In this document: piece after piece, positions 1 through 20,949 of the stretch
How the letters are laid out: every line of letters begins with the position of its first letter
Position numbering within the stretch: position 1 is the first letter of the stretch
Origin: a virus
Taxonomy: Duplodnaviria > Heunggongvirae > Uroviricota > Caudoviricetes
Length of the DNA stretch: 20,949 nucleotides
IMG/VR virus record: IMGVR_UViG_2585427741_000003
Reading direction: 5' to 3' (one strand)
Made by a program: the position numbers and the translations under genes
The notes under the pieces: model-generated
The model's input: the letters and a program-made list of their open reading frames with translations, nothing else
What the model was told of the DNA's origin: nothing
Databases searched by the model: none

Positions 1-305
<305 letters not shown>

Positions 306-343
306 TTAGAAGCTTTGGGATATGTTATTGCAGGAGGTGCTGT

Positions 344-1201
344 ATGAGCACCATCCTGAAATGGGCAGGTAATAAAACTGCCATTATGTCCGAACTGAAA
401 AAACATCTTCCTGCTGGCCCGCGACTGGTTGAACCTTTCGCGGGTTCCTGTGCTGTGATGATGGAGACGGATTACCCCAGCTATCTTGTTGCGGATATTA
501 ATCCTGATTTAATCAACCTCTATAAAAAGGTTGCTGCTGATTGTGAATCGTTTATATCTCGCGCCAGAGTTTTTTTTGAGATCGCAAACAGGGAGGTGGC
601 TTATTACAACATAAGGCAGGAGTTTAATTACTCAACTGAAATTACTGATTTCATGAAAGCGGTATATTTCCTGTATCTAAATCGTCACGGTTACCGTGGT
701 TTATGTCGCTATAACAAGAGCGGGCATTTCAACATTCCCTACGGTAATTATAAAAATCCGTATTTCCCTGAAAAAGAAATTCGCGCATTTGCAGAAAAAG
801 CCCAGCGGGCAACGTTTATCTGCGCCAGCTTTGATGAAACGCTGGCGATGTTGAAAGCGGGGGATGTGGTGTATTGCGATCCGCCGTATGACGGTACGTT
901 TTCCGGCTATCACACTGACGGCTTCACTGAAGATGACCAGTATCACCTGGCATCTGTTCTTGAACATCGATCATCAGAAGGTCATCCGGTCATTGTTTCT
1001 AACAGTGACACATCCCTGATCCGTTCGCTGTATCGCAATTTCACTCACCACTACATCAAGGCAAAACGCAGCATCGGCGTGTCAGCTGGCGAGAGTAAAT
1101 CTGCAACAGAAATCATTGCTGTTTCCGGGCCGCGCTGCTGGATGGGATTTGATCCTTCGCGTGGCGTGGATAGTTCTGCTGTGTACGAGGTGCGTGTATG
1201 A
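344..1201 (+). CDS. DNA N6-adenine methyltransferase, Dam (D12 class) family
   Basis: 285 aa; N-terminal SAM-binding KWAGNK...EPFAGS signature and catalytic DPPY motif (CDPPYDGTF). RBS CAGGAGG lies 6-12 nt upstream of the ATG. Stop overlaps the start of the next gene (ATGA at 1198-1201). Confidence 0.9.
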
Positions 1202-3612
1202 GTAATGACGATATGAGCAACTCTAGCGGCTTTAACGAGGCTGCCGCAGCATTTTCATGGAACGGCCCGAAAAAGGCCATTAACCCTTATCTGGAACCGG
1301 AGGAAGTTGCGCCGGAGTCTGCACTTTCAAACATGATCACTCTGTACGCTGCCGATAACGAGCAGGAACAGCAGCGCCGCGAGGCACTGAGTGATCAGGT
1401 CTGGGAACGTTATTTCTTTAATGAATCCCGTGATCCTGTCCAGCGCGAAATGGAGCAGGATAAGCTCATTAGCCGGGCAAAGCTGGCGCATGAGCAGCAG
1501 CGTTTTGACCCGGACATGGTCATTCTGTCGGACGTCAGCGCCCAGCCTACCCACATCAGCAAGCCGCTGATGCAACGTATCGAATACTTCAGCAGCCTGG
1601 GCAGGCCAAAGGCTTATTCCCGCTATTTGCGTGAGACGATTAAGCCATGTCTGGAGCGACTGGAGTATGTACGCGACAGTCAGCTATCCGCTTCTTTCCG
1701 TTTTATGGCAAGCCATCAAGGGCTTGAGGGCCTGCTGATCCTGCCTGAAATGAGTCAGGATCAGGTAAAACGCCTGTCCACCCTGGTAGCAGCGCATATG
1801 AGCATGTGTCTTGAGGCCGCTTGTGGTGATTTGTATGCCACCGATGACGTTAAGCCAGAAGAAATCCGCAAGACATGGGAAAAGGTGGCAGCGGAAACCC
1901 TGCGTCTGGATGTTATCCCGCCTGCGTTTGAGAAACTCCGCCGGAAAAGAAACCGCCGCAAACCTGTGCCCTATGAACTCATACCGGGTTCGCTGGCACG
2001 TATGCTTTGCGCCGACTGGTGGTACCGGAAATTATGGAAGATGCGTTGCGAATGGCGGGAAGAGCAGTTGCGTGCTGCCTGTCTGGTCAGCAAAAAAGCA
2101 TCTCCCTATGTCAGCTATGAAGCAGTGACACATAAACGTGAGCAGCGCCGCAAGTCGCTGGAGTTTTTCCGTTCTCATGAACTGGTGAACGAAGACGGCG
2201 ACACGCTGGATATGGAAGATGTGGTAAACGCCAGCAGCAGCAACCCGGCGCATCGCCGCAATGAGATGATGGCCTGTGTTAAAGGTCTGGAGCTTATCGC
2301 AGAAATGCGTGGTGACTGCGCCGTTTTCTACACTATCACCTGTCCGTCACGTTTCCATTCCACGCTCAACAACGGCAGACCCAACCCGACCTGGACAAAT
2401 GCGACGGTAAGACAAAGCAGCGATTATCTGGTCGGCATGTTTGCTGCATTTCGTAAGGCGATGCACAAAGCCGGGTTGCGCTGGTATGGCGTGCGGGTGG
2501 CTGAGCCGCACCATGACGGTACTGTGCACTGGCATCTCATGTGTTTCATGCGCAAAAAAGACCGCCGCGCTATTACTGCATTGTTGCGTAAGTTTGCCAT
2601 CCGTGAAGACCGCGAGGAACTGGGCAATAACACGGGGCCACGCTTTAAGTCTGAGCTGATAAACCCGCGCAAAGGAACGCCAACAAGCTACATCGCGAAA
2701 TACATCAGTAAGAACATTGACGGACGTGGTCTGGCTGGCGAGATCAGCAAGGAAACGGGTAAATCCCTGCGTGATAACGCCGAATACGTTAATGCCTGGG
2801 CGTCTCTGCATCGTGTTCAGCAGTTCCGCTTCTTTGGTATTCCGGGGCGTCAGGCGTACCGTGAACTTCGCTTGCTGGCTGGTCAGGCGGCAAGGCAACA
2901 GGGTGACAAAAAAGCAGGTGCGCCGGTACTGGATGACCCGCGCCTTGATGCCATCCTGGCTGCCGCTGATGCTGGCTGTTTTGCCACCTACATCATGAAG
3001 CAGGGCGGCGTACTGGTTCCCCGCAAATATCACCTTATCAGAACAGCTTATGAAATTAACGAAGAGCCGACCGCTTATGGCGATCACGGTATTCGTATTT
3101 ATGGCATCTGGTCACCCATTGTACAGGGCAAGATCTGCACTCATGCAATGAAATGGAAAATGGTTCGTAAGGCCGTTGACGTTCAGGAGGCGGCAGCCGA
3201 CCAGGGCGCTTGCGCCCCTTGGACTCGTGGCAATAACTGTCCCCTTGCTGAAAATTTGAACCAACAAGGGAAAGACAAATCAGCTGATGGGGACTCCAGA
3301 ACGGATATTACCCGTATGAATGACAAGGAGTTGCACGATTACCTGCACAGTATGAGCAAAAAAGAGCGCCGGGAACTGGCTGCAAGGTTACGCCAGGTGA
3401 AACCGAAACGGCGTAAAGACTACAAACAGCGAATTACAGACCATCAGCGACTGCAGCTCGTGTATGAGCTGAAGTCCAGAGGATTTGATGGCAGCGAGAA
3501 AGAGGTCGATTTACTCCTTCGCGGAGGCAGTATTCCGTCAGGAGCAGGCCTGCGTATCTTCTATCGGAACCAGCGTTTGCAGGAAGATGATCAGTGGCGG
3601 AACCTGTATTAA
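1198..3612 (+). CDS. A: Rolling-circle replication initiator endonuclease, P2 gpA-like
   Basis: 804 aa; metal-binding [11 protein letters not shown] (HxH-type motif) and catalytic tyrosine region [12 protein letters not shown] typical of the phage GPA replication-initiator family. Size is close to P2 gpA (about 760 aa, recalled). Confidence 0.88.
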
Positions 3613-3704
3613 TTACGCGGGTTAACAATTCGTGCTCTTAATAATACCAGGCATATCAGGCTGATGAACGTAAAAAAACGTTTTACATCAGTAAGATTAT
3701 TATA

Positions 3705-3724
3705 TACTGTAAATATAAACAGTG
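3705..3724 (+). promoter_or_regulatory. Putative LexA (SOS) box
   Basis: TACTGTAAATATAAACAGTG has the form CTGT-N8-ACAG with an AT-rich spacer, close to the consensus TACTGTATATATATACAGTA. It sits about 40 bp upstream of the RBS/ATG at 3766 and overlaps a candidate -10 TATACT. Confidence 0.6.
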
Positions 3725-3765
3725 GTTATACATACAGTATTGCGTGTGGTGTCATAGGAGGAAAG

Positions 3766-3954
3766 ATGCAGGACTATTTTTTGGAGTCTTTGAAGCTCCA
3801 GCGCATTGATTTTTTTCTTAAGCTTGTAGCGGCTAGTGAGTGTAGTGATGAAGAGAAGGGGCTGGCTCTGCAGTGGGTTTCTGAATTGACTGATGAACTC
3901 ATGGCAAAAATCAGAACCCACGAATACAACCGCTCAATGGATGTCATCAGCTGA
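3766..3954 (+). CDS. Hypothetical small protein (62 aa), first gene of the SOS-box unit; possible Tum-like antirepressor (speculative)
   Basis: ATG at 3766 is preceded by a strong RBS AGGAGG (3756-3761). The longer version in the ORF track (start 3664) would read through the LexA box. No family recognised from sequence alone. Confidence 0.45.
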   Translation: MQDYFLESLKLQRIDFFLKLVAASECSDEEKGLALQWVSELTDELMAKIRTHEYNRSMDVIS

Positions 3955-3964
3955 GGTGACTTTT

Positions 3965-4198
3965 ATGCGCATTGAAATAATGATCGATAAAGAGCAGAAG
4001 ATTAGCCAGTCTACCCTGGACGCCCTTGAATCCGAGCTTTACCGCAATCTGCGCCCCCTGTATCCCAAAACGGTAATTCGCATTCGCAAAGGTAGCTCTA
4101 ACGGTGTGGAACTAACCGGACTGCAACTGGACGAAGAAAGAAAACAAGTGATGAAAATTATGCAGAAGGTGTGGGAAGACGACAGCTGGCTGCATTAA
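3965..4198 (+). CDS. DinI-family protein (DNA-damage-inducible protein I-like)
   Basis: 77 aa, MRIEIMIDKEQKISQSTLDALESELYRNL...KQVMKIMQKVWEDDSWLH. The MRIE start, the central LDAL..EL block and the C-terminal acidic W-containing tail match the recalled DinI/MsgA pattern. RBS GAGGTGA lies upstream. Confidence 0.7.
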   Translation: MRIEIMIDKEQKISQSTLDALESELYRNLRPLYPKTVIRIRKGSSNGVELTGLQLDEERKQVMKIMQKVWEDDSWLH

Positions 4199-4333
4199 GA
4201 AACGTTGCTGGCGTCTGAACTTGCTTCTGGCGTCAGCAAGGTTGAACAACGAGCCCTTGCGAGGCGTTAGCTCTGTAGTGCATGTCTATGCCGCATGAGA
4301 TCGCATGATCGTTTGAGGATCGTTTTTGCTAAG

Positions 4334-4357
4334 GCCCGCCAGAACTGGCGGGCTTTT
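4334..4357 (+). terminator. Rho-independent terminator candidate
   Basis: GC-rich inverted repeat GCCCGCCAG / CTGGCGGGC followed by TTTT, downstream of the DinI-like gene. Confidence 0.6.
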
Positions 4358-4402
4358 GCGTAGATCATGCAGGTGCATGAAAACCACTACATAAAGCGGG
4401 CA

Positions 4403-4421
4403 GGCGTGGCGGGGATACGAG
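4403..4421. other. Putative cos (cohesive-end) site of the P2/186 type
   Basis: GGCGTGGCGGGGATACGAG: the first 13 nt match the recalled 186 cohesive end (GGCGTGGCGGGGA...) and resemble P2 cos (GGCGAGGCGGGGA...). Position fits the conserved order: replication region, cos, portal. Confidence 0.4.
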
Positions 4422-4434
4422 CGCGCGCAGCGGG

Positions 4435-4463
4435 TGGAAACTCAGATTTGAATGTTGTATAAA
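4435..4463 (+). promoter_or_regulatory. Candidate sigma70 promoter for the retron operon
   Basis: TGGAAA (4435-4440), 17-bp spacer, TATAAA (4458-4463), about 30 bp upstream of the effector ATG. Sequence match only. Confidence 0.35.
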
Positions 4464-4492
4464 AGATGGGATCATTCTGAGGAAAAGTGGAT

Positions 4493-5398
4493 ATGAAAAA
4501 GAAAACTATTCCGGAGTTGCAGAAGCAAAATCTGGCAAATTTAATTAAAAGTCGGCTTTTTCAACAGAAAAATAAAAATAAAGTTACTGTTTTCCTTTGC
4601 GGGGGCGATTTGAATGATCCGTTTTTTTGTAGAAATAAAGTTAAAAGAGTGTTGGAAACACATCCCAAAATAGAAATATTCTATCCTGAGGAGTTGTTTG
4701 ATGAGCTTTTGTATGGACAAGGTCAGCATAGTCTTTTAAGTTTGGAGAATATTTTAGCTGATTCAGTCGATGTTATTATTATTATTCCTGAAAGCCCAGG
4801 GTCTTTCGCTGAATTGGGCGCATTTTCAAATAATGAAAAACTGTGCAAAAAAATGATATGTCTTCAGGATGACAAATTCAAACTTAAAAAAAGCTTTCTT
4901 AATTATGGGCCTATAAAACTGCTTCGGCGTGCTAATAGCGGTGCAGTATTGCGAGGAGATTTGTCGACTCTTGAAAGCTTGAGTACAGGTAAAGCTTTTT
5001 ATAATAGAATTATAAAAAGTATTAATGACATCAAAAAAAATAACCCAGTTAATCACTCAATAGATAATATTCTTCACGCTCGGCGTTTTATACTGCCATG
5101 TATATATTTGATGGATGGTATAGATAATATACTTCTATATGAGCTATTACATTTGGTGACTAAGAAAGATGCTATTCTTTGTGAAATTATCGTTAAGTCT
5201 GTTATTTCAAGCTTGATTAAAGAGTCAATAATTAGGCGTTCAGTTCAAGGATACCATATTACAGAAATTGGTATGCAATACGTTCTTGAGCATTTTGATC
5301 GAAAGGCTTTGGACAATCTACGACTGGATATGATGAACTTCGAAAATCGTGGTAAAACAATACTCCACTATGATAGGATGCGTTTTGCGCACCCTTAG
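4493..5398 (+). CDS. Retron effector candidate: nucleoside 2-deoxyribosyltransferase-like (NDT-like) N-terminal domain plus C-terminal helical, possibly DNA-binding, domain
   Basis: 301 aa from ATG 4493 (RBS GAGGAAA upstream; the ORF track begins two codons earlier at GTG 4487). Rossmann-like start KVTVFLCGG and DVIIIIPESPGSFAELGAF block with a candidate catalytic Glu in SFAELG. Low-GC codon usage unlike the flanking phage genes. Stop codon TAG (5396-5398) lies inside retron repeat a1. Confidence 0.65.
   Translation: MKKKTIPELQKQNLANLIKSRLFQQKNKNKVTVFLCGGDLNDPFFCRNKVKRVLETHPKIEIFYPEELFDELLYGQGQHSLLSLENILADSVDVIIIIPESPGSFAELGAFSNNEKLCKKMICLQDDKFKLKKSFLNYGPIKLLRRANSGAVLRGDLSTLESLSTGKAFYNRIIKSINDIKKNNPVNHSIDNILHARRFILPCIYLMDGIDNILLYELLHLVTKKDAILCEIIVKSVISSLIKESIIRRSVQGYHITEIGMQYVLEHFDRKALDNLRLDMMNFENRGKTILHYDRMRFAHP
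5387..5397 (+). repeat. Retron inverted repeat a1
   Basis: GCGCACCCTTA; exact reverse complement of 5535-5545. Confidence 0.8.
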
Positions 5399-5534
5399 CG
5401 AGTGGCTTCTCCGGAAGTTCACTGGACAGTGTTTCGCTGTCCTACATACAATCTGAAGTTTTACCAGTTCCCTCATTGAAAGGAGAACATCTCCCGATGT
5501 TCTCCTTTCACTTCGGAATCTGATTTTTATGACG

Positions 5535-5545
5535 TAAGGGTGCGC
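5535..5545 (+). repeat. Retron inverted repeat a2
   Basis: TAAGGGTGCGC; exact reverse complement of 5387-5397; ends 2 nt before the RT start codon. Confidence 0.8.
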
Positions 5546-5547
5546 TC

Positions 5548-6522
5548 ATGACTTCCGCAACACCATCTCAGGTTTTTCGCTTACGCAATCTTGGATTGCC
5601 TGTTATGTCCTCTTTAGAGGATATGTCTAGAGAAATGCGTTTATCAGTAGACATACTCCGGTTGTACATTTATCGTGCTGACAAATACTATAAGGTTTAT
5701 TCGTTGCCAAAAAGAGATGGCAAGAGATCCCGCATCATTTCACAGCCATCACGTGAGCTGAAGGCATTGCAAGCTTGGGTGTTAAGAAACATCCTTGATA
5801 AGTTACATTCATCCCCATTTTCCAAAGGCTTTGAAAAAGGGCAATCAATATTAAATAATGCCAGCCCACATGTAGGAGCTAACTATGTATTAAATATTGA
5901 TTTAGAAGATTGTTTTAATACTATTCTGATAGAGAAAATCTATACTGTTTTTCATTCTCTGGGGTATAACTCTACTATTTCTAATGCTTTAGCAAGATTG
6001 TGTTCATTTAATGGTTCGCTACCTCAAGGTGCACCATCTTCTCCAAAGATTGCGAATCTTGTTTTAACTAAATTAGATTATAGAATACATGGATATGCAG
6101 GTAGTAAGGGGATCGTATTTACTCGATATGCCGATGATTTGACTTTATCTGCTCAATCTTTAAAAAAAATACTTAAAGCTAAGTCATTTGTATGCTCTAT
6201 AATACCAAGTGAATCTTTGAAGGTTAATTATAATAAAGTTGCGATTCATGGCCCCAAAGCAAGGAAGGAGGTTACTGGGCTCGTTTTATCTATTGATAAT
6301 GTTGGAGTTGGCAGAATACGTTATCGCGAAATTAGAAGTAAGATCCATTATCTGGCGGTAAAAAGAAATTCTGATTTCGAACATGTTAAAGGACTTATTG
6401 CGTTTGTTAAAAGTGTAGACAAGAAAAACTATAGAAAATTGATGACTTTCTCAAATAAAATGTCTGAAGCATATGGGGTTGATCTAAGTGTTCTTTTTCC
6501 TAAAAACAAAAAGGCCATTTAA
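5548..6522 (+). CDS. ret: Retron-type reverse transcriptase
   Basis: 324 aa; RT motifs: PKRDGKRSRIISQP (motif 1/2), NASPH (retron NAxxH), LPQGAPSSPKIANL (motif 4), RYADDL (catalytic YADD), and the retron-specific VTG (EVTGLVL). Size is typical of Ec86/Ec73-class RTs. Low-GC composition. Confidence 0.92.
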   Translation: MTSATPSQVFRLRNLGLPVMSSLEDMSREMRLSVDILRLYIYRADKYYKVYSLPKRDGKRSRIISQPSRELKALQAWVLRNILDKLHSSPFSKGFEKGQSILNNASPHVGANYVLNIDLEDCFNTILIEKIYTVFHSLGYNSTISNALARLCSFNGSLPQGAPSSPKIANLVLTKLDYRIHGYAGSKGIVFTRYADDLTLSAQSLKKILKAKSFVCSIIPSESLKVNYNKVAIHGPKARKEVTGLVLSIDNVGVGRIRYREIRSKIHYLAVKRNSDFEHVKGLIAFVKSVDKKNYRKLMTFSNKMSEAYGVDLSVLFPKNKKAI

Positions 6523-6532
6523 TGGCCTTTTT
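6508..6532. terminator. Palindromic A/T-flanked hairpin between convergent RT and portal genes (possible bidirectional terminator)
   Basis: AAAAAGGCCATTTAATGGCCTTTTT is a perfect 25-nt palindrome. It overlaps the RT stop codon and ends 5 nt before the portal gene stop (6538-6540, minus strand). Short GC stem, so moderate confidence. Confidence 0.45.
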
Positions 6533-6537
6533 GTTTA

Positions 6538-7569
6538 TTAGGTAATTGAATAACTCACGAAATTAATAACTTCTTCATTTATCCATTCGTTCAGCTCTTC
6601 TAGTCTTTTTTGTAAAGGGATGAGTTCATTCCTCACAAAAACATTAGCAGCTTTCTCTACATCCCCAAACCCTCCAACATTATTAGGCATAATCCCCATC
6701 ATTTGCGGTGGCACACGATGCGCCGCCATCATGTCATCCCGGCTCACGTTCTTGATGTTCAGAAACTCATCCTTCGCCGCGACCTCTGACAACGGGATAA
6801 TCTGAAGCCCGTCCTTTTTGCCGTTAGGCGAGTACATAAACAGGTTGCGGAAGTTACCCGGTCCTTTGGCGCTTTTCATCGCGTTGCGGAGGTTGTTCAC
6901 GTCCTCCTGGTTCTGCGCGGCATCGGTCATGTACATGATGAAGCCAGCATGACTGCCGTTTATGTAATACTTTCGACGGAACAGCGTGGCGGACTCATTG
7001 AGCAGGGCGGACGGAATAGCAGAAAGATAGCCGGGCAGGCCATAGATCTCCTGATTTATGTCCGGTTCCATCAGATGGAAAATGCTGCCTTTCGTGAACT
7101 GATACGGTTGCGTGGTCATGCCGTATTGCACAAACCAGTAGGTATCTAGGTCTAATCCACGTCGGGTGTATTTTGCCAGCGCAGGCTCAAGAGCGATAAC
7201 TTCACCGAATCGGTTCGTGCGTTTCTCCAGGTAGGCGTTACCAAATACCAGATAGTCCTGCACAAAACGTGAAAAAGCCTGCTGGCTGAGCAGCGGGTGA
7301 GGGATGTAGGTACTGGTCAGAATGTTGCACTTTACTGCAATCGGGGAACTGTGATGCACAGCAGCGCGGAAGGTGCGCGCCAGTCCGTCAAAGCTGACGG
7401 GAGGCTCATACCAGCGATCTGTCTGTACGCATTCCACATAGTCCAGCAGTTCGCGGCGGTCAAGTACGGGAATGGGATCACCGAAGCTGAATGCTTCGGC
7501 TGTAGTCTGGCTTTTGAGCTGGCTCTGTTTCGTCGCCGCAGCGCGGTTCTTCTTACTCTTTCCCATCAA
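6538..7569 (-). CDS. Q: Portal protein, P2 gpQ-like
   Basis: 343 aa (P2 Q about 344 aa, recalled); position and orientation (leftward, next to P) match the P2/186 map. Start overlaps the stop of P (ATGA). Confidence 0.85.
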   Translation of the reverse strand: MMGKSKKNRAAATKQSQLKSQTTAEAFSFGDPIPVLDRRELLDYVECVQTDRWYEPPVSFDGLARTFRAAVHHSSPIAVKCNILTSTYIPHPLLSQQAFSRFVQDYLVFGNAYLEKRTNRFGEVIALEPALAKYTRRGLDLDTYWFVQYGMTTQPYQFTKGSIFHLMEPDINQEIYGLPGYLSAIPSALLNESATLFRRKYYINGSHAGFIMYMTDAAQNQEDVNNLRNAMKSAKGPGNFRNLFMYSPNGKKDGLQIIPLSEVAAKDEFLNIKNVSRDDMMAAHRVPPQMMGIMPNNVGGFGDVEKAANVFVRNELIPLQKRLEELNEWINEEVINFVSYSIT

Positions 7570-9332
7570 AAAATCTCCACAATATTGCTGGTATTGGCAG
7601 ACTCGCCCTGCAGCGGTTCGTTAAAGAGTGCGTGCATTGTTGCCCAGGCCAGATCGGCATGGCTGGCTTCTTCGCTGCGGCTGGCTTCATAGGTCGGGCG
7701 GTTGCCGCTGGCGGTGGTGGCGCGACGGATTGCCATGAAGGACTGCGCAATGTCGGTGTGTCCGGCGTCAAATTCTAGGCGGCGGTGACTGATAATGTCG
7801 TAGGCCTTGAGTACCAGGGCGTTTTTAACGTTGGGGTTGTAGACAAACTCCCGGACGGCAGGAAAGAATGCTTTCACGTTCTCGTAAACCCCGTGGCCGA
7901 CGCCAGTTGAGTCGATGCCGATGTATGTCACGTTGTACTGTTCGGTCAGTTTTTTGATGGCGTCAGCCTGGGCGCGGAAGTCCATCCCGCGCCACTGGTG
8001 ACGCTCAAGAATGCGGAACTTACCGCCCGGCACGGCTGGCGGTGCCACCACCACGCACCCGGCGCTGTCGCCGTTTTGCGTACCTTTTGCCGGGTCATAA
8101 CCGATCCACACTTCGCGCCAGCCAAACGGGCGCAGGGCCAGTGCATGAAAGTCGGTCCAGACTTCCCAGCTGTCCACCATGCACGCCTGCAGCTCGCTGA
8201 GCGGGAACACGGACGCGAGATCGTCCACGAATTCACACATCAGCAGGTTCTGGTATTCGTCCGGGCTGTATTCCATGCGCAACTGGTCAAGGTCGAACAG
8301 GTTACAGCCGCCGCGCACCGCATCTTCCACGGTGACTATCTGGCGGTATTGCCCGTCTGCACACAGCAGGCCTGGAGCCAGATTGCTGTGGGACAGGTCG
8401 ATGTCCACCTTGTCGGCTTTATTGCGCCCACGGTTGAACAGCGCACCGGACCAGAACGGATAAGCACTGTGTGTCAGGCTGGATGGCGTGGAAAAATAGG
8501 TTTGTCGCCATTTTTTGTGAATAGCCATACCGGAAGCCACTTTGCGCAGCTCCTGGAATTTCGGTATCCAGAAATATTCATCCAGATACAGGTTGCCGTG
8601 GTAACTCTGGGCCGTGCGGGCATTGGTGCCGAGGAAGTACAGCGTGGCCCCGTTAGGAAGCACCATCGGATCGCCTTTCAGCTCCACCTCCACTTCTTTG
8701 GCAAAGTCGATGATGTACTGCTTAAAGACGTGGGCCTGTGCCTTACTGGCGGAAAGGAAAATCTGGTTACGTCCGGTCAGCAGGGCGTCAATCAGGGCTT
8801 CACGGGCAAAATAGAAGGTCGCGCCGATCTGGCGTGACTTCAGCAGGTTGCGGATGCGGTTGGTTTTTCCGGCTTCCCACCAGTGGCGCTGGTAGTTGAA
8901 CATGGAGGAATGGAAGATTTCTTCCAGCTTCTCAATCTGTTCATCGGTGAAGACATTCTTTTCCGGCTGACGGCGCGGGCCCTTGTTGCGGTTGGCGACG
9001 TTAGGATTTAAGTCGGCTTCGTTGCCGCCATTGTTAAACTTGCCGATCCGCGCGTGGCGCTCCGACTGGCGCGCCAGCAGGTCAATCTCTTTGAAATCTT
9101 TCCCTTCTTTGTGCTCCTTCATAATGAGCTGGCAGTAGCGTGCGGCGGTGGTGAGCTGCATCTGATCCAGCGGCCCATAGTCACCCCACTTGTCGCGTTT
9201 TTTCCAGCTGTGAACGGTTGCAACTTTCTCGCCCAGCATTTCAGCAATGCGGGCTACGCGGTATCCCTGAAAGTACAGCAGCATGGCCTGCCGACGGGGA
9301 TCGAGATCTGCGGGTGTCAGTGTGGTGTTCAT
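7566..9332 (-). CDS. P: Terminase ATPase (large) subunit, P2 gpP-like
   Basis: 588 aa (P2 P about 590 aa, recalled); leftward orientation, divergent from the O-N-M-L operon as in P2/186. Confidence 0.85.
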   Translation of the reverse strand: MNTTLTPADLDPRRQAMLLYFQGYRVARIAEMLGEKVATVHSWKKRDKWGDYGPLDQMQLTTAARYCQLIMKEHKEGKDFKEIDLLARQSERHARIGKFNNGGNEADLNPNVANRNKGPRRQPEKNVFTDEQIEKLEEIFHSSMFNYQRHWWEAGKTNRIRNLLKSRQIGATFYFAREALIDALLTGRNQIFLSASKAQAHVFKQYIIDFAKEVEVELKGDPMVLPNGATLYFLGTNARTAQSYHGNLYLDEYFWIPKFQELRKVASGMAIHKKWRQTYFSTPSSLTHSAYPFWSGALFNRGRNKADKVDIDLSHSNLAPGLLCADGQYRQIVTVEDAVRGGCNLFDLDQLRMEYSPDEYQNLLMCEFVDDLASVFPLSELQACMVDSWEVWTDFHALALRPFGWREVWIGYDPAKGTQNGDSAGCVVVAPPAVPGGKFRILERHQWRGMDFRAQADAIKKLTEQYNVTYIGIDSTGVGHGVYENVKAFFPAVREFVYNPNVKNALVLKAYDIISHRRLEFDAGHTDIAQSFMAIRRATTASGNRPTYEASRSEEASHADLAWATMHALFNEPLQGESANTSNIVEIF

Positions 9333-9378
9333 GGCACAAACCTACAGCCTTGAATGAAGGCTTTCCCCGCCTGCGGTT

Positions 9379-9396
9379 TGTGTGGTTGTCGGTACA
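9379..9396. promoter_or_regulatory. TGT-N12-ACA element in the divergent P/O late-promoter region (Ogr/Delta-type activator site candidate)
   Basis: TGTGGTTGTCGGTACA = TGT-N12-ACA in the 142-bp intergenic region between divergent P and O. Centred about 88 bp upstream of the O start codon. Confidence 0.5.
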
Positions 9397-9474
9397 AATA
9401 CCGCGCATTGTTTCACTGCCCCCATCACCGCAACCATAAGGCTCCAGTAAGTTTTTTCTAACGGAGCACGGCTC

Positions 9475-10308
9475 ATGACAGTGAAAGCAAAGCGTTTTCG
9501 CATCGGGGTGGAAGGTGCCACCACCGACGGACGCGAAATCCAGCGTGAATGGCTGGAACAGATGGCAGCCAGCTACAACCCGACGGTGTACACCGCGCTG
9601 ATTAACCTTGAGCACATCAAGTCTTATCTGCCGGACAGCACCTTTAACCGCTACGGCAAGGTGACGGCGCTGTTTGCTGAAGAAATCACGGAAGGTCCGC
9701 TGGCAGGCAAGATGGCGCTGTATGCCGACGTTGAGCCAACGGAGTCCCTGGTGGAACTGGTGAAAAAAGGCCAGAAATTATTCACCTCTATGGAAGTCAG
9801 CCCGAAGTTTGCTGATACGGGCAAAGCCTACCTGGTCGGCCTGGCTGCCACTGATGACCCTGCCAGTCTGGGCACTGAAATGCTGACATTCAGCGCCAGT
9901 GCAGCCCATAACCCGTTGGCAAACCGCAAGCAGAATCCTGCCAATCTCTTTACCGCTGCAGAGGAAACGGTGATCGAACTGGAAGAAATCCAGGACGACA
10001 AACCGTCCCTGTTTGCCCGCGTCACGGCGCTGTTTACCAAAAAAGAGCAGTCCGATGACGCCCGGTTCTCTGATGTGCATAAGGCCGTGGAGCTGGTCGC
10101 CACTGAGCAGCAGAACCTGAGCGCACGCACCGAAAAATCCCTGTCTGAGCAGGAAGAACGCCTGTCTGAGCTGGAGACTGCCCTGCAGGCACAGCAAACC
10201 GCCTTTAACGAACTGGTGGACAAGCTGAGTCATGAAGACAGTCGCCAGGACTACCGCCAGCGTGCAACAGGCGGTAACGCCCCCGCTGACACTCTGACCA
10301 ATTGCTGA
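9475..10308 (+). CDS. O: Capsid scaffolding protein, P2 gpO-like
   Basis: 277 aa; blocks FRIGVEG..DGR, INLEH, LVGLAATDDPASLGTE, SDDARFSDVH and a C-terminal ATGG.... motif align with recalled P2 gpO. Confidence 0.9.
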   Translation: MTVKAKRFRIGVEGATTDGREIQREWLEQMAASYNPTVYTALINLEHIKSYLPDSTFNRYGKVTALFAEEITEGPLAGKMALYADVEPTESLVELVKKGQKLFTSMEVSPKFADTGKAYLVGLAATDDPASLGTEMLTFSASAAHNPLANRKQNPANLFTAAEETVIELEEIQDDKPSLFARVTALFTKKEQSDDARFSDVHKAVELVATEQQNLSARTEKSLSEQEERLSELETALQAQQTAFNELVDKLSHEDSRQDYRQRATGGNAPADTLTNC

Positions 10309-10324
10309 TGGAGCACAAAACCCG

Positions 10325-11383
10325 ATGAAGAAGAATACCCGCTTTGCTTTTAACGCTTACCTGCAGCAACTGGCGCGTCTGAACGGTGTGGCAGTTGAAG
10401 AACTGTCCAGCAAGTTCACCGTAGAGCCGTCTGTGCAGCAGACGCTGGAAGACCAGATCCAGCAGTCCGCCGCTTTCCTGACGCTGATTAACGTCACGCC
10501 AGTGACTGAGCAGTCCGGTCAGCTGCTGGGGCTGGGAGTTGGCAGCACCATTGCCGGAACCACTGACACCACCGCGAAAGAGCGTGAACCTGTCGATCCG
10601 ACGCTGATGGTCGATGTGGAATATAAATGCGAGCAGACCAACTTTGACACGGTACTGACCTACGCGAAGCTGGACCTGTGGGCGAAGTTTCAGGATTTCC
10701 AGGTGCGCATCCGTGACGCCATCGTGAAACGTCAGGCTCTGGACCGCATCATGATCGGCTTTAACGGCGTGAAGCGTGCGAAAACCTCCAACCGTAGCGA
10801 AAACCCGCTGCTGCAGGATGTGAACAAAGGCTGGCTGCAGAAAATCCGTGAAGATGCACCGGATCACGTCATGGGCAGCACCACCACGGGCGGTGAAACC
10901 ACACCGGGTGCGGTGAAAGTCGGGAAAGGGGGCGAATATGCCAACCTGGACGCCGTGGTGATGGATGCCGTCAATGAGCTTATCGATGTGGTCTACCAGG
11001 ACGATGACGATCTGGTGGTGATTTGCGGTCGTGAACTGCTGTCTGACAAGTATTTCCCGCTGGTCAACAAAGAGCAGGAAAACAGTGAAAAACTGGCTGC
11101 CGATATGATCATCAGTCAGAAACGCATGGGTGGCCTGCAGGCCGTGCGTGCGCCGTTCTTCCCGCCGAATGCACTGCTGATCACCCGTCTGGATAACCTG
11201 TCCATCTACTGGCAGGAAGACACCCGCCGCCGCTCAGTTATCGACAACCCGAAACGTGACCGGATTGAAAACTTTGAATCCGTTAACGAAGCCTATGTGG
11301 TTGAGGACTACCGCTGCGCCGCACTGGTGGAAAACATCCAGATTGGCGACTTCAGCGCCGCAGCAGCAGAAACCGGAGCGTAA
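10325..11383 (+). CDS. N: Major capsid protein, P2 gpN-like
   Basis: 352 aa; RFAFNAYL, KFTVEPSV, GFNGVKRA, VGKGG.YA.LDA.VMDA, IISQKR and LENLSIY blocks match recalled P2 gpN. Confidence 0.92.
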   Translation: MKKNTRFAFNAYLQQLARLNGVAVEELSSKFTVEPSVQQTLEDQIQQSAAFLTLINVTPVTEQSGQLLGLGVGSTIAGTTDTTAKEREPVDPTLMVDVEYKCEQTNFDTVLTYAKLDLWAKFQDFQVRIRDAIVKRQALDRIMIGFNGVKRAKTSNRSENPLLQDVNKGWLQKIREDAPDHVMGSTTTGGETTPGAVKVGKGGEYANLDAVVMDAVNELIDVVYQDDDDLVVICGRELLSDKYFPLVNKEQENSEKLAADMIISQKRMGGLQAVRAPFFPPNALLITRLDNLSIYWQEDTRRRSVIDNPKRDRIENFESVNEAYVVEDYRCAALVENIQIGDFSAAAAETGA

Positions 11384-11386
11384 TTC

Positions 11387-12037
11387 ATGAGCCTGAGTCC
11401 CGCACGGCAGCATCGCCTGCGCGTTCAGGCTGAACAGGCCGCCCGCGAGGGCGGCAGCGTTCGCCACGCGTCGGGCTATGACCTGATGCTGCTGCAACTG
11501 GCGGAAGACCGCCGCCGTCTCAAGGGCGTTCAGTCCACGGTCAAAAAAGCGGAAATCAAGGTGGAGCTGCTGCCGAAGTACGCCGCCTGGGCGGAGGGTG
11601 TCCTGGCTGCCGGAGGCGCTCAACAGGATGACGTGCTGATGTACGTGATGCTGTGGCGCATTGATGCCGGAGATTATGCCGGGGCGCTGGAGATCGGGCG
11701 TCACGCCCTGCGTCATGGCTGGGTGATGCCGTTAGGTAACCGCAACGTGCAGACCGTGCTGGCAGAGGAAATGGCAGACGCCGCGCAGAGCGCAATGCTT
11801 GCCGCCACCGGCTTTGATGCCGATCTGTTGTTGCAGACGCTGGAGCTGACAGACGGTCTGGATATGCCGGACCAGTCACGGGCGCGTCTGCATAAAGCGA
11901 TTGGCGCTGTCCTGAGTGAAAGAAATCCGGCGTCTGCCCTTAATCATCTCAACCATGCGTTACAGCTCGATCCCCGCTGTGGCGTGAAAAAAGACAAACA
12001 GCAGCTGGAGCGCAGACTGCGCAATGACAGCCGCTGA
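11387..12037 (+). CDS. M: Terminase endonuclease (small) subunit, P2 gpM-like
   Basis: 216 aa; follows N by 3 nt; position matches P2 M. Confidence 0.8.
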   Translation: MSLSPARQHRLRVQAEQAAREGGSVRHASGYDLMLLQLAEDRRRLKGVQSTVKKAEIKVELLPKYAAWAEGVLAAGGAQQDDVLMYVMLWRIDAGDYAGALEIGRHALRHGWVMPLGNRNVQTVLAEEMADAAQSAMLAATGFDADLLLQTLELTDGLDMPDQSRARLHKAIGAVLSERNPASALNHLNHALQLDPRCGVKKDKQQLERRLRNDSR

Positions 12038-12132
12038 CAGAACGTGCCCCCGCGCACGGGCGGCACGGGGTGGCGAAAGGCACTGCCACATCAAAACTCC
12101 GTCCACCGCCCTCTATTTCAGGAGAAAGCAGC

Positions 12133-12597
12133 ATGAAGTTTGTTGCGCCAGAACAGGCACCGGAACAGGCGGAAATCATCAGGAATACGCCGTTCTGGCC
12201 TGATGTGGACCTGTCGGAGTTTCGCAGTGTGATGCGCACTGACGGCACGGTGACGCAGCCGCGTTTAAAACAGGTTGCCCTGTCGGCAATTTCGGAGGTC
12301 AACGCAGAGCTGTATGAGTTTCGCAGACGCCAGCAGATGCTGGGGTATGCCTCGCTGGCAGAAGTCCCGGCGGAACAACTGGACGGCAAAAGCGAGCGCA
12401 TTCAGCACTATTTCAACGCGGTTTACTGCTGGGCACGCGCCATGCTCAACGAACGTTACCAGGACTATGACGCCACGGCATCCGGTGTGAAGCGGGGCGA
12501 GGAACTGGCAGAAGCCAGCGGTGATTTGTGGCGTGACGCCCGCTGGGCCATCTGCCGGGTACAGGATGCGCCGCACTGCACAGTGGAGCTTATCTGA
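12133..12597 (+). CDS. L: Head completion/stabilisation protein, P2 gpL-like
   Basis: ATG 12133 with RBS CAGGAGAAAG; NAELYEFR and DLWRD.RWA..R.Q blocks match recalled P2 gpL. The ORF-track start at 12070 is an upstream extension. Confidence 0.85.
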   Translation: MKFVAPEQAPEQAEIIRNTPFWPDVDLSEFRSVMRTDGTVTQPRLKQVALSAISEVNAELYEFRRRQQMLGYASLAEVPAEQLDGKSERIQHYFNAVYCWARAMLNERYQDYDATASGVKRGEELAEASGDLWRDARWAICRVQDAPHCTVELI

Positions 12598-12800
12598 TGA
12601 AAGTGCGTGCGCATCAGTATGACACGGTGGACGCACTTTGCTGGCGTCATTACGGGCGCACGCAGGGTGTCACGGAGCAGGTACTGAAGGCAAATCCGGG
12701 GCTTGCCGAATTTGGCCCTTTTTTACCTCACGGGCTGCAGGTGGATCTGCCGGACATTCCGACCACCACCACCGTGCAGACCGTCCAGCTATGGGACTGA
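12597..12800 (+). CDS. X: Tail protein, P2 gpX-like
   Basis: 67 aa; RYYGRT.GV.E.VL.ANPGLAE.G..LPHG pattern matches recalled P2 gpX; same length. Confidence 0.85.
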   Translation: MKVRAHQYDTVDALCWRHYGRTQGVTEQVLKANPGLAEFGPFLPHGLQVDLPDIPTTTTVQTVQLWD

Positions 12801-12803
12801 ATT

Positions 12804-13019
12804 ATGACGCTTGAGCGAATCAGCGCCTTTATCACGTATTGCATCGCCGTCGTGCTGGCCTGGCTGGGCGATTTGTCCATCAAGGATGCCTCAACGCTGG
12901 GTGGCCTGATGATTGGTGTGCTGATGCTGGCTATCAACTGGTACTACAAACACAAAGCCTACCAGCTTCTGCGCGACGGGCAGATCTCGCGGGAGGATTA
13001 TGAATCCATCAATCGTTAA
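12804..13019 (+). CDS. Holin candidate (two predicted transmembrane segments; possibly pinholin-like)
   Basis: 71 aa; two hydrophobic stretches (ISAFITYCIAVVLAWLG and LGGLMIGVLMLAINWYY) with a charged C-terminal tail; sits immediately upstream of the endolysin gene. Confidence 0.6.
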   Translation: MTLERISAFITYCIAVVLAWLGDLSIKDASTLGGLMIGVLMLAINWYYKHKAYQLLRDGQISREDYESINR

Positions 13020-13512
13020 ACGCTGCCTTGTCGGGGCCGTGCTGGCTATTGCTGCCACGCTGCCGGGTTTTCAGCAGCTTCACACCTCCGTGGAGGGGCT
13101 GAAACTGATTGCCGATTACGAAGGCTGTCGTCTGCAGCCGTATCAGTGCAGCGCGGGTGTCTGGACCGACGGCATTGGTAATACGTCGGGCGTCATTCCC
13201 GGCAAAACTATTACGGAACGACAGGCAGCAGAAGGGCTGATCTCCAACGTGCTACGTGTGGAGCGGGCGCTGGAAAGGTGTGTGAAGCAACAGCCGCCGC
13301 AGAAGGTGTATGACGCGGCGGTGTCGTTTGCCTTCAACGTGGGGACGGGCAATGCCTGCAGTTCCACGCTGGTGAAATTACTCAATCAGCGGCGCTGGGC
13401 GGATGCGTGCCGACAGTTGCCGCGCTGGGTTTATGTGAAAGGTGTGTTTAATCAGGGGCTGGATAACCGCCGTGTGCGGGAGATGGCCTGGTGTTTACAG
13501 GGAGCAAACTGA
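13000..13512 (+). CDS. Endolysin, phage lysozyme (T4-lysozyme-like fold) with N-terminal weakly hydrophobic segment (possible SAR domain)
   Basis: 170 aa; N-terminal Ala/Gly-rich hydrophobic segment LVGAVLAIAATLPGF followed by EG.RL..Y....G.WT.GIGNT, which resembles the lysozyme catalytic region. Confidence 0.7.
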   Translation: MNPSIVKRCLVGAVLAIAATLPGFQQLHTSVEGLKLIADYEGCRLQPYQCSAGVWTDGIGNTSGVIPGKTITERQAAEGLISNVLRVERALERCVKQQPPQKVYDAAVSFAFNVGTGNACSSTLVKLLNQRRWADACRQLPRWVYVKGVFNQGLDNRRVREMAWCLQGAN

Positions 13513-13513
13513 A

Positions 13514-13891
13514 ATGAAAAAGAAATTAATCAGCGGGCTGTTTCTGATGTTATGGATGGCGCTGTTAATCGCAGCAATGGCGTATCCGCAGGGGATTTTT
13601 CCGGTACTGGCAGCGTCCGGCGTTTGGGTAGCCTGTTTGCTGACATGGGCGGTAATTCCGGTAGCACTGGCTGCGTTAATTAAGAATGGCCCGCTCTGGC
13701 AGGAGTTGAGGGCATCTTTGCTGAAGGCAATTACCCGAAAAGAAAACGTATTTATCAGCTGGGTGATGCGATTGCTGATTGTCGTAAGTCTCGCCTGGAC
13801 GGGGTGGGCCATTACCCTGGTCTTTTATCTGCTGACCGTTATTGCCTTCTGGATCACCCGTAATCAGATGGCGCAACAGGTAGCAGCATGA
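13514..13891 (+). CDS. lysA: LysA-like membrane protein (lysis accessory)
   Basis: 125 aa from ATG 13514; multiple hydrophobic segments; position after the endolysin as in the P2 lysis cassette. Confidence 0.6.
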   Translation: MKKKLISGLFLMLWMALLIAAMAYPQGIFPVLAASGVWVACLLTWAVIPVALAALIKNGPLWQELRASLLKAITRKENVFISWVMRLLIVVSLAWTGWAITLVFYLLTVIAFWITRNQMAQQVAA

Positions 13892-14316
13892 ACCGGTTGC
13901 TGCTGGTTGTGCTGGCGTTATTACTGGCGGCGCTGGGCTGGCAGACGTGGCGGCTGGCTGATGCCAGCCAGACCATCAGCACGCAGGCAGACGAACTGCA
14001 GAGCAAAAGCCAGGCGCTGGCAAAGAGCAACAGCCAGCTTATCAGCCTGTCCATTCTGACTGAAACCAATAACCGGGAGCAGGCGCGGCTCTATGCCGAA
14101 GCAGAACAGACCAGCGCGCTGCTGAGACAACGACAACACCGGATTGAGGAACTGAAACGTGAGAACGAGGATTTACGCCGCTGGGCTGATACTCCTTTGC
14201 CTGCTGACATTATCCGGCTGCGGGAACGTCCGGCACTCACCGGAGGTGCAGCTTACCGTCAGTGGTTGTCCGCGAGTGACGCCGTGTTGGCTGGATCAGG
14301 CAGCGCCGCGCACTAA
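13888..14316 (+). CDS. lysB: LysB, Rz-like inner-membrane spanin
   Basis: 142 aa; N-terminal transmembrane anchor LLLVVLALLLAALGW followed by a coiled-coil-like charged region. Confidence 0.75.
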   Translation: MNRLLLVVLALLLAALGWQTWRLADASQTISTQADELQSKSQALAKSNSQLISLSILTETNNREQARLYAEAEQTSALLRQRQHRIEELKRENEDLRRWADTPLPADIIRLRERPALTGGAAYRQWLSASDAVLAGSGSAAH

Positions 14317-14449
14317 CGGTGATCTGAACGCGTTGCTGGATGAAACGGAGGCTGCCTGGGCGGTCTGTGCAGACAAAGTGGACATGATTATTGCGTGTCA
14401 GGAGCGAAACAGTGAACAAACCACAATCCCTGCGCCACGCCCTCAATAA
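14159..14449 (+). CDS. lysC: LysC, Rz1-like outer-membrane lipoprotein spanin (overlapping lysB in a different frame)
   Basis: GTG start; signal peptide with lipobox LTLSGC; starts inside lysB in the +1 frame and extends beyond it, as for P2 lysB/lysC. Confidence 0.65.
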   Translation: MRTRIYAAGLILLCLLTLSGCGNVRHSPEVQLTVSGCPRVTPCWLDQAAPRTNGDLNALLDETEAAWAVCADKVDMIIACQERNSEQTTIPAPRPQ

Positions 14450-14843
14450 AGCGGTGCCTTATGTCCGCAATAACCCGGACAAACTGCATCTGTTTGTGGA
14501 TAACGGTTCGCTGGTTGCTACGGGGGCCAGCTCCATGTCGTGGGAGTACCGTTACACCCTGAACGCGGTGATTGAGGATTTCAGCGGCGACCAGAATCTG
14601 CTGATGGCCCCGGTTTTGCTGTGGCTGAGGGATAACCAGCCCGATGCCATCAATAACCCGGCGTTACGGGAAAAACTATTCACCTTTGAGGTGGATATTC
14701 TGCGCAACGATGTCTGTGATATCAGCCTGAACCTGCAACTGACGGAGCGTGTGCTGGTCAGCACTGACGGTAGTGTGTCGAGCGTTGAAGCTATAGCGGA
14801 ACCTGATGAACCTGAAGAAATGTGGACGGTGAAACGTGGCTGA
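14412..14843 (+). CDS. R: Tail completion protein, P2 gpR-like
   Basis: FVDNGS, RYTLN, LWLR.NQPD and ISL.L.LTER.LVS blocks match recalled P2 gpR. GTG at 14412 has an AGGAG RBS upstream; the ORF-track start at 14391 is 7 codons further upstream, so the start is uncertain by about 21 nt. Confidence 0.8.
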   Translation: MNKPQSLRHALNKAVPYVRNNPDKLHLFVDNGSLVATGASSMSWEYRYTLNAVIEDFSGDQNLLMAPVLLWLRDNQPDAINNPALREKLFTFEVDILRNDVCDISLNLQLTERVLVSTDGSVSSVEAIAEPDEPEEMWTVKRG

Positions 14844-15282
14844 ACTGCAGAAAGTGGACGACTGGCTGAGTGCCTTGCTGGCGAATCTGGAGCCAGCCGC
14901 CAGAAGTCGCATGATGCGCCAGCTGGCGCAGGAACTGCGCCGGACACAGCAGCAGAACATCAGGATGCAACGCAATCCTGATGGCAGCAGCTATGAACCG
15001 AGGCGAGTAACAGCACGCAGTAAAAAAGGCCGTATCAAACGGCAGATGTTTACAAAACTTCGCACCACAAAATACCTGAAAACTGCCGCTAGCGCCGACT
15101 CTGCCAGCGTGCAGTTTGAAGGTAAGGTGCAGCGCATTGCCCGTGTTCACCATTACGGCTTGCGCGATCGCATCAGTCGCAAAGGACCTGAGGTCCGTTA
15201 CGCAGAACGTCGCCTTCTGGGTGTAAATGATGATGTTGAGGCAATGACCCGCGACATGATTCTGCAATGGCTGGCGGGGTGA
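14836..15282 (+). CDS. S: Tail completion / virion morphogenesis protein, P2 gpS-like
   Basis: 148 aa, GTG start overlapping the end of R; size and position match P2 S. Confidence 0.8.
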   Translation: MAELQKVDDWLSALLANLEPAARSRMMRQLAQELRRTQQQNIRMQRNPDGSSYEPRRVTARSKKGRIKRQMFTKLRTTKYLKTAASADSASVQFEGKVQRIARVHHYGLRDRISRKGPEVRYAERRLLGVNDDVEAMTRDMILQWLAG

Positions 15283-15286
15283 TCTT

Positions 15287-15304
15287 TGTATCAGCACTGA
15301 TACA
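15287..15304 (+). promoter_or_regulatory. Late promoter activator site (TGT-N12-ACA) upstream of V
   Basis: TGTATCAGCACTGATACA, part of the near-perfect palindrome TTGTATCAGCACTGATACAA in the S-V intergenic region. Confidence 0.6.
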
Positions 15305-15350
15305 AGTTGCAGCACTGCCGCCTTTCTTCCCCTGATGGCAACCTTTCCCT

Positions 15351-15925
15351 ATGAACGCACAATTAACCGAAATCATGCGCCTTATCACCAACCTGATCCG
15401 CACAGGGGTAGTCACCGAAGTGGACAGGGAAAACTGGCTGTGCCGGGTGAAAACGGGCGAGCTTGAAACCAACTGGATCAGCTGGCTGACACTGCGCGCG
15501 GGAATCGCGCACCTGGTGGAAACCGTCTGTGGGTGAGCAGGTGGTGCTGCTGAGTCTGGGCGGCAATCTGGAAACCGCCTTTGCCCTGCCCGCGGTCTAC
15601 TCAAACCAGTTCCACCACCGTCGACTCGGAAGACGCCAACGTGACAGAACACCCGGACGGCGGCTGGTTTGAATACGAACCCACTACCGGGCGCTGGTAT
15701 GTCAGGGGCATCAAATCAATGGTCATTGAGGCCGCTGACAATATCACCCTGAAAACCAGTGAGTTTGTGCTGGAGGCTGACCGCACGCGTATTAACAGCG
15801 AAGTGGTGATCAATGGTGGCGTTACCCAGGGCGGCGGAGCGATGAGCTCTAACGGGATTGTGGTTGATGCGCATCAGCATACTGGCGTCCTGAAAGGCGG
15901 CGATACAACCGGAGGCCCGGTATGA
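15351..15925 (+). pseudogene. V: Baseplate spike protein gene (P2 gpV-like) interrupted by two frameshifts
   Basis: gpV-like translation runs through three frames: frame a 15351-15503 (MNAQLTEIMRLITNLIRTGVV...WLTLRAG), frame b about 15505-15609 (SRTWWKPSVGEQVVLLSLGGNLETAFALPAVYSNQ), frame c about 15614-15925 (TVDSEDANVTEHPDGGWFEYEP...SSNGIVVDAHQHTG). Frame a stops at 15534-15536. Confidence 0.75.
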
Positions 15926-16281
15926 CGCTTTATAGCGGGATGAACAATACCAGCGGCAAAGTCATTACTGATATTGATCATCTGCGCCAGTCGGTGCGGG
16001 ACATTCTGCTGACACCGCAGGGTAGCCGCATTGCCCGCCGGGAATATGGTTCCCTCCTGTCGGTTTTAATAGATCAGCCACAAAATCCGGCATTACGCCT
16101 GCAGGTCATGTCGGCAGTGTATGTGGCGCTGAGTCGCTGGGAGCCACGGCTGACGCTGGATTCCATCACCATCAACAGCAACTTTGACGGTTCTATGGTG
16201 GTGGAGCTGACCGGGCGGCGGAATAACGGTGTGCCTGTGTCCCTTTCCGTATCAACAGGAGCAGAGAATGGCAGTGATTGA
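15922..16281 (+). CDS. W: Baseplate protein, P2 gpW-like
   Basis: 119 aa; DILLTP.GSR..RR.YGSLL...IDQPQ.PAL and RWEPR..L blocks match recalled P2 gpW. Confidence 0.88.
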   Translation: MTLYSGMNNTSGKVITDIDHLRQSVRDILLTPQGSRIARREYGSLLSVLIDQPQNPALRLQVMSAVYVALSRWEPRLTLDSITINSNFDGSMVVELTGRRNNGVPVSLSVSTGAENGSD

Positions 16282-17176
16282 CCTTTCGCAGTTGCCTGCA
16301 CCGCAGATTGTGGATGTGCCGGACTTTGAGACGCTGCTTGCCGAACGCAAGGCAGAATTTGTGGCGCTTCATCCGAAAGATGAGCAGGAAGCCGTGATCC
16401 GCACGCTGGAACTGGAATCTGAACCCGTCACTAAATTGTTGCAGGAGAACGCTTACCGTGAGTTGCTTCTGCGCCAGCGCATTAACGAAGCCGCGCAGGC
16501 GGTGATGGTGGCTTACGCGATGGGCGGCGATCTTGACCAGCTCGCTGCCAACTACAACGTGACACGCCTGACGGTGACGCCTGCTGATAATGATGCTGTG
16601 CCGCCCGTTGCAGCTGTGATGGAAAGCGATGAAGCGTTACGCCTGCGTGTGCCTGCAGCCTTTGAAGGGCTTTCAGTTGCGGGGCCAACTGTAGCTTATG
16701 AATTTCATGCCCGAAGCGCCGACGGTCGGGTGGCGGATGCCAGTGCAACCAGCCCGGCACCTGCAGAGGTGGTGCTGACTGTCCTTAGCCGCGAAGGCGA
16801 TGGAACTGCAGAAAAAGACCTGCTGGACGTGGTGGAAAAAGCTCTGAACAGTGAGAACGTCCGCCCGGTGGCTGACCGTCTTACGGTTCGCAGCGCAGAA
16901 ATCATCCCGTATCGCGTGGAAGCCACTATTTTTCTCTATCCGGGACCGGAAGCAGAGCCGGTAATGGCAGCGGCAAAAGCCAGTCTGCAGAAGTACATTG
17001 CCAGCCAGACGAGGCTTGGTCGGGATATTCGCCGTAGCGCCATCTTTGCTGCTCTGCATGTTGAGGGTGTTCAACGTGTGGAACTGGCTTCTCCGCTGGC
17101 GGATGTGGTCCTGAACAAAACACAGGCGGCATCATGTACGCAGTGGAGCGTAACCAACGGAGGAACGGATGAATAG
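16268..17176 (+). CDS. J: Baseplate protein, P2 gpJ-like
   Basis: 302 aa from ATG 16268 (RBS AGGAGC). IDLSQLPAP, TLELESEP, YHGRSADGRVADAS and LHVEGVQRVELASPLAD blocks match recalled P2 gpJ, which has the same length. The ORF-track start at 16229 is an upstream extension. Confidence 0.92.
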   Translation: MAVIDLSQLPAPQIVDVPDFETLLAERKAEFVALHPKDEQEAVIRTLELESEPVTKLLQENAYRELLLRQRINEAAQAVMVAYAMGGDLDQLAANYNVTRLTVTPADNDAVPPVAAVMESDEALRLRVPAAFEGLSVAGPTVAYEFHARSADGRVADASATSPAPAEVVLTVLSREGDGTAEKDLLDVVEKALNSENVRPVADRLTVRSAEIIPYRVEATIFLYPGPEAEPVMAAAKASLQKYIASQTRLGRDIRRSAIFAALHVEGVQRVELASPLADVVLNKTQAASCTQWSVTNGGTDE

Positions 17177-17774
17177 TCTGCTGCCACCGGGTTCAACTTC
17201 ACTGGAGCGCCGACTGGCGCAAACCTGTAGCGGGATTTCTGATCTGCAGGTGCCGCTGCGTGACTTGTGGAATCCGGCGACTTGTCCGGTCAGTTTCCTG
17301 CCTTATCTCGCCTGGGCGTTCTCTGTGGATCGCTGGGACGAGAGCTGGACAGAAAGCGTCAAACGCCAGGTGGTGAAGGATGCTTTTTATATTCATCAGC
17401 ACAAAGGAACCACCAGTGCCGTGCGGCGGGTGGTGGAGCCGTTCGGCTTCCTGATCCGCATTATTGAGTGGTGGCAGACCGGAGAAACACCGGGCACGTT
17501 TCGCCTGGATATCGGCGTGCAGGATCAGGGCATCACTGAAGATACCTATCTGGAACTTGAGCGGCTGATAAGCGATGCCAAACCATGTAGCCGTCACATG
17601 ATCGGCATGTCCATCAATCTGCAGACCAGCGGTCCGCATTGGGTGGGGGCCGCCAGCTATCTTGGCGAAGAAATCACGATCTATCCGTATATCAACGAAA
17701 CAATTATTTCCGGCGGCACCGCGCATGAAGGCGGGGCGGTCCATGTTATTGACACAATGAGAGTGAATCCATGA
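17169..17774 (+). CDS. I: Baseplate / tail-fibre attachment protein, P2 gpI-like
   Basis: 201 aa; LWNP.TCP, LAWAFSVDRWDE, HKGT and GTFRLDIGV blocks match recalled P2 gpI. Confidence 0.9.
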   Translation: MNSLLPPGSTSLERRLAQTCSGISDLQVPLRDLWNPATCPVSFLPYLAWAFSVDRWDESWTESVKRQVVKDAFYIHQHKGTTSAVRRVVEPFGFLIRIIEWWQTGETPGTFRLDIGVQDQGITEDTYLELERLISDAKPCSRHMIGMSINLQTSGPHWVGAASYLGEEITIYPYINETIISGGTAHEGGAVHVIDTMRVNP

Positions 17775-19168
17775 GCACAAAATTTTATACCCTGCTGACG
17801 GATATTGGCGCGGCGAAACTTGCCAGCGCCGCCGCGCTCGGTGTGCCTTTAAAAATTACCCATATGGCGGTAGGCGATGGCGGCGGAACATTGCCAACGC
17901 CGGACGCAAAGCAGACAGCATTAGTAAATGAGAAACGCCGGGCTGCGCTGAATATGCTGTACATCGACCCGCAGAACAGCAGCCAGATTATTGCCGAACA
18001 GGTGATCCCTGAAAACGAGGGCGGTTGGTGGATACGTGAAGTGGGCTTGTTTGATGAGTCCGGGGCATTGATTGCCGTGGGCAACTGCCCGGAAAGCTAT
18101 AAGCCGCAACTGGCTGAAGGTAGCGGGCGCACTCAGACCGTGCGCATGGTGCTGATTACCAGCAGCACGGACAATATCACCCTGAAAATCGACCCTGCCG
18201 TCGTGCTGGCAACCCGCAAGTATGTGGATGACAAGGTACTGGAGCTGAAGGTGTTCGTGGATGATAAGATGGCAAAACATCTTGCCGCACCGGACCCGCA
18301 TTCACAGTATGCACCCAAAGAAAGCCCGACATTGACCGGAACACCCAAAGCGCCAACGCCAGCGGAGGGGAATAACACCACGCAGATTGCGACCACCGCG
18401 TTTGTTCAGGCGGCACTGATGGCCCTTATTAATGGTGCGCCAGCCACACTGGATACGCTGAAAGAAATTGCCGCTGCCATTAATAATGACCCGAAATTCA
18501 GTACCACCATTAACAATGCGCTGGCACTGAAAGCGCCGCTGTTAAGTCCGGCACTCACCGGAACGCCAACAGCCCCCACTGCCGCACAGTCGGTTAACAA
18601 TACACAGATTGCCACCACGGCTTTTGTGAAATCGGCAATTGCGGCAATGGTGGGGTCTGCACCTGCTGCACTGGATACACTGAACGAACTGGCTGCGGCG
18701 CTGGGGAATGACCCGAACTTTGCCACGACAATGCTTAATGCGCTGGCAGGTAAACAACCGCTGGACAATACGCTGACTAATTTGAGTGGAAAGGATGTAG
18801 CTGGTCTTCTCGCATACCTTGGTTTGGGAGAATTATCTCTGGCTGGCACTGCATCGGGTGTCATTGGCCTGAATGGGTATGTAACGATCCCGTTAATTAT
18901 TTCAGGTTCCCGGAGAACACTGATTATTCAGTGGGGGCAGGCGAGATTTGGTGGGTCTGGTGGTGAAGATGCCGGATATCTTAACGATTTTCCTTTTGCC
19001 TTTCCGTCAGCATGTTATGGAATGATAGTTAGTCATGTGGGGCATACACCTTCAGGCGCAGGAATCTTGTCGGCTTCTGCAATTACATCAAATCAGTTCC
19101 GCGGTTTTTCAAGCATAGCGACTGCTGCAAACGCTGTATTAGGTCGTTATATCGCTATAGGGGTGTAA
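17771..19168 (+). CDS. H: Tail fibre protein, P2 gpH-like; C-terminal about 116 codons (18820-19168) lie inside the invertible segment
   Basis: 465 aa; N-terminal 160 aa match recalled P2 gpH (MAVGDGGG, AESYKPALAEGSGR-like blocks). Central tandem fibre repeats (ALTGTPTAPT...NNTQIATTAFV...LDTLNELAAALGNDPNFATT) are shared with P2 H. The C-terminus downstream of the crossover site is unrelated to P2 H. Confidence 0.9.
   Translation: MSTKFYTLLTDIGAAKLASAAALGVPLKITHMAVGDGGGTLPTPDAKQTALVNEKRRAALNMLYIDPQNSSQIIAEQVIPENEGGWWIREVGLFDESGALIAVGNCPESYKPQLAEGSGRTQTVRMVLITSSTDNITLKIDPAVVLATRKYVDDKVLELKVFVDDKMAKHLAAPDPHSQYAPKESPTLTGTPKAPTPAEGNNTTQIATTAFVQAALMALINGAPATLDTLKEIAAAINNDPKFSTTINNALALKAPLLSPALTGTPTAPTAAQSVNNTQIATTAFVKSAIAAMVGSAPAALDTLNELAAALGNDPNFATTMLNALAGKQPLDNTLTNLSGKDVAGLLAYLGLGELSLAGTASGVIGLNGYVTIPLIISGSRRTLIIQWGQARFGGSGGEDAGYLNDFPFAFPSACYGMIVSHVGHTPSGAGILSASAITSNQFRGFSSIATAANAVLGRYIAIGV
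18322..18762 (+). repeat. Two tandem ~220-bp (about 74-codon) imperfect repeats inside the tail-fibre gene
   Basis: Protein-level repeat: TLTGTPKAPTPAEGNNTTQIATTAFVQAALMALINGAPATLDTLKEIAAAINNDPKFSTTINNALALKAP versus ALTGTPTAPTAAQSVNNTQIATTAFVKSAIAAMVGSAPAALDTLNELAAALGNDPNFATTMLNALAGKQP. Confidence 0.8.
18807..18832. promoter_or_regulatory. Left crossover site of the invertible segment (gix/hix/pix-like, 26 bp)
   Basis: TTCTCGCATACCTTGGTTTGGGAGAA: 26 bp with imperfect dyad symmetry around a central TT. The inner 14 bp TTGGTTTGGGAGAA are exactly repeated in inverted orientation at 20679-20692. Confidence 0.7.
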
Positions 19169-19169
19169 T

Positions 19170-19607
19170 ATGTTTTATAGTCCATCTTTAAACATTTTTG
19201 TGAATCCTGCACTTAAGGATGATTACATTAATGCAAATTCATGGCCAGATGATGCTCTGGCTGTCAGTGATGATGTTTATAATGAATTTGCAATCAATAC
19301 GCCTCCAGATGACAAAATTCGTGTTGCAGGAAAAAATGGATTACCCACATGGGCACTAATACCTCCACCATCACATGAAGAACTTATTCAACAGCCAGAA
19401 TCAGAAAGGCAATTATTGCTTAATCAGGCCAACGAATACATGAACAGTAAGCAATGGCCCGGTAAAGCCGCTATTGGTCGTCTGAAAGGTGATGAACTGG
19501 CGCAATATAATTTGTGGCTGGATTATCTGGACGCACTGGAGCTGATCGATACTTCCGGTGCGCCAGATATTGAATGGCCTACGCCTCCGGCAGTTCAGGC
19601 CAGATGA
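19170..19607 (+). CDS. Tail fibre assembly protein (Tfa/gpG-like), paired with the currently expressed fibre C-terminus
   Basis: 145 aa; starts 1 nt after the H stop; conserved C-terminal Tfa signature (LW.DY.DA.E.ID...APDIEWP). Confidence 0.8.
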   Translation: MFYSPSLNIFVNPALKDDYINANSWPDDALAVSDDVYNEFAINTPPDDKIRVAGKNGLPTWALIPPPSHEELIQQPESERQLLLNQANEYMNSKQWPGKAAIGRLKGDELAQYNLWLDYLDALELIDTSGAPDIEWPTPPAVQAR

Positions 19608-20181
19608 CATCCGGCGCTGTGCTGGTATCTGTTGCCGTCACCGCGTCAATGTAATCCAGCACAGCGTTAAGGCGGGTTGTTTCTGCCTGCGTCAGCTTCC
19701 GTCCGGCCTGTAATTTCAGTTGAATCAGACTGATGGAGGCCATTGCAGTATCAATCAGCGACTGGCGCTGTGCTTCTGCTGCATCTACTGCTGCGCCGTG
19801 CTGTGCCTCGGTATCTGTCACCCATTTCTCACCATTCCATTCATCGTATGGCGTTAACGGGGCGATAGTGGTTGTATTTTCAGGATAATCACCCGGAGCT
19901 GTGATTTCTTTCGATTCTCCTGTTTCGGTGCTATAGACGATTTCACCGCGATGATCTGGCACATATTCCCATGAATTTAAATCTACAGAGCGACAGATTG
20001 CATAACCAGCTTTATGTGTACCTGGTGCATCCAAACAAGAACATGCCGGAATACCGACGCCGACAGCGAGATATTCAGTTGATGTAGAAATATATTCACG
20101 CGTTTCACCATCATAGTTATAAACAGTAATATTTCCTGCCTGGGTGGCGATAAATTCGTTATTTAATACGGCGTAATCCAT
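19579..20181 (-). CDS. Alternative tail fibre assembly protein (Tfa-like), inverted orientation
   Basis: 200 aa on the minus strand; C-terminal LDYIDAVTATDTSTAPDVIWPELP is the same Tfa signature; convergent with and overlapping the plus-strand tfa by 29 bp; start overlaps the stop of the alternative fibre segment (TAATGG). Confidence 0.8.
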   Translation of the reverse strand: MDYAVLNNEFIATQAGNITVYNYDGETREYISTSTEYLAVGVGIPACSCLDAPGTHKAGYAICRSVDLNSWEYVPDHRGEIVYSTETGESKEITAPGDYPENTTTIAPLTPYDEWNGEKWVTDTEAQHGAAVDAAEAQRQSLIDTAMASISLIQLKLQAGRKLTQAETTRLNAVLDYIDAVTATDTSTAPDVIWPELPEA

Positions 20182-20691
20182 TATGCAGCCCTCACGATAT
20201 ACGCAAATGCCAGGTTCCGTGGTCTGGTTTCTTTAATTAAAGAGGAGGCATCAGGTGAACTCACTGATTCAGCACCATTTCTTCCACCAGTGGTATAAGT
20301 AAAAACTCTTTCACTGTTAGACCAGTAATCCACACCAACTGTTTTTGCTGATGAAAAAATGGTTTCATCAGATATAACCTGTTCTATTCCATACGGGATA
20401 TTAGTAACTGACCCCACTTTTGTAGGTATTCCATGATTATGAGAAATTACTGCATGCTCTTGATTCGTTAATAAAGTACGACCGCTATCCACTCCACGCC
20501 CGTCATCCCAGCCACGAATAAACTCACCACGTAAATCAGGCAATTTATTTGTCGGATAAGCCTTTGCCAGTTCCGGGTATTCTTCAGCAGAAAAAGCGGC
20601 ACCGTTGCATTTCAGCCAGCCTGTTGGCGGAGTGGCGGAAGGCCACGGAACAGGCACGCCAACGGGTAATGCCGAACCTTCTCCCAAACCA
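20181..20691 (-). CDS. Alternative tail fibre C-terminal segment (promoterless, expressed only after inversion fuses it to the constant part of H)
   Basis: Minus-strand frame is open from the crossover site (..GLGE GSALPVGVPVPWPSATPPTGWLKCNGAAF...) to the stop at 20181. It shares the in-frame GLGE junction codons with H at 18819-18832. The ORF-track Met at 20732 lies outside the segment and is unlikely to be a real start. Confidence 0.7.
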
Positions 20692-20704
20692 ACGTTTATG
20701 AAAA
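20679..20704. promoter_or_regulatory. Right crossover site of the invertible segment
   Basis: TTCTCCCAAACCAACGTTTATGAAAA with central AA; its reverse complement TTTTCATAAACGTTGGTTTGGGAGAA shares the 14-bp inner half with the left site. Confidence 0.7.
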
Positions 20705-20759
20705 TGCAGAGATAACGGCTAACTGGCATCATCCCCGGTTTTTATTCAGGGGATTGATC

Positions 20760-20949
20760 ATGCTTATTGGCTATGTACGCGTGTCAACAAATGACCAGAA
20801 CACCGATTTGCAACGTAGTGCGCTGAACTGCGCGGGATGTGAGCGGATTTTTGAGGATAAAATCAGCGGCACTAAGTCCGACAGACCGGGGCTGAAAAAA
20901 CTGCTCAGGACACTATCGGCAGGAGACACGCTGGTTGTCTGGAAGCTGG
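20760..20949 (+). CDS. Serine DNA invertase (Gin/Pin/Cin/Hin family), N-terminal part; 3' end outside window
   Basis: MLIGYVRVSTNDQNTDLQRSALNCAGCERIFEDKISGTKSDRPGLKKLLRTLSAGDTLVVWKL: the canonical N-terminus of the small serine invertases, with the catalytic Ser in the YVRVST motif. Confidence 0.9.
   Translation, partial: MLIGYVRVSTNDQNTDLQRSALNCAGCERIFEDKISGTKSDRPGLKKLLRTLSAGDTLVVWKL

What the first reader, a model, noticed from the sequence alone, without database searches (positions are those of the whole stretch)
3705..4198. SOS-controlled two-gene unit next to cos, resembling the phage 186 tum-dinI arrangement
A well-formed LexA box (CTGT-N8-ACAG) overlaps a candidate promoter, followed by a 62-codon ORF with a strong RBS and then a DinI-family gene, then a terminator. 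In coliphage 186 a LexA-repressed operon near the right genome end encodes the Tum antirepressor and a DinI-like protein (from memory). If the 62-aa protein is an antirepressor, the prophage would be SOS-inducible by antirepression rather than by repressor cleavage. The small protein has no recognisable family from sequence, so this is speculative.
Basis: partly seen in the sequence, partly recalled or inferred. Interest (0 to 1): 0.45.

Follow-up and report, generated by a model that had tools for sequence, protein, structure and literature searches.

The report
Split tum antirepressor–dinI SOS operon
This is the DNA-damage switch of a P2/186-like prophage: a LexA-repressed promoter drives a 62-residue antirepressor (the split "TumA" form of phage 186 Tum) and a DinI homologue, an arrangement already described for Fels-2 and PsP3 and tested genetically in E. 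coli HS, so the finding is correct but ordinary.

Summary
Window 3682-4198 holds a sigma-70 promoter overlapped by a strong LexA box, a 62-codon ORF with an AGGAGG ribosome-binding site, and a DinI-family gene. It lies between replication gene A and cos of a Peduoviridae (186/Fels-2-like) prophage.

The 62-aa protein is not an orphan. It is 98.4% identical to Fels-2 STM2728 and to the E. coli HS gene that Ortiz de Ora et al. (2025) deleted as "tum"; their primers match the window exactly. That deletion, like lexA(Ind-), abolished mitomycin-C induction. Profile comparison aligns residues 3-44 with residues 3-44 of 186 Tum (E 4.5e-8). The DinI gene matches Tum's C-terminal half (41% identity). 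The locus is therefore the split tumA/tumB form of tum, already noted for Fels-2 and PsP3.

Additions from this work:
- The operator is a colicin-type pair of overlapping LexA boxes.
- TumA is nearly invariant across prophages whose CI repressors differ widely.
- A covarying hairpin follows dinI.

Databases still call the protein "hypothetical". Novelty: already known.

The parts
3682..3687 (+). -35 hexamer TTTACA of the tum promoter (counterpart of 186 p95)
   Evidence: Lies 17 nt upstream of TACTGT. A TT[TGC]A[CA]A hexamer at 16-18 nt is conserved in 31 of 37 orthologous loci. Same layout as the annotated 186 p95 promoter. Inferred, not mapped.
3705..3710 (+). -10 hexamer TACTGT, lying inside LexA box 1
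   Evidence: By analogy with the annotated -10 of 186 p95, also TACTGT within the LexA site. Not detected by the consensus scanner.
3705..3724 (+). LexA box 1, TACTGTAAATATAAACAGTG (core CTGT-N8-ACAG at 3707-3722)
   Evidence: Conserved in 35 of 37 loci. By my count 17/20 to the consensus, which I quote from memory.
3720..3739 (+). LexA box 2, CAGTGGTTATACATACAGTA (core GTGG-N8-ACAG at 3722-3737), overlapping the core of box 1 by one base
   Evidence: By my count window 3705-3741 is 31/37 identical to the double LexA operator upstream of the ColE1 colicin E1 gene. An NTG-N10-CAG core in this register is present in 23 of 37 loci. Absent from 186 and PsP3. Binding of a second LexA dimer is inferred.
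3756..3761 (+). Ribosome-binding site AGGAGG for tumA
   Evidence: Read directly from the sequence. (A/T)AGGAGG is conserved in almost all loci.
3766..3954 (+). tumA: 62-aa antirepressor, homologous to the N-terminal part of 186 Tum and orthologous to Fels-2 STM2728 and to 'tum' of E. coli HS DuoHS
   Evidence: homology. (genetics in the HS orthologue). (purifying selection). (predicted helical hairpin, pLDDT 88).
3953..3959 (+). Ribosome-binding site GAGGTGA for dinI, overlapping the tumA stop codon
   Evidence: Read directly from the sequence. It is retained in the HS tum-deletion design.
3965..4198 (+). dinI/tumB: 77-aa DinI-family protein
   Evidence: PF06183 E 6.6e-23. phrog_189. 41% identical to 186 Tum residues 71-145. 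78% identical to PsP3 TumB.
4201..4243 (+). Conserved hairpin without a U-tract directly after dinI (3' element of the SOS operon)
   Evidence: RNA MFE -23.5 kcal/mol, z -2.5. 9 of 17 pairs show compensatory double changes across 18 loci, including 186 and PsP3. Function unknown.
4240..4271 (+). Conserved motif GGTTGAACAACGAG-N-GCGAGGCGTTAG at the boundary with variable cargo
   Evidence: Nearly invariant in alignment A3. Sequences diverge right after it. Also present in 186 after orf97.
4331..4357 (+). Terminator-like hairpin with a short U-run, the probable end of the tum transcript just before cos
   Evidence: MFE -27.6 kcal/mol, z -5.1, 11-bp stem followed by UUUU. Termination itself is inferred.
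4403..4421 (.). Approximate cos cohesive-end region (GGCGTGGCGGGGATACGAG)
   Evidence: Window 4337-4402 aligns to the last bases of the 186 linear genome record. The 19-nt length is from memory of P2/186 cos.

Best explanation
Window 3682-4357 is the SOS operon of a 186/Fels-2-like (Peduoviridae) prophage, in the split 'tumA-tumB' form.

Proposed mechanism:
1. In a lysogen, LexA occupies an operator that covers the -10 region and the start of the transcript. Here the operator is probably two overlapping boxes, as at colicin promoters, and it keeps the promoter off.
2. DNA damage activates RecA, LexA cleaves itself, and the promoter fires.
3. The first product is the 62-aa acidic helical-hairpin protein TumA. 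It inactivates the prophage's 186-family CI repressor by binding it, not by cleaving it. The early lytic promoter is then derepressed and the prophage enters lytic growth.
4. The second product, DinI/TumB, is a RecA-filament-binding modulator that tunes the SOS signal and is not needed for antirepression.
5. Transcription probably ends at the hairpin just before cos.

What is shown: the sequence anatomy; homology to Tum and DinI; conservation; and, in the 98.4%-identical E. coli HS orthologue, the requirement of the small gene and of cleavable LexA for induction.

What is inferred: LexA binding here, TumA-CI binding, and the role of DinI.
For: - Anatomy.
- Promoter and LexA site have the same architecture as annotated 186 p95.
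- Box 1 is conserved in 35 of 37 loci across about 20 genera. The -35 is conserved in 31 of 37.
- The double operator is 31/37 identical (my count) to the ColE1 cea operator. Colicin double boxes bind two LexA dimers (PMC2994835).
- TumA homology to the Tum N-terminus: hhalign E 4.5e-8 in the same register, BLASTP of a family member E 7e-11, and PHROG cross-hits.
- DinI: Pfam E 6.6e-23 and 41% identity to the Tum C-terminal half.
- PsP3 is annotated tumA ('UV induction of prophage') plus tumB.
- Lemire et al. 2011 state that Fels-2 and PSP3 have tum split by a stop codon, and that the upstream PSP3 gene carries the antirepressor activity.
- Genetics: the in-frame tum deletion and lexA(Ind-) in E. 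coli HS DuoHS abolish mitomycin-C-induced lysis. The primers delimit exactly the orthologue of window 3766-3954 and leave dinI intact.
- 186 Tum acts by sequestering CI (PMC7708051).
- A 186-family CI gene lies upstream of tumA in 30 of the 36 Fels-2-type tumA loci examined. None was found in the other six, at least two of which are short contigs.
- Tum class tracks CI N-terminal-domain class. 29 of 30 Fels-2-type loci have a Fels-2-type domain. Among loci with 186-type Tum, the domain has a median 79% identity to 186 against 42% to Fels-2.
- Purifying selection on tumA: dN/dS 0.03-0.12.
- TumA occurs without DinI in 13 of 34 loci, so it is the self-sufficient part.
Against: - There are no direct data for this exact sequence: no LexA footprint, no transcript map, no TumA-CI binding assay.
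- The window does not include the immunity region, so its own repressor is unseen.
- BLASTP of the 62-aa protein against 186 Tum finds nothing. Homology rests on profiles and intermediates.
- The PSP3 functional statement is a personal communication cited second-hand, and Bunny et al. 2002 could not be read.
- Within the Fels-2 group, TumA identity does not covary with CI identity (Spearman 0.03). One locus, L028 from Pantoea stewartii, pairs a Fels-2-type TumA with a 186-type CI.
- The HS deletion shows requirement, not mechanism. In the text available to me I did not see complementation described.
- The core LexA motif alone is expected 0.31 times per window by chance.
Confidence: 0.85

Rival explanations
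1. The small protein is required for SOS induction but does not work by sequestering CI. It would act on a target conserved across these prophages or in the host, such as another switch protein (Apl/Cox, CII), RNA polymerase, or RecA/LexA itself.
For: The TumA core is nearly invariant. Meanwhile the CI C-terminal domains of the same prophages share only 24-36% identity with the reference prophage CI, and the N-terminal domains 63-92%. There is no fine-scale covariation. L028 combines a Fels-2-type TumA with a 186-type CI. The HS genetics show requirement only.
Against: The protein is homologous, in the same register, to the part of 186 Tum that is not DinI, and 186 Tum is established as a CI-binding antirepressor. 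At class level the Tum type follows the CI N-terminal-domain type. Invariance of TumA is equally explained if it binds the conserved N-terminal domain.
Confidence: 0.1
2. The unit is mainly a host-directed SOS-modulating accessory gene. DinI would be the functional product, and the upstream 62-codon ORF a leader or regulatory ORF with no role in the lysis-lysogeny switch of this particular prophage.
For: DinI homologues are common LexA-controlled accessory genes in prophages such as the Gifsy phages. RefSeq annotates the small ORF only as a hypothetical protein.
Against: The small ORF is under strong purifying selection at the protein level. It occurs without DinI in 13 of 34 loci. It is homologous to Tum. 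Its in-frame deletion, which leaves dinI and its ribosome-binding site in place, abolishes induction in E. coli HS.
Confidence: 0.03
3. The LexA-like sequence is a chance AT-rich palindrome and the operon is not SOS regulated.
For: The CTGT-N8-ACAG core is expected 0.31 times per window. The promoter scanner reported no promoter.
Against: The match extends to 17/20 of the consensus (my count). It is positioned exactly as in 186 p95. It is conserved in 35 of 37 loci while the flanking sequence diverges. It forms a colicin-type double operator. lexA(Ind-) blocks induction of the HS prophage.
Confidence: 0.02

Closest known systems
Fels-2 STM2728 / STM2726.1 and the E. coli HS DuoHS 'tum' locus (Felsduovirus-type split tum)
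   Same: Same position (A gene, operator, 62-aa gene, dinI). The small protein is 98.4% identical and the DinI 100% identical. The upstream operator is identical or nearly so. The HS gene is required for mitomycin-C induction, and induction needs cleavable LexA.
   Different: The downstream cargo differs. HS and Fels-2 carry another ORF directly after dinI (678 nt in HS, 732 nt in Fels-2). Here dinI runs straight into the conserved hairpin, a terminator and cos, and an St85-family retron lies beyond cos. The CI repressors of these prophages differ strongly: Fels-2 and 813R9, whose TumA proteins are 98.4% and 100% identical to the window's, have CI proteins only 41.5% identical.
PsP3 tumA / tumB
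   Same: A two-gene split of tum behind a LexA box between gene A and cos. tumB is 78% identical to the window's DinI. tumA is annotated as responsible for UV induction.
   Different: PsP3 TumA belongs to another sub-family (phrog_1993) and is only weakly similar to the window's family (hhalign E 0.004; phrog_1993 E 0.0022). PsP3 has a single LexA box. Its CI is 286 aa and appears on inspection to contain a duplicated N-terminal domain.
Coliphage 186 Tum and the p95 SOS operon
   Same: A LexA-repressed promoter with the -10 inside the box, in the same genomic position. The Tum N-terminal region is homologous to the 62-aa protein and the C-terminal half to the DinI gene. Internal starts in 186 tum also yield a free DinI-like product annotated as modulating SOS induction. 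The same hairpin and motif lie upstream of the final terminator.
   Different: 186 Tum is one fused 146-aa polypeptide. There is a single LexA box. A further gene, orf97 (an exclusion function, with no DinI match), sits in the operon. There is no pairwise BLAST similarity between the 62-aa protein and Tum.
Gifsy-prophage LexA-controlled antirepressors (GfoA, GftA, GfhA) with an adjacent dinI
   Same: Small antirepressors co-transcribed with a dinI homologue from a LexA-repressed promoter. Repressors are not cleaved. Antirepressors can act in trans on other prophages.
   Different: The gene order is reversed (dinI first). The phages are lambdoid with different repressor families. I did not compare the sequences.
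Colicin operators (for example ColE1 cea)
   Same: Two LexA boxes whose cores overlap by one base, just downstream of the -10. 31/37 identical (my count) to window 3705-3741. Such double boxes bind two LexA dimers and give very tight repression.
   Different: They control a toxin gene on a plasmid, not a prophage switch. LexA occupancy of the second box here is untested.

Membership tests
Tum / TumA antirepressor (N-terminal Tum domain) | Sequence homology to the non-DinI, N-terminal part of 186 Tum | tested here: met
   hhalign of the 28-sequence family against 186 Tum: probability 94.9%, E 4.5e-8, residues 3-44 to 3-44. Member P0147 against Tum by BLASTP: E 7e-11. 186 Tum hits phrog_698 at E 2.4e-5. 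Direct BLASTP is negative.
Tum / TumA antirepressor (N-terminal Tum domain) | Expressed from a LexA-repressed promoter whose -10 lies in the LexA site | tested here: met
   Met at the sequence level only: box at 3705-3724, same layout as annotated 186 p95, conserved in 35 of 37 loci. LexA binding itself cannot be tested with these tools.
Tum / TumA antirepressor (N-terminal Tum domain) | Located between replication gene A and cos of a P2/186-like phage | tested here: met
   gpA at 1198-3612 (PF05840, E 1e-127). cos at about 4403, from alignment to the 186 genome end. Portal and terminase genes lie downstream.
Tum / TumA antirepressor (N-terminal Tum domain) | The same prophage carries a 186-family CI repressor as the target | tested here: inconclusive
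   The immunity region lies outside the window. Relatives with an identical or 98%-identical tumA (strain C2, 813R9, HS, Fels-2) and most other loci (30 of the 36 Fels-2-type tumA loci examined) have a 186-family CI about 5-6 kb upstream.
Tum / TumA antirepressor (N-terminal Tum domain) | Required for SOS induction of the prophage | not testable with these tools
   Published for the 98.4%-identical E. coli HS orthologue: an in-frame tum deletion abolishes mitomycin-C-induced lysis (PMC12055606).
Tum / TumA antirepressor (N-terminal Tum domain) | Binds CI reversibly and prevents operator binding without cleavage | not testable with these tools
   Established for 186 Tum (Shearwin et al. 1998, as cited). 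Only class-level association between Tum type and CI N-terminal-domain type could be shown here.
DinI family (PF06183) | Full-length match to the DinI profile above the curated threshold | tested here: met
   81.3 bits against a cut-off of 24.2, E 6.6e-23, profile positions 1-63 of 63. The NCBIfam chromosomal DinI equivalog scores below its cut-off (42.7 against 111), so this is a phage paralogue and not host dinI.
DinI family (PF06183) | Binds RecA filaments and modulates SOS | not testable with these tools
   Inferred from family membership only. Gifsy dinI deletions had no measurable effect on induction.
Colicin-type double SOS operator | Two LexA boxes whose cores overlap by one base, placed over or after the -10 | tested here: met
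   CTGT-N8-ACAG at 3707-3722 and GTGG-N8-ACAG at 3722-3737. 31/37 identical (my count) to the ColE1 operator. The second box is conserved in 23 of 37 loci.
Colicin-type double SOS operator | Cooperative binding of two LexA dimers giving tight or delayed expression | not testable with these tools
   Known for colicins. Untested here.

The most novel reading that the evidence does not exclude
TumA of the Fels-2 group may be a 'master-key' antirepressor. Because its core is nearly invariant across prophages with widely different CI repressors, it would recognise the conserved N-terminal DNA-binding domain of CI rather than the variable oligomerisation domain. One induced prophage could then cross-induce heteroimmune P2-like prophages in the same cell. 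Its colicin-type double LexA operator would hold this trigger back until the SOS response is deep. The covarying hairpin after dinI would be a further, undescribed RNA-level control element of the SOS operon.
Probability: 0.3. Interest if true: 0.45.

Novelty: already known. Interest (0 to 1): 0.15.

Why it matters
Practical value is the main point. The unit is present in 1125 of 5426 complete E. coli genomes and in many other Enterobacterales. Even so, RefSeq calls the 62-aa gene 'hypothetical protein' and PHROGs lists its family (phrog_698), and the sister families phrog_8554, phrog_1993 and phrog_37919, as 'unknown function'. Linking these families to Tum/TumA would allow automatic prediction of which P2-like prophages are SOS-inducible by antirepression.

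Scientifically the mechanism is textbook for 186, and the orthologous gene has already been knocked out. A specialist would not be surprised. The double LexA operator, the invariance of TumA against diverse CI repressors, and the covarying 3' hairpin are small, testable additions.

Tried and rejected
- Pfam, NCBIfam and PADLOC scans of the 62-aa protein found nothing.
- Direct BLASTP against 186 Tum found nothing. Homology appeared only with profiles and intermediates.
- A PDB sequence search with the family profile found nothing. Foldseek of the AF2 model against PDB returned only generic helical hairpins, none at E <= 0.001. The fold does not identify a function.
- Rfam at E <= 1 over 3550-6600 gave nothing in the operon or the hairpin region.
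- The sigma-70 scanner found no promoter. The promoter call rests on analogy with 186 p95.
- A fine-scale covariation test of TumA against the CI N- and C-terminal domains within the Fels-2 group showed no correlation (Spearman 0.03 and -0.05). Only the class-level association holds. That association could also reflect common descent of linked genes.
- Bunny, Liu and Roth 2002, the primary source for the split tum in Fels-2, could not be retrieved. A literature search on 'tumA/tumB' returned only irrelevant hits.
- I considered and rejected the idea that the hairpin at 4201-4243 is the operon terminator. It has no U-tract, and in several loci a downstream gene starts a few bases after the conserved motif.
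- I considered whether the 62-aa ORF might be only the tail of the longer 96-codon ORF starting at 3664. That start lies upstream of the promoter and operator, and the orthologues and the AGGAGG site agree on the ATG at 3766.
Full report
**What is in the sequence**

The window is part of a P2/186-like (Peduoviridae) prophage.
- A Dam-type methylase gene lies at 344-1201.
- The replication gene A lies at 1198-3612 (PF05840, E 1e-127).
- The finding follows, and further on are ORFs in the order of the P2-type portal, terminase and capsid genes seen in the closest phage record.

After gene A the sequence reads as follows.
- TTTACA at 3682-3687, then 17 nt, then TACTGT at 3705-3710.
- The 20-mer TACTGTAAATATAAACAGTG at 3705-3724.
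- AGGAGG at 3756-3761.
- An ATG-initiated 62-codon ORF at 3766-3954.
- GAGGTGA overlapping its stop codon.
- A 77-codon ORF at 3965-4198.

**Is the LexA box more than chance?**

The bare CTGT-N8-ACAG core occurs once in the window. It is expected 0.31 times by chance, so it proves nothing alone. The extended TACTGT-N8-ACAGT form matches with no mismatch. Allowing one mismatch on both strands, only 0.12 matches are expected.

Three further observations make it credible.
- Its layout is that of the annotated, LexA-controlled p95 promoter of coliphage 186. There the -10 hexamer is also TACTGT inside the LexA site, and the -35 hexamer lies 18 nt upstream.
- In 37 orthologous loci from about 20 genera of Enterobacterales, a CTG-N10-CAG box is present in 35. 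A -35-like hexamer at 16-18 nt is present in 31. The surrounding sequence diverges.
- Immediately after the first box lies a second, imperfect one: GTGG-N8-ACAG at 3722-3737, sharing one base with the first core. By my count the 37-nt stretch 3705-3741 is 31/37 identical to the double operator in front of the ColE1 colicin E1 gene. I recalled that operator from memory and then confirmed it in the ColE1 record.

[quoted passage not shown] 2010, PMC2994835). The second box is present in 23 of 37 loci. It is absent from 186 and PsP3.

**The small ORF is a real gene and belongs to the Tum family**

Against orthologues, dN/dS is 0.03-0.12 in the seven comparisons where dS could be estimated. Most substitutions fall at third codon positions. 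Pfam, NCBIfam and PADLOC have no model for it, but it matches phrog_698 ('unknown function') at E 3.6e-38.

It is 98.4% identical to Fels-2 STM2728, which is followed by a DinI gene annotated as similar to PsP3 TumB. PsP3 is annotated with tumA ('similar to 5' end 186 tum; UV induction of prophage') and tumB ('similar to dinI and 3' end of 186 tum').

Direct BLASTP of the 62-aa protein against 186 Tum finds nothing. Other comparisons do link them.
- A profile of 28 diverse family members aligns residues 3-44 with Tum residues 3-44, at probability 94.9% and E 4.5e-8.
- One member (P0147) hits Tum residues 5-43 by BLASTP at E 7e-11.
- 186 Tum itself hits phrog_698 (E 2.4e-5), phrog_8554 (E 1.4e-11) and phrog_1993 (E 1e-22), which is PsP3 TumA's own family.

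The second ORF is a DinI-family protein (PF06183, E 6.6e-23). It is 41% identical to Tum residues 71-145. The locus is therefore tum divided into its two halves.

**What the literature already says**

Lemire et al. 2011 (PMC3121763) make three relevant statements.
- 186 Tum looks like a fusion of an antirepressor with DinI.
[quoted passage not shown] 2002).
[quoted passage not shown] Christie, personal communication).

Ortiz de Ora et al. 2025 (PMC12055606) studied the P2-like prophage DuoHS of E. coli HS. An in-frame tum deletion and a lexA(Ind-) allele each abolished mitomycin-C-induced lysis and the formation of viral foci. Their deletion primers NHR24 and NHR28 match window 3746-3768 and 3952-3974 exactly. 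In the HS genome they bracket the 62-codon CDS that RefSeq calls 'hypothetical protein'. The design fuses ATG to TGA and leaves dinI and its ribosome-binding site intact. The HS protein differs from the window's at one residue (T51S).

For 186, Tum is an anti-CI factor that sequesters CI after LexA derepression of p95 (PMC7708051).

186 does not have a tum gene followed by a dinI gene. Tum is a single 146-aa protein with a DinI-like C-terminal half. Internal starts also yield free DinI-like products annotated as modulating SOS induction. The second gene of the operon, orf97, blocks 186 infection when expressed and gave no DinI match.

**How it most likely works**

1. LexA, probably as two dimers, holds the promoter off.
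2. SOS induction releases it.
3. TumA binds the 186-family CI repressor and stops it binding its operators. TumA is predicted to be an acidic two-helix hairpin, with helices at 2-23 and 28-61 and pLDDT 88.
4. DinI/TumB modulates RecA filaments.

The anatomy, the homology and the genetic requirement in the orthologue are shown. LexA binding here, TumA-CI contact and the DinI role are inferred.

**Tests bearing on the target**

A 186-family CI gene lies about 5-6 kb upstream in 30 of the 36 Fels-2-type tumA loci examined. None was found in the other six, at least two of which are short contigs.

Within the Fels-2 group the TumA core is almost invariant. Against the reference prophage CI, the C-terminal domains share only 24-36% identity and the N-terminal DNA-binding domains 63-92%. 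There is no fine covariation (Spearman 0.03). For example, Fels-2 and 813R9 have 98-100% identical TumA proteins but CI proteins only 41.5% identical.

At class level there is an association.
- 29 of 30 Fels-2-type TumA loci have a Fels-2-type CI N-terminal domain. The exception is L028 from Pantoea stewartii.
- Among 69 viral contigs with 186-type Tum, the CI N-terminal domain has a median 79% identity to 186 against 42% to Fels-2.
- PsP3, with its own TumA class, has an unusual CI that appears on inspection to have a duplicated N-terminal domain.

This fits TumA recognising the conserved N-terminal domain and suggests cross-induction among heteroimmune relatives. Common descent of linked genes could give the same pattern.

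TumA occurs without an adjacent DinI in 13 of 34 loci. It is therefore the self-sufficient part.

**Downstream**

The hairpin right after dinI (4201-4243) has no U-tract. It shows compensatory double changes in 9 of 17 pairs across 18 loci, including 186 and PsP3. It is followed by a nearly invariant motif, GGTTGAACAACGAG-N-GCGAGGCGTTAG (4240-4271). After that motif the loci diverge into different cargo. In 186 the same element lies after orf97 and before terminator t95b.

A terminator-like hairpin with a short U-run lies at 4331-4357. Window 4337-4402 aligns to the last bases of the 186 genome, placing cos at about 4403. Beyond cos lies a type II-A, St85-family retron.

**Verdict**

What remains of interest:
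- An annotation gap. The unit is in 1125 of 5426 complete E. coli genomes, always labelled 'hypothetical protein'.
- The colicin-type double operator.
- The invariance of TumA against diverse CI repressors.
- The covarying 3' hairpin.

Noticed in passing
window 4201-4271 (also L001 8340-8414 in phage 186; L003 about 5556-5625 in PsP3): A hairpin without a U-tract directly after the last gene of the SOS operon. 9 of 17 base pairs show compensatory double changes across 18 loci. It is followed by a nearly invariant motif, GGTTGAACAACGAG-N-GCGAGGCGTTAG, after which the loci diverge into different cargo genes. There is no Rfam match. It could be a processing or stability element, a partial terminator, or the fixed boundary of a cargo hotspot.
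   Followed up: partly
window 3720-3739: A second, imperfect LexA box overlaps the first, giving an operator 31/37 identical (my count) to the ColE1 colicin E1 double SOS operator. It is conserved in 23 of 37 Fels-2-type loci and absent from 186 and PsP3. It predicts tighter or later induction than in 186.
   Followed up: partly
window 4487-6522: A type II-A (St85/Sen2-family) retron lies between cos and the portal gene. The NDT-like effector is at 4487-5398 (PADLOC NDT_II-A, E 2.6e-97). The reverse transcriptase is at 5548-6522 (RT_II-A, E 4.9e-123). A perfect 11-nt inverted repeat (5387-5397 / 5535-5545) flanks a long hairpin (5465-5522), which looks like the msr-msd RNA gene placed between effector and RT. 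Only 3 of 5426 complete E. coli genomes have this cargo at this site with at least 80% coverage.
   Followed up: partly
window 4337-4421: The cos region lies only about 205 nt after dinI, and the retron sits on the far side of it. From memory, this recalls the report that retrons Ec67 and Ec86 replace DNA between cos and a terminator of a 186-like prophage (Dodd and Egan 1996, not checked here).
   Followed up: partly
loci L004-L041 (CI genes about 5-6 kb upstream of tumA): The CI repressors of prophages sharing a nearly identical TumA are mosaics. The N-terminal DNA-binding domain is conserved (63-92% identity to the reference prophage CI) while the C-terminal domain is very divergent (24-36%). 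L028 (Pantoea stewartii) combines a Fels-2-type TumA with a 186-type CI. PsP3 CI (286 aa) appears on inspection to contain two tandem N-terminal domains.
   Followed up: partly
window 344-1201: A Dam-family adenine methyltransferase gene (TIGR00571, E 1.3e-96) ends four bases inside the start of replication gene A. It occupies the position that in 186 holds a different 1005-nt ORF, annotated as a phosphoadenosine phosphosulfate reductase. The Fels-2 homologue is annotated as similar to the 'retron EC67 DNA adenine methylase'.
   Followed up: no
PHROGs families phrog_698, phrog_8554, phrog_1993, phrog_37919 and the N-terminal half of phrog_189: These families cross-hit each other through 186 Tum and the window protein. 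They appear to be one TumA / Tum-N superfamily. The first four are labelled 'unknown function', and phrog_189 is labelled only as DinI.
   Followed up: partly

What the first reader, a model, noticed from the sequence alone, without database searches (positions are those of the whole stretch)
4403..6537. AT-rich island inserted at a variable cargo position of P2-like phages
The interval from the cos-like sequence to the stop of Q is about 2.1 kb, and its codon and base composition (long A/T runs, AT-rich codons) contrasts with the GC-richer flanking phage genes. In P2 and 186 the equivalent cos-to-portal interval is short, and the cos-proximal region is known as a site where P2-like phages carry variable accessory genes such as old and tin. 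This supports recent horizontal acquisition of the retron as a cassette. A palindromic hairpin (6508-6532) separates it from the convergent portal gene.
Basis: partly seen in the sequence, partly recalled or inferred. Interest (0 to 1): 0.55.

Follow-up and report, generated by a model that had tools for sequence, protein, structure and literature searches.

The report
Ec86-type retron in P2-phage cargo slot
The AT-rich 2.1 kb between the packaging (cos) site and the portal gene of this P2-like E. coli prophage is a complete anti-phage retron related to the well-studied retron Ec86, in a cargo slot described since 1996, so the finding is correct but ordinary.

Summary
Window 4423-6537 has 35.6% GC against 50-55% in the flanks, and it is the lowest-GC 2.1 kb stretch of the window. 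The cos 19-mer is at 4403-4421. P2 and 186 have only 167 and 176 nt between cos and the portal stop, against about 2.1 kb here.

The island is a complete type II-A3 (Ec86/Eco1-family) retron:
- NDT-like effector, 4493-5398
- msr-msd ncRNA, about 5386-5546
- reverse transcriptase, 5548-6522
- its own bidirectional terminator, 6502-6536

About 1,300 of 5,426 complete E. coli genomes carry this prophage backbone. Only 4 carry this retron; about 48 carry an Ec86-like retron at about 68% nucleotide identity. Others carry PIN, TIR, DUF4145, DprA+PRTase, OLD-like, P-loop or peptidase genes, or nothing.

The junctions are sharp: 4428/4429 on the left and about 6560-6580 on the right, inside the last codons of Q. 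The cassette is 100% identical to that of strain H1, while both flanks are only 90-95% identical. That shows recent exchange by homologous recombination.

P2 old and tin lie on the other side of cos. AT-richness is family-wide (34-37% GC in every host sampled), so it does not date the acquisition.

The phenomenon is published (Dodd and Egan 1996; Rousset 2022).

The parts
3965..4198 (+). DinI-family gene, the last conserved early-operon gene before the hotspot (flank, not cargo)
   Evidence: Pfam DinI, E 6.6e-23. Annotated as DinI in all related loci.
4271..4278 (.). Junction of the left (tin/old-equivalent) cargo sub-slot. It is empty in this window.
   Evidence: Homology to L001, L002 and L009-L012 runs to about 4270/4271 and resumes at 4277/4278. 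Those loci carry about 0.7-1.4 kb of extra genes (DUF2971, hypotheticals) in between. L006-L008 diverge earlier, at about 4208 (annotations).
4278..4428 (+). Conserved cos block lying between the two variable sub-slots. It contains a strong terminator-like hairpin (arms 4328-4342 and 4345-4359).
   Evidence: 90-97% identical across prophages that carry different cargo on both sides. Present in 1,278 of 5,426 genomes. Hairpin -24.8 kcal/mol, z -5.0 (I11).
4403..4421 (+). cos cohesive-end 19-mer, GGCGTGGCGGGGATACGAG
   Evidence: Matches the annotated cos of 186 and P2.
4429..6560 (+). Variable cargo cassette (right sub-slot): the AT-rich island
   Evidence: Left breakpoint at 4427/4428 against every other cargo type. 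Right breakpoint at 6558-6580. 100% identical to L001 across 4403-6560 while the flanks are 89.6-95% identical. GC 0.356.
4493..5398 (+). Retron effector: N-terminal nucleoside-deoxyribosyltransferase-like (N-glycosidase) domain with a C-terminal DNA-binding part (301 aa)
   Evidence: PADLOC NDT_II-A, E 2.5e-97. Full-length match to the Ec86 effector 7v9x_C, E 5e-92, 49.7% identity. Ec86 D69 and E106 are conserved as D70 and E107. RefSeq name: 'retron St85 family effector protein'.
5386..5546 (+). Retron ncRNA (msr-msd). a1 is 5387-5397 (GCGCACCCTTA) and a2 is 5535-5545 (TAAGGGTGCGC). The invariant TTAGCGAG (5395-5402) holds the presumed branching G at 5398. There are two msr hairpins. The predicted msd template is 5452-5533, with a long hairpin whose arms are 5465-5491 and 5496-5522.
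   Evidence: I24 and I1. MFE -73.7 kcal/mol, z -9.8. Aligned with the Ec86 ncRNA and five relatives: 23 of 46 consensus pairs keep pairing through double changes. The template is 82 nt by register with the Ec86 template. The branching G and the template ends are inferred by homology only.
5548..6522 (+). Retron reverse transcriptase (324 aa)
   Evidence: Pfam RVT_1, E 1e-24. PADLOC RT_II-A, E 4.9e-123. Ec86 RT 7v9u_A, E 5.4e-124, 59.5% identity. NASPH, QGAPSSP, YADD and VTG motifs are present.
6502..6536 (.). Cassette-borne bidirectional intrinsic terminator, shared by the retron operon and the convergent P-Q operon
   Evidence: Perfect 16-nt arms (I4). Folds with z -6.0 and -7.7. Each alternative cargo brings a different terminator at this position.
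6538..7569 (-). Portal gene Q. Its last 7-14 codons (6538 to about 6580) belong to the exchangeable segment, and its 3' 120 nt are AT-rich.
   Evidence: Pfam Phage_portal. 94-95% aa identity to Q of other cargo types, but the C-terminal tails differ. GC of 6538-6660 is 0.325, against 0.52-0.53 further in.

Best explanation
The island is a complete, intact type II-A3 retron anti-phage defence system, a paralogue of retron Ec86/Eco1. It is carried as cargo in the cos-to-portal sub-slot of the gpA-gpQ defence hotspot of a P2-like (186/Fels-2-type) E. coli prophage.

Shown here:
- Gene content and order: effector, ncRNA, RT.
- Intact catalytic motifs in both proteins.
- A conserved, covarying ncRNA fold.
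- A terminator that belongs to the cassette.
- Sharp junctions shared with unrelated cargos.
- Presence/absence polymorphism across prophages with the same backbone.
- A 100%-identical cassette embedded in 90-95%-identical flanks.

The last three points mean the cassette moves between related prophages by homologous recombination. The anchors are the conserved cos block on the left and Q (or Q-P) on the right.

Inferred by homology to Ec86:
- The RT reverse-transcribes the msd part of the ncRNA into an msDNA of about 82 nt, branched from the G at 5398.
- RT-msDNA binds the N-glycosidase effector, probably as filaments, and keeps it inactive.
- A phage-made modification or loss of the msDNA releases the effector.
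- The effector hydrolyses NAD(P)+ or adenine nucleotides and aborts the infection.

The trigger is probably not the Dcm methylation that activates Ec86, because the predicted msDNA has no CCWGG site.
For: Identity of the cargo: for the proteins; for the ncRNA.

Same slot as Ec86. In BL21(DE3) the order is DinI, a hypothetical gene, cos, effector, ncRNA, RT, portal. The same arrangement occurs in Pantoea and Enterobacter P2-like prophages. A more distant St85-family retron sits just upstream of the portal gene in Klebsiella phage 4LV2017.

Slot variability. The backbone is in 1,278-1,298 of 5,426 genomes and this retron is in 4. Sampled alternative cargos are PIN, TIR, DUF4145, DprA+PRTase, ATP-dependent nuclease, P-loop NTPase, TIGR02391, an RNA-binding/AlbA protein, and S1 peptidase. 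One locus (H201) is nearly empty.

Recombination signature. No transposon-like repeats at the boundaries.

Literature:
- Retrons Ec86 and Ec67 occupy the site between the phage cohesive end and the terminator of a packaging gene (PMC6868368, citing Dodd and Egan 1996, Virology 219:115).
- The gpA-gpQ region is a defence hotspot that includes retrons (PMC9122126; PMC13586616).
- Type II-A3 is 'Nuc_deoxy+Retron', exemplified by Ec86 (PMC7736814).
- Eco1 mechanism: filaments, NAD(P)+ hydrolysis, Dcm trigger (PMC12673091; 10.1101/2023.08.16.553469).
Against: No experiment here shows msDNA production or defence. The effector is only 49.7% identical to the Ec86 effector, and the msd stem-loop sequence is different, so filament formation, substrate and trigger could all differ. 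No convincing sigma-70 promoter was found upstream of the effector gene. Rfam has no model that recognises this ncRNA.
Confidence: 0.9

Rival explanations
1. The AT-rich block is an old, vertically inherited part of this phage lineage rather than exchangeable cargo. Its composition is simply intrinsic to these genes.
For: All sampled family members have 34-37% GC whatever the host. Relatives occupy the same slot in Pantoea and Enterobacter prophages. The association of this retron family with the slot is therefore old.
Against: Only 4 of about 1,300 E. coli prophages with this backbone carry it, and unrelated genes fill the same interval at the same junctions. The cassette is 100% identical between the window and L001 while both flanks are 90-95% identical.
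Confidence: 0.04
2. The island is a self-mobile element inserted by a transposase, an integrase, or retron-RT-mediated retrotransposition.
For: It encodes a reverse transcriptase and has sharp boundaries.
Against: There is no integrase or transposase ORF. No target-site duplication or terminal inverted repeats lie at 4429 or 6560. The boundaries coincide with those of RT-less cargos. Retron RTs are not known to mobilise their loci (PMC6868368).
Confidence: 0.02
3. The retron is a decaying, non-functional remnant.
For: No function was tested. One relative (strain LR-48) has lost all but the last 211 nt of the RT gene next to an IS1. Truncated RT and effector fragments exist in the protein clusters.
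Against: Both ORFs are full length relative to the solved Ec86 proteins, and the catalytic residues are intact. The ncRNA fold is intact. The exact RT and effector proteins recur on 477 and 498 contigs.
Confidence: 0.05

Closest known systems
Retron Ec86 / Retron-Eco1 (type II-A3) of E. coli B/BL21, within its defective P2-like (186-related) prophage
   Same: Same gene order: NDT-like effector, msr-msd, RT. Same slot between cos and the portal-gene terminator. Same a1/a2 repeat (GCGCACCCTTA / TAAGGGTGCGC) and TTAGCGAG branch motif, with a1 overlapping the effector's last codons (..AHP*). Same catalytic residues. About 35% GC.
   Different: Effector 49.7% and RT 59.5% aa identity, about 68% nt identity. 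msr hairpin 1 and the msd stem-loop have different sequences. Predicted msDNA is about 82 nt against 85-86 nt. There is no CCWGG Dcm site in the msDNA. The terminator and the Q tail differ.
Retron Ec67 / Retron-Eco2 in retronphage phiR67
   Same: Reported to occupy the same cos-to-terminator site of a 186-related prophage (PMC6868368, citing Dodd and Egan 1996).
   Different: It is type I-C: a single RT-Toprim fusion with no NDT effector. Its RT is only distantly related (9i2f_C, E 8.4e-29).
P2 tin/old region, and the gpA-gpQ defence hotspot of P2-like phages (Rousset et al. 2022)
   Same: The same cos-proximal hotspot between replication gene A and portal gene Q, known to carry retrons and many other defence systems (PMC9122126).
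   Different: tin and old lie on the A side of cos. This cargo lies on the Q side, and the A-side sub-slot is empty in this window.
Retron St85 / Retron-Sen2 (type II-A1)
   Same: RefSeq names both proteins 'retron St85 family'. The effector class is the same (NDT-like plus a DNA-binding domain).
   Different: Sen2's gene order is msr-msd, effector, RT, and its RT falls in a different clade (PMC7736814; PMC11701397). Here the best PADLOC profiles and PDB hits are Ec86-type.

Membership tests
Retron (general) | Reverse transcriptase with the retron-type motifs NAxxH, QGxxxSP, YADD and VTG | tested here: met
   NASPH at 104, QGAPSSP at 160, YADD at 194, VTG at 242. RVT_1 E 1e-24. Ec86 RT E 5.4e-124.
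Retron (general) | An adjacent ncRNA with a1/a2 inverted repeats closing msr hairpins and a long msd hairpin, and a conserved G just 3' of a1 | tested here: met
   11-nt perfect a1/a2. Fold z -9.8. 23 of 46 pairs covary across 7 homologues, and TTAGCGAG is invariant.
Retron (general) | Production of branched msDNA | not testable with these tools
   Needs RNA/DNA extraction and gel analysis. The 82-nt length is only predicted from register with Ec86.
Type II-A3 retron (Ec86/Eco1 family) | Effector with an N-terminal NDT-like domain carrying the catalytic acidic residues, plus a C-terminal DNA-binding domain | tested here: met
   End-to-end alignment to the Ec86 effector (1-301 against 1-307, E 5e-92). 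D70 and E107 are conserved. PADLOC NDT_II-A E 2.5e-97.
Type II-A3 retron (Ec86/Eco1 family) | Gene order: effector upstream of ncRNA-RT ('Nuc_deoxy+Retron') | tested here: met
   Effector 4493-5398, ncRNA 5386-5546, RT 5548-6522. Definition from PMC7736814.
Type II-A3 retron (Ec86/Eco1 family) | RT belongs to the Ec86 clade | tested here: met
   The best PDB hit is the Ec86 RT at E 5e-124. The next retron RT (Kva2) scores E 1.9e-34. The best PADLOC profile is RT_II-A. No phylogenetic tree was built.
Type II-A3 retron (Ec86/Eco1 family) | Activation by Dcm methylation of a CCWGG site in the msDNA stem-loop (described for Ec86 itself) | tested here: not met
   No CCWGG in the ncRNA or the predicted msDNA. 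Only 3 of 7 family members have one, so this is a property of Ec86 rather than a defining family feature.
Type II-A3 retron (Ec86/Eco1 family) | Anti-phage abortive infection that requires all three components | not testable with these tools
   Needs plaque assays and mutants.
P2-like phage gpA-gpQ defence hotspot cargo | Located between replication gene A and portal gene Q, adjacent to cos, in a P2-like prophage | tested here: met
   Phage_GPA 1198-3612, cos 4403-4421, Phage_portal 6538-7569, followed by terminase, GPO, capsid, GPL, GpR, baseplate and tail-fibre genes.
P2-like phage gpA-gpQ defence hotspot cargo | The interval is polymorphic among otherwise homologous prophages | tested here: met

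The most novel reading that the evidence does not exclude
This Ec86-family retron may sense a different phage cue from Ec86. Its msDNA stem-loop has a different sequence and lacks the CCWGG site whose Dcm methylation activates Ec86. Only 3 of 7 sampled family members keep such a site. On this reading the exchangeable msd hairpin would be a specificity module that diversifies what type II-A3 retrons detect, while the cos/Q-anchored slot shuffles the variants among P2-like prophages.
Probability: 0.45. Interest if true: 0.35.

Novelty: new member of a known kind. Interest (0 to 1): 0.15.

Why it matters
The main result is negative: the island is an already understood kind of thing. Retrons replacing the DNA between cos and the portal terminator of 186/P2-like prophages were described in 1996. 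The gpA-gpQ region was catalogued as a defence hotspot in 2022. RefSeq already annotates both proteins as retron components.

The residual value is modest:
- It is an uncharacterised Ec86 paralogue (50-60% aa identity) whose msDNA lacks the Ec86 trigger site. That could be useful for comparing trigger specificity, or as a retron-editing scaffold.
- The locus gives a nucleotide-level picture of the hotspot: two sub-slots on either side of a conserved 151-nt cos block, with each right-hand cassette bringing its own terminator and its own portal C-terminal tail.
- The 100% against 90-95% identity contrast directly shows cassette swapping by homologous recombination.

Tried and rejected
- Rfam scan of 3500-7000 at E<=1 found only sub-threshold chance hits on the terminator hairpin and no retron ncRNA family. 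The ncRNA was therefore identified by repeats, folding and alignment to Ec86.
- The local Pfam copy gave no family for the effector, although precomputed hits elsewhere list PF28093 'STM3845' for its homologues. PADLOC and PDB searches settled its identity.
- The consensus terminator scan did not list the 6502-6536 hairpin. Probably the T-run is absorbed into the long stem. It was confirmed by folding instead.
- No convincing promoter was found upstream of the effector, so what drives the operon is unresolved.
- The search for related loci with the single RT protein in species-representative genomes found nothing. Relatives were reached through the search for homologous proteins and the look-up of encoding contigs instead. 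P0002 (75% identity) was not on record.
- Megablast and tblastn against the phage collection found no sequenced phage carrying this or an Ec86-like retron. The only hits were the flanking cos block and distant retron RTs at 29-35% identity.
- A transposon or integrative-element origin was rejected: there are no boundary repeats.
- A search for the RefSeq accessions WP_050488517 and WP_032301626 in the paper library found nothing. I therefore could not show that this allele has been named or tested.
Full report
**1. Observation**

A sliding GC profile shows a trough from about 4400 to about 6650 (0.32-0.43). It is interrupted only by a small rise at 5200-5800, over the ncRNA.
- 4423-6537 has GC 0.356. 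Upstream GC is 0.500 and downstream 0.546.
- The lowest of all 2115-nt windows starts at 4526 (0.351). Windows wholly outside the island average 0.549 (sd 0.031, minimum 0.456).
- Third-position GC is 0.29 and 0.27 for the two island genes, against 0.56-0.71 for the surrounding phage genes.

The cos-like sequence is real. GGCGTGGCGGGGATACGAG at 4403-4421 matches the annotated cohesive ends of 186 and P2.
- In P2 the interval from the end of cos to the Q stop is 167 nt. In 186 it is 176 nt. Each holds only a terminator. Here it is 2116 nt.

The palindrome is confirmed. It has perfect 16-nt arms at 6504-6519 and 6521-6536 and folds far better than shuffles on both strands. U-runs follow on both strands, so it is a bidirectional terminator. 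The RT stop codon lies in its loop, and the Q stop lies 2 nt past the stem.

**2. What the island is**

There are two ORFs on the + strand.

The 324-aa product of 5548-6522 is a reverse transcriptase.
- Pfam RVT_1 and PADLOC RT_II-A, E 4.9e-123.
- It aligns end to end with the solved retron Ec86 RT (E 5.4e-124) at 59.5% identity.
- The NAxxH, QGxxxSP, YADD and VTG motifs are intact.

The 301-aa product of 4493-5398 is the retron effector.
- PADLOC NDT_II-A, E 2.5e-97.
- It aligns over its full length with the Ec86 N-glycosidase/DNA-binding effector (E 5e-92) at 49.7% identity.
- The residues corresponding to Ec86 D69 and E106 are conserved. Their active-site role in Ec86 is described in 10.1101/2023.08.16.553469.

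Between the two genes, and overlapping the last codons of the effector, lies a canonical retron ncRNA.
- a1 GCGCACCCTTA (5387-5397) pairs with a2 TAAGGGTGCGC (5535-5545). These are followed by two short msr hairpins and a long msd hairpin.
- MFE is -73.7 kcal/mol, z -9.8.
- I aligned it with the Ec86 ncRNA from BL21 and with five relatives from Erwinia, Pantoea, Enterobacter, Yersinia and Shewanella. The consensus fold is kept, and 23 of 46 pairs show compensatory changes. The TTAGCGAG motif that holds the presumed branching G is invariant.
- By register with the Ec86 template, the msd template is 5452-5533, which predicts an msDNA of about 82 nt. This is an inference.

The gene order effector, ncRNA, RT is the type II-A3 'Nuc_deoxy+Retron' architecture, whose type member is Ec86 (PMC7736814). 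RefSeq already annotates identical proteins as 'retron St85 family' effector and polymerase. The exact RT and effector proteins occur on 477 and 498 public contigs.

**3. The slot**

The surroundings are a P2-like prophage: Dam methylase, gene A, a small ORF, DinI, then Q, P, O, N, M, L, lysis, tail and baseplate genes.

I compared the window with other E. coli prophages of the same backbone. There are two separate variable intervals on either side of a conserved 151-nt block (4278-4428). That block holds a terminator hairpin and cos.
- The left interval has its junction at 4271/4278. It carries about 0.7-1.4 kb of other genes in strains H1, KFu015, JSMCR1 and others, and it is empty in the window.
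- P2 tin and old lie in this left interval, between orf91 and cosR.
- The right interval starts at 4429, 7 nt past the cohesive end. It ends at about 6558-6580, inside the last 7-14 codons of Q.
- Every cargo type brings its own terminator and its own Q C-terminal tail.

Census of the right interval.
- The cos block or backbone is present in 1,278-1,298 of 5,426 complete E. coli genomes.
- This retron is in 4. A fifth genome (LR-48) retains only the last 211 nt of the RT gene next to an IS1.
- About 48 genomes, largely E. coli B/BL21 derivatives among those listed, carry an Ec86-like retron in the same place at about 68% nt identity.
- A spread sample of the rest shows PIN, TIR, DUF4145, DprA+phosphoribosyltransferase, ATP-dependent nuclease, P-loop NTPase, TIGR02391, an RNA-binding/AlbA+ATPase pair, S1 peptidase plus a hypothetical, and one nearly empty locus (H201).

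**4. How it got there**

There is no integrase or transposase, and no boundary repeats.

The window and strain H1 are 100% identical from 4403 to 6560. They are only 89.6% identical just upstream (4278-4402) and 93-95% identical through Q and into P. Against strain KFu015, identity stays at or near 100% until about 7100 and then drops to 95.5%.

This mosaic is the signature of recent homologous recombination that moved the cassette between diverged prophages. Crossovers fall in or near cos on one side and at variable points in Q on the other.

So 'recent horizontal acquisition as a cassette' is right, but composition is not the evidence for it. Relatives sharing only 52-68% RT identity with the window, from six host backgrounds of 42-56% GC, all have 34-37% GC. 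AT-richness is therefore a stable property of this retron family.

The association with P2-type elements is old. Relatives sit in the same slot in Pantoea and Enterobacter prophages, in a P4-like satellite in Yersinia, and in a decayed P2 remnant in Erwinia. A Shewanella relative is chromosomal, next to recBCD-like helicase genes. A distant St85-family retron lies just upstream of the portal gene in Klebsiella phage 4LV2017.

**5. Mechanism (inferred from Ec86)**

In Eco1, RT-msDNA binds the N-glycosidase effector and assembles filaments that hold it in check. A phage Dcm methylase methylates a CCTGG site in the msDNA stem-loop and activates the system. The effector then hydrolyses NAD(P)+ or depletes adenine derivatives, and the infection aborts (PMC12673091; 10.1101/2023.08.16.553469).

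All the parts needed for this are intact here. The predicted msDNA, however, has no CCWGG site, and no GATC either. Only 3 of 7 family members keep a CCWGG site. I therefore expect the same effector logic with a different trigger.

**6. Comparison with the literature, and verdict**

Retrons Ec86 (with its upstream ORF) and Ec67 were reported to occupy exactly this site, between the cohesive end and the terminator of a packaging gene of a 186-related prophage (PMC6868368, citing Dodd and Egan 1996). The gpA-gpQ region was catalogued as a defence hotspot with 1,650 gene arrangements, retrons among them (PMC9122126). That result was extended in PMC13586616.

The finding is correct and well observed, but it rediscovers known biology. 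The retron itself is an uncharacterised member of a well-characterised family. I could not find this allele named or tested in the searchable literature.

Noticed in passing
window 4271-4278: The second cargo sub-slot of the hotspot, equivalent to the P2 tin/old position between the DinI terminator and the cos block, is empty here. Close relatives carry about 0.7-1.4 kb there (DUF2971 or hypothetical genes).
   Followed up: partly
L008 (E. coli LR-48) 5248-6194, corresponding to window 6312-6522: An IS1 sits where the retron should be. Only the last 211 nt of the RT gene remain, 100% identical to the window. This is an IS-associated deletion of this same cassette.
   Followed up: partly
window 5386-5402: The a1 repeat of the ncRNA overlaps the last codons of the effector gene (..AHP*). 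The presumed branching G (5398) is the last base of its TAG stop codon. The same overlap occurs in Ec86.
   Followed up: partly
window 5452-5533 (predicted msd template): The predicted 82-nt msDNA has no CCWGG (Dcm) site and no GATC (Dam) site. Ec86 needs its CCTGG site for activation, and this prophage itself encodes a Dam-type methylase (344-1201).
   Followed up: partly
window 6538-6660: The 3' 120 nt of portal gene Q are AT-rich (GC 0.325), and the Q C-terminal tail differs with each cargo type. The portal C-terminus therefore seems to tolerate being rewritten with every cassette swap.
   Followed up: partly
window 17771-20732: The tail-fibre region looks like an invertible host-range segment. 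Fibre gene H and a tail-fibre assembly gene lie on the + strand. A second assembly gene (19579-20181) and a Collar-domain fibre C-terminal ORF (20181-20732) lie on the - strand. GC dips to 0.40-0.45. Any invertase would lie beyond the window.
   Followed up: no
L017 (Yersinia) 3932-5960; L018 (Shewanella) 3945-5969: Ec86-family retrons also occur in a P4-like satellite (primase and Ogr/Delta neighbours) and, in Shewanella, directly beside RecD/RecB-like helicase-nuclease genes.
   Followed up: no
window 3600-4000: A smaller low-GC dip (0.39-0.44) covers the intergenic region after gene A and a conserved 62-aa ORF (3766-3954) of unknown function that precedes DinI in all related prophages.
   Followed up: no

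What the first reader, a model, noticed from the sequence alone, without database searches (positions are those of the whole stretch)
4435..6532. Complete retron (NDT-like effector, msr-msd ncRNA, reverse transcriptase) carried as cargo between cos and the portal gene
Three co-oriented elements with no relation to phage morphogenesis fill the normally short interval between the cohesive-end site and gene Q. (i) 4493-5398 encodes a protein with a nucleoside-2-deoxyribosyltransferase-like N-terminal half (VFLCGG; IIIPESPGSFAELGAF) and a helical C-terminal half. (ii) 5386-5545 is a structured non-coding segment bounded by perfect 11-bp inverted repeats. (iii) 5548-6522 encodes a reverse transcriptase carrying the retron-specific NAxxH (NASPH) and VTG motifs alongside the QGAPSSP and YADD boxes. 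This is the architecture of the Ec86 (Retron-Eco1) / Retron-Sen2 class, whose NDT-like effectors are toxins held in check by the RT-msDNA complex and released on phage infection. From memory the RT and the ends of the ncRNA are clearly related to Ec86, but the msd stem and much of the protein sequence differ, so this looks like a distinct family member rather than Ec86 itself. It would be expected to act as an abortive-infection defence that the prophage lends to its host.
Basis: partly seen in the sequence, partly recalled or inferred. Interest (0 to 1): 0.85.

Follow-up and report, generated by a model that had tools for sequence, protein, structure and literature searches.

The report
Ec86-type retron in prophage hotspot
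This is a complete, intact retron anti-phage system closely related to the well-studied E. coli retron Ec86, carried by a P2/186-like prophage in the same slot next to its packaging site where Ec86 sits; it is correctly recognised but an ordinary, already catalogued member of a known family.

Summary
Three co-oriented, low-GC parts lie between the prophage cos site (4403-4421) and the portal gene (6538-7569, minus strand).

- **Effector, 4493-5398.** It matches the solved Ec86 effector end to end (E 5e-92, 50% identity).
- **msr-msd ncRNA, 5386-5545.** It has a perfect 11-bp a1/a2 repeat and folds with z = -9.9. A covariance model built only from 12 relatives hits it at 139.6 bits.
- **Reverse transcriptase, 5548-6522.** It matches the Ec86 RT (E 5e-124, 58% identity).

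Both proteins pass NCBIfam's curated "retron St85 family" cut-offs. Both hit the same PADLOC II-A sub-models as Ec86, which places the system in type II-A3.

Ec86 sits about 72 bp after the identical cos 19-mer in its own prophage, so this is an allelic alternative at a published hotspot. The exact protein pair is listed in Rousset et al. 2022, Table S5A, and RefSeq already annotates it.

The sensor part differs from Ec86. The predicted ~82-nt msDNA lacks the CCWGG site through which phage Dcm triggers Ec86. Five of the six effector residues that contact the Ec86 msDNA stem are changed, while catalytic and dimer residues are kept.

Verdict: a real retron, a new member of a known kind, of low to moderate interest.

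The parts
4403..4421 (.). cos-like 19-mer GGCGTGGCGGGGATACGAG, the cohesive-end site of the prophage. It is context, not part of the retron.
   Evidence: 15 of 19 bases identical to the annotated cos of phage 186. The same 19-mer occurs in the Ec86 prophages and in phage vB_EcoM-813R9.
4429..4492 (+). Retron-specific upstream leader, with a presumed promoter and a GAGGA ribosome-binding site at 4480-4484. The left cargo boundary is at about 4429.
   Evidence: Alignment with four other prophages is conserved through 4428 and then diverges. Phage matches end at 4429-4435. The promoter is inferred only: the consensus scan was no better than chance.
4493..5398 (+). Effector gene (301 aa): N-terminal NDT-like N-glycosidase lobe plus C-terminal helical/DNA-binding lobe. 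Predicted catalytic residue Glu107.
   Evidence: PADLOC NDT_II-A 2.5e-97. NCBIfam NF038232, 186 bits against cut-off 100. PDB Ec86 effector E 5e-92, residues 1-301 against 1-307. E65, D69, S100, E106, F128, K131, S133, N136, E84, N112 and N113 of Ec86 are all conserved.
5386..5545 (+). msr-msd non-coding RNA, complete from a1 to a2.
   Evidence: Fold z = -9.9. 95% of cells paired and 17 of 34 pairs with compensatory changes, 0 of 500 shuffles as good. Covariance model built without the window: 139.6 bits, E 1e-32, model positions 1-162 of 162.
5387..5397 (+). a1 inverted repeat (GCGCACCCTTA). It overlaps the last four codons of the effector.
   Evidence: 100% complementary to 5535-5545.
5398..5398 (+). 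Predicted priming (branching) guanosine in the invariant UUAGC context. It is also the last base of the effector stop codon.
   Evidence: T10, T11, A12, G13 and C14 are invariant in 13 relatives. In Retron-Eco1 the priming G lies immediately after a1 within UAGC (PMC11754653). The position is assigned by homology and was not tested.
5401..5423 (+). msr stem-loop P2.
   Evidence: MFE fold. Its sequence differs from the Ec86 P2, but a hairpin occupies the same place in every relative.
5424..5442 (+). msr stem-loop P3 with a UUU loop (5432-5434), the presumed RT recognition hairpin.
   Evidence: Fold z = -5.6. 99% of cells paired, with 3 covarying pairs. The UUU loop is the RT recognition element in Retron-Eco1 (PMC11754653).
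5452..5533 (+). msd template. The predicted msDNA is its reverse complement, about 82 nt (81 by the cryo-EM count used for Eco1), with a hairpin at 5465-5522.
   Evidence: Start and stop assigned by alignment to Ec86 msd. Hairpin arms are 27 nt. The DNA fold is -19.1 kcal/mol. No CCWGG and no GATC.
5535..5545 (+). a2 inverted repeat (TAAGGGTGCGC), ending 2 nt before the RT start codon.
5548..6522 (+). Retron reverse transcriptase (324 aa) with NASPH, QGAPSSP, YADD and VTG.
   Evidence: PADLOC RT_II-A 4.9e-123. NCBIfam NF038233, 272 bits against cut-off 235. PDB Ec86 RT E 5e-124. Pfam RVT_1 1e-24.
6500..6541 (.). Bidirectional terminator-like hairpin (GGCCAU/AUGGCC core flanked by A and U runs), shared by the RT and the convergent portal gene.
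   Evidence: -21.8 kcal/mol (z = -6.0) on the plus strand and -20.8 kcal/mol (z = -7.5) on the minus strand.

Best explanation
Window 4429-6541 is an intact type II-A3 retron, a homologue of Retron-Eco1/Ec86. It is carried as accessory cargo in the cos-proximal gpA-gpQ hotspot of a 186/P2-like prophage.

The mechanism below is inferred by homology to Ec86 and was not shown for this element.
1. The operon is transcribed rightwards from the leader after cos.
2. The a1/a2 duplex (5387-5397 with 5535-5545) places G5398 so that its 2'-OH primes the RT.
3. The RT, docked on the P3 UUU hairpin, copies msd from 5533 leftwards to about 5452. This gives an ~82-nt hairpin msDNA joined 2'-5' to the msr RNA.
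4. RT-msDNA binds the effector and holds its N-glycosidase lobe (Glu107) inactive, probably in filaments.
5. A phage product that modifies or destroys the msDNA stem releases the effector. The effector then depletes NAD(P)+ and adenine nucleotides and aborts the infection, protecting the lysogen population and the prophage.

The sensing surface has diverged from Ec86. The msDNA stem is different and lacks CCWGG, and the effector residues that touch the Ec86 stem are replaced. The trigger is therefore probably not Dcm methylation of CCWGG, at about even odds.
For: - **Family membership of all three parts:**
- **Intactness:** both ORFs are full length relative to Ec86. YADD, NAxxH and VTG are present. 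Eleven of the twelve active-site and dimer residues validated by mutagenesis or structure in Ec86 are identical, and the twelfth is R141K.
- **RT N-terminus:** the segment FRLRNLGLPVM is identical to Ec86. It lies in the N-terminal region whose helix PMC12673091 calls essential for Eco1 dimerisation.
- **ncRNA:** the canonical architecture is supported by covariation.
- **Conservation:** the DNA is 99.8-100% identical in 4 complete E. coli genomes, and the identical effector sequence occurs on 498 contigs.
- **Hotspot context:** Ec86 sits at the same position. Other cargo, such as Hypoth_Ymh, occupies it in related phages. The hotspot is published.
- **Ec86 mechanism and trigger:** bioRxiv 10.1101/2023.08.16.553469 and the summary in PMC12673091.
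- **Sensor divergence:** no CCWGG or GATC in the predicted msDNA. The Ec86 stem-contact residues are changed: K149 to G, K177 to N, K178 to R, K185 to D and R219 to I, together with a 7-residue deletion.
Against: - Nothing was measured for this element: no msDNA, no toxicity test and no plaque assay.
- The promoter is not identified.
- The stem-contact lysines and the CCWGG site are also variable among close Ec86 relatives such as E. ludwigii and E. cloacae. Their absence here is therefore weak evidence for a new trigger.
- The biochemical activity of the Ec86 effector is still described inconsistently in the literature, as adenine-derivative depletion in one place and NAD(P)+ hydrolysis or ADP-ribosylation in another.
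Confidence: 0.85

Rival explanations
1. It works exactly like Ec86, including the trigger: a phage C5-cytosine methyltransferase methylates the msDNA stem, at a non-canonical site, and activates the effector.
For: Same subtype and architecture. 34 of 35 Ec86-sensitive phages encode Dcm, so methyltransferases are a common cue. The Ec86 site is itself only a one-strand site in an imperfect duplex.
Against: There is no CCWGG anywhere in the predicted msDNA. Changing CCTGG in Ec86 abolished defence. The effector residues facing that part of the stem are replaced.
Confidence: 0.2
2. It acts mainly as a toxin-antitoxin addiction module that stabilises the prophage, with anti-phage defence secondary or absent.
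For: Retrons are tripartite toxin-antitoxin systems. The module sits on a mobile element. Natural loss events exist, for example the IS1-associated deletion in LR-48.
Against: Homologous Ec86 gives measurable phage defence. The hotspot is enriched for validated defence systems. Addiction does not explain rapid divergence of the msDNA stem and its contact surface.
Confidence: 0.08
3. It is a decaying or silent copy: the sequence is intact, but it is not expressed or no longer makes msDNA.
For: No convincing sigma-70 promoter was found. Truncated RT and effector variants exist in some genomes. The retron is rare, in 4 of 5426 complete genomes.
Against: Both ORFs are full length with all catalytic motifs. 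The ncRNA keeps every conserved element and 95% pairing. The sequence is near-identical across unrelated isolates.
Confidence: 0.07

Closest known systems
Retron-Eco1 (Ec86), type II-A3, E. coli B/BL21
   Same: Same gene order: effector, msr-msd, RT. The effector stop overlaps a1 in both. The a1/a2 sequence is the same, as are the UUAGC priming context, the P3 UUU loop and the AAUCUGA termination region. Both hit the same PADLOC sub-models. Catalytic and dimer residues are the same. Both lie about 72-74 bp after the identical cos 19-mer of a 186-like prophage.
   Different: RT is 58%, effector 50% and DNA about 68% identical. The P2 and msd stem sequences differ, and msd is 4 nt shorter (82 against 86). 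The window msDNA has no CCWGG. The effector lacks a 7-residue segment and 5 of 6 stem-contact residues.
Uncharacterised II-A3 retrons of Serratia oryzae, Erwinia rhapontici, Pantoea and Pectobacterium (P0002/P0135, L084, L087, L004)
   Same: These are the closest lineage: RT 63-75% and effector 59-61% identical. They share the short effector form and the GAACATCTC(C/T)CGATGTTC central msd hairpin. Several lie in the same gpA-portal slot of P2-like prophages.
   Different: Their P3 loop is UCU rather than UUU. Several carry CCWGG and/or GATC in the msd stem, which the window copy lacks.
Retron-Sen2 (St85), type II-A1
   Same: It has an NDT-like effector (RcaT) held in check by RT-msDNA. NCBI places both under the 'retron St85 family' models.
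   Different: It has a different RT clade (clade 1 against clade 9) and a different ncRNA type according to Mestre et al. 2020. The window proteins score much better on the Ec86-type PADLOC sub-models (408 against 223 and 197 bits for the RT).
P2/186 cos-proximal defence hotspot (Rousset et al. 2022)
   Same: The cargo lies between gpA and gpQ, next to cos. Retrons are among the listed cargo, and this exact protein pair appears in their Table S5A.
   Different: Nothing differs in kind. That study did not single out or test this retron, as far as the held text shows.

Membership tests
Retron (general) | RT with the retron-specific NAxxH motif (region X) and VTG triplet (region Y), plus a YxDD catalytic box | tested here: met
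   NASPH at 104-108, VTG at 242-244 and YADD at 194-197. All are invariant in 27 relatives. The motifs are defined in PMC7736814.
Retron (general) | Adjacent ncRNA with a1/a2 inverted repeats, a conserved priming G right after a1, msr stem-loops and an msd hairpin | tested here: met
   Perfect 11-bp repeat, fold z = -9.9, covariation in 17 of 34 pairs, invariant UUAGC.
Retron (general) | Production of branched multicopy single-stranded DNA (msDNA) | not testable with these tools
   This needs PAGE or sequencing of RT-DNA from cells carrying 4429-6541.
Type II-A3 retron (Retron-Eco1/Ec86 family) | RT belongs to the Ec86 RT group rather than other retron, group II intron or DRT reverse transcriptases | tested here: met
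   The best PADLOC model, PDLC02941 (408 bits), is the same best model as for Ec86 RT (424 bits). PDB Ec86 RT E 5e-124, against the next retron at 1.9e-34. The group II intron model scores 60 bits against a cut-off of 300. No tree against Mestre's clade 9 set was built.
Type II-A3 retron (Retron-Eco1/Ec86 family) | Upstream effector with an N-terminal NDT-like lobe (catalytic Glu) and a C-terminal DNA-binding lobe | tested here: met
   Full-length match to the solved Ec86 effector, E 5e-92. PADLOC PDLC02930, 324 bits, the same model as for Ec86. NF038232, 186 bits against cut-off 100. Glu107 aligns with Ec86 E106. There is no direct sequence hit to classical NDT families in Pfam or PDB, so 'NDT-like' rests on the published Ec86 structure.
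Type II-A3 retron (Retron-Eco1/Ec86 family) | ncRNA of the Ec86 structural type | tested here: met
   A covariance model built from 12 relatives without the window gives 139.6 bits, E 1e-32, full length, and is the only strong hit in 20.9 kb. Rfam has no model that matches.
Type II-A3 retron (Retron-Eco1/Ec86 family) | Residues needed for effector dimerisation and filament formation and for the active site in Ec86 | tested here: met
   E84, N112, N113, E65, D69, S100, E106, F128, K131, S133 and N136 are identical, and R141 is K. The residue list is from 10.1101/2023.08.16.553469.
Ec86-like trigger mechanism (Dcm methylation of the msDNA stem) | CCWGG site in the msDNA stem, plus lysines K149, K177 and K185 contacting that stem | tested here: not met
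   No CCWGG in the predicted msDNA. K149 to G, K177 to N and K185 to D. This lowers the claim of the same trigger as Ec86, not the claim that it works like a II-A3 retron.
Anti-phage abortive-infection system | Protects against phage, and the effector is toxic when released | not testable with these tools
   Plaque assays and toxicity assays are required.
P2-like cos-proximal defence hotspot cargo | Located between gpA and gpQ next to cos, with unrelated cargo at the same place in related phages | tested here: met
   gpA 1198-3612, DinI, cos 4403-4421, retron, portal 6538-7569. Alternative cargo is present in vB_EcoM-813R9. Phage 186 has none. The exact protein pair is listed in Rousset Table S5A.

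The most novel reading that the evidence does not exclude
This retron and Ec86 are natural specificity alleles at one prophage locus. The enzyme core and RT are conserved, but the msDNA stem and the effector surface that reads it have been re-tooled, so this retron senses a different phage cue than Dcm methylation of CCWGG. Candidates are another DNA-modifying enzyme, a nuclease or an ssDNA-binding protein. If so, swapping msd stems and contact residues between the two would give a clean system for asking how retron II-A3 trigger specificity is encoded.
Probability: 0.45. Interest if true: 0.45.

Novelty: new member of a known kind. Interest (0 to 1): 0.25.

Why it matters
It adds one uncharacterised, apparently functional relative of the best-understood retron, at the same prophage locus.

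Three practical uses follow:
- A second RT/ncRNA pair, with a conserved P3 recognition loop but a different msd, for retron-based DNA production and editing.
- A natural comparison partner to Ec86 for mapping which msDNA and effector features set trigger specificity.
- A further example of defence-cargo exchange immediately after cos in P2/186-like prophages.

None of this changes current understanding of retrons.

Tried and rejected
- **Rfam.** Nothing was found at gathering threshold over the whole window, and only chance-level miRNA/snoRNA hits appeared at E up to 10 in 5300-5620. No curated retron ncRNA model covers this family.
- **Pfam-A.** The effector had no family at E up to 0.1, although related effectors carry a precomputed PF28093 (STM3845) label in the contig index. 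The local Pfam copy apparently lacks that model.
- **Phage collection.** Neither the retron nor any similar DNA was found in 50,697 phage records.
- **Genome-contig scan with the RT alignment.** The peptide patterns (PQGAPSSPK, YTRYADD) were too general. Most of the 80 loci were distant retron RTs and only about 6 were useful.
- **P0002 look-up.** This closest relative (75% identity, Serratia oryzae) could not be located on a contig.
- **Promoter scan.** It was no better than shuffled sequence, and it missed the RT/portal terminator hairpin, which was then confirmed by folding.
- **Literature.** No main text holds the accessions or sequences. They are absent from the held supplements of the retron census. 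Mestre's supplements are not held.
- **Group II intron or DGR RT.** Considered and rejected.
- **Sen2-type II-A1 assignment.** Considered and rejected.
- **Structure prediction of the effector.** Not run. A 50%-identical, end-to-end match to a solved structure makes it redundant.
Full report
**What is in the sequence**

The window is a 186/P2-like (Peduoviridae) prophage. The gene order is as follows:
- a D12-class Dam methylase (344-1201);
- the replication endonuclease gpA (1198-3612);
- a small ORF and a DinI-like gene, ending at 4198;
- the convergent morphogenesis genes: portal 6538-7569 and terminase 7566-9332 on the minus strand;
- scaffold, capsid, small terminase, lysis and tail genes.

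A 19-mer, GGCGTGGCGGGGATACGAG, lies at 4403-4421. It matches the annotated cohesive end of phage 186 at 15 of 19 positions. In phage 186 only 177 bp separate cos from the portal stop codon. Here the gap is about 2.1 kb and has 33-38% GC, against 50-60% in the flanks.

**The two proteins**

The 4493-5398 product (301 aa) matches the solved Retron-Ec86 effector over its whole length: E 5e-92, residues 1-301 against 1-307, 50% identity. It also hits PADLOC NDT_II-A at 2.5e-97. It passes the curated cut-off of NCBIfam NF038232, "retron St85 family effector", with 186 bits against 100.

The 5548-6522 product (324 aa) matches the Ec86 RT at E 5e-124 and 58% identity. It hits PADLOC RT_II-A at 4.9e-123 and NF038233 with 272 bits against a cut-off of 235.

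Ec86's proteins have the same best PADLOC sub-models with similar scores. Mestre et al. 2020 file Ec86 as type II-A3 ("Nuc_deoxy+Retron"), whereas Retron-Sen2 is II-A1 with another RT clade. The correct label is therefore type II-A3, not a joint Ec86/Sen2 class.

The retron-diagnostic NAxxH and VTG motifs, QGAPSSP and YADD are all present. They fall in invariant columns of a 27-member alignment.

The effector shows no direct sequence similarity to classical nucleoside 2-deoxyribosyltransferases in Pfam or the PDB. "NDT-like" rests on the published Ec86 structure.

**The ncRNA**

- The 11-nt arms 5387-5397 and 5535-5545 are perfectly complementary.
- The 161-nt segment folds at -73.7 kcal/mol, z = -9.9.
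- The fold has an a1/a2 stem, two msr hairpins and a long msd hairpin. The msr hairpins are P2 at 5401-5423 and P3 at 5424-5442, with a UUU loop. The msd hairpin spans 5465-5522.

I collected the homologous intergenic regions from 12 relatives. They come from Ec86, E. ludwigii, E. cloacae, Erwinia, Pantoea, Pectobacterium, Yersinia, Advenella, Vibrio and three metagenomic contigs.
- In the 13-sequence alignment, 95% of cells pair.
- Seventeen of 34 pairs show compensatory double changes.
- No shuffle out of 500 reached any measure, and slid controls fell to 34-48% pairing.

A covariance model built from the 12 relatives without the window finds one strong hit in the whole window. It spans exactly 5386-5545 on the plus strand, at 139.6 bits, E about 1e-32, covering the full model.

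The UUAGC context of the priming guanosine is invariant. Work on Retron-Eco1 shows that this G, immediately after a1, and the P3 UUU loop are the two positions intolerant to mutation (PMC11754653).

By alignment to Ec86, reverse transcription should start opposite C5533 and stop near T5452. That gives an msDNA of about 82 nt, or 81 by the count used in the cryo-EM papers.

The effector ORF ends inside a1, and G5398 is both the last base of its TAG stop and the predicted branch point. Ec86 has the same arrangement.

A strong bidirectional hairpin at 6500-6541 closes both the RT gene and the convergent portal gene.

**Context and prior knowledge**

Ec86 sits in exactly this slot. In BL21(DE3), and in an intact prophage of strain VG1046-3E9, the Ec86 effector starts 74 bp after the identical cos 19-mer and the RT abuts the portal gene.

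An alignment of five prophages shows the backbone conserved through cos plus seven bases, to window 4428. Beyond that each carries its own leader and cargo. A related phage carries a Hypoth_Ymh protein there instead.

Rousset et al. 2022 described this gpA-gpQ, cos-adjacent region as a defence hotspot that includes retrons. Their Table S5A lists the exact pair WP_032301626 + WP_050488517.

The retron DNA occurs at 99.8-100% identity in 4 of 5426 complete E. coli genomes, annotated by PGAP as retron St85 family. The Ec86 allele accounts for the other 48 matching genomes, most of those listed being laboratory B derivatives. The identical effector protein is found on 498 contigs in public assemblies, including E. 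marmotae.

The closest non-Escherichia RT is from Serratia oryzae, at 75%. An Erwinia/Pantoea/Pectobacterium group is closer than Ec86, at 63-67% for the RT and 59-61% for the effector. That group shares the shorter effector and the central msd hairpin sequence.

I found no name or experiment for this particular retron.

**How it most likely works**

All steps are inferred from Ec86 and none were measured here.
1. The RT binds the folded transcript and primes from the 2'-OH of G5398.
2. It copies msd into a hairpin msDNA that stays attached to msr.
3. The RT-msDNA complex binds the effector and keeps its N-glycosidase lobe inactive, in filaments.
4. A phage factor acting on the msDNA stem activates the effector.
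5. The effector depletes NAD(P)+ and adenine nucleotides and aborts the infection.

Supporting conservation:
- Ec86 residues E65, D69, S100, E106, F128, K131, S133 and N136 (active site) are all identical here.
- Ec86 residues E84, N112 and N113 (dimer interface) are identical, and R141 is replaced by K.
- The RT N-terminal segment FRLRNLGLPVM is identical to Ec86. It lies in the region whose N-terminal helix is reported as essential for Eco1 dimerisation.

**What differs from Ec86**

The Ec86 trigger reported by Wang et al. is phage Dcm methylating CCTGG in the msDNA stem. Mutating that motif abolished defence. The predicted msDNA here has no CCWGG and no GATC.

Of the six Ec86 effector residues reported to contact the stem, only K29 is kept. 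K149, K177, K185 and R219 become G, N, D and I, and K178 becomes R. Seven residues are missing in that region.

The catalytic core is thus conserved while the sensing interface has changed, which suggests a different trigger. I rate this at about even odds only. The CCWGG site and these lysines are also variable in close Ec86 relatives, so they may not be a stable family feature.

The absence of GATC means that a GATC-specific Dam enzyme would find no site in the msDNA. The specificity of the prophage's own D12-class methylase was not determined. This observation is compatible with avoidance of self-triggering but is not evidence for it.

**Rivals**
- Same Dcm trigger through a non-canonical site: 0.2.
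- Primarily a prophage-addiction module: 0.08.
- Silent or decaying copy: 0.07.

The last is argued against by intact ORFs, intact motifs, a fully conserved ncRNA and near-identity across isolates. Decayed copies do exist elsewhere.

**Verdict**

The element is a new, uncharacterised member of a known kind (type II-A3 retron) at a known hotspot. It is already machine-annotated and listed in a published supplementary table. Interest is low to moderate, at 0.25.

The most novel reading not excluded is that this retron and Ec86 are specificity alleles that sense different phage cues (probability about 0.45, interest if true about 0.45).

Noticed in passing
window 17771-20949: Invertible tail-fibre (host-range) segment. 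The plus strand carries fibre 17771-19168 and its assembly protein 19170-19607. The minus strand carries an alternative fibre C-terminus 20181-20732 (Collar domain) and assembly protein 19579-20181. These are flanked by 26-nt inverted repeats at 18807-18832 and 20679-20704. The N-terminus of a serine invertase of Gin/Cin/Pin type (MLIGYVRVSTNDQNTDLQ...) runs from about 20759 off the window end.
   Followed up: partly
window 1-156: The first ~156 bases encode the C-terminus of a protein that I recognise from memory as an IS5-family transposase (...[18 protein letters not shown]). This was not checked against any library. If correct, an insertion sequence lies in the prophage early region just upstream of the Dam methylase gene, where strain H1 has intact early genes.
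   Followed up: no
L093 (E. coli LR-48) 4248-5221; window 6312-6532: Strain LR-48 keeps only the last 221 bp of this RT gene (100% identical) next to the portal gene, directly beside an IS1 element. This looks like a natural IS1-associated deletion of the retron.
   Followed up: partly
protein clusters of the RT and effector: Some complete E. coli chromosomes encode truncated versions, with RT fragments of 208-224 aa and an effector of 189 aa. The retron is therefore decaying in some lineages.
   Followed up: no
window 344-1201 and 5452-5533: The prophage encodes its own D12-class N6-adenine methylase, and the predicted msDNA contains no GATC (nor CCWGG). Several related retrons carry GATC and/or CCWGG in the msd stem. 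Methylation-site content of the stem is highly variable across the family.
   Followed up: partly
L001 (E. coli H1) 8005-8808, compared with window 4198-4403: Strain H1 carries the identical retron but has two extra small ORFs (48 and 203 aa, hypothetical) between DinI and cos that the window lacks. The part of the hotspot on the gpA side of cos therefore varies independently of the retron.
   Followed up: no
L088 4193-5682; L091 4429-5039: Outside prophages, related II-A3 retrons sit beside other defence or toxin modules: Thoeris ThsA/ThsB immediately downstream in L088, and a Phd/Fic pair in L091.
   Followed up: no

What the first reader, a model, noticed from the sequence alone, without database searches (positions are those of the whole stretch)
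5386..5545. msr-msd ncRNA: a1/a2 repeats, long msd hairpin, and a1 overlapping the effector stop codon
GCGCACCCTTA (5387-5397) and TAAGGGTGCGC (5535-5545) are exact inverted repeats bracketing about 137 nt, which is the defining a1/a2 arrangement of retron ncRNAs. Inside are a 6-bp stem-loop (5424-5442, msr-like) and a perfect 12-bp hairpin extendable to 14 bp (5477-5510), typical of an msd stem. The effector stop codon TAG (5396-5398) lies inside a1, so part of the ncRNA is encoded within the effector coding sequence. The TAGCGAG sequence just after a1 is where the branching (priming) guanosine would be expected by analogy with Ec86. The predicted msDNA would be about 70-80 nt with a stem different from the Ec86 msDNA (comparison from memory).
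Basis: seen in the sequence. Interest (0 to 1): 0.7.

Follow-up and report, generated by a model that had tools for sequence, protein, structure and literature searches.

The report
Ec86-like retron non-coding RNA
The stretch is a genuine retron template RNA gene, a so far uncharacterised cousin of the well-studied E. coli retron Ec86 (Retron-Eco1) carried by a P2-like prophage; it is a correct call but an ordinary new member of a known anti-phage system.

Summary
Confirmed. Window 5385-5545 (+) is an msr-msd ncRNA of the Ec86/Retron-Eco1 kind (Mestre type II-A3). It lies between an NDT-like/winged-helix effector gene (4493-5398) and a retron RT gene (5548-6522), in the cos-to-portal cargo slot of a P2/186-like E. 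coli prophage.

The exact 11-nt a1/a2 repeats, the nested stem-loops and the effector TAG stop inside a1 are all present. A covariance model built from 12 related ncRNAs, without the window, finds only this site (119.9 bits, E 1e-28). Twenty-three of 46 consensus base pairs show compensatory changes.

By homology with Ec86:
- The priming guanosine is G5398, the last base of the effector stop codon.
- The RT-recognition stem-loop with its UUU loop is 5424-5442.
- The msDNA is the reverse complement of about 5452-5533, so about 82 nt.

The stop-codon/a1 overlap is not peculiar to this locus. Ec86 in BL21 has it too, as do 11 of 13 distinct relatives.

Differences from Ec86: RT 59% and effector 50% identical, ncRNA about 69% identical, a different basal msDNA stem, and no CCWGG site (the published Ec86 Dcm sensor), so the trigger probably differs.

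PGAP already names the proteins ("retron St85 family"). The ncRNA is unannotated and absent from Rfam. Novelty: new member of a known kind. msDNA production is inferred, not shown.

The parts
4493..5398 (+). Effector gene: NDT-like N-glycosidase domain plus C-terminal winged-helix domain, 301 aa from ATG 4493 (the mechanical ORF starts at GTG 4487). Its last codons (Ala-His-Pro-stop = GCG CAC CCT TAG) are a1 plus the priming G.
   Evidence: ORF. PADLOC NDT_II-A 2.6e-97. NCBIfam NF038232, 186 bits against a cut-off of 100. 50% identical to the Ec86 effector over its full length, with the Ec86 D69 and E106 equivalents conserved. RefSeq start taken.
5371..5379 (+). Candidate internal promoter for the ncRNA-RT transcript: an extended -10 (TGATAGGAT = TGnTAnnnT) 6-7 nt upstream of the predicted msr 5' end, inside effector codons Tyr-Asp-Arg. 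Inferred, not shown.
   Evidence: The TGnTAnnnT pattern is kept in all 13 distinct loci. The consensus promoter scan, which needs a -35, did not list it.
5385..5545 (+). Whole msr-msd ncRNA. The 5' end is placed by homology 13 nt before the priming G; the 3' end is the end of a2.
   Evidence: Covariance model R1, built without the window, hits 5384-5547 on the + strand at 119.9 bits, E 1.1e-28, full length. Fold z = -8.5. Alignment to Ec86.
5387..5397 (+). a1 (5' arm of helix P1), GCGCACCCTTA. It lies inside the effector reading frame.
   Evidence: Four of the 12 P1 pairs covary in relatives, including changes that alter the effector C-terminus (AHP to VHP, AHL).
5398..5398 (+). Predicted priming (branching) guanosine, within the invariant UAGC (5396-5399). 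It is unpaired in the MFE fold and is the third base of the effector TAG stop codon.
   Evidence: Invariant column in 13 sequences. Bulged in the fold. UAGC and the priming G directly after a1 are described for Retron-Eco1 in PMC11754653.
5401..5423 (+). msr stem-loop P2 (9 pairs, UCCG loop, one bulge). It is shorter than the Ec86 P2.
   Evidence: Fold. The basal pairs covary (A-U to U-A in 5 of 13).
5424..5442 (+). msr stem-loop P3 (8 bp) with UUU loop at 5432-5434. This is the RT-recognition hairpin in Eco1.
   Evidence: Fold. 100% of cells paired, and 3 of 8 pairs have double changes. Role of the UUU loop from PMC11754653.
5452..5533 (+). msd: the template predicted to be reverse-transcribed from C5533 leftwards to about T5452. 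The predicted msDNA is 82 nt: GTCATAAAAATCAGATTCCGAAGTGAAAGGAGAACATCGGGAGATGTTCTCCTTTCAATGAGGGAACTGGTAAAACTTCAGA.
   Evidence: The homologous stretch in BL21 is exactly 86 nt. Palka et al. report 85 nt by sequencing (PMC8989520), so 81-82 nt is expected here. The ends are inferred.
5465..5522 (+). msd hairpin P4 (the DNA stem-loop of the msDNA): a perfect 15-bp stem 5477-5491/5496-5510, loop TCCC, and an outer 7-bp stem 5465-5471/5515-5522. It has no CCWGG site.
   Evidence: 14 of 21 consensus P4 pairs have double changes. Motif scan.
5535..5545 (+). a2 (3' arm of P1), TAAGGGTGCGC. It contains the only Shine-Dalgarno-like sequence for the RT (AAGGG, 5536-5540).
5548..6522 (+). Retron reverse transcriptase gene (324 aa). 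Its ATG is 2 nt after a2. The NAxxH, YADD and VTG motifs are present.
   Evidence: PADLOC RT_II-A 4.9e-123. Pfam RVT_1. NCBIfam NF038233, 272 bits against a cut-off of 235. 59% identical to the Ec86 RT. PDB 7v9u, 5.4e-124.
6508..6532 (.). Hairpin AAAAAGGCCAT-TTA-ATGGCCTTTTT. It is probably a bidirectional terminator that closes the retron operon and the convergent portal gene. The RT stop codon (6520-6522) overlaps the loop/3'-arm junction.
   Evidence: Function inferred.

Best explanation
Window 5385-5545 (+) encodes the msr-msd non-coding RNA of a type II-A3 retron, the Ec86/Retron-Eco1 kind. It is organised as effector, then ncRNA, then RT.

Inferred mechanism, by homology with Eco1:
1. The RNA folds so that a1 (5387-5397) pairs with a2 (5535-5545).
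2. The RT (5548-6522) binds the P3 hairpin (5424-5442, UUU loop).
3. The RT uses the 2'-OH of the bulged G5398 in UAGC to prime cDNA synthesis. It starts opposite C5533 and stops near T5452.
4. Host RNase H1 trims the template. This leaves an RNA-linked msDNA of about 82 nt whose DNA stem-loop comes from 5465-5522.
5. RT-msDNA then binds and holds inactive the NDT-like/winged-helix effector (4493-5398).
6. A phage-induced change to the msDNA releases the effector, which kills or arrests the infected cell by nucleoside/nucleotide depletion.

Shown here: the sequence features, the homology, the conserved and covarying structure, intact genes, and the prophage context.
Inferred: transcription start, msDNA ends, branch formation, toxin-antitoxin behaviour, and the trigger. 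The trigger is probably not Dcm, because the CCWGG site is missing.
For: Proteins:
- PADLOC NDT_II-A and RT_II-A.
- NCBIfam, above the curated cut-offs.
- PDB Ec86 RT 5e-124 and Ec86 effector 5e-92.

RNA:
- Fold of -73.7 kcal/mol, z -8.5.
- Full-length alignment to the BL21 Ec86 ncRNA with identical a1/a2, UAGCGAG and GUUUCG.
- Model R1, built from 12 relatives without the window, gives 119.9 bits and E 1e-28. This is the only + strand hit in 20.9 kb.
- 96% of cells are paired, against about 40% when partners are slid.
- 23 of 46 pairs have double changes, against 11.0 +/- 1.9 in shuffles and 4-7 when slid.

Gene order: the same effector-ncRNA-rrt order is stated for Ec86 (bioRxiv 10.1101/2023.08.16.553469) and seen in BL21.

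Context and conservation:
- The locus sits in the same cargo slot of a P2/186-like prophage as Ec86, between the DinI-like gene/cos and the portal gene.
- The exact RT protein occurs on 477 contigs, and the names shown for its 90% cluster are all Escherichia (E. coli, E. marmotae). This argues for a maintained gene.
Against: - There are no expression or msDNA data for this locus.
- Rfam has no matching family, so there is no curated model to test against.
- The 11-nt repeat alone is within chance expectation.
- The consensus scan found no canonical -35/-10 promoter in front of the RNA.
- The Ec86 trigger site CCWGG is absent, so part of the Eco1 mechanism cannot simply be transferred.
Confidence: 0.93

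Rival explanations
1. The structure is only an intercistronic regulatory element of the effector-RT operon: an attenuator, an mRNA-stabilising hairpin, or a structure that sequesters the RT ribosome-binding site. It is not reverse-transcribed.
For: The a2 arm contains the RT's Shine-Dalgarno-like AAGGG and ends 2 nt before the ATG, so P1 formation could well affect RT translation. There is no terminator between the effector and the RNA.
Against: This does not explain the invariant UAGC, the UUU-loop hairpin, or the full-length homology to an RNA that is experimentally reverse-transcribed in Ec86. A regulatory role would add to the template role, not replace it.
Confidence: 0.03
2. The locus is a decaying, non-functional retron remnant in a defective prophage. 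The RNA motifs persist, but no msDNA or defence is produced.
For: The BL21 copy of the same prophage type is truncated (the replication gene is a pseudogene). Some cluster members are truncated RT fragments. The cos-like site at 4403-4420 matches the recalled 186 cos sequence only in its first 13 nt.
Against: Both ORFs are full length and have their catalytic motifs. The region is 99.8-100% identical in four independent complete genomes. The identical RT occurs on 477 contigs. The RNA scores as well as bona fide relatives. The prophage in the window has a complete set of replication, head and tail genes.
Confidence: 0.04

Closest known systems
Retron-Eco1 (Ec86) of E. coli B/BL21, type II-A3 (Mestre et al. 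2020, PMC7736814)
   Same: - Gene order effector-ncRNA-RT.
- Same prophage cargo slot.
- a1/a2 identical (Ec86's is 1 bp longer), with the same UAGCGAG priming context.
- The priming G is the last base of the effector TAG stop (effector C-terminus AHP* in both).
- P3 hairpin with UUU loop.
- The apical msd stem differs by one compensatory pair.
- RT and effector are homologous over their full length.

   Different: - RT only 59% and effector 50% identical; ncRNA about 69% identical.
- P2 is shorter.
- The basal msd stem has a different sequence.
- Predicted msDNA 82 nt against 86 nt.
- No CCWGG Dcm site in the msDNA. That site is the published Ec86 trigger sensor.
- The RT ATG is 2 nt rather than 6 nt after a2.
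Unnamed Ec86-like retron on metagenome/IMG-VR contig Ga0157370_10000566 (L005/L043)
   Same: It is the closest relative recovered outside the window's own variant (RT 65% identical). It has the same overlap (SAHP* and TAG) and an identical apical msd stem sequence, AGAGAACATCTCCCGATGTTCTCT.
   Different: It has a different P2 and a different basal msd stem. a1 carries a G-to-A change that is compensated in a2.
Retron-Sen2 (St85) / Retron-Eco3 (Ec73), type II-A1
   Same: The effector is NDT-like plus a DNA-binding domain. PGAP names the window's proteins 'retron St85 family'.
   Different: The RT belongs to a different clade (clade 1 against clade 9), the ncRNA is a different type, and the gene order is msr-msd, effector, RT (PMC7736814; PMC11701397 abstract). 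The PGAP family name is therefore broader than the actual subtype.

Membership tests
Retron (any type) | Reverse transcriptase of the retron clade (NAxxH, YADD, VTG motifs) | tested here: met
   PADLOC RT_II-A 4.9e-123. NCBIfam retron_St85_RT, 272 bits against a cut-off of 235. PDB Ec86 RT 5.4e-124. The motifs are visible in the alignment.
Retron (any type) | Structured ncRNA next to the RT gene, closed by a1/a2 inverted repeats, with a conserved unpaired G directly 3' of the 5' repeat | tested here: met
   G5398 is bulged in the MFE fold and invariant in 13 sequences.
Retron (any type) | Production of msDNA joined by a 2'-5' bond to the priming G | not testable with these tools
   This needs msDNA extraction, debranching and sequencing.
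Type II-A3 retron (Ec86/Retron-Eco1 kind) | [quoted passage not shown] | tested here: met
   PADLOC NDT_II-A 2.6e-97. Full-length match to the Ec86 effector chains 7v9x_C/8qbl_G, 5e-92. 50% identity. Definition from PMC7736814.
Type II-A3 retron (Ec86/Retron-Eco1 kind) | Gene order effector - ncRNA - RT ('Nuc_deoxy+Retron') | tested here: met
   Window 4493-5398, 5385-5545 and 5548-6522. The order is seen in BL21 and stated.
Type II-A3 retron (Ec86/Retron-Eco1 kind) | ncRNA of the Ec86 (IIA3) structural type: P1, P2, P3 with UUU loop, P4, and UAGC at the priming site | tested here: met
   A covariance model from 12 relatives, window excluded, gives 119.9 bits and E 1e-28 over its full length. 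Covariation is shown. The motifs are named in PMC11754653 and the stems were verified chemically in PMC8989520.
Retron-Eco1 (Ec86) itself | CCWGG Dcm target in the msDNA stem-loop, which serves as the phage sensor | tested here: not met
   There is no CCWGG in the predicted msDNA. Only 4 of 13 family members have it. The sensor role is described in bioRxiv 10.1101/2023.08.16.553469. So this is a relative of Eco1, not Eco1.
Rfam RNA families | Score at or above a family's gathering threshold | tested here: not met
   No match at gathering scores. The best sub-threshold scores are about 17 bits, to unrelated families. Rfam 15 has no model that covers this RNA.

The most novel reading that the evidence does not exclude
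The double overlap could be a built-in switch that couples toxin and antitoxin production. The effector stop codon ends on the priming G inside P1, and the RT Shine-Dalgarno sequence lies inside a2.

On the operon transcript, a ribosome terminating at UAG 5396-5398 must melt a1/a2. That would free the AAGGG in a2, so the RT would be translated only when the effector is. Once P1 re-forms, the same RNA would become the priming template and RT translation would shut off.

The abutting or overlapping of the effector stop with a1 is conserved from E. coli to Bowmanella and in more distant type II-A3 loci. That is compatible with selection for such coupling. It is equally compatible with simple operon compaction plus an internal promoter.
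Probability: 0.15. Interest if true: 0.5.

Novelty: new member of a known kind. Interest (0 to 1): 0.25.

Why it matters
It adds a natural, fairly common Escherichia variant of the most widely used retron, Eco1, the workhorse of retron genome editing. The exact RT protein is found on 477 contigs.

The variant keeps the same priming site and RT-recognition hairpin but has a different DNA stem-loop and no Dcm site. That makes it a ready-made comparison for two questions: which part of the msDNA specifies the phage trigger, and how the effector reads the DNA stem-loop.

It also shows that the effector stop codon/priming-G overlap is a conserved property of this retron type, which none of the papers read here discusses. 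Finally, it documents an ncRNA that genome annotation and Rfam currently miss.

Tried and rejected
- **Rfam.** Searches at gathering scores and at permissive E-values gave nothing relevant.
- **Promoter scan.** The consensus scan found no canonical sigma-70 site upstream of the RNA. The only + strand hit nearby (5423-5452) lies inside the RNA and is not conserved in function. The extended -10 at 5371-5379 is my reading of the alignment; it is confounded by conservation of the Tyr-Asp-Arg/Lys codons.
- **Minus-strand model hit.** The hit at 5385-5548 (20 bits) is the mirror image of a hairpin-rich RNA, and I rejected it.
- **Genome-contig scan.** It returned only two loci because the peptide patterns were narrow. 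The metagenome and viral scans supplied the rest.
- **L022 and L023.** The regions upstream of their RT matches are coding sequence with no recognisable a1/a2 or UAGC, and model R1 found no ncRNA in them. I left them out, and did not examine their RTs or neighbouring genes further.
- **Literature look-ups.** Searches for the RefSeq accessions, and for the ncRNA or RT sequence in the supplements of the retron census, found nothing. No supplements of Mestre et al. are held. I therefore cannot exclude that the locus is listed in a supplementary table somewhere.
- **Terminator or attenuator reading of the inverted repeat.** I rejected it as the sole explanation (see rival explanations).

Full report
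**1. The observation**

The sequence reads exactly as described. GCGCACCCTTA lies at 5387-5397 and its reverse complement TAAGGGTGCGC at 5535-5545, with 137 nt between them. A 303-codon ORF (4487-5398; RefSeq start ATG 4493) ends with TAG at 5396-5398. A 324-codon ORF starts at 5548, two bases after the second repeat.

As RNA, 5380-5550 folds to -73.7 kcal/mol. Shuffles give -39.7 +/- 4.0, so z = -8.5, and 0 of 200 shuffles fold as well. The fold has these parts:
- Helix P1 is a1 paired with a2, and continues as C5399-G5534 and G5400-C5533 around an unpaired G5398.
- P2 is 5401-5423.
- P3 is 5424-5442: 8 bp with a UUU loop.
- The long hairpin has a perfect 15-bp stem (5477-5491/5496-5510) and an outer 7-bp stem.

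An exact 11-nt inverted repeat within 200 nt is not improbable on its own. About 1.2 are expected per shuffled window. The weight of the case therefore rests on what follows.

**2. What flanks it**

- The upstream protein matches PADLOC NDT_II-A (2.6e-97), and the downstream one matches RT_II-A (4.9e-123).
- NCBIfam places both above the curated cut-offs of the 'retron St85 family' effector and RT models.
- The best solved structures are the Ec86 RT (7v9u, 5.4e-124) and the Ec86 effector (7v9x_C, 5e-92, aligned end to end).
- Identity to the BL21 proteins is 59% for the RT and 50% for the effector.
- The RT keeps NAxxH, YADD and VTG. The effector keeps the equivalents of Ec86 D69 and E106, which line the closed active site in the Ec86 filament.

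The surrounding genes are those of a P2/186-like prophage: Dam-type methylase, replication protein A and a DinI-like protein upstream, then portal, terminase, capsid and tail genes downstream. Ec86 occupies the same slot in BL21.

**3. Homology of the RNA**

The region aligns over its full length with the Ec86 ncRNA of BL21 at about 69% identity. Three elements are identical: a1/a2, UAGCGAG after a1, and the GUUUCG core of P3.

I collected related loci with the RT as bait. This gave 13 distinct ncRNA sequences, including ones from Bowmanella and Rheinheimera (RT 55-57% identical).

- RNAalifold predicts the same four helices, and 23 of 46 pairs have compensatory double changes.
- On the fixed structure, 96.1% of cells pair, against 38.8-42.8% when the partners are slid.
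- Pairs with double changes number 23, against 11.0 +/- 1.9 in shuffles (0 of 500 reach 23) and 4-7 when slid.
- A covariance model built from the 12 relatives without the window finds 5384-5547 (+) at 119.9 bits, E 1.1e-28, full length. This is the only + strand hit in the window.
- The weak minus-strand echo (20 bits) is the mirror image of the hairpins.
- Rfam has no family for this RNA, and RefSeq annotates nothing between the two genes.

**4. Functional anatomy by homology**

Crawford et al. (PMC11754653) report which parts of the Retron-Eco1 ncRNA tolerate change. [quoted passage not shown] It tolerates changes in P2 and P4. The pattern of conservation and variation in my alignment is the same.

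- The priming G is therefore G5398.
- In BL21, the stretch from TCTGA to the C before GTAAGG is exactly 86 nt. This matches the name Ec86 and the msDNA sequence as I remember it. Palka et al. measured 85 nt (PMC8989520).
- The homologous stretch here is 5452-5533. That predicts an msDNA of 82 nt (or 81), whose DNA fold keeps the 15-bp stem.
- The placement of the msr 5' end at about 5385 (13 nt before the branch) rests on my memory of the Ec86 literature. It is a lead, not a test.

**5. The stop-codon overlap**

The last base of the effector TAG is the predicted priming G. This is not special to the window. BL21 Ec86 has the same arrangement (effector C-terminus AHP*), as do 11 of the 13 distinct loci.

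- The two exceptions stop 15 nt upstream (Rheinheimera) or 7 nt downstream (L014).
- Changes in a1 that alter the protein tail (AHP to VHP in L029, to AHL in Bowmanella) are compensated in a2. The helix is therefore under selection even where it is coding sequence.
- In more distant type II-A3 loci the effector stop lies directly before a1 (L015, L017), inside it (L019), or a few bases after it (L020).

Tight packing of the effector 3' end against the ncRNA is thus a property of the type.

Two further overlaps:
- A conserved TGnTAnnnT (window 5371-5379) sits 6-8 nt before the RNA and could be an extended -10 promoter inside the effector gene. Its conservation cannot be separated from that of the Tyr-Asp-Arg/Lys codons.
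- The only Shine-Dalgarno-like sequence for the RT (AAGGG) is part of a2.

None of the papers I read discusses these overlaps.

**6. Mechanism**

For Ec86, the published model is as follows. RT-msDNA and effector dimers assemble into filaments that keep the NDT-like domain closed. The DNA stem-loop contacts that domain. Methylation of a CCWGG site in the stem-loop by a phage Dcm activates the effector, which depletes adenine nucleosides (bioRxiv 10.1101/2023.08.16.553469; summarised in PMC11754653).

I infer the same tripartite toxin-antitoxin logic here. However, the predicted msDNA has no CCWGG, and only 4 of the 13 family members have one. The trigger is therefore probably different.

**7. 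How common, how new**

- The 2.2-kb retron is 99.8-100% identical in 4 of 5426 complete E. coli genomes.
- The Ec86 version of the ncRNA is in 48 complete genomes, mostly B-strain derivatives.
- The exact RT protein is recorded on 477 contigs; the names shown for its 90% cluster are all E. coli or E. marmotae.
- I found no mention of this variant in the searchable literature or in the held supplements of the retron census.

It is a new, uncharacterised member of a well-understood kind. It is neither a new variant nor a new class.

**8. Verdict**

Observation confirmed and interpretation supported. Interest is low to moderate (0.25). The finding is useful as a natural Eco1 variant for studying trigger specificity, and as an annotation gap, but it would not surprise a specialist.

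Noticed in passing
window 4403-4420 (and 4400-4440): There is a cos-like sequence, GGCGTGGCGGGGATACGA. Its first 13 nt match the phage 186 cohesive end as I recall it, and the rest diverges. This 35-41-nt stretch is the only part of 4400-6600 shared with many other E. coli prophages and with Klebsiella, Yersinia and Salmonella P2-like phages. The retron therefore sits as cargo between cos and the portal gene.
   Followed up: partly
window 6508-6532: The hairpin AAAAAGGCCAT-TTA-ATGGCCTTTTT sits between the convergent RT and portal genes. The RT stop codon (6520-6522) overlaps the junction between its loop and 3' arm. It looks like a shared bidirectional terminator.
   Followed up: no
window 4334-4359: A GC-rich hairpin followed by a T run (GGCCCGCCAGAACTGGCGGGCTTTTG) lies after the DinI-like gene. 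It probably terminates the early/replication operon before the cargo region.
   Followed up: no
window 4198-4487 versus L001 (E. coli H1) 4849-6094: Strain H1 carries about 950 bp more than the window between the DinI-like gene and the retron, including two hypothetical genes. BL21 has yet another gene there, on the opposite strand. The slot upstream of the retron is variable, and the window does not come from any of the four complete genomes that share the retron.
   Followed up: partly
window 5452-5533 (predicted msDNA): The predicted msDNA has no CCWGG (Dcm) and no GATC (Dam) site, although the prophage itself encodes a D12-class adenine methylase (344-1201). The only short motif found was one GANTC.
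   Followed up: partly
window 18807-18832 and 20679-20704: 26-nt inverted repeats (81% complementary) bracket about 1.85 kb. This segment holds the 3' end of the tail-fibre gene (17771-19168), a tail-fibre assembly gene (19170-19607), and, on the opposite strand, a second assembly gene (19579-20181) and an alternative tail-collar/fibre C-terminus (20181-20732). It looks like an invertible host-range segment of the Gin/Cin/Min kind. The invertase gene would lie beyond the window end.
   Followed up: partly
L002 (BL21) 3176 versus 3251: RefSeq annotates the Ec86 RT of BL21(DE3) from an internal start (locus 3251, 295 aa). The 320-aa ORF that matches the solved Ec86 RT starts at 3176, six bases after a2.
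   Followed up: no
window 3664-3954: A 96-codon ORF lies between the replication gene and the DinI-like gene and has no Pfam or PADLOC match. RefSeq annotates only a shorter hypothetical protein there.
   Followed up: no

Follow-up and report, generated by a model that had tools for sequence, protein, structure and literature searches.

An Ec86-type retron with a predicted bilobed, NDT-like effector in a P2-like prophage

The retron cassette and its prophage setting

The window, the whole 20,949-nucleotide stretch of DNA analysed here (IMG/VR virus record IMGVR_UViG_2585427741_000003), contains a complete type II-A3 retron, in which the effector gene comes first and is followed by an msr-msd ncRNA and a reverse transcriptase (RT) gene (Table 1). 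The cassette lies in a P2-like prophage, between a DinI-like gene that comes after the gpA-type replication endonuclease and the portal gene, in the cos-proximal gpA-gpQ cargo hotspot described by Rousset et al. (PMC9122126). Ec86 occupies the same slot in BL21 and in the intact P2-like prophage of strain VG1046-3E9. The GC content of the cassette (4493-6522) is 35%, compared with 50% for the prophage sequence on its left and 55% on its right, consistent with horizontally acquired cargo. The counterpart of the gene at 344-1201 is annotated ‘DNA adenine methylase’ in matching genomes.

Table 1 Features of the retron cassette and of flanking prophage genes in the window
Feature	Position	Strand	Basis or remark
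Dam-family adenine methyltransferase, prophage-encoded, outside the retron	344-1201	+	TIGR00571, E = 1.3e-96
P2 gpA-like replication endonuclease, left border of the hotspot	1198-3612	+	Annotation in matching genomes
Retron effector gene	4493-5398	+	301 aa plus stop; Ec86/Eco1-type ‘retron St85 family effector’
N-lobe, NDT-like flavodoxin-type β/α, predicted active site and dimer interface	4580-4972	+	About residues 30-160
GAA codon of E107, predicted catalytic nucleophile in PESPGSFAELG	4811-4813	+	Aligns with Ec86 E106
Predicted long helix joining the lobes, counterpart of Ec86 α-9	4991-5041	+	Residues 167-183, AlphaFold2
C-lobe, predicted winged helix-turn-helix then two more helices	5081-5347	+	Residues 197-285
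msr-msd ncRNA	5386-5546	+	Ec86 ncRNA homology, covariation, covariance model
a1 repeat; a2 repeat; UUAGC	5386-5397; 5535-5545; 5395-5399	+	Ec86 ncRNA alignment
msd template, predicted msDNA of ~82 nt (reverse complement), long hairpin	5452-5533	+	Analogy to Ec86
Retron reverse transcriptase, 324 aa, type II-A	5548-6522	+	Pfam, PADLOC, NCBIfam
P2-type portal protein (gpQ), right border of the hotspot	6538-7569	-	Annotation in matching genomes

The allele is rare: among 5,426 complete E. coli genomes, 4 carry it at ≥99% identity, three with a cassette matching at 99.8-100% and the fourth at 99.3% (with a slightly wider query). The matching genomes already annotate a retron St85 family effector and RT, and the annotated effector copies of E. 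coli H1 and KFu015 are 100% identical. A text search outside supplementary tables found no paper naming the RefSeq accessions of the effector or the RT.

The interval from the DinI-like gene to the effector varies. It holds a DUF2971 gene in strains KFu015 and 97.3, two hypothetical genes in strain H1 and a small opposite-strand ORF in BL21; in the window it contains no gene, with a GC-rich terminator-like hairpin at about 4335-4360. This comparison covered window positions 4199-4492 and loci L001 (4050-5777), L002 (3972-5215) and L003 (2824-3823), and the exact arrangement of the window was absent from the 5,426 complete E. coli genomes.

The ncRNA was located in the 150 nt separating the effector from the RT ORF, by homology to the Ec86 ncRNA (72.5% identity) and with a covariance model built from a 14-sequence alignment (the window and thirteen relatives from other genomes). 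The a1 and a2 repeats are the same in the window and Ec86 ncRNAs. The RNAalifold consensus structure has a stem formed by a1 and a2, two hairpins in the msr and one long hairpin in the msd, and 28 of its 45 pairs show compensatory changes; 88.7% of alignment cells were paired versus 37-43% in slid controls, and none of 500 shuffles reached the observed values. The covariance model scored the window ncRNA at 142.6 bits and found the RNA directly 3′ of the effector gene in 34 sequences, 32 of them fetched loci and the other two the window and BL21, with matches extending to Bacteroidota, Nitrospirota and Chloroflexota MAGs.

The last codons of the effector (A-H-P), together with the TAG stop, fall within a1 and the invariant UUAGC (5386-5399), so tail residues 294-301, which have a pLDDT below 50 in the structural model described below, are encoded by RNA-constrained sequence. 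The overlap of stop codon and a1 is also present in Ec86 and many relatives. The G of UUAGC at 5398, the final base of the stop codon, is presumably the branching and priming G. The msDNA ends were predicted by analogy to the 86-nt msDNA of Ec86, whose template was located exactly in BL21, giving a predicted hairpin of -19.1 kcal/mol in an msDNA of 82 nt, compared with 85-86 nt for Ec86; in recent structures the Ec86 msDNA is 85 nt, not 86 nt, according to a passage in PMC12673091.

The RT matched Pfam RVT_1 (E = 1e-24), PADLOC RT_II-A (E = 4.9e-123) and NCBIfam NF038233 (272 bits; cut-off 235), and is 59% identical to the Ec86 RT. A retron RT lies directly downstream of the effector homologue in 68 of 76 related loci, and the order effector-ncRNA-RT was found in 31 of the 32 fetched loci with a detected ncRNA.

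A search of Rfam over 3600-6700 at E ≤ 1 returned no retron family, and gave sub-threshold chance matches near a terminator at ~6500. At 6487-6540, between the convergent RT and portal genes, a strong hairpin is followed by a T-run; it drew the sub-threshold Rfam matches (SraG, DapZ and others, E 0.1-0.8) and is most simply a bidirectional intrinsic terminator.

Family, predicted fold and active site of the effector

The effector ORF is intact on the + strand, from ATG 4493 to TAG 5396-5398. An in-frame GTG at 4487 is too near a GAGGA Shine-Dalgarno-like element (just 1-2 nt past it), so ATG 4493 is the likely start; it is also the RefSeq start call for WP_032301626.1, to which the window effector is identical.

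Its family similarity is far beyond chance. The effector matched PADLOC NDT_II-A (PDLC02930; E = 2.5e-97, covering residues 10-286 of 301), with the Ec86-type model as top PADLOC match (323.7 bits versus 127.5 and 37.5 bits), and NCBIfam NF038232 (186.3 bits; cut-off 100), the ‘retron St85 family effector protein’, a name taken from Salmonella STM3845 (STM3845_fam). In a phmmer search of PDB sequences the sole match was the effector of Ec86 (Eco1), the type II-A3 retron of BL21 (7v9x, 7xjg, 8qbk, 8qbm, 9jm0 and the E106A mutant 8qbl), a full-length homologue (E = 5e-92, residues 1-301). The window effector is 51% identical to the BL21 protein overall, 57% over residues 1-160 and 45% over residues 161-301, and its loop before α-9 is 6 residues shorter. 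Pfam gave no match at E ≤ 0.1, in a copy of the database that lacks an effector model and lacks PF28093, a precomputed label. The family comprises 545 clusters at E ≤ 1e-5, mainly from Gammaproteobacteria, and the related loci fetched reach Bacteroidota and other phyla.

AlphaFold2, given a 62-sequence alignment from which the BL21 sequence was left out, produced a model (mean pLDDT 83.8, pTM 0.79) that is bilobed, with an NDT-like N-lobe and a winged-helix C-lobe. The predicted N-lobe is a β/α domain running from strand 31-36 to strand 152-155; the predicted C-lobe consists of helices 197-206, 212-223 and 227-243, then a wing β-hairpin at 247-256, in which the stretch RRSVQGYHIT forms the wing. 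The initial annotation had the coordinates and description of the ORF right, and both peptides that it quoted are present (PESPGSFAELG, residues 99-109; RRSVQGYHITEIGMQYVLEHF, residues 248-268). Its domain limits, about residues 30-160 and the last ~140 residues, agree with the predicted structure, and the C-terminal module that it took to be winged-helix-like has canonical winged-helix topology in the model. Its picture of a C-terminal part both helical and ‘basic in places’ stands in the first respect and needs qualifying in the second, as the N-lobe (pI 9.3, net +7) is more basic than the nearly neutral C-lobe (pI 8.0, net +1). Compared with known structures by Foldseek, as had been proposed, the model superposed on full-length Eco1 effector chains (8qbl_E, 8qbk_E and 7xjg_J) with a TM score of 0.84 over 302 columns (E about 1e-28).

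This architecture in itself is nothing new, being already known for type II retrons. The two domains of the Ec86 effector have reportedly been visible by cryo-EM since 2022. Mestre et al. (2020, PMC7736814) predicted it, describing type II retron effectors as an NDT-like head with a winged-helix tail, and the Ec86 effector has been termed ‘bilobated’ (bioRxiv 10.1101/2023.08.16.553469).

The glutamate previously put forward as candidate nucleophile is the right residue: E107 corresponds to the catalytic E106 of Ec86 and was kept in 50 of 50 and 62 of 62 aligned homologues. The PDB describes 8qbl as ‘inactive effector (E106A)’ and 8qbk as ‘ADP-ribosylated effector’. In Ec86, E106 is catalytic, D69 is a thymine lock, E65, S100, F128, K131, S133 and N136 contact ATP, and E84, N112, N113 and R141 make dimer contacts (bioRxiv 10.1101/2023.08.16.553469). 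With an offset of one residue, the alignment places the first two at E107 and D70 of the window effector, the ATP contacts at E66, S101, F129, K132, S134 and N137, all conserved, and the dimer contacts at E85, N113, N114 and K142, the last an R141 to K142 replacement. Of these residues, E107, E66, S101, S134, N137 and E85 do not vary across the 50 or 62 homologues aligned.

Proposed function and competing readings

We propose, with a probability of roughly 0.88, that the product of the ORF is the toxin, or effector, of a type II-A3 retron, an Ec86/Eco1 allele carried as P2-like prophage cargo, and that it would act as an msDNA-restrained NAD(P)+ N-glycosidase. The window retron shares with Ec86 the bilobed fold (TM 0.84), the catalytic and ligand residues, the gene order, the a1/a2 repeats, the gpA-gpQ hotspot of a P2-like prophage and the placement of the effector end and stop inside a1; the effectors are just 51% identical, the RTs 59% and the ncRNAs 72.5%. 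Homology to Ec86 predicts that the RT copies the msd into a hairpin msDNA of ~82 nt and that the RT-msDNA binds the effector via the basic N-lobe, α-9 and the C-lobe, keeping the bound N-lobe dimers closed and inactive, probably as part of filaments. The effector would be released when a phage factor alters or removes the msDNA, E107 would attack the N-glycosidic bond of NAD(P)+, and the ensuing depletion would abort infection, with the infected cell dying or arresting. We infer msDNA production, filaments, toxicity and NADase activity of the window system from its 51%-identical homologue.

The published chemistry of Ec86 is not uniform, with NAD(P)+ hydrolysis on one side and depletion of adenine and its nucleosides on the other. 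Trigger induction of Ec86 left adenine, adenosine and deoxyadenosine depleted and guanine derivatives raised, and ATP and thymine densities were found in the active site (bioRxiv 10.1101/2023.08.16.553469). These data, and the conserved ATP-contact residues of the window effector, favour a protein of the same family and architecture that cleaves or exchanges adenine nucleosides or nucleotides, poisoning the pool, in place of hydrolysing NAD(P)+; we consider this unlikely but keep it as an alternative chemistry. Against it, passages in later papers sum up the activity of Eco1 as N-glycosidase hydrolysis of NAD(P)+ (PMC12673091; PMC13376987; PMC12405507), PDB 8qbk is an ADP-ribosylated effector, and loss of NAD+ could lower adenine derivatives secondarily.

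The winged-helix tail might in principle be an autonomous DNA sensor or transcription regulator, acting on phage DNA or an operator, with the N-lobe as an accessory. PadR/MarR-type winged-helix regulators resemble the C-lobe at the level of fold alone (10-20% identity), and membership of that group was rejected, as no Pfam or NCBIfam regulator family matched by sequence and the C-lobe is nearly neutral (net +1 versus +7 for the N-lobe). The Ec86 stem-loop contacts important for defence (K29, K149, K177 and K185) are on the N-lobe and α-9, and the sole reported C-lobe contact with msDNA, R219, belongs to an interface judged less important (bioRxiv 10.1101/2023.08.16.553469); the window effector has I213 at this position. 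The effector is, moreover, obligately tied to a retron RT and ncRNA in the 68 of 76 loci, and an autonomous regulator is improbable. Because the N-lobe is basic, the C-lobe near neutral and R219 replaced by I213, the winged-helix C-lobe is most likely a docking or assembly module on RT-msDNA. Of the earlier suggestion that the tail senses msDNA or phage DNA, the phage-DNA part probably does not hold for the same reasons of charge and contact, and docking on RT-msDNA would take its place.

A decaying, non-functional retron remnant is very improbable. The prophage that carries Ec86 in BL21 is defective, with cII and gpA pseudogenised, and E. coli LR-48 (NZ_AP027543.1, 2973989-2974199) keeps just the final 211 nt of this RT gene, 100% identical and with no annotated feature, apparently what a deletion left of this retron allele. 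In the window, however, the effector and RT ORFs are intact with all catalytic residues present, the ncRNA scores 142.6 bits with its pairing intact, and the neighbouring prophage genes are full length; the cassette also recurs at 99.8-100% identity in three complete genomes and at 99.3% in a fourth.

‘NDT-like’ is a fair term for how the effector works; its relation to classical NDTs is remote, and placing it in their family is not supported. Like L. leichmannii NDT (LlNDT; 1f8x/1f8y), the effector has a predicted Rossmann/flavodoxin-like β/α fold and a predicted Glu nucleophile after a β-strand and a Gly-rich turn, and LlNDT and Ec86 both act as dimers (for Ec86, bioRxiv 10.1101/2023.08.16.553469, where the structural comparison of E106 with the NDT catalytic Glu was also made). 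Unlike LlNDT, a base-exchange enzyme, the retron effector has an added winged-helix lobe, is under RT-msDNA control and is reported as an NAD(P)+ hydrolase. Classical membership (PF05014/PF15891) found no statistical support: Pfam gave no match at E ≤ 0.1, hhalign of the effector family profile against LlNDT (query sequence identical to 1f8x_A) was not significant (probability 0.3%, E = 0.21), and no NDT chain was among the top Foldseek matches of the effector model. A housekeeping nucleoside 2-deoxyribosyltransferase for nucleoside salvage can be set aside almost entirely, even with the shared β-strand/Glu motif, the non-significant hhalign alignment that lays IIIPESPGSFAELG over VYIPDEEDVGLGMELG with E107 opposite the LlNDT nucleophile E98, and weak PF15891 matches (1.2e-3) in just 2 of 62 homologues.

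Trigger site and comparison with other retrons

Defence by Ec86 against phage K42 needs the CCTGG Dcm site in the msDNA stem, and three different replacements of this site each abolished defence (bioRxiv 10.1101/2023.08.16.553469). A motif scan found no CCWGG anywhere in the window ncRNA, where TTCCGAA stands at the position homologous to TTCCTGG in Ec86, and no GATC either in the ncRNA or in the msDNA predicted from it. The Ec86 msDNA-contact lysines K29, K149, K177, K178 and K185 correspond to K30, G150, N171, R172 and D179 in the window effector; four of the five are replaced, K178 conservatively by R172, and only K30 is identical. Given K149 to G150, K177 to N171 and K185 to D179, the regulatory interface may differ from that of Ec86. 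Since the window msDNA lacks the motif, Dcm methylation at CCWGG, which activates Ec86, is probably not the trigger here, and the missing CCWGG and GATC together with the changed contact lysines suggest that the trigger probably differs from that of Ec86. That E. coli B tolerates Ec86 solely for want of Dcm was considered and dropped, as Ec86 ran in MG1655, where its msDNA had low cytosine methylation in the empty-vector control (bioRxiv 10.1101/2023.08.16.553469).

Motifs were also counted across the family, in the window msd (5452-5533) and those of loci L003 and L005-L060, these being related sequences whose kinship the statistics ignore. CCWGG occurred in 2 of 34 msds, about the chance rate (1.2-2.3 expected). 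GATC occurred in 1 of 34, against 7.6 expected from composition shuffles, and once among 32 non-redundant msds, where a first-order Markov model predicts 7.4 (P about 0.002 in both models); with related sequences and a hairpin that constrains composition, this depletion is a lead rather than a result. It may reflect avoidance of self-triggering by resident Dam, and fits with the Dam gene that the window prophage itself carries a few kb from a retron whose msDNA has no GATC.

The window effector is an uncharacterised allele of a known, structurally solved family, and its interest is in the sensor differences, not in the architecture. We see about an even chance that the window retron is a natural Ec86 allele with a re-tuned sensor, in which the hairpin-reading surface of the effector has changed together with the msDNA, another phage cue is read, specificity cassettes are interchangeable and GATC avoidance has been selected. 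If so, candidates for the cue include an SSB, a helicase, a nuclease and a different DNA modification; each allele at the gpA-gpQ hotspot of P2, with its own msDNA and matching effector surface, would be an interchangeable specificity cassette; and GATC avoidance in the msd would represent selection against self-triggering by resident Dam, including the prophage’s own. The value of the system is comparative: it is a sister, at 51% identity, of the retron that is understood best, sits in the same prophage slot and keeps all catalytic residues. The lost Dcm site and the replacement of most msDNA-contact lysines make it a natural experiment on trigger specificity in the msDNA-effector interface, and the apparent GATC avoidance offers a small, testable lead on how retrons escape triggering by host or prophage methylases. 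The window retron is also a possible second scaffold for retron-based editing tools.

RcaT of Retron-Sen2 (St85) and Retron-Eco9, both type II-A1, belongs to the same NF038232 family and PADLOC NDT_II-A group. These are tripartite toxin-antitoxin systems, with an NDT-like toxin neutralised by RT-msDNA and a trigger that acts on the msDNA. They differ from the window retron in having the ncRNA upstream of the toxin gene, not between effector and RT, and in RT clade (clade 1 versus clade 9 here; Mestre et al. 2020, PMC7736814). Dam triggers Sen2 through a GATC in the Sen2 msDNA, a site that the window msDNA lacks. Retron-Eco11 (type III-A3), which has an RT of clade 9 like the window, follows the same logic with a PRTase effector, in which a nucleotide-metabolising N-lobe and a winged-helix C-lobe are held by RT-msDNA, but its N-lobe has a PRTase fold, not an NDT-like one, and its trigger is phage helicases (PMC12746101).

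Matches to the N-lobe alone were found in Klebsiella P2-like phages (4LV2017 and the Kp48xx series) and a Pseudomonas Pf filamentous phage. These proteins (NC_047818.1, 11139-11483; OR863249.1, 429-815) cover about residues 30-150 at 32-42% identity and are labelled ‘retron St85 family effector protein’ in RefSeq; they may be NDT-like toxins without an Ec86-type tail, or belong to other retron subtypes.

What the first reader, a model, noticed from the sequence alone, without database searches (positions are those of the whole stretch)
15351..15925. Baseplate spike gene V is split across three reading frames
The gpV-like translation is continuous only if the reading frame is changed twice, near 15504 (after ..WLTLRAG) and near 15610 (after ..AVYSNQ, in a CCACCACC context). 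Both shifts go the same way, so they do not compensate, and as sequenced the first frame ends at a stop at 15534-15536. Every other late gene in the window is intact. Either the prophage is defective for tail assembly while keeping its cargo, or these are two indel errors in the assembly.
Basis: seen in the sequence. Interest (0 to 1): 0.6.

Follow-up and report, generated by a model that had tools for sequence, protein, structure and literature searches.

The report
Broken spike gene is assembly artefact
The tail-spike gene V of this E. coli P2-like prophage does read as three out-of-frame pieces, but the damage looks like an assembler blending two intact versions of the gene, so it is almost certainly not a real mutation.

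Summary
Gene V (15351-15925) is split over three frames, the first frame stops at 15534-15536, and all ~30 other genes are intact.

The window is the whole contig JOQG01000046.1 of E. coli 4-203-08_S1_C3 (Illumina 100-bp reads, MaSuRCA/Celera assembler). Compared with intact 579-nt V genes it lacks 4 nt at three sites, not two: -2 near 15503, -1 near 15612, -1 near 15623.

All three sites lie in a 280-bp patch (15407-15685). There, every base but one comes from one of two natural intact alleles:
- A: the allele carried by the relatives that share this prophage's flanks.
- B: the allele of E. coli 95-3322.

The window equals the consensus of an optimal edit-distance alignment of A and B with every gap column dropped.

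At 23 consecutive A/B-discriminating sites (15558-15683) the window carries the alphabetically first base, across 12 A/B switches (P <= 4e-6). Both 1-nt gaps lie inside that run. This rule is not strand-symmetric, so it points to a software tie-break ('-'<A<C<G<T), not biology.

Verdict: a chimeric consensus of two V alleles, from a second prophage or contaminant reads. It is not a pseudogene and not recoding. Interest is low. Raw reads or Sanger sequencing would settle it.

The parts
15351..15925 (+). Gene V (P2 gpV-type baseplate central spike) as assembled: 575 nt instead of 579, read in three frames.
15351..15536 (+). Fragment 1, 61 aa (GenBank KEK92115.1). It holds the N-terminal half of the OB domain and ends at TGA 15534-15536.
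   Evidence: This exact protein is found on no other contig of the 153-billion-gene index.
15529..15672 (+). Fragment 2, 47 aa (KEK92116.1). Only its first 28 residues are V-like (V residues 61-88).
   Evidence: Its protein cluster has a single member.
15581..15925 (+). Fragment 3, an ORF of 114 aa (annotated as 68 aa from 15719, KEK92117.1). It holds the beta-helix and the Apex motif.
15407..15685 (+). Chimeric patch where bases of allele B are interleaved with allele A. Outside it, gene V and its flanks are pure A-lineage.
15498..15506 (+). Lesion site 1: net -2 nt. Four gap columns (two compensating pairs) of the optimal A/B alignment are all dropped.
15610..15613 (+). Lesion site 2: net -1 nt. 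One compensating gap pair is dropped.
15622..15626 (+). Lesion site 3: net -1 nt. One compensating gap pair is dropped.
15558..15683 (+). Run of 23 consecutive A/B-discriminating sites at which the window has the alphabetically first of the two bases (11 A-type, 12 B-type, 12 switches).

Best explanation
The three-frame gene V is a consensus artefact of the draft assembly.

The read set held two intact V alleles. Allele A belongs to this prophage. Allele B came from a second P2-like prophage in the same genome, or from contaminating or mixed reads. The two alleles are identical or nearly so at both ends of the gene but about 17% different in its centre.

The assembler was MaSuRCA 2.3.2. It reduces reads to super-reads and then runs the Celera overlap-layout-consensus assembler. 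It placed a B-type sequence of about 280 nt into the A-type contig. Where one A and one B sequence were stacked, every disagreement was a 1:1 tie and was settled by a fixed symbol order ('-' before A before C before G before T).

Mismatch columns therefore took the alphabetically first base. Each column where the pairwise alignment had put a gap in either sequence was dropped. Four compensating gap pairs were lost in this way, which removed 2+1+1 nt and produced the frameshifts.

What is shown: the sequence is exactly such a consensus, and it obeys that order. What is inferred: the step of the assembler responsible (bubble popping or consensus tie-break), and the source of allele B.
For: 1. 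Provenance. The window is the whole contig JOQG01000046.1 of GCA_000713975.1, E. coli 4-203-08_S1_C3. That study used HiSeq 100-bp reads and MaSuRCA 2.3.2 (PMC6222053).

2. Uniqueness. Only V is broken among about 30 genes. The 61-aa and 47-aa fragments exist on no other contig.

3. No private substitutions. Against 76 unique intact alleles the window's V has none. Only the indel columns are private.

4. Two parents suffice. Alleles A (L028/L001 type) and B (L015, E. coli 95-3322) explain every base but one.

5. Gap columns. The unit-cost edit distance between A and B is 64, against a Hamming distance of 65. An optimal alignment of cost 64 has 8 gap columns, exactly at the three lesion sites. 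The window equals its consensus with all gap columns dropped. This holds for many B-type alleles.

6. Rarity of such sites. Cost-free sites are 13 of 579 positions for a 1-nt deletion and 2 of 578 for a 2-nt deletion. The chance that random deletions land on them at all three lesions is about 1.7e-6.

7. Alphabetical rule. At 23 consecutive discriminating sites (15558-15683; 11 A-type, 12 B-type, 12 switches) the window has the alphabetically first base. Both 1-nt gaps lie inside this run. Around site 1, two mismatch columns and four gap columns obey the same rule. P <= 4e-6. No natural allele exceeds a run of 5 with 3 or more switches. The rule takes A over G and also C over T, which is not strand-symmetric, so no repair or mutation bias can produce it.

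8. Clean flanks. 100-nt windows from 13400 to 16700 lie 0-2 edits from the nearest relative. The centre of V lies 3-12 edits away even with about 110 relatives in the panel. No copy in 5,426 complete E. coli genomes is more than 92.9% identical there.

9. Relatives are intact. Relatives that share the flanks carry intact, pure A-type V: L033 and L117 downstream, and L125 with the same rare LysB upstream.

10. A known trouble spot. At least 13 other draft assemblies contain 231-431-nt contigs made only of the V centre (V residues about 7-26 to 90-160). This shows the region is a recurrent two-allele assembly bubble.
Against: - No reads were available, so the presence of a second allele in the data is inferred, not seen.
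- I could not find another contig of this assembly that carries allele B.
- Only about 2-3% of V-positive complete E. coli genomes carry more than one copy.
- The tie-break order of MaSuRCA 2.3.2/Celera was not checked in its source code. I recall it from memory only.
- In parts of the patch one allele wins outright (15443-15481 and 15543-15555 are B; 15507-15531 is A). This needs uneven local depth of the two alleles.
- One base (15407, G) is not explained by the chosen A/B pair, although it is common in other B-type alleles.
- Fine mosaicism alone is not diagnostic. Natural intact alleles such as L093 and L098 also need 18-21 switches between their best two parents.
- The prophage has an IS5 junction at its left end, so some real decay cannot be excluded.
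Confidence: 0.9

Rival explanations
1. Real pseudogene. The prophage's V gene is a natural mosaic allele that suffered three independent deletions (-2, -1, -1). The prophage would then be unable to build a baseplate spike unless it is complemented.
For: Natural V alleles are highly mosaic, so the substitution pattern alone could be natural. Lesion sites 2 and 3 could be read as losses within short runs (CCC, GG) of a hypothetical allele. The prophage carries an IS5 junction about 35 nt upstream of dam, which suggests it may no longer be under selection.
Against: - Three frameshifts fall within 121 nt, with no private substitution in the gene and no other broken gene in 20.9 kb.
- No intact version of this allele exists among about 1000 copies in complete E. 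coli genomes or among 76 unique panel alleles.
- All three lesions coincide with the rare cost-free gap sites of the A/B alignment, about 1.7e-6 by chance.
- The alphabetical run of 23 sites has no biological cause.
Confidence: 0.05
2. Real homeologous gene conversion. A strand from a co-resident B-type prophage invaded the A-type V gene. The heteroduplex formed paired bulges where a one-base shift pairs better, and patchy short-patch repair resolved mismatches at random and removed the bulged bases. A truly chimeric, frameshifted gene would remain.
For: It would also predict a patch of about 280 bp made only of A and B bases, with deletions where the A/B pairing favours bulges.
Against: - It needs 16 or more independent repair tracts, some only 1 nt apart, in a heteroduplex with 17% mismatches. 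From established knowledge, E. coli MutHLS repair is long-patch and strand-directed.
- It cannot explain why the retained base is always the alphabetically first one on the + strand, since A-over-G together with C-over-T is not strand-symmetric.
Confidence: 0.03
3. Programmed recoding. Ribosomes shift frame to make full-length gpV from the split gene.
For: Both net shifts go in the same direction, and the fragments overlap slightly.
Against: - Every homologue examined is a single 579-nt ORF. That covers 1,000+ E. coli copies annotated as intact V and 592 confirmed viral-contig matches, of which the best 80 were fetched.
- There are three shift points, not two.
- No slippery motif is visible at them.
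- The fragments are unique to one draft contig.
Confidence: 0.005

Closest known systems
Bacteriophage P2 gpV baseplate central spike (PDB 3qr8, 3qr7; Pfam PF04717 and PF18946)
   Same: The stitched translation has the OB domain (E=7e-18) and the Apex motif. It matches 3qr8 at E=2e-43. The gene sits in the P2 order R-S-V-W-J-I.
   Different: As assembled it is 4 nt short and split over three frames. Intact relatives encode 192 aa (P2 gpV itself is 211 aa).
Collapsed-repeat or popped-bubble consensus errors in overlap-layout-consensus assemblies (Celera Assembler / MaSuRCA)
   Same: The sequence is a column-by-column blend of two paralogous alleles. Gap columns are dropped and ties are resolved in a fixed symbol order. 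The patch is about the size of a 300-bp library fragment or a super-read.
   Different: I could not inspect the reads, the layout or the assembler's code. The exact step responsible is inferred.
V-centre bubble contigs in other Enterobacteriaceae draft assemblies
   Same: At least 13 assemblies have 231-431-nt contigs that consist only of the V centre. That is the same segment that is chimeric here.
   Different: Those assemblers kept the second allele as a separate small contig. Here it was merged into the main contig.
Wadgaonvirus / Elveevirus P2-like prophages of E. coli and Klebsiella (e.g. Escherichia phage 500465-1, Klebsiella phage 4LV2017)
   Same: 92-96% DNA identity over the late region, with intact V of 579 nt.
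   Different: They differ in cargo and tail-fibre alleles. The window carries a retron St85 system and an IS5 junction.

Membership tests
P2 gpV baseplate spike protein | N-terminal OB-fold domain (Pfam PF04717) | tested here: met
   Stitched translation scores 65.1 bits, E=7.4e-18, over residues 17-84. As assembled, the domain is split between fragments 1 and 2.
P2 gpV baseplate spike protein | C-terminal Apex motif (PF18946) and homology to solved P2 gpV | tested here: met
   Apex motif at E=6.7e-6. PDB 3qr8_A at E=2e-43 and 3qr7_A at E=6.7e-8.
P2 gpV baseplate spike protein | Position between the tail-completion gene S and the baseplate genes W, J and I | tested here: met
P2 gpV baseplate spike protein | One uninterrupted ORF of about 192 codons | tested here: not met
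   The gene is in three frames, with a stop at 15534-15536. I judge this an artefact of the record, not of the gene.
Assembly consensus artefact (two alleles merged) | Every base can be derived from two intact parental sequences | tested here: met
   Alleles L028 and L015 leave 1 of 575 bases unexplained.
Assembly consensus artefact (two alleles merged) | Indels coincide with gap columns of the parental alignment | tested here: met
   An optimal alignment (cost 64, equal to the edit distance) has its 8 gap columns at the three lesions. Such sites are rare: 13 of 579 and 2 of 578 positions.
Assembly consensus artefact (two alleles merged) | A non-biological, deterministic choice at tied columns | tested here: met
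   23 consecutive sites take the alphabetically first base, and gaps win ties. P <= 4e-6. No natural allele does this.
Assembly consensus artefact (two alleles merged) | Reads of both alleles are present, and no read spans the chimeric junctions | not testable with these tools
Decaying prophage pseudogene | Lesions accompanied by other signs of neutral decay (private substitutions, other broken genes) | tested here: not met
   No private substitutions in V. All other genes are intact.
Decaying prophage pseudogene | The same lesions seen in independent sequences of the lineage | tested here: not met
   The fragments are unique to this contig. Holders of the same rare LysB allele or the same gpS protein have intact V.
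Programmed ribosomal frameshift | Split-frame arrangement conserved in homologues | tested here: not met
   All homologues examined are single ORFs.

The most novel reading that the evidence does not exclude
The 575-nt sequence is real. It would be a homeologous gene-conversion patch between two co-resident P2-like prophages, resolved by very-short-patch repair with loss of bulged bases. That would leave a dead spike gene in a prophage that keeps its retron cargo.
Probability: 0.03. Interest if true: 0.35.

Novelty: not a real feature. Interest (0 to 1): 0.06.

Why it matters
There is little biological consequence. The prophage should not be scored as tail-defective because of gene V. GenBank proteins KEK92115.1, KEK92116.1 and KEK92117.1 are fragments of an artefact.

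The practical value is methodological. Popped-bubble consensus errors in this kind of assembly can be recognised from the sequence alone. The signs are (a) indels at the gap columns of an alignment of two known alleles and (b) an alphabetical choice at discriminating sites. The same test could flag false pseudogenes in other MaSuRCA/Celera-era draft genomes, which feed into pseudogene and 'defective prophage' statistics.

The result also suggests that this isolate, or its read set, contains a second P2-like V allele.

Tried and rejected
- An exact-pattern scan of viral contigs for the window-specific stretch TCGGAAGACGCCAACGTGACAGAACACCC found nothing.
- A paper search for the WGS accession found nothing. 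The source paper was found through the strain-naming scheme instead.
- I first took the fine A/B mosaicism itself as evidence of chimerism. Minimum-switch and best-pair analyses showed that natural intact alleles can be just as mosaic: the window needs 15-16 switches and some panel alleles need up to 21. I dropped that argument. I kept only the gap-column and alphabetical tests.
- I tested whether the whole 9.4-15.35 kb block that differs 2-3% from L117 is also a tie-break blend. It is not: 61 sites have the smaller base and 48 the larger. I treat that block as natural divergence.
- A simple fixed base preference over the whole gene was not seen. The rule holds only in defined stretches.
- I looked for sibling isolates or close relatives through the rare LysB allele. 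Only short metagenome contigs turned up. The one that reaches V has an intact A-type gene.
- Other assemblies with a 68-aa C-terminal V fragment have unrelated lesions. They are mostly error-prone long-read assemblies with many broken genes.
- An Rfam scan of the window found no family.
- Programmed frameshifting was rejected for lack of conservation.

Full report
**What is there**

The window is the complete 20,949-bp contig JOQG01000046.1 of assembly GCA_000713975.1, Escherichia coli 4-203-08_S1_C3. It holds most of a P2-like prophage: dam, gpA, a retron St85 cargo, then the Q-P-O-N-M-L-X genes, lysis genes, R-S-V-W-J-I-H, an invertible fibre segment and the start of an invertase.

Gene V lies at 15351-15925.
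- 15351-15536: 61 aa, with TGA at 15534-15536.
- 15529-15672: 47 aa.
- 15581-15925: 114 aa.

A tblastn search with the proteins of the related E. coli H1 prophage shows V in three frames. All 30 other proteins that have a counterpart in the window match in a single frame without a break. The stitched translation is a genuine gpV. It has the PF04717 OB domain and the PF18946 Apex motif, and it matches the P2 gpV structure 3qr8 at E=2e-43.

**Anatomy of the damage**

Intact homologues are uniformly 579 nt. That covers more than 1,000 copies in complete E. coli genomes, P2-like phages of Escherichia and Klebsiella, and the fetched viral contigs. The window has 575 nt.

The four missing bases are at three sites, not two:
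- 2 nt at about 15502-15505.
- 1 nt at about 15610-15613.
- 1 nt at about 15622-15626.

The 61-aa and 47-aa products occur on no other contig in an index of 153 billion gene positions.

**Where the oddity is confined**

I compared 100-nt windows of the contig with a panel of relatives. Everything from 13,400 to 16,700 is 0-2 edits from some relative. The exception is 15,400-15,690, which is 3-12 edits from the nearest of about 110 relatives. No complete E. coli genome is more than 92.9% identical there.

Despite this, the window's V has no private substitution against 76 unique alleles. Relatives that share the flanks all carry an intact V of one type, 'A': L033, L117 and L122 downstream, and L125 with the same rare LysB allele upstream. 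The window departs from A only between 15407 and 15685. There, every departure is a base of a second natural allele type, 'B', best represented by E. coli 95-3322 (L015). Together A and B explain all but one base.

**Why this is software, not biology**

1. The unit-cost edit distance between A and B is 64, one less than their in-register Hamming distance of 65. One optimal alignment has eight gap columns (four compensating pairs), exactly at the three lesion sites. The window is precisely the consensus of that alignment with every gap column omitted. This holds for many B-type alleles.
2. Positions where a deletion costs nothing in that sense are rare: 13 of 579 for 1 nt and 2 of 578 for 2 nt. 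Three random deletions would land on them with probability about 1.7e-6.
3. From 15558 to 15683, at 23 consecutive sites where A and B differ, the window has the alphabetically first of the two bases. Eleven are A-type and 12 are B-type, with 12 switches. Both single-base gaps lie inside this run. Around the first lesion, two mismatch columns and the four gap columns follow the same order if '-' ranks first.

For the third point, the chance of such a run is at most 4e-6. No natural allele in the panel shows more than 5 such sites with 3 or more switches. The rule prefers A over G and also C over T on the same strand. It is therefore not strand-symmetric, and no mutation or mismatch-repair bias can produce it. 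It is what a consensus caller produces when two sequences tie and the first symbol in '-ACGT' wins.

**Mechanism proposed**

The genomes of this study were sequenced as 100-bp HiSeq reads and assembled with MaSuRCA 2.3.2, which builds super-reads and then runs the Celera assembler (PMC6222053). Super-reads carry no depth information. One A-type and one B-type super-read therefore vote 1:1, even if B is rare in the reads.

I infer that a B-type piece of about 280 nt, anchored by shared V ends that are identical or nearly so, was merged into the A-type contig. This is the kind of merge that bubble popping performs. The consensus then blended the two. The blocks where one allele wins outright (15443-15481 and 15543-15555 are B; 15507-15531 is A) would be places with unequal local depth. 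Allele B may come from a second P2-like prophage or from mixed or contaminating reads. About 2-3% of V-positive complete E. coli genomes have more than one copy.

The V centre is a recurrent two-allele bubble elsewhere too. At least 13 other draft assemblies contain 231-431-nt contigs made only of V residues about 7-26 to 90-160.

The assembler step and the tie-break order are my inference. I recall the order from memory and did not check it in the code.

**Rivals**

- *Real pseudogene (0.05).* It would need three frameshifts within 121 nt, no private substitution, no other broken gene, and an otherwise unseen allele. It explains neither the gap-column coincidence nor the alphabetical run.
- *Real homeologous conversion with patchy repair (0.03).* It could mimic the gap-column pattern, but not the alphabetical rule.
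- *Programmed frameshifting (<0.01).* It is excluded by the complete lack of conservation.

**Caveats**

I had no reads. I could not locate allele B on another contig of the assembly. One base (15407) is not explained by the chosen pair. Mosaicism by itself proved non-diagnostic, because natural intact alleles can need as many parental switches. The 2-3% divergence from L117 between 9.4 and 15.35 kb shows no alphabetical bias (61:48) and looks natural.

**Verdict**

It is a chimeric consensus, so the gene V 'pseudogene' should be disregarded. Interest is low. K-mer counts in the raw reads, or one Sanger read, would settle it.

Noticed in passing
window 1-309: The left end of the contig is the 3' end of an IS5-family element. 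The transposase C-terminus is at 1-159, the terminal inverted repeat ...CTTATTCGCACCTTCC ends at 305, and TTAG follows. It lies about 35 nt upstream of the dam start (344). Relatives have the end of a TraR/DksA-type gene at that position. This explains why the contig breaks here. It also means the prophage's early operon may really be interrupted.
   Followed up: partly
window 4487-6522: The cargo is a retron St85-family system: an effector of STM3845 type at 4487-5398 and a reverse transcriptase at 5548-6522. Both are 100% identical in protein to the E. coli H1 prophage. Rfam at gathering thresholds finds no msr/msd RNA, or any other family, anywhere in the window.
   Followed up: partly
window 9400-15700 compared with L117 and L122: L117 and L122 are identical to the window over 4836-9400 and nearly so over 15700-18832 (L117 on to 20695). 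They differ by 2-3% across 9.4-15.7 kb. The right edge of this block coincides with the chimeric V patch. There is no alphabetical bias in the block (61:48), so it looks like a natural recombination block.
   Followed up: partly
proteins P0002-P0015 (cluster of the 61-aa fragment): At least 13 draft assemblies have whole contigs of 231-431 nt that encode only the V centre, all B-type. These are apparently graph bubbles from two co-resident V alleles. Most are E. coli or Klebsiella. One is labelled Staphylococcus aureus (WP_337121469.1) and one Pantoea sp., which probably reflects contamination in those assemblies.
   Followed up: partly
S-V intergenic region, window 15283-15350; L005, L008, L009, L011, L014, L017, L020, L023: Many relatives carry a reverse-strand accessory gene between S and V (DUF6216, DUF2971, an AAA/ABC-type ATPase, or hypothetical proteins). 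The window has only a 68-nt spacer. This seems to be a cargo insertion hot spot directly next to the V gene.
   Followed up: no
window 18751-18850 and 20601-20700; right end 20760-20949: Two stretches in the tail-fibre and invertible segment are 5-18 edits from the nearest panel sequence. The contig ends 190 nt into the invertase gene. This is probably natural fibre variability with a small panel. I did not test these stretches for the same consensus artefact.
   Followed up: no
L018, L025, L027 (other assemblies): Several chromosome-scale assemblies have V, W, J and R all fragmented by scattered single-base indels. This is typical of unpolished long-read assemblies. Their lesions are unrelated to those in the window.
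   Followed up: partly

What the first reader, a model, noticed from the sequence alone, without database searches (positions are those of the whole stretch)
18807..20704. Gin/Pin-type invertible tail-fibre switch in a P2-like tail module
26-bp sites with dyad symmetry at 18807-18832 and 20679-20704 are in inverted orientation and share an identical 14-bp inner half (TTGGTTTGGGAGAA). The left site lies inside gene H in frame (..AYLGLGE..), and the right site lies in frame at the start of a minus-strand alternative C-terminal segment (..GLGEGSALPVGVPVPW..). Each fibre variant has its own tail-fibre-assembly gene, and a serine invertase gene starts at 20760. Inversion would swap the receptor-binding C-terminus of the fibre, which is a host-range switch like the Mu G, P1 C and e14 P segments. 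In the sequenced orientation the 116-residue C-terminus ending ..LGRYIAIGV is expressed.
Basis: partly seen in the sequence, partly recalled or inferred. Interest (0 to 1): 0.6.

Follow-up and report, generated by a model that had tools for sequence, protein, structure and literature searches.

The report
Pin-type invertible tail-fibre switch, P2-like prophage
This is a genuine but well-known kind of DNA flip-switch: a small recombinase inverts a 1.9-kb segment so that a P2-like E. coli prophage makes one of two alternative tail-fibre tips. The same prophage sits in the opposite orientation in another sequenced strain.

Summary
Two 26-bp imperfect-dyad sites (18807-18832 and 20679-20704) lie in inverted orientation and share the 14 bp TTGGTTTGGGAGAA, including an identical asymmetric central TT.

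- **Sites:** the right site is identical (26/26) to pixR of the E. coli e14 element. The left site matches pixL at 23/26.
- **Segment:** it carries a gp53-like fibre C-terminus plus its assembly gene on one strand. On the other strand it carries a collar-domain C-terminus plus a TfaE-like assembly gene.
- **Invertase:** a serine invertase gene starts at 20760, but the window ends after codon 63. In identical prophages it is 188 aa, 85% identical to PinE, 77% to Cin and 73% to Gin.
- **Decisive evidence:** E. coli YZLc4-1 carries the same prophage with exactly 18819-20692 inverted, with 1 mismatch in 2201 bp. This gives a 519-aa fibre instead of 465 aa. Both junction types recur in complete E. 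coli genomes.

The kind is already known. Examples are Mu G, P1 C, e14 P, the P2-like phage pro483, and inversions shown experimentally in P2-like prophages of EPEC. Interest is low.

In passing, I found a type II-A retron at 4487-6522 and a frameshifted baseplate gene V.

The parts
17771..19168 (+). Tail-fibre gene H as expressed in the sequenced orientation (465 aa): constant part plus gp53-like C-terminus
   Evidence: ORF. Pfam Phage_tail_fib N-terminal domain 3e-65 and Gp53-like_C 3e-11. Annotated 'phage tail protein' in the identical prophage.
17771..18818 (+). Constant part of H (Sc, residues 1-349), outside the invertible segment
   Evidence: Identical in both orientation states over the compared stretch 18646-18818. 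Residues 181-340 are 81% identical to P1 S 253-412.
18807..18832 (+). Left crossover site (pixL-like): TTCTCGCATACC TT GGTTTGGGAGAA
   Evidence: Matches e14 pixL at 23/26. Weight-matrix score 30.0 against 9.7 for the next best 26-mer.
18819..20692 (.). Invertible segment (1874 bp from central dinucleotide to central dinucleotide)
   Evidence: Reverse-complementing exactly this stretch reproduces E. coli YZLc4-1 with 1 mismatch in 2201 bp, against 1351 mismatches unflipped.
18833..19168 (+). Variable C-terminus Sv, expressed in this orientation (gp53-like C domain)
   Evidence: Pfam PF21882. In YZLc4-1 the same piece lies silent beside the invertase, annotated gp53-like.
19170..19607 (+). Tail-fibre assembly gene for Sv (145 aa)
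   Evidence: Caudo_TAP 4e-31. 49% identical to e14 TfaP.
19579..20181 (-). Alternative tail-fibre assembly gene tfa' (200 aa). It converges on tfa and overlaps it by 29 nt.
   Evidence: Caudo_TAP 3e-32. 90% identical to e14 TfaE. Overlap.
20181..20692 (-). Silent alternative C-terminus Sv' (170 codons including the split crossover codon; 169 whole codons translated, collar domain). It has no start of its own inside the segment.
   Evidence: Pfam Collar 1e-15. 58% identical to e14 StfE. Fused to Sc as a 519-aa protein in YZLc4-1.
20679..20704 (-). Right crossover site; read on the minus strand it is TTTTCATAAACG TT GGTTTGGGAGAA
   Evidence: 26/26 identical to e14 pixR.
20760..20949 (+). 5' part (63 codons) of the serine DNA invertase gene, cut by the end of the window
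   Evidence: 100% identical to the first 63 aa of the 188-aa invertase of BS15R-A and YZLc4-1. Has Ser9, K46, K47 and R50. Pfam Resolvase + HTH_7 on the full-length protein.
20778..20849 (.). Homologue of the recombinational (Fis) enhancer inside the invertase gene (inferred)
   Evidence: Occupies the position of the annotated P1 cin enhancer, nt 19-90 of the gene. 55/72 identical to it. G-N13-C cores at 20781-20795 and 20830-20844; the first is 96.5 bp from the centre of the right site.

Best explanation
This is a Pin-type (Din family: Gin/Cin/Pin/Hin) site-specific inversion switch in the tail-fibre region of a P2-like E. coli prophage. Most likely it works as follows. Dimers of the 188-aa serine invertase bind the two 26-bp pix-like sites. 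With host Fis bound to an enhancer inside the 5' end of the invertase gene, they form an invertasome on supercoiled DNA. The enzyme cuts both sites at the central TT/AA dinucleotide, rotates one pair of subunits by 180 degrees and religates. This inverts 18819-20692. The left site lies in frame inside gene H. Inversion therefore swaps the last 116 codons (gp53-like domain, followed by its own assembly gene) for 170 other codons (collar domain, followed by a TfaE-like assembly gene). The promoterless cassette stays silent next to the invertase. A lysogen population would then release particles with two receptor specificities. Shown here: the sites, the frames, the protein families, and the existence of both orientations in nature. 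Inferred from the family: Fis and enhancer dependence, the cleavage chemistry and the host-range effect.
For: The sites exist and are far beyond chance. The right site equals e14 pixR at 26/26 and the left matches pixL at 23/26. The central dinucleotide TT is identical in both sites when they are read in inverted orientation. The same prophage in E. coli YZLc4-1 has exactly this segment inverted, with 1 mismatch in 2201 bp. The breakpoints can only be placed within the stretch where the two sites match (moving either breakpoint one base further out adds mismatches), and H there is annotated at 519 aa. Among 5426 complete E. coli genomes, 19 have the Sc-gp53-like junction, 49 have the gp53-like cassette silent beside the invertase, and 377 have the Sc-collar junction. 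The invertase has Resolvase + HTH_7 domains and Ser9. It is 85%, 77% and 73% identical to PinE, Cin and Gin. Its best solved relative is Gin (3uj3, E 6e-92). It carries K46/K47/R50 and Q150/R153/L154. These correspond to the Hin residues 47/48/51 and 151/154/155 that PMC3798978 describes as uniquely conserved in Fis/enhancer-dependent invertases. The enhancer position is conserved. Both fibre tips have their own Caudo_TAP gene. The gene layout is the same as in e14 and Mu. Inversion in P2-like prophages of EPEC was shown by sequencing and PCR in PMC4272514.
Against: The window ends at codon 63 of the invertase, so its integrity in this genome is not shown. Gene V, the baseplate spike, carries three deletions (-2, -1, -1 nt) relative to its relative, and these break the frame. 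No complete E. coli genome shares this allele. This copy may therefore be a defective prophage, or the assembly may hold errors. Conservation of the enhancer DNA cannot be separated from coding constraint on a highly conserved protein. No read-level or experimental evidence exists for switching in this strain. The two host ranges are not known.
Confidence: 0.9

Rival explanations
1. Frozen relic. The sites and cassettes are those of a Pin-type switch, but in this particular genome it no longer flips, or flipping has no consequence, because the prophage is decaying.
For: Gene V is frameshifted at three places in the window, and the allele is unique among complete E. coli genomes. The invertase is seen only up to codon 63.
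Against: All other late genes in the window are intact ORFs. The 63 visible invertase codons and both sites are identical to those of prophages with a full-length invertase. e14 is itself defective and still inverts (PMC4272514). Pin-family invertases can act in trans on another element's sites, as PinQ does on e14 (PMC12529663). The V indels could be assembly errors.
Confidence: 0.1
2. The two orientations seen in different strains arose by general (RecA) recombination or by horizontal replacement of cassettes, not by site-specific inversion.
For: Tail-fibre modules are notoriously mosaic. Here Sv'/tfa' are about 93% identical in DNA to the HK97/HK106 stf/tfa genes. H residues 181-340 resemble P1 S.
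Against: The inverted repeat offers at most 16 bp of uninterrupted matching sequence (the shared 14 bp plus two flanking complementary bases), far too little for efficient RecA recombination. The breakpoints fall exactly inside a site that is 26/26 identical to pixR. The flipped and unflipped prophages differ by 1 nt in 2201 bp and have identical invertases. This points to a recent, precise and reciprocal event.
Confidence: 0.02
3. The switch has been co-opted for the host. One orientation would produce a fibre-derived protein that masks a surface receptor and blocks superinfecting phages, as reported for the StfE2 chimera made by PinQ-driven inversion of e14.
For: PMC12529663 reports such an effect for the homologous e14 P segment. 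Sv' and Tfa' here are 58% and 90% identical to StfE and TfaE. The prophage may be defective.
Against: Here H is a full-length 465/519-aa fibre with the baseplate-attachment N-terminal domain, inside an otherwise complete late operon. The ordinary virion host-range role therefore explains everything. Nothing in the sequence tests receptor masking.
Confidence: 0.05

Closest known systems
P segment and PinE of the e14 element of E. coli K-12 (stfP-tfaP / tfaE-stfE, pinE)
   Same: The layout is identical: Sc+Sv, tfa, then convergent tfa' and Sv', then the invertase reading away from the segment. pixR matches 26/26 and pixL 23/26. The invertase is 85% identical and TfaE 90%. About 86-88% DNA identity over tfa'/part of tfa and over part of Sv' through pixR to the invertase.
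   Different: e14 is a lambdoid remnant whose fibre gene is a truncated 209-aa stfP. Here the switch sits in a full-length P2-type gene H. Sv is only 37% and Sv' 58% identical to the e14 tips.
G segment and Gin of phage Mu; C segment and Cin of phage P1
   Same: The mechanism class and gene logic are the same (S/U versus S'/U'). All have 26-bp sites of the same consensus, with comparable weight-matrix scores of 28-31. The enhancer lies inside the 5' end of the invertase gene. The invertases are 73% and 77% identical. The constant part of H shares an 81%-identical stretch with P1 S.
   Different: The central dinucleotide differs in Mu (TC/GA; P1 cix has TT/AA like this element), as do the variable tips and the U-type assembly proteins. 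Those segments are 3-4.2 kb against 1.9 kb here.
P2-like phages and prophages with an invertase between G and FI: Peduovirus pro483, the P2-like prophages of EPEC E2348/69, and (from my own knowledge, not tested here) Fels-2 with Fin
   Same: pro483 is annotated tail fibre, tfa, reverse tfa, reverse fibre fragment, DNA invertase, sheath, which is the same order as here. Inversion in P2-like prophages was detected by sequencing and confirmed by PCR in EPEC (PMC4272514). 19 phage records encode an invertase 95-99% identical to this one.
   Different: The combinations of fibre tips differ. One EPEC prophage has three sites and four variants. I did not align the EPEC loci to this window.
Phage P2 itself
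   Same: The late-gene order and the H/G tail-fibre logic are the same.
   Different: P2 has a single H-G pair followed by a terminator and the fun(Z) gene before FI. It has no invertase and no alternative cassette. The switch here occupies that same slot.

Membership tests
Fis/enhancer-dependent DNA invertases (Din family: Gin, Cin, Pin, Hin) | Small serine recombinase: N-terminal resolvase catalytic domain with the nucleophilic Ser (Ser9 in Gin numbering) and a C-terminal HTH | tested here: met
   Resolvase 3e-53 and HTH_7 1e-15 on the 188-aa protein of the identical prophage. Ser9 is present. Only residues 1-63 lie inside the window, and they are 100% identical to that protein.
Fis/enhancer-dependent DNA invertases (Din family: Gin, Cin, Pin, Hin) | Close sequence relationship to characterised members | tested here: met
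   85% identical to PinE, 77% to Cin and 73% to Gin. The best PDB match is Gin 3uj3, E 6e-92, against 4e-34 for gamma-delta resolvase.
Fis/enhancer-dependent DNA invertases (Din family: Gin, Cin, Pin, Hin) | Invertase-specific residues that contact Fis or the enhancer (Hin 47, 48, 51 basic; Hin Q151, R154, L155) | tested here: met
   K46, K47, R50 and Q150, R153, L154. The feature is taken from PMC3798978. The +1 numbering offset between Hin and Gin-type proteins comes from my own knowledge.
Fis/enhancer-dependent DNA invertases (Din family: Gin, Cin, Pin, Hin) | Two 26-bp imperfect-dyad recombination sites in inverted orientation with an identical, asymmetric central dinucleotide | tested here: met
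   The central TT is the same in both sites, and the sites are pixR 26/26 and pixL 23/26.
Fis/enhancer-dependent DNA invertases (Din family: Gin, Cin, Pin, Hin) | Recombinational enhancer with two Fis sites, in cis, about 100 bp from one site and inside the 5' end of the invertase gene | tested here: inconclusive
   The homologous stretch 20778-20849 is 55/72 identical to the annotated P1 enhancer. Two G-N13-C cores lie 49 bp apart, the first 96.5 bp from the site centre. Coding constraint alone could explain the conservation, and Fis binding was not tested.
Fis/enhancer-dependent DNA invertases (Din family: Gin, Cin, Pin, Hin) | Inversion actually occurs, dependent on Fis and supercoiling | not testable with these tools
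   Only indirect evidence exists: the same prophage occurs in both orientations in two strains, with breakpoints inside the sites, and both junctions recur across genomes.
Invertible tail-fibre host-range segments (Mu G, P1 C, e14 P) | A crossover site inside the fibre gene, in frame, separating a constant N-terminal part from alternative C-termini | tested here: met
   465-aa and 519-aa products result from the two orientations. The 519-aa form is annotated in YZLc4-1.
Invertible tail-fibre host-range segments (Mu G, P1 C, e14 P) | Each alternative C-terminus is followed by its own assembly or chaperone gene, with the two sets convergent | tested here: met
   Two Caudo_TAP genes at 19170-19607 (+) and 19579-20181 (-).
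Invertible tail-fibre host-range segments (Mu G, P1 C, e14 P) | The two orientations give different host ranges | not testable with these tools
   The two tips belong to different domain families, Gp53-like_C and Collar. This is compatible with different receptors but does not demonstrate it.
P2-like (Peduoviridae) tail module | Late-gene order Q P / O N M L X holin lysozyme ... R S V W J I H ... FI FII E T U D ogr | tested here: met
   Annotation of the prophage identical over 18300-20949. Window ORFs. GPA replication protein. 214 complete E. coli genomes cover at least 80% of the window.

The most novel reading that the evidence does not exclude
The least ordinary reading still open is that this copy is a defective prophage (broken gene V). 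On that reading the host, not the phage, would exploit the flip-switch. One orientation would make a fibre-derived surface or periplasmic protein that blocks adsorption of other phages, as claimed for the StfE2 chimera of e14 (PMC12529663). This would extend 'recombinase-activated phage inhibition' to P2-like prophages.
Probability: 0.04. Interest if true: 0.5.

Novelty: already known. Interest (0 to 1): 0.15.

Why it matters
It matters little beyond correct annotation. The locus should be annotated as one fibre gene with two alternative 3' ends. RefSeq instead annotates the silent piece as a stand-alone 'phage tail protein' with a start codon beyond the crossover site. Orientation differences between assemblies of such prophages should not be read as structural variation. 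The two tips, with their matched chaperones, are ready-made modules for host-range engineering of P2-type phages or tailocins.

Tried and rejected
1. I looked for a third crossover site, which would make a shufflon like the one in an EPEC P2-like prophage. The weight-matrix scan found none: the next best 26-mer scores 9.7 against 28-30 for the real sites.
2. Rfam at gathering thresholds found no RNA family anywhere in the window.
3. The consensus promoter scan found nothing convincing between the right site and the invertase start. One terminator-like hairpin at 20721-20740 lies in that spacer, and I do not interpret it.
4. I tried to find the window's exact source. No complete E. coli genome covers it fully; the best is 94% coverage at 95.9% identity. 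BS15R-A is 100% identical only over the switch region.
5. I tried to decide whether the gene V frameshifts are real. No complete genome shares the allele, so the question stays open.
6. I looked for the retron's msr/msd RNA upstream of 4487. Only short hairpins turned up and there is no clear a1/a2 pair.
7. The first two scripts failed because locus files are bundled under another file name. One Pfam call failed on a frame error. One paper look-up failed on a term that was too short.
8. I did not align hix sites, because no Salmonella reference was fetched. Any statement about hix rests on memory.
Full report
**Observation.**
- Left site, 18807-18832: TTCTCGCATACC TT GGTTTGGGAGAA.
- Right site, 20679-20704: TTCTCCCAAACC AA CGTTTATGAAAA. 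On the other strand this reads TTTTCATAAACG TT GGTTTGGGAGAA.
- The repeat finder ranks this pair first among inverted repeats in 17700-20949: 26 nt, 81% complementary, 1846 nt apart.
- The shared 14-mer occurs exactly twice in the 20.9-kb window, once on each strand. With up to 2 mismatches allowed, 0.13 matches are expected, and none of 100 shuffles reaches two.
- Both sites are imperfect dyads, self-complementary at 20/26 and 16/26 positions. They carry the same asymmetric central dinucleotide TT when read in inverted orientation.

**Anatomy.**
- Gene H (17771-19168, 465 aa) has the P2-type N-terminal fibre domain (PF12571, 3e-65) and a Gp53-like C-terminal domain.
- The left site lies in frame at residues 346-354 (..AYLGLGE). 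The central TT falls in codon 350, so 116 residues lie downstream of the crossover.
- A 145-aa Caudo_TAP assembly gene follows at 19170-19607.
- Converging on it, with a 29-nt overlap, is a 200-aa Caudo_TAP gene on the minus strand (19579-20181).
- Upstream of that gene on the minus strand is a 170-codon collar-domain segment (20181-20692). Its reading frame enters through the right site as ..GLGEGSALPVGVPVPW...
- The mechanical ORF (20181-20732) and the RefSeq annotation of the identical prophage both give this silent piece a start codon beyond the crossover site. I regard that as an annotation artefact. In e14 the equivalent stfE is marked as a pseudogene.
- A serine recombinase gene starts at 20760. 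The window ends after its 63rd codon.

**Related sequences and the decisive test.**
- The stretch 18300-20949 is 100% identical to part of a P2-like prophage in E. coli BS15R-A. That prophage has the same orientation, a 188-aa invertase, and then the sheath, tube, E, T, U, D and ogr genes.
- Strain YZLc4-1 encodes the same tail protein I, baseplate proteins, invertase and sheath, with the same protein accessions. It matches the window only between 18816 and 20692, at 99.9% identity, and in the opposite orientation relative to the flanks.
- Reverse-complementing window 18819-20692 reproduces the YZLc4-1 sequence over 2201 bp with a single mismatch. Left unflipped, there are 1351 mismatches.
- The breakpoints can only be placed within the stretch where the two sites match. 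Moving either one base further out adds mismatches.
- In that state H is a 519-aa collar-domain fibre, and the gp53-like piece lies silent beside the invertase.
- The invertases of the two strains are identical.
- This is what a recent conservative site-specific inversion at these sites would leave.
- Junction counts among 5426 complete E. coli genomes, at 80% coverage or more:
  - 19 carry the Sc-gp53-like junction.
  - 49 carry the gp53-like cassette silent next to the invertase.
  - 377 carry the Sc-collar junction.
- These counts depend on how diverged the constant part is, so they are not a clean orientation ratio. They do show that both states are common.

**Comparison of the sites.** I read gix, cix and pix from the Mu, P1 and K-12 reference records.
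- The right site is identical to e14 pixR at 26/26. The left site matches pixL at 23/26, with all three differences in the outer half that belongs to the fibre's constant part.
- A half-site weight matrix built from the six reference sites scores the window's sites 30.0 and 27.8. The reference sites score 27.8-31.7, the next best 26-mer in the window scores 9.7, and the best in 50 shuffles scores 17.0.
- There is therefore no third site and no shufflon.

**The invertase.**
- The full-length protein has Resolvase and HTH_7 domains.
- It is 85% identical to PinE, 77% to Cin and 73% to Gin.
- Its best solved relative is Gin (3uj3, E 6e-92), far ahead of the resolvases.
- It has Ser9, basic residues at 46, 47 and 50, and Q150/R153/L154. 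With the one-residue offset, these correspond to Hin positions that PMC3798978 describes as uniquely conserved in Fis/enhancer-dependent invertases.
- The P1 record annotates the cin enhancer at nt 19-90 of the gene. The homologous window stretch, 20778-20849, is 55/72 identical to it.
- That stretch holds two G-N13-C cores at 20781-20795 and 20830-20844. The first lies 96.5 bp from the centre of the right site. This is close to the roughly 100 bp quoted for Hin.
- The stretch encodes a highly conserved protein, so this does not independently prove an enhancer.

**Mechanism.** My conclusion is a Pin-type switch.
- Shown: the sites, their polarity, the frames, the two cassettes each with its own chaperone gene, the invertase family, and natural occurrence of both states.
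- Inferred from the family:
  - invertasome assembly with Fis on supercoiled DNA;
  - double-strand cleavage at the central dinucleotide with subunit rotation;
  - transcription of only the cassette joined to H from the late operon;
  - different receptor specificity of the two tips.
- The two inner halves are identical, so each site is regenerated unchanged after every inversion and the switch is freely reversible.

**What is known.**
- The layout is that of the e14 P segment (stfP-tfaP / tfaE-stfE / pinE). It follows the same logic as Mu G and P1 C.
- The cassettes are mosaic. Against e14, Tfa' is 90% identical to TfaE, Sv' 58% to StfE, Tfa 49% to TfaP, and Sv 37% to the StfP C-terminus.
- H residues 181-340 are 81% identical to P1 S.
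- The tfa'/Sv' DNA is about 93% identical to the stf/tfa genes of HK97 and HK106.
- P2 itself has no such switch. It carries a terminator and fun(Z) between G and FI.
- The classified P2-like phage pro483 has exactly this layout, with an annotated DNA invertase.
- 19 phage records encode an invertase 95-99% identical to this one.
- Inversion in P2-like prophages of EPEC E2348/69 was demonstrated by sequencing and PCR (PMC4272514).
- A systematic survey found tail fibre, tail-fibre assembly and 'phage tail protein I' annotations enriched at programmed inversions (PMC9881135).
- The finding is therefore correct but already known in kind.

**Caveats for this copy.**
- The invertase is cut by the window end.
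- Baseplate gene V (15351-15925) has three deletions of 2, 1 and 1 nt relative to BS15R-A. They break the frame into three pieces, and no complete E. coli genome shares this allele.
- This copy may be defective, or the assembly may contain errors.
- A defective element can still invert, as e14 does. Pin-family enzymes can also act in trans (PMC12529663).
- That paper's claim that an e14 inversion product blocks T2 adsorption leaves a small chance of a host-benefit role here.

**Other observations.**
- Between the replication gene A / DinI-like gene and the portal gene, the window carries a type II-A retron:
  - an NDT-like effector at 4487-5398 (PADLOC NDT_II-A, 3e-97);
  - a reverse transcriptase at 5548-6522 (RT_II-A, 5e-123; Pfam RVT_1).
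- Relatives hold other cargo at that spot. No Rfam RNA was found and no clear msr/msd was identified.
- A Dam-type methyltransferase gene lies at 344-1201.
- BS15R-A has an extra 867-nt minus-strand gene between S and V that the window lacks.

Noticed in passing
window 4487-6522 (+), with upstream intergenic 4199-4486: A type II-A retron sits in the P2 cargo hotspot between gene A/DinI and the portal gene. It has an NDT-like effector (303 aa, PADLOC NDT_II-A 3e-97) and a reverse transcriptase (324 aa, RT_II-A 5e-123, Pfam RVT_1 1e-24). Relatives carry DUF2971, DUF262, an ATP-binding protein or a group II intron there instead. No Rfam hit was found and no clear msr/msd was identified.
   Followed up: partly
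window 15351-15925 (+): Baseplate spike gene V is broken. Three deletions (2, 1 and 1 nt) relative to the BS15R-A gene split it across three frames. No complete E. coli genome has this allele. This is either a decaying prophage or assembly errors.
   Followed up: partly
window 18322-18415 and 18544-18637 (+): A 94-nt direct repeat (70% identity, 222-nt spacing, equal to 74 aa) lies in the constant part of H (..TGTP.AP...N.TQIATTAFV..). The stretch of H that holds it (residues 181-340) is 81% identical to P1 S residues 253-412. P1 annotates its own 222-bp repeated elements b1/b2 in S. I did not map b1/b2 onto that stretch, so homology of the repeats themselves is not shown.
   Followed up: partly
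window 19527-20700: The tfa'/Sv' module is about 93% identical in DNA to the side-tail-fibre stf/tfa genes of the lambdoid phages HK97 and HK106. It also matches many Klebsiella prophages at about 89%. This shows exchange of fibre tips across phage families.
   Followed up: no
window 20693-20732 (-); L001 13882-14430: The silent Sv' fragment is annotated in RefSeq as an independent 'phage tail protein', with an ATG that lies beyond the crossover site, in the spacer next to the invertase. This is probably an annotation artefact. The e14 equivalent, stfE, is marked as a pseudogene.
   Followed up: partly
L001 8086-8952 (-), corresponding to a point near window 15283-15350: BS15R-A and YZLc4-1 carry an extra 867-nt minus-strand hypothetical gene between S and V that the window lacks. 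This is a second variable cargo spot in the late operon.
   Followed up: no
window 344-1201 (+) and 3893-4198 (+): A D12-class N6-adenine (Dam-type) methyltransferase gene lies upstream of the replication gene A, and a DinI-like gene lies downstream of it.
   Followed up: no
NZ_CP032204.1 4023139-4027255 and NZ_OZ546943.1 386642-390755 (not fetched): In these two genomes the match to 18300-20695 is spread over about 4.1 kb in three pieces that include the recombinase gene. This suggests a differently arranged or larger invertible region.
   Followed up: no
window 20721-20740 (+): A terminator-like hairpin followed by a T-run (AACTGGCATCATCCCCGGTT TTTATTC) lies in the 55-nt spacer between the right site and the invertase start. 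No consensus promoter was found there.
   Followed up: no
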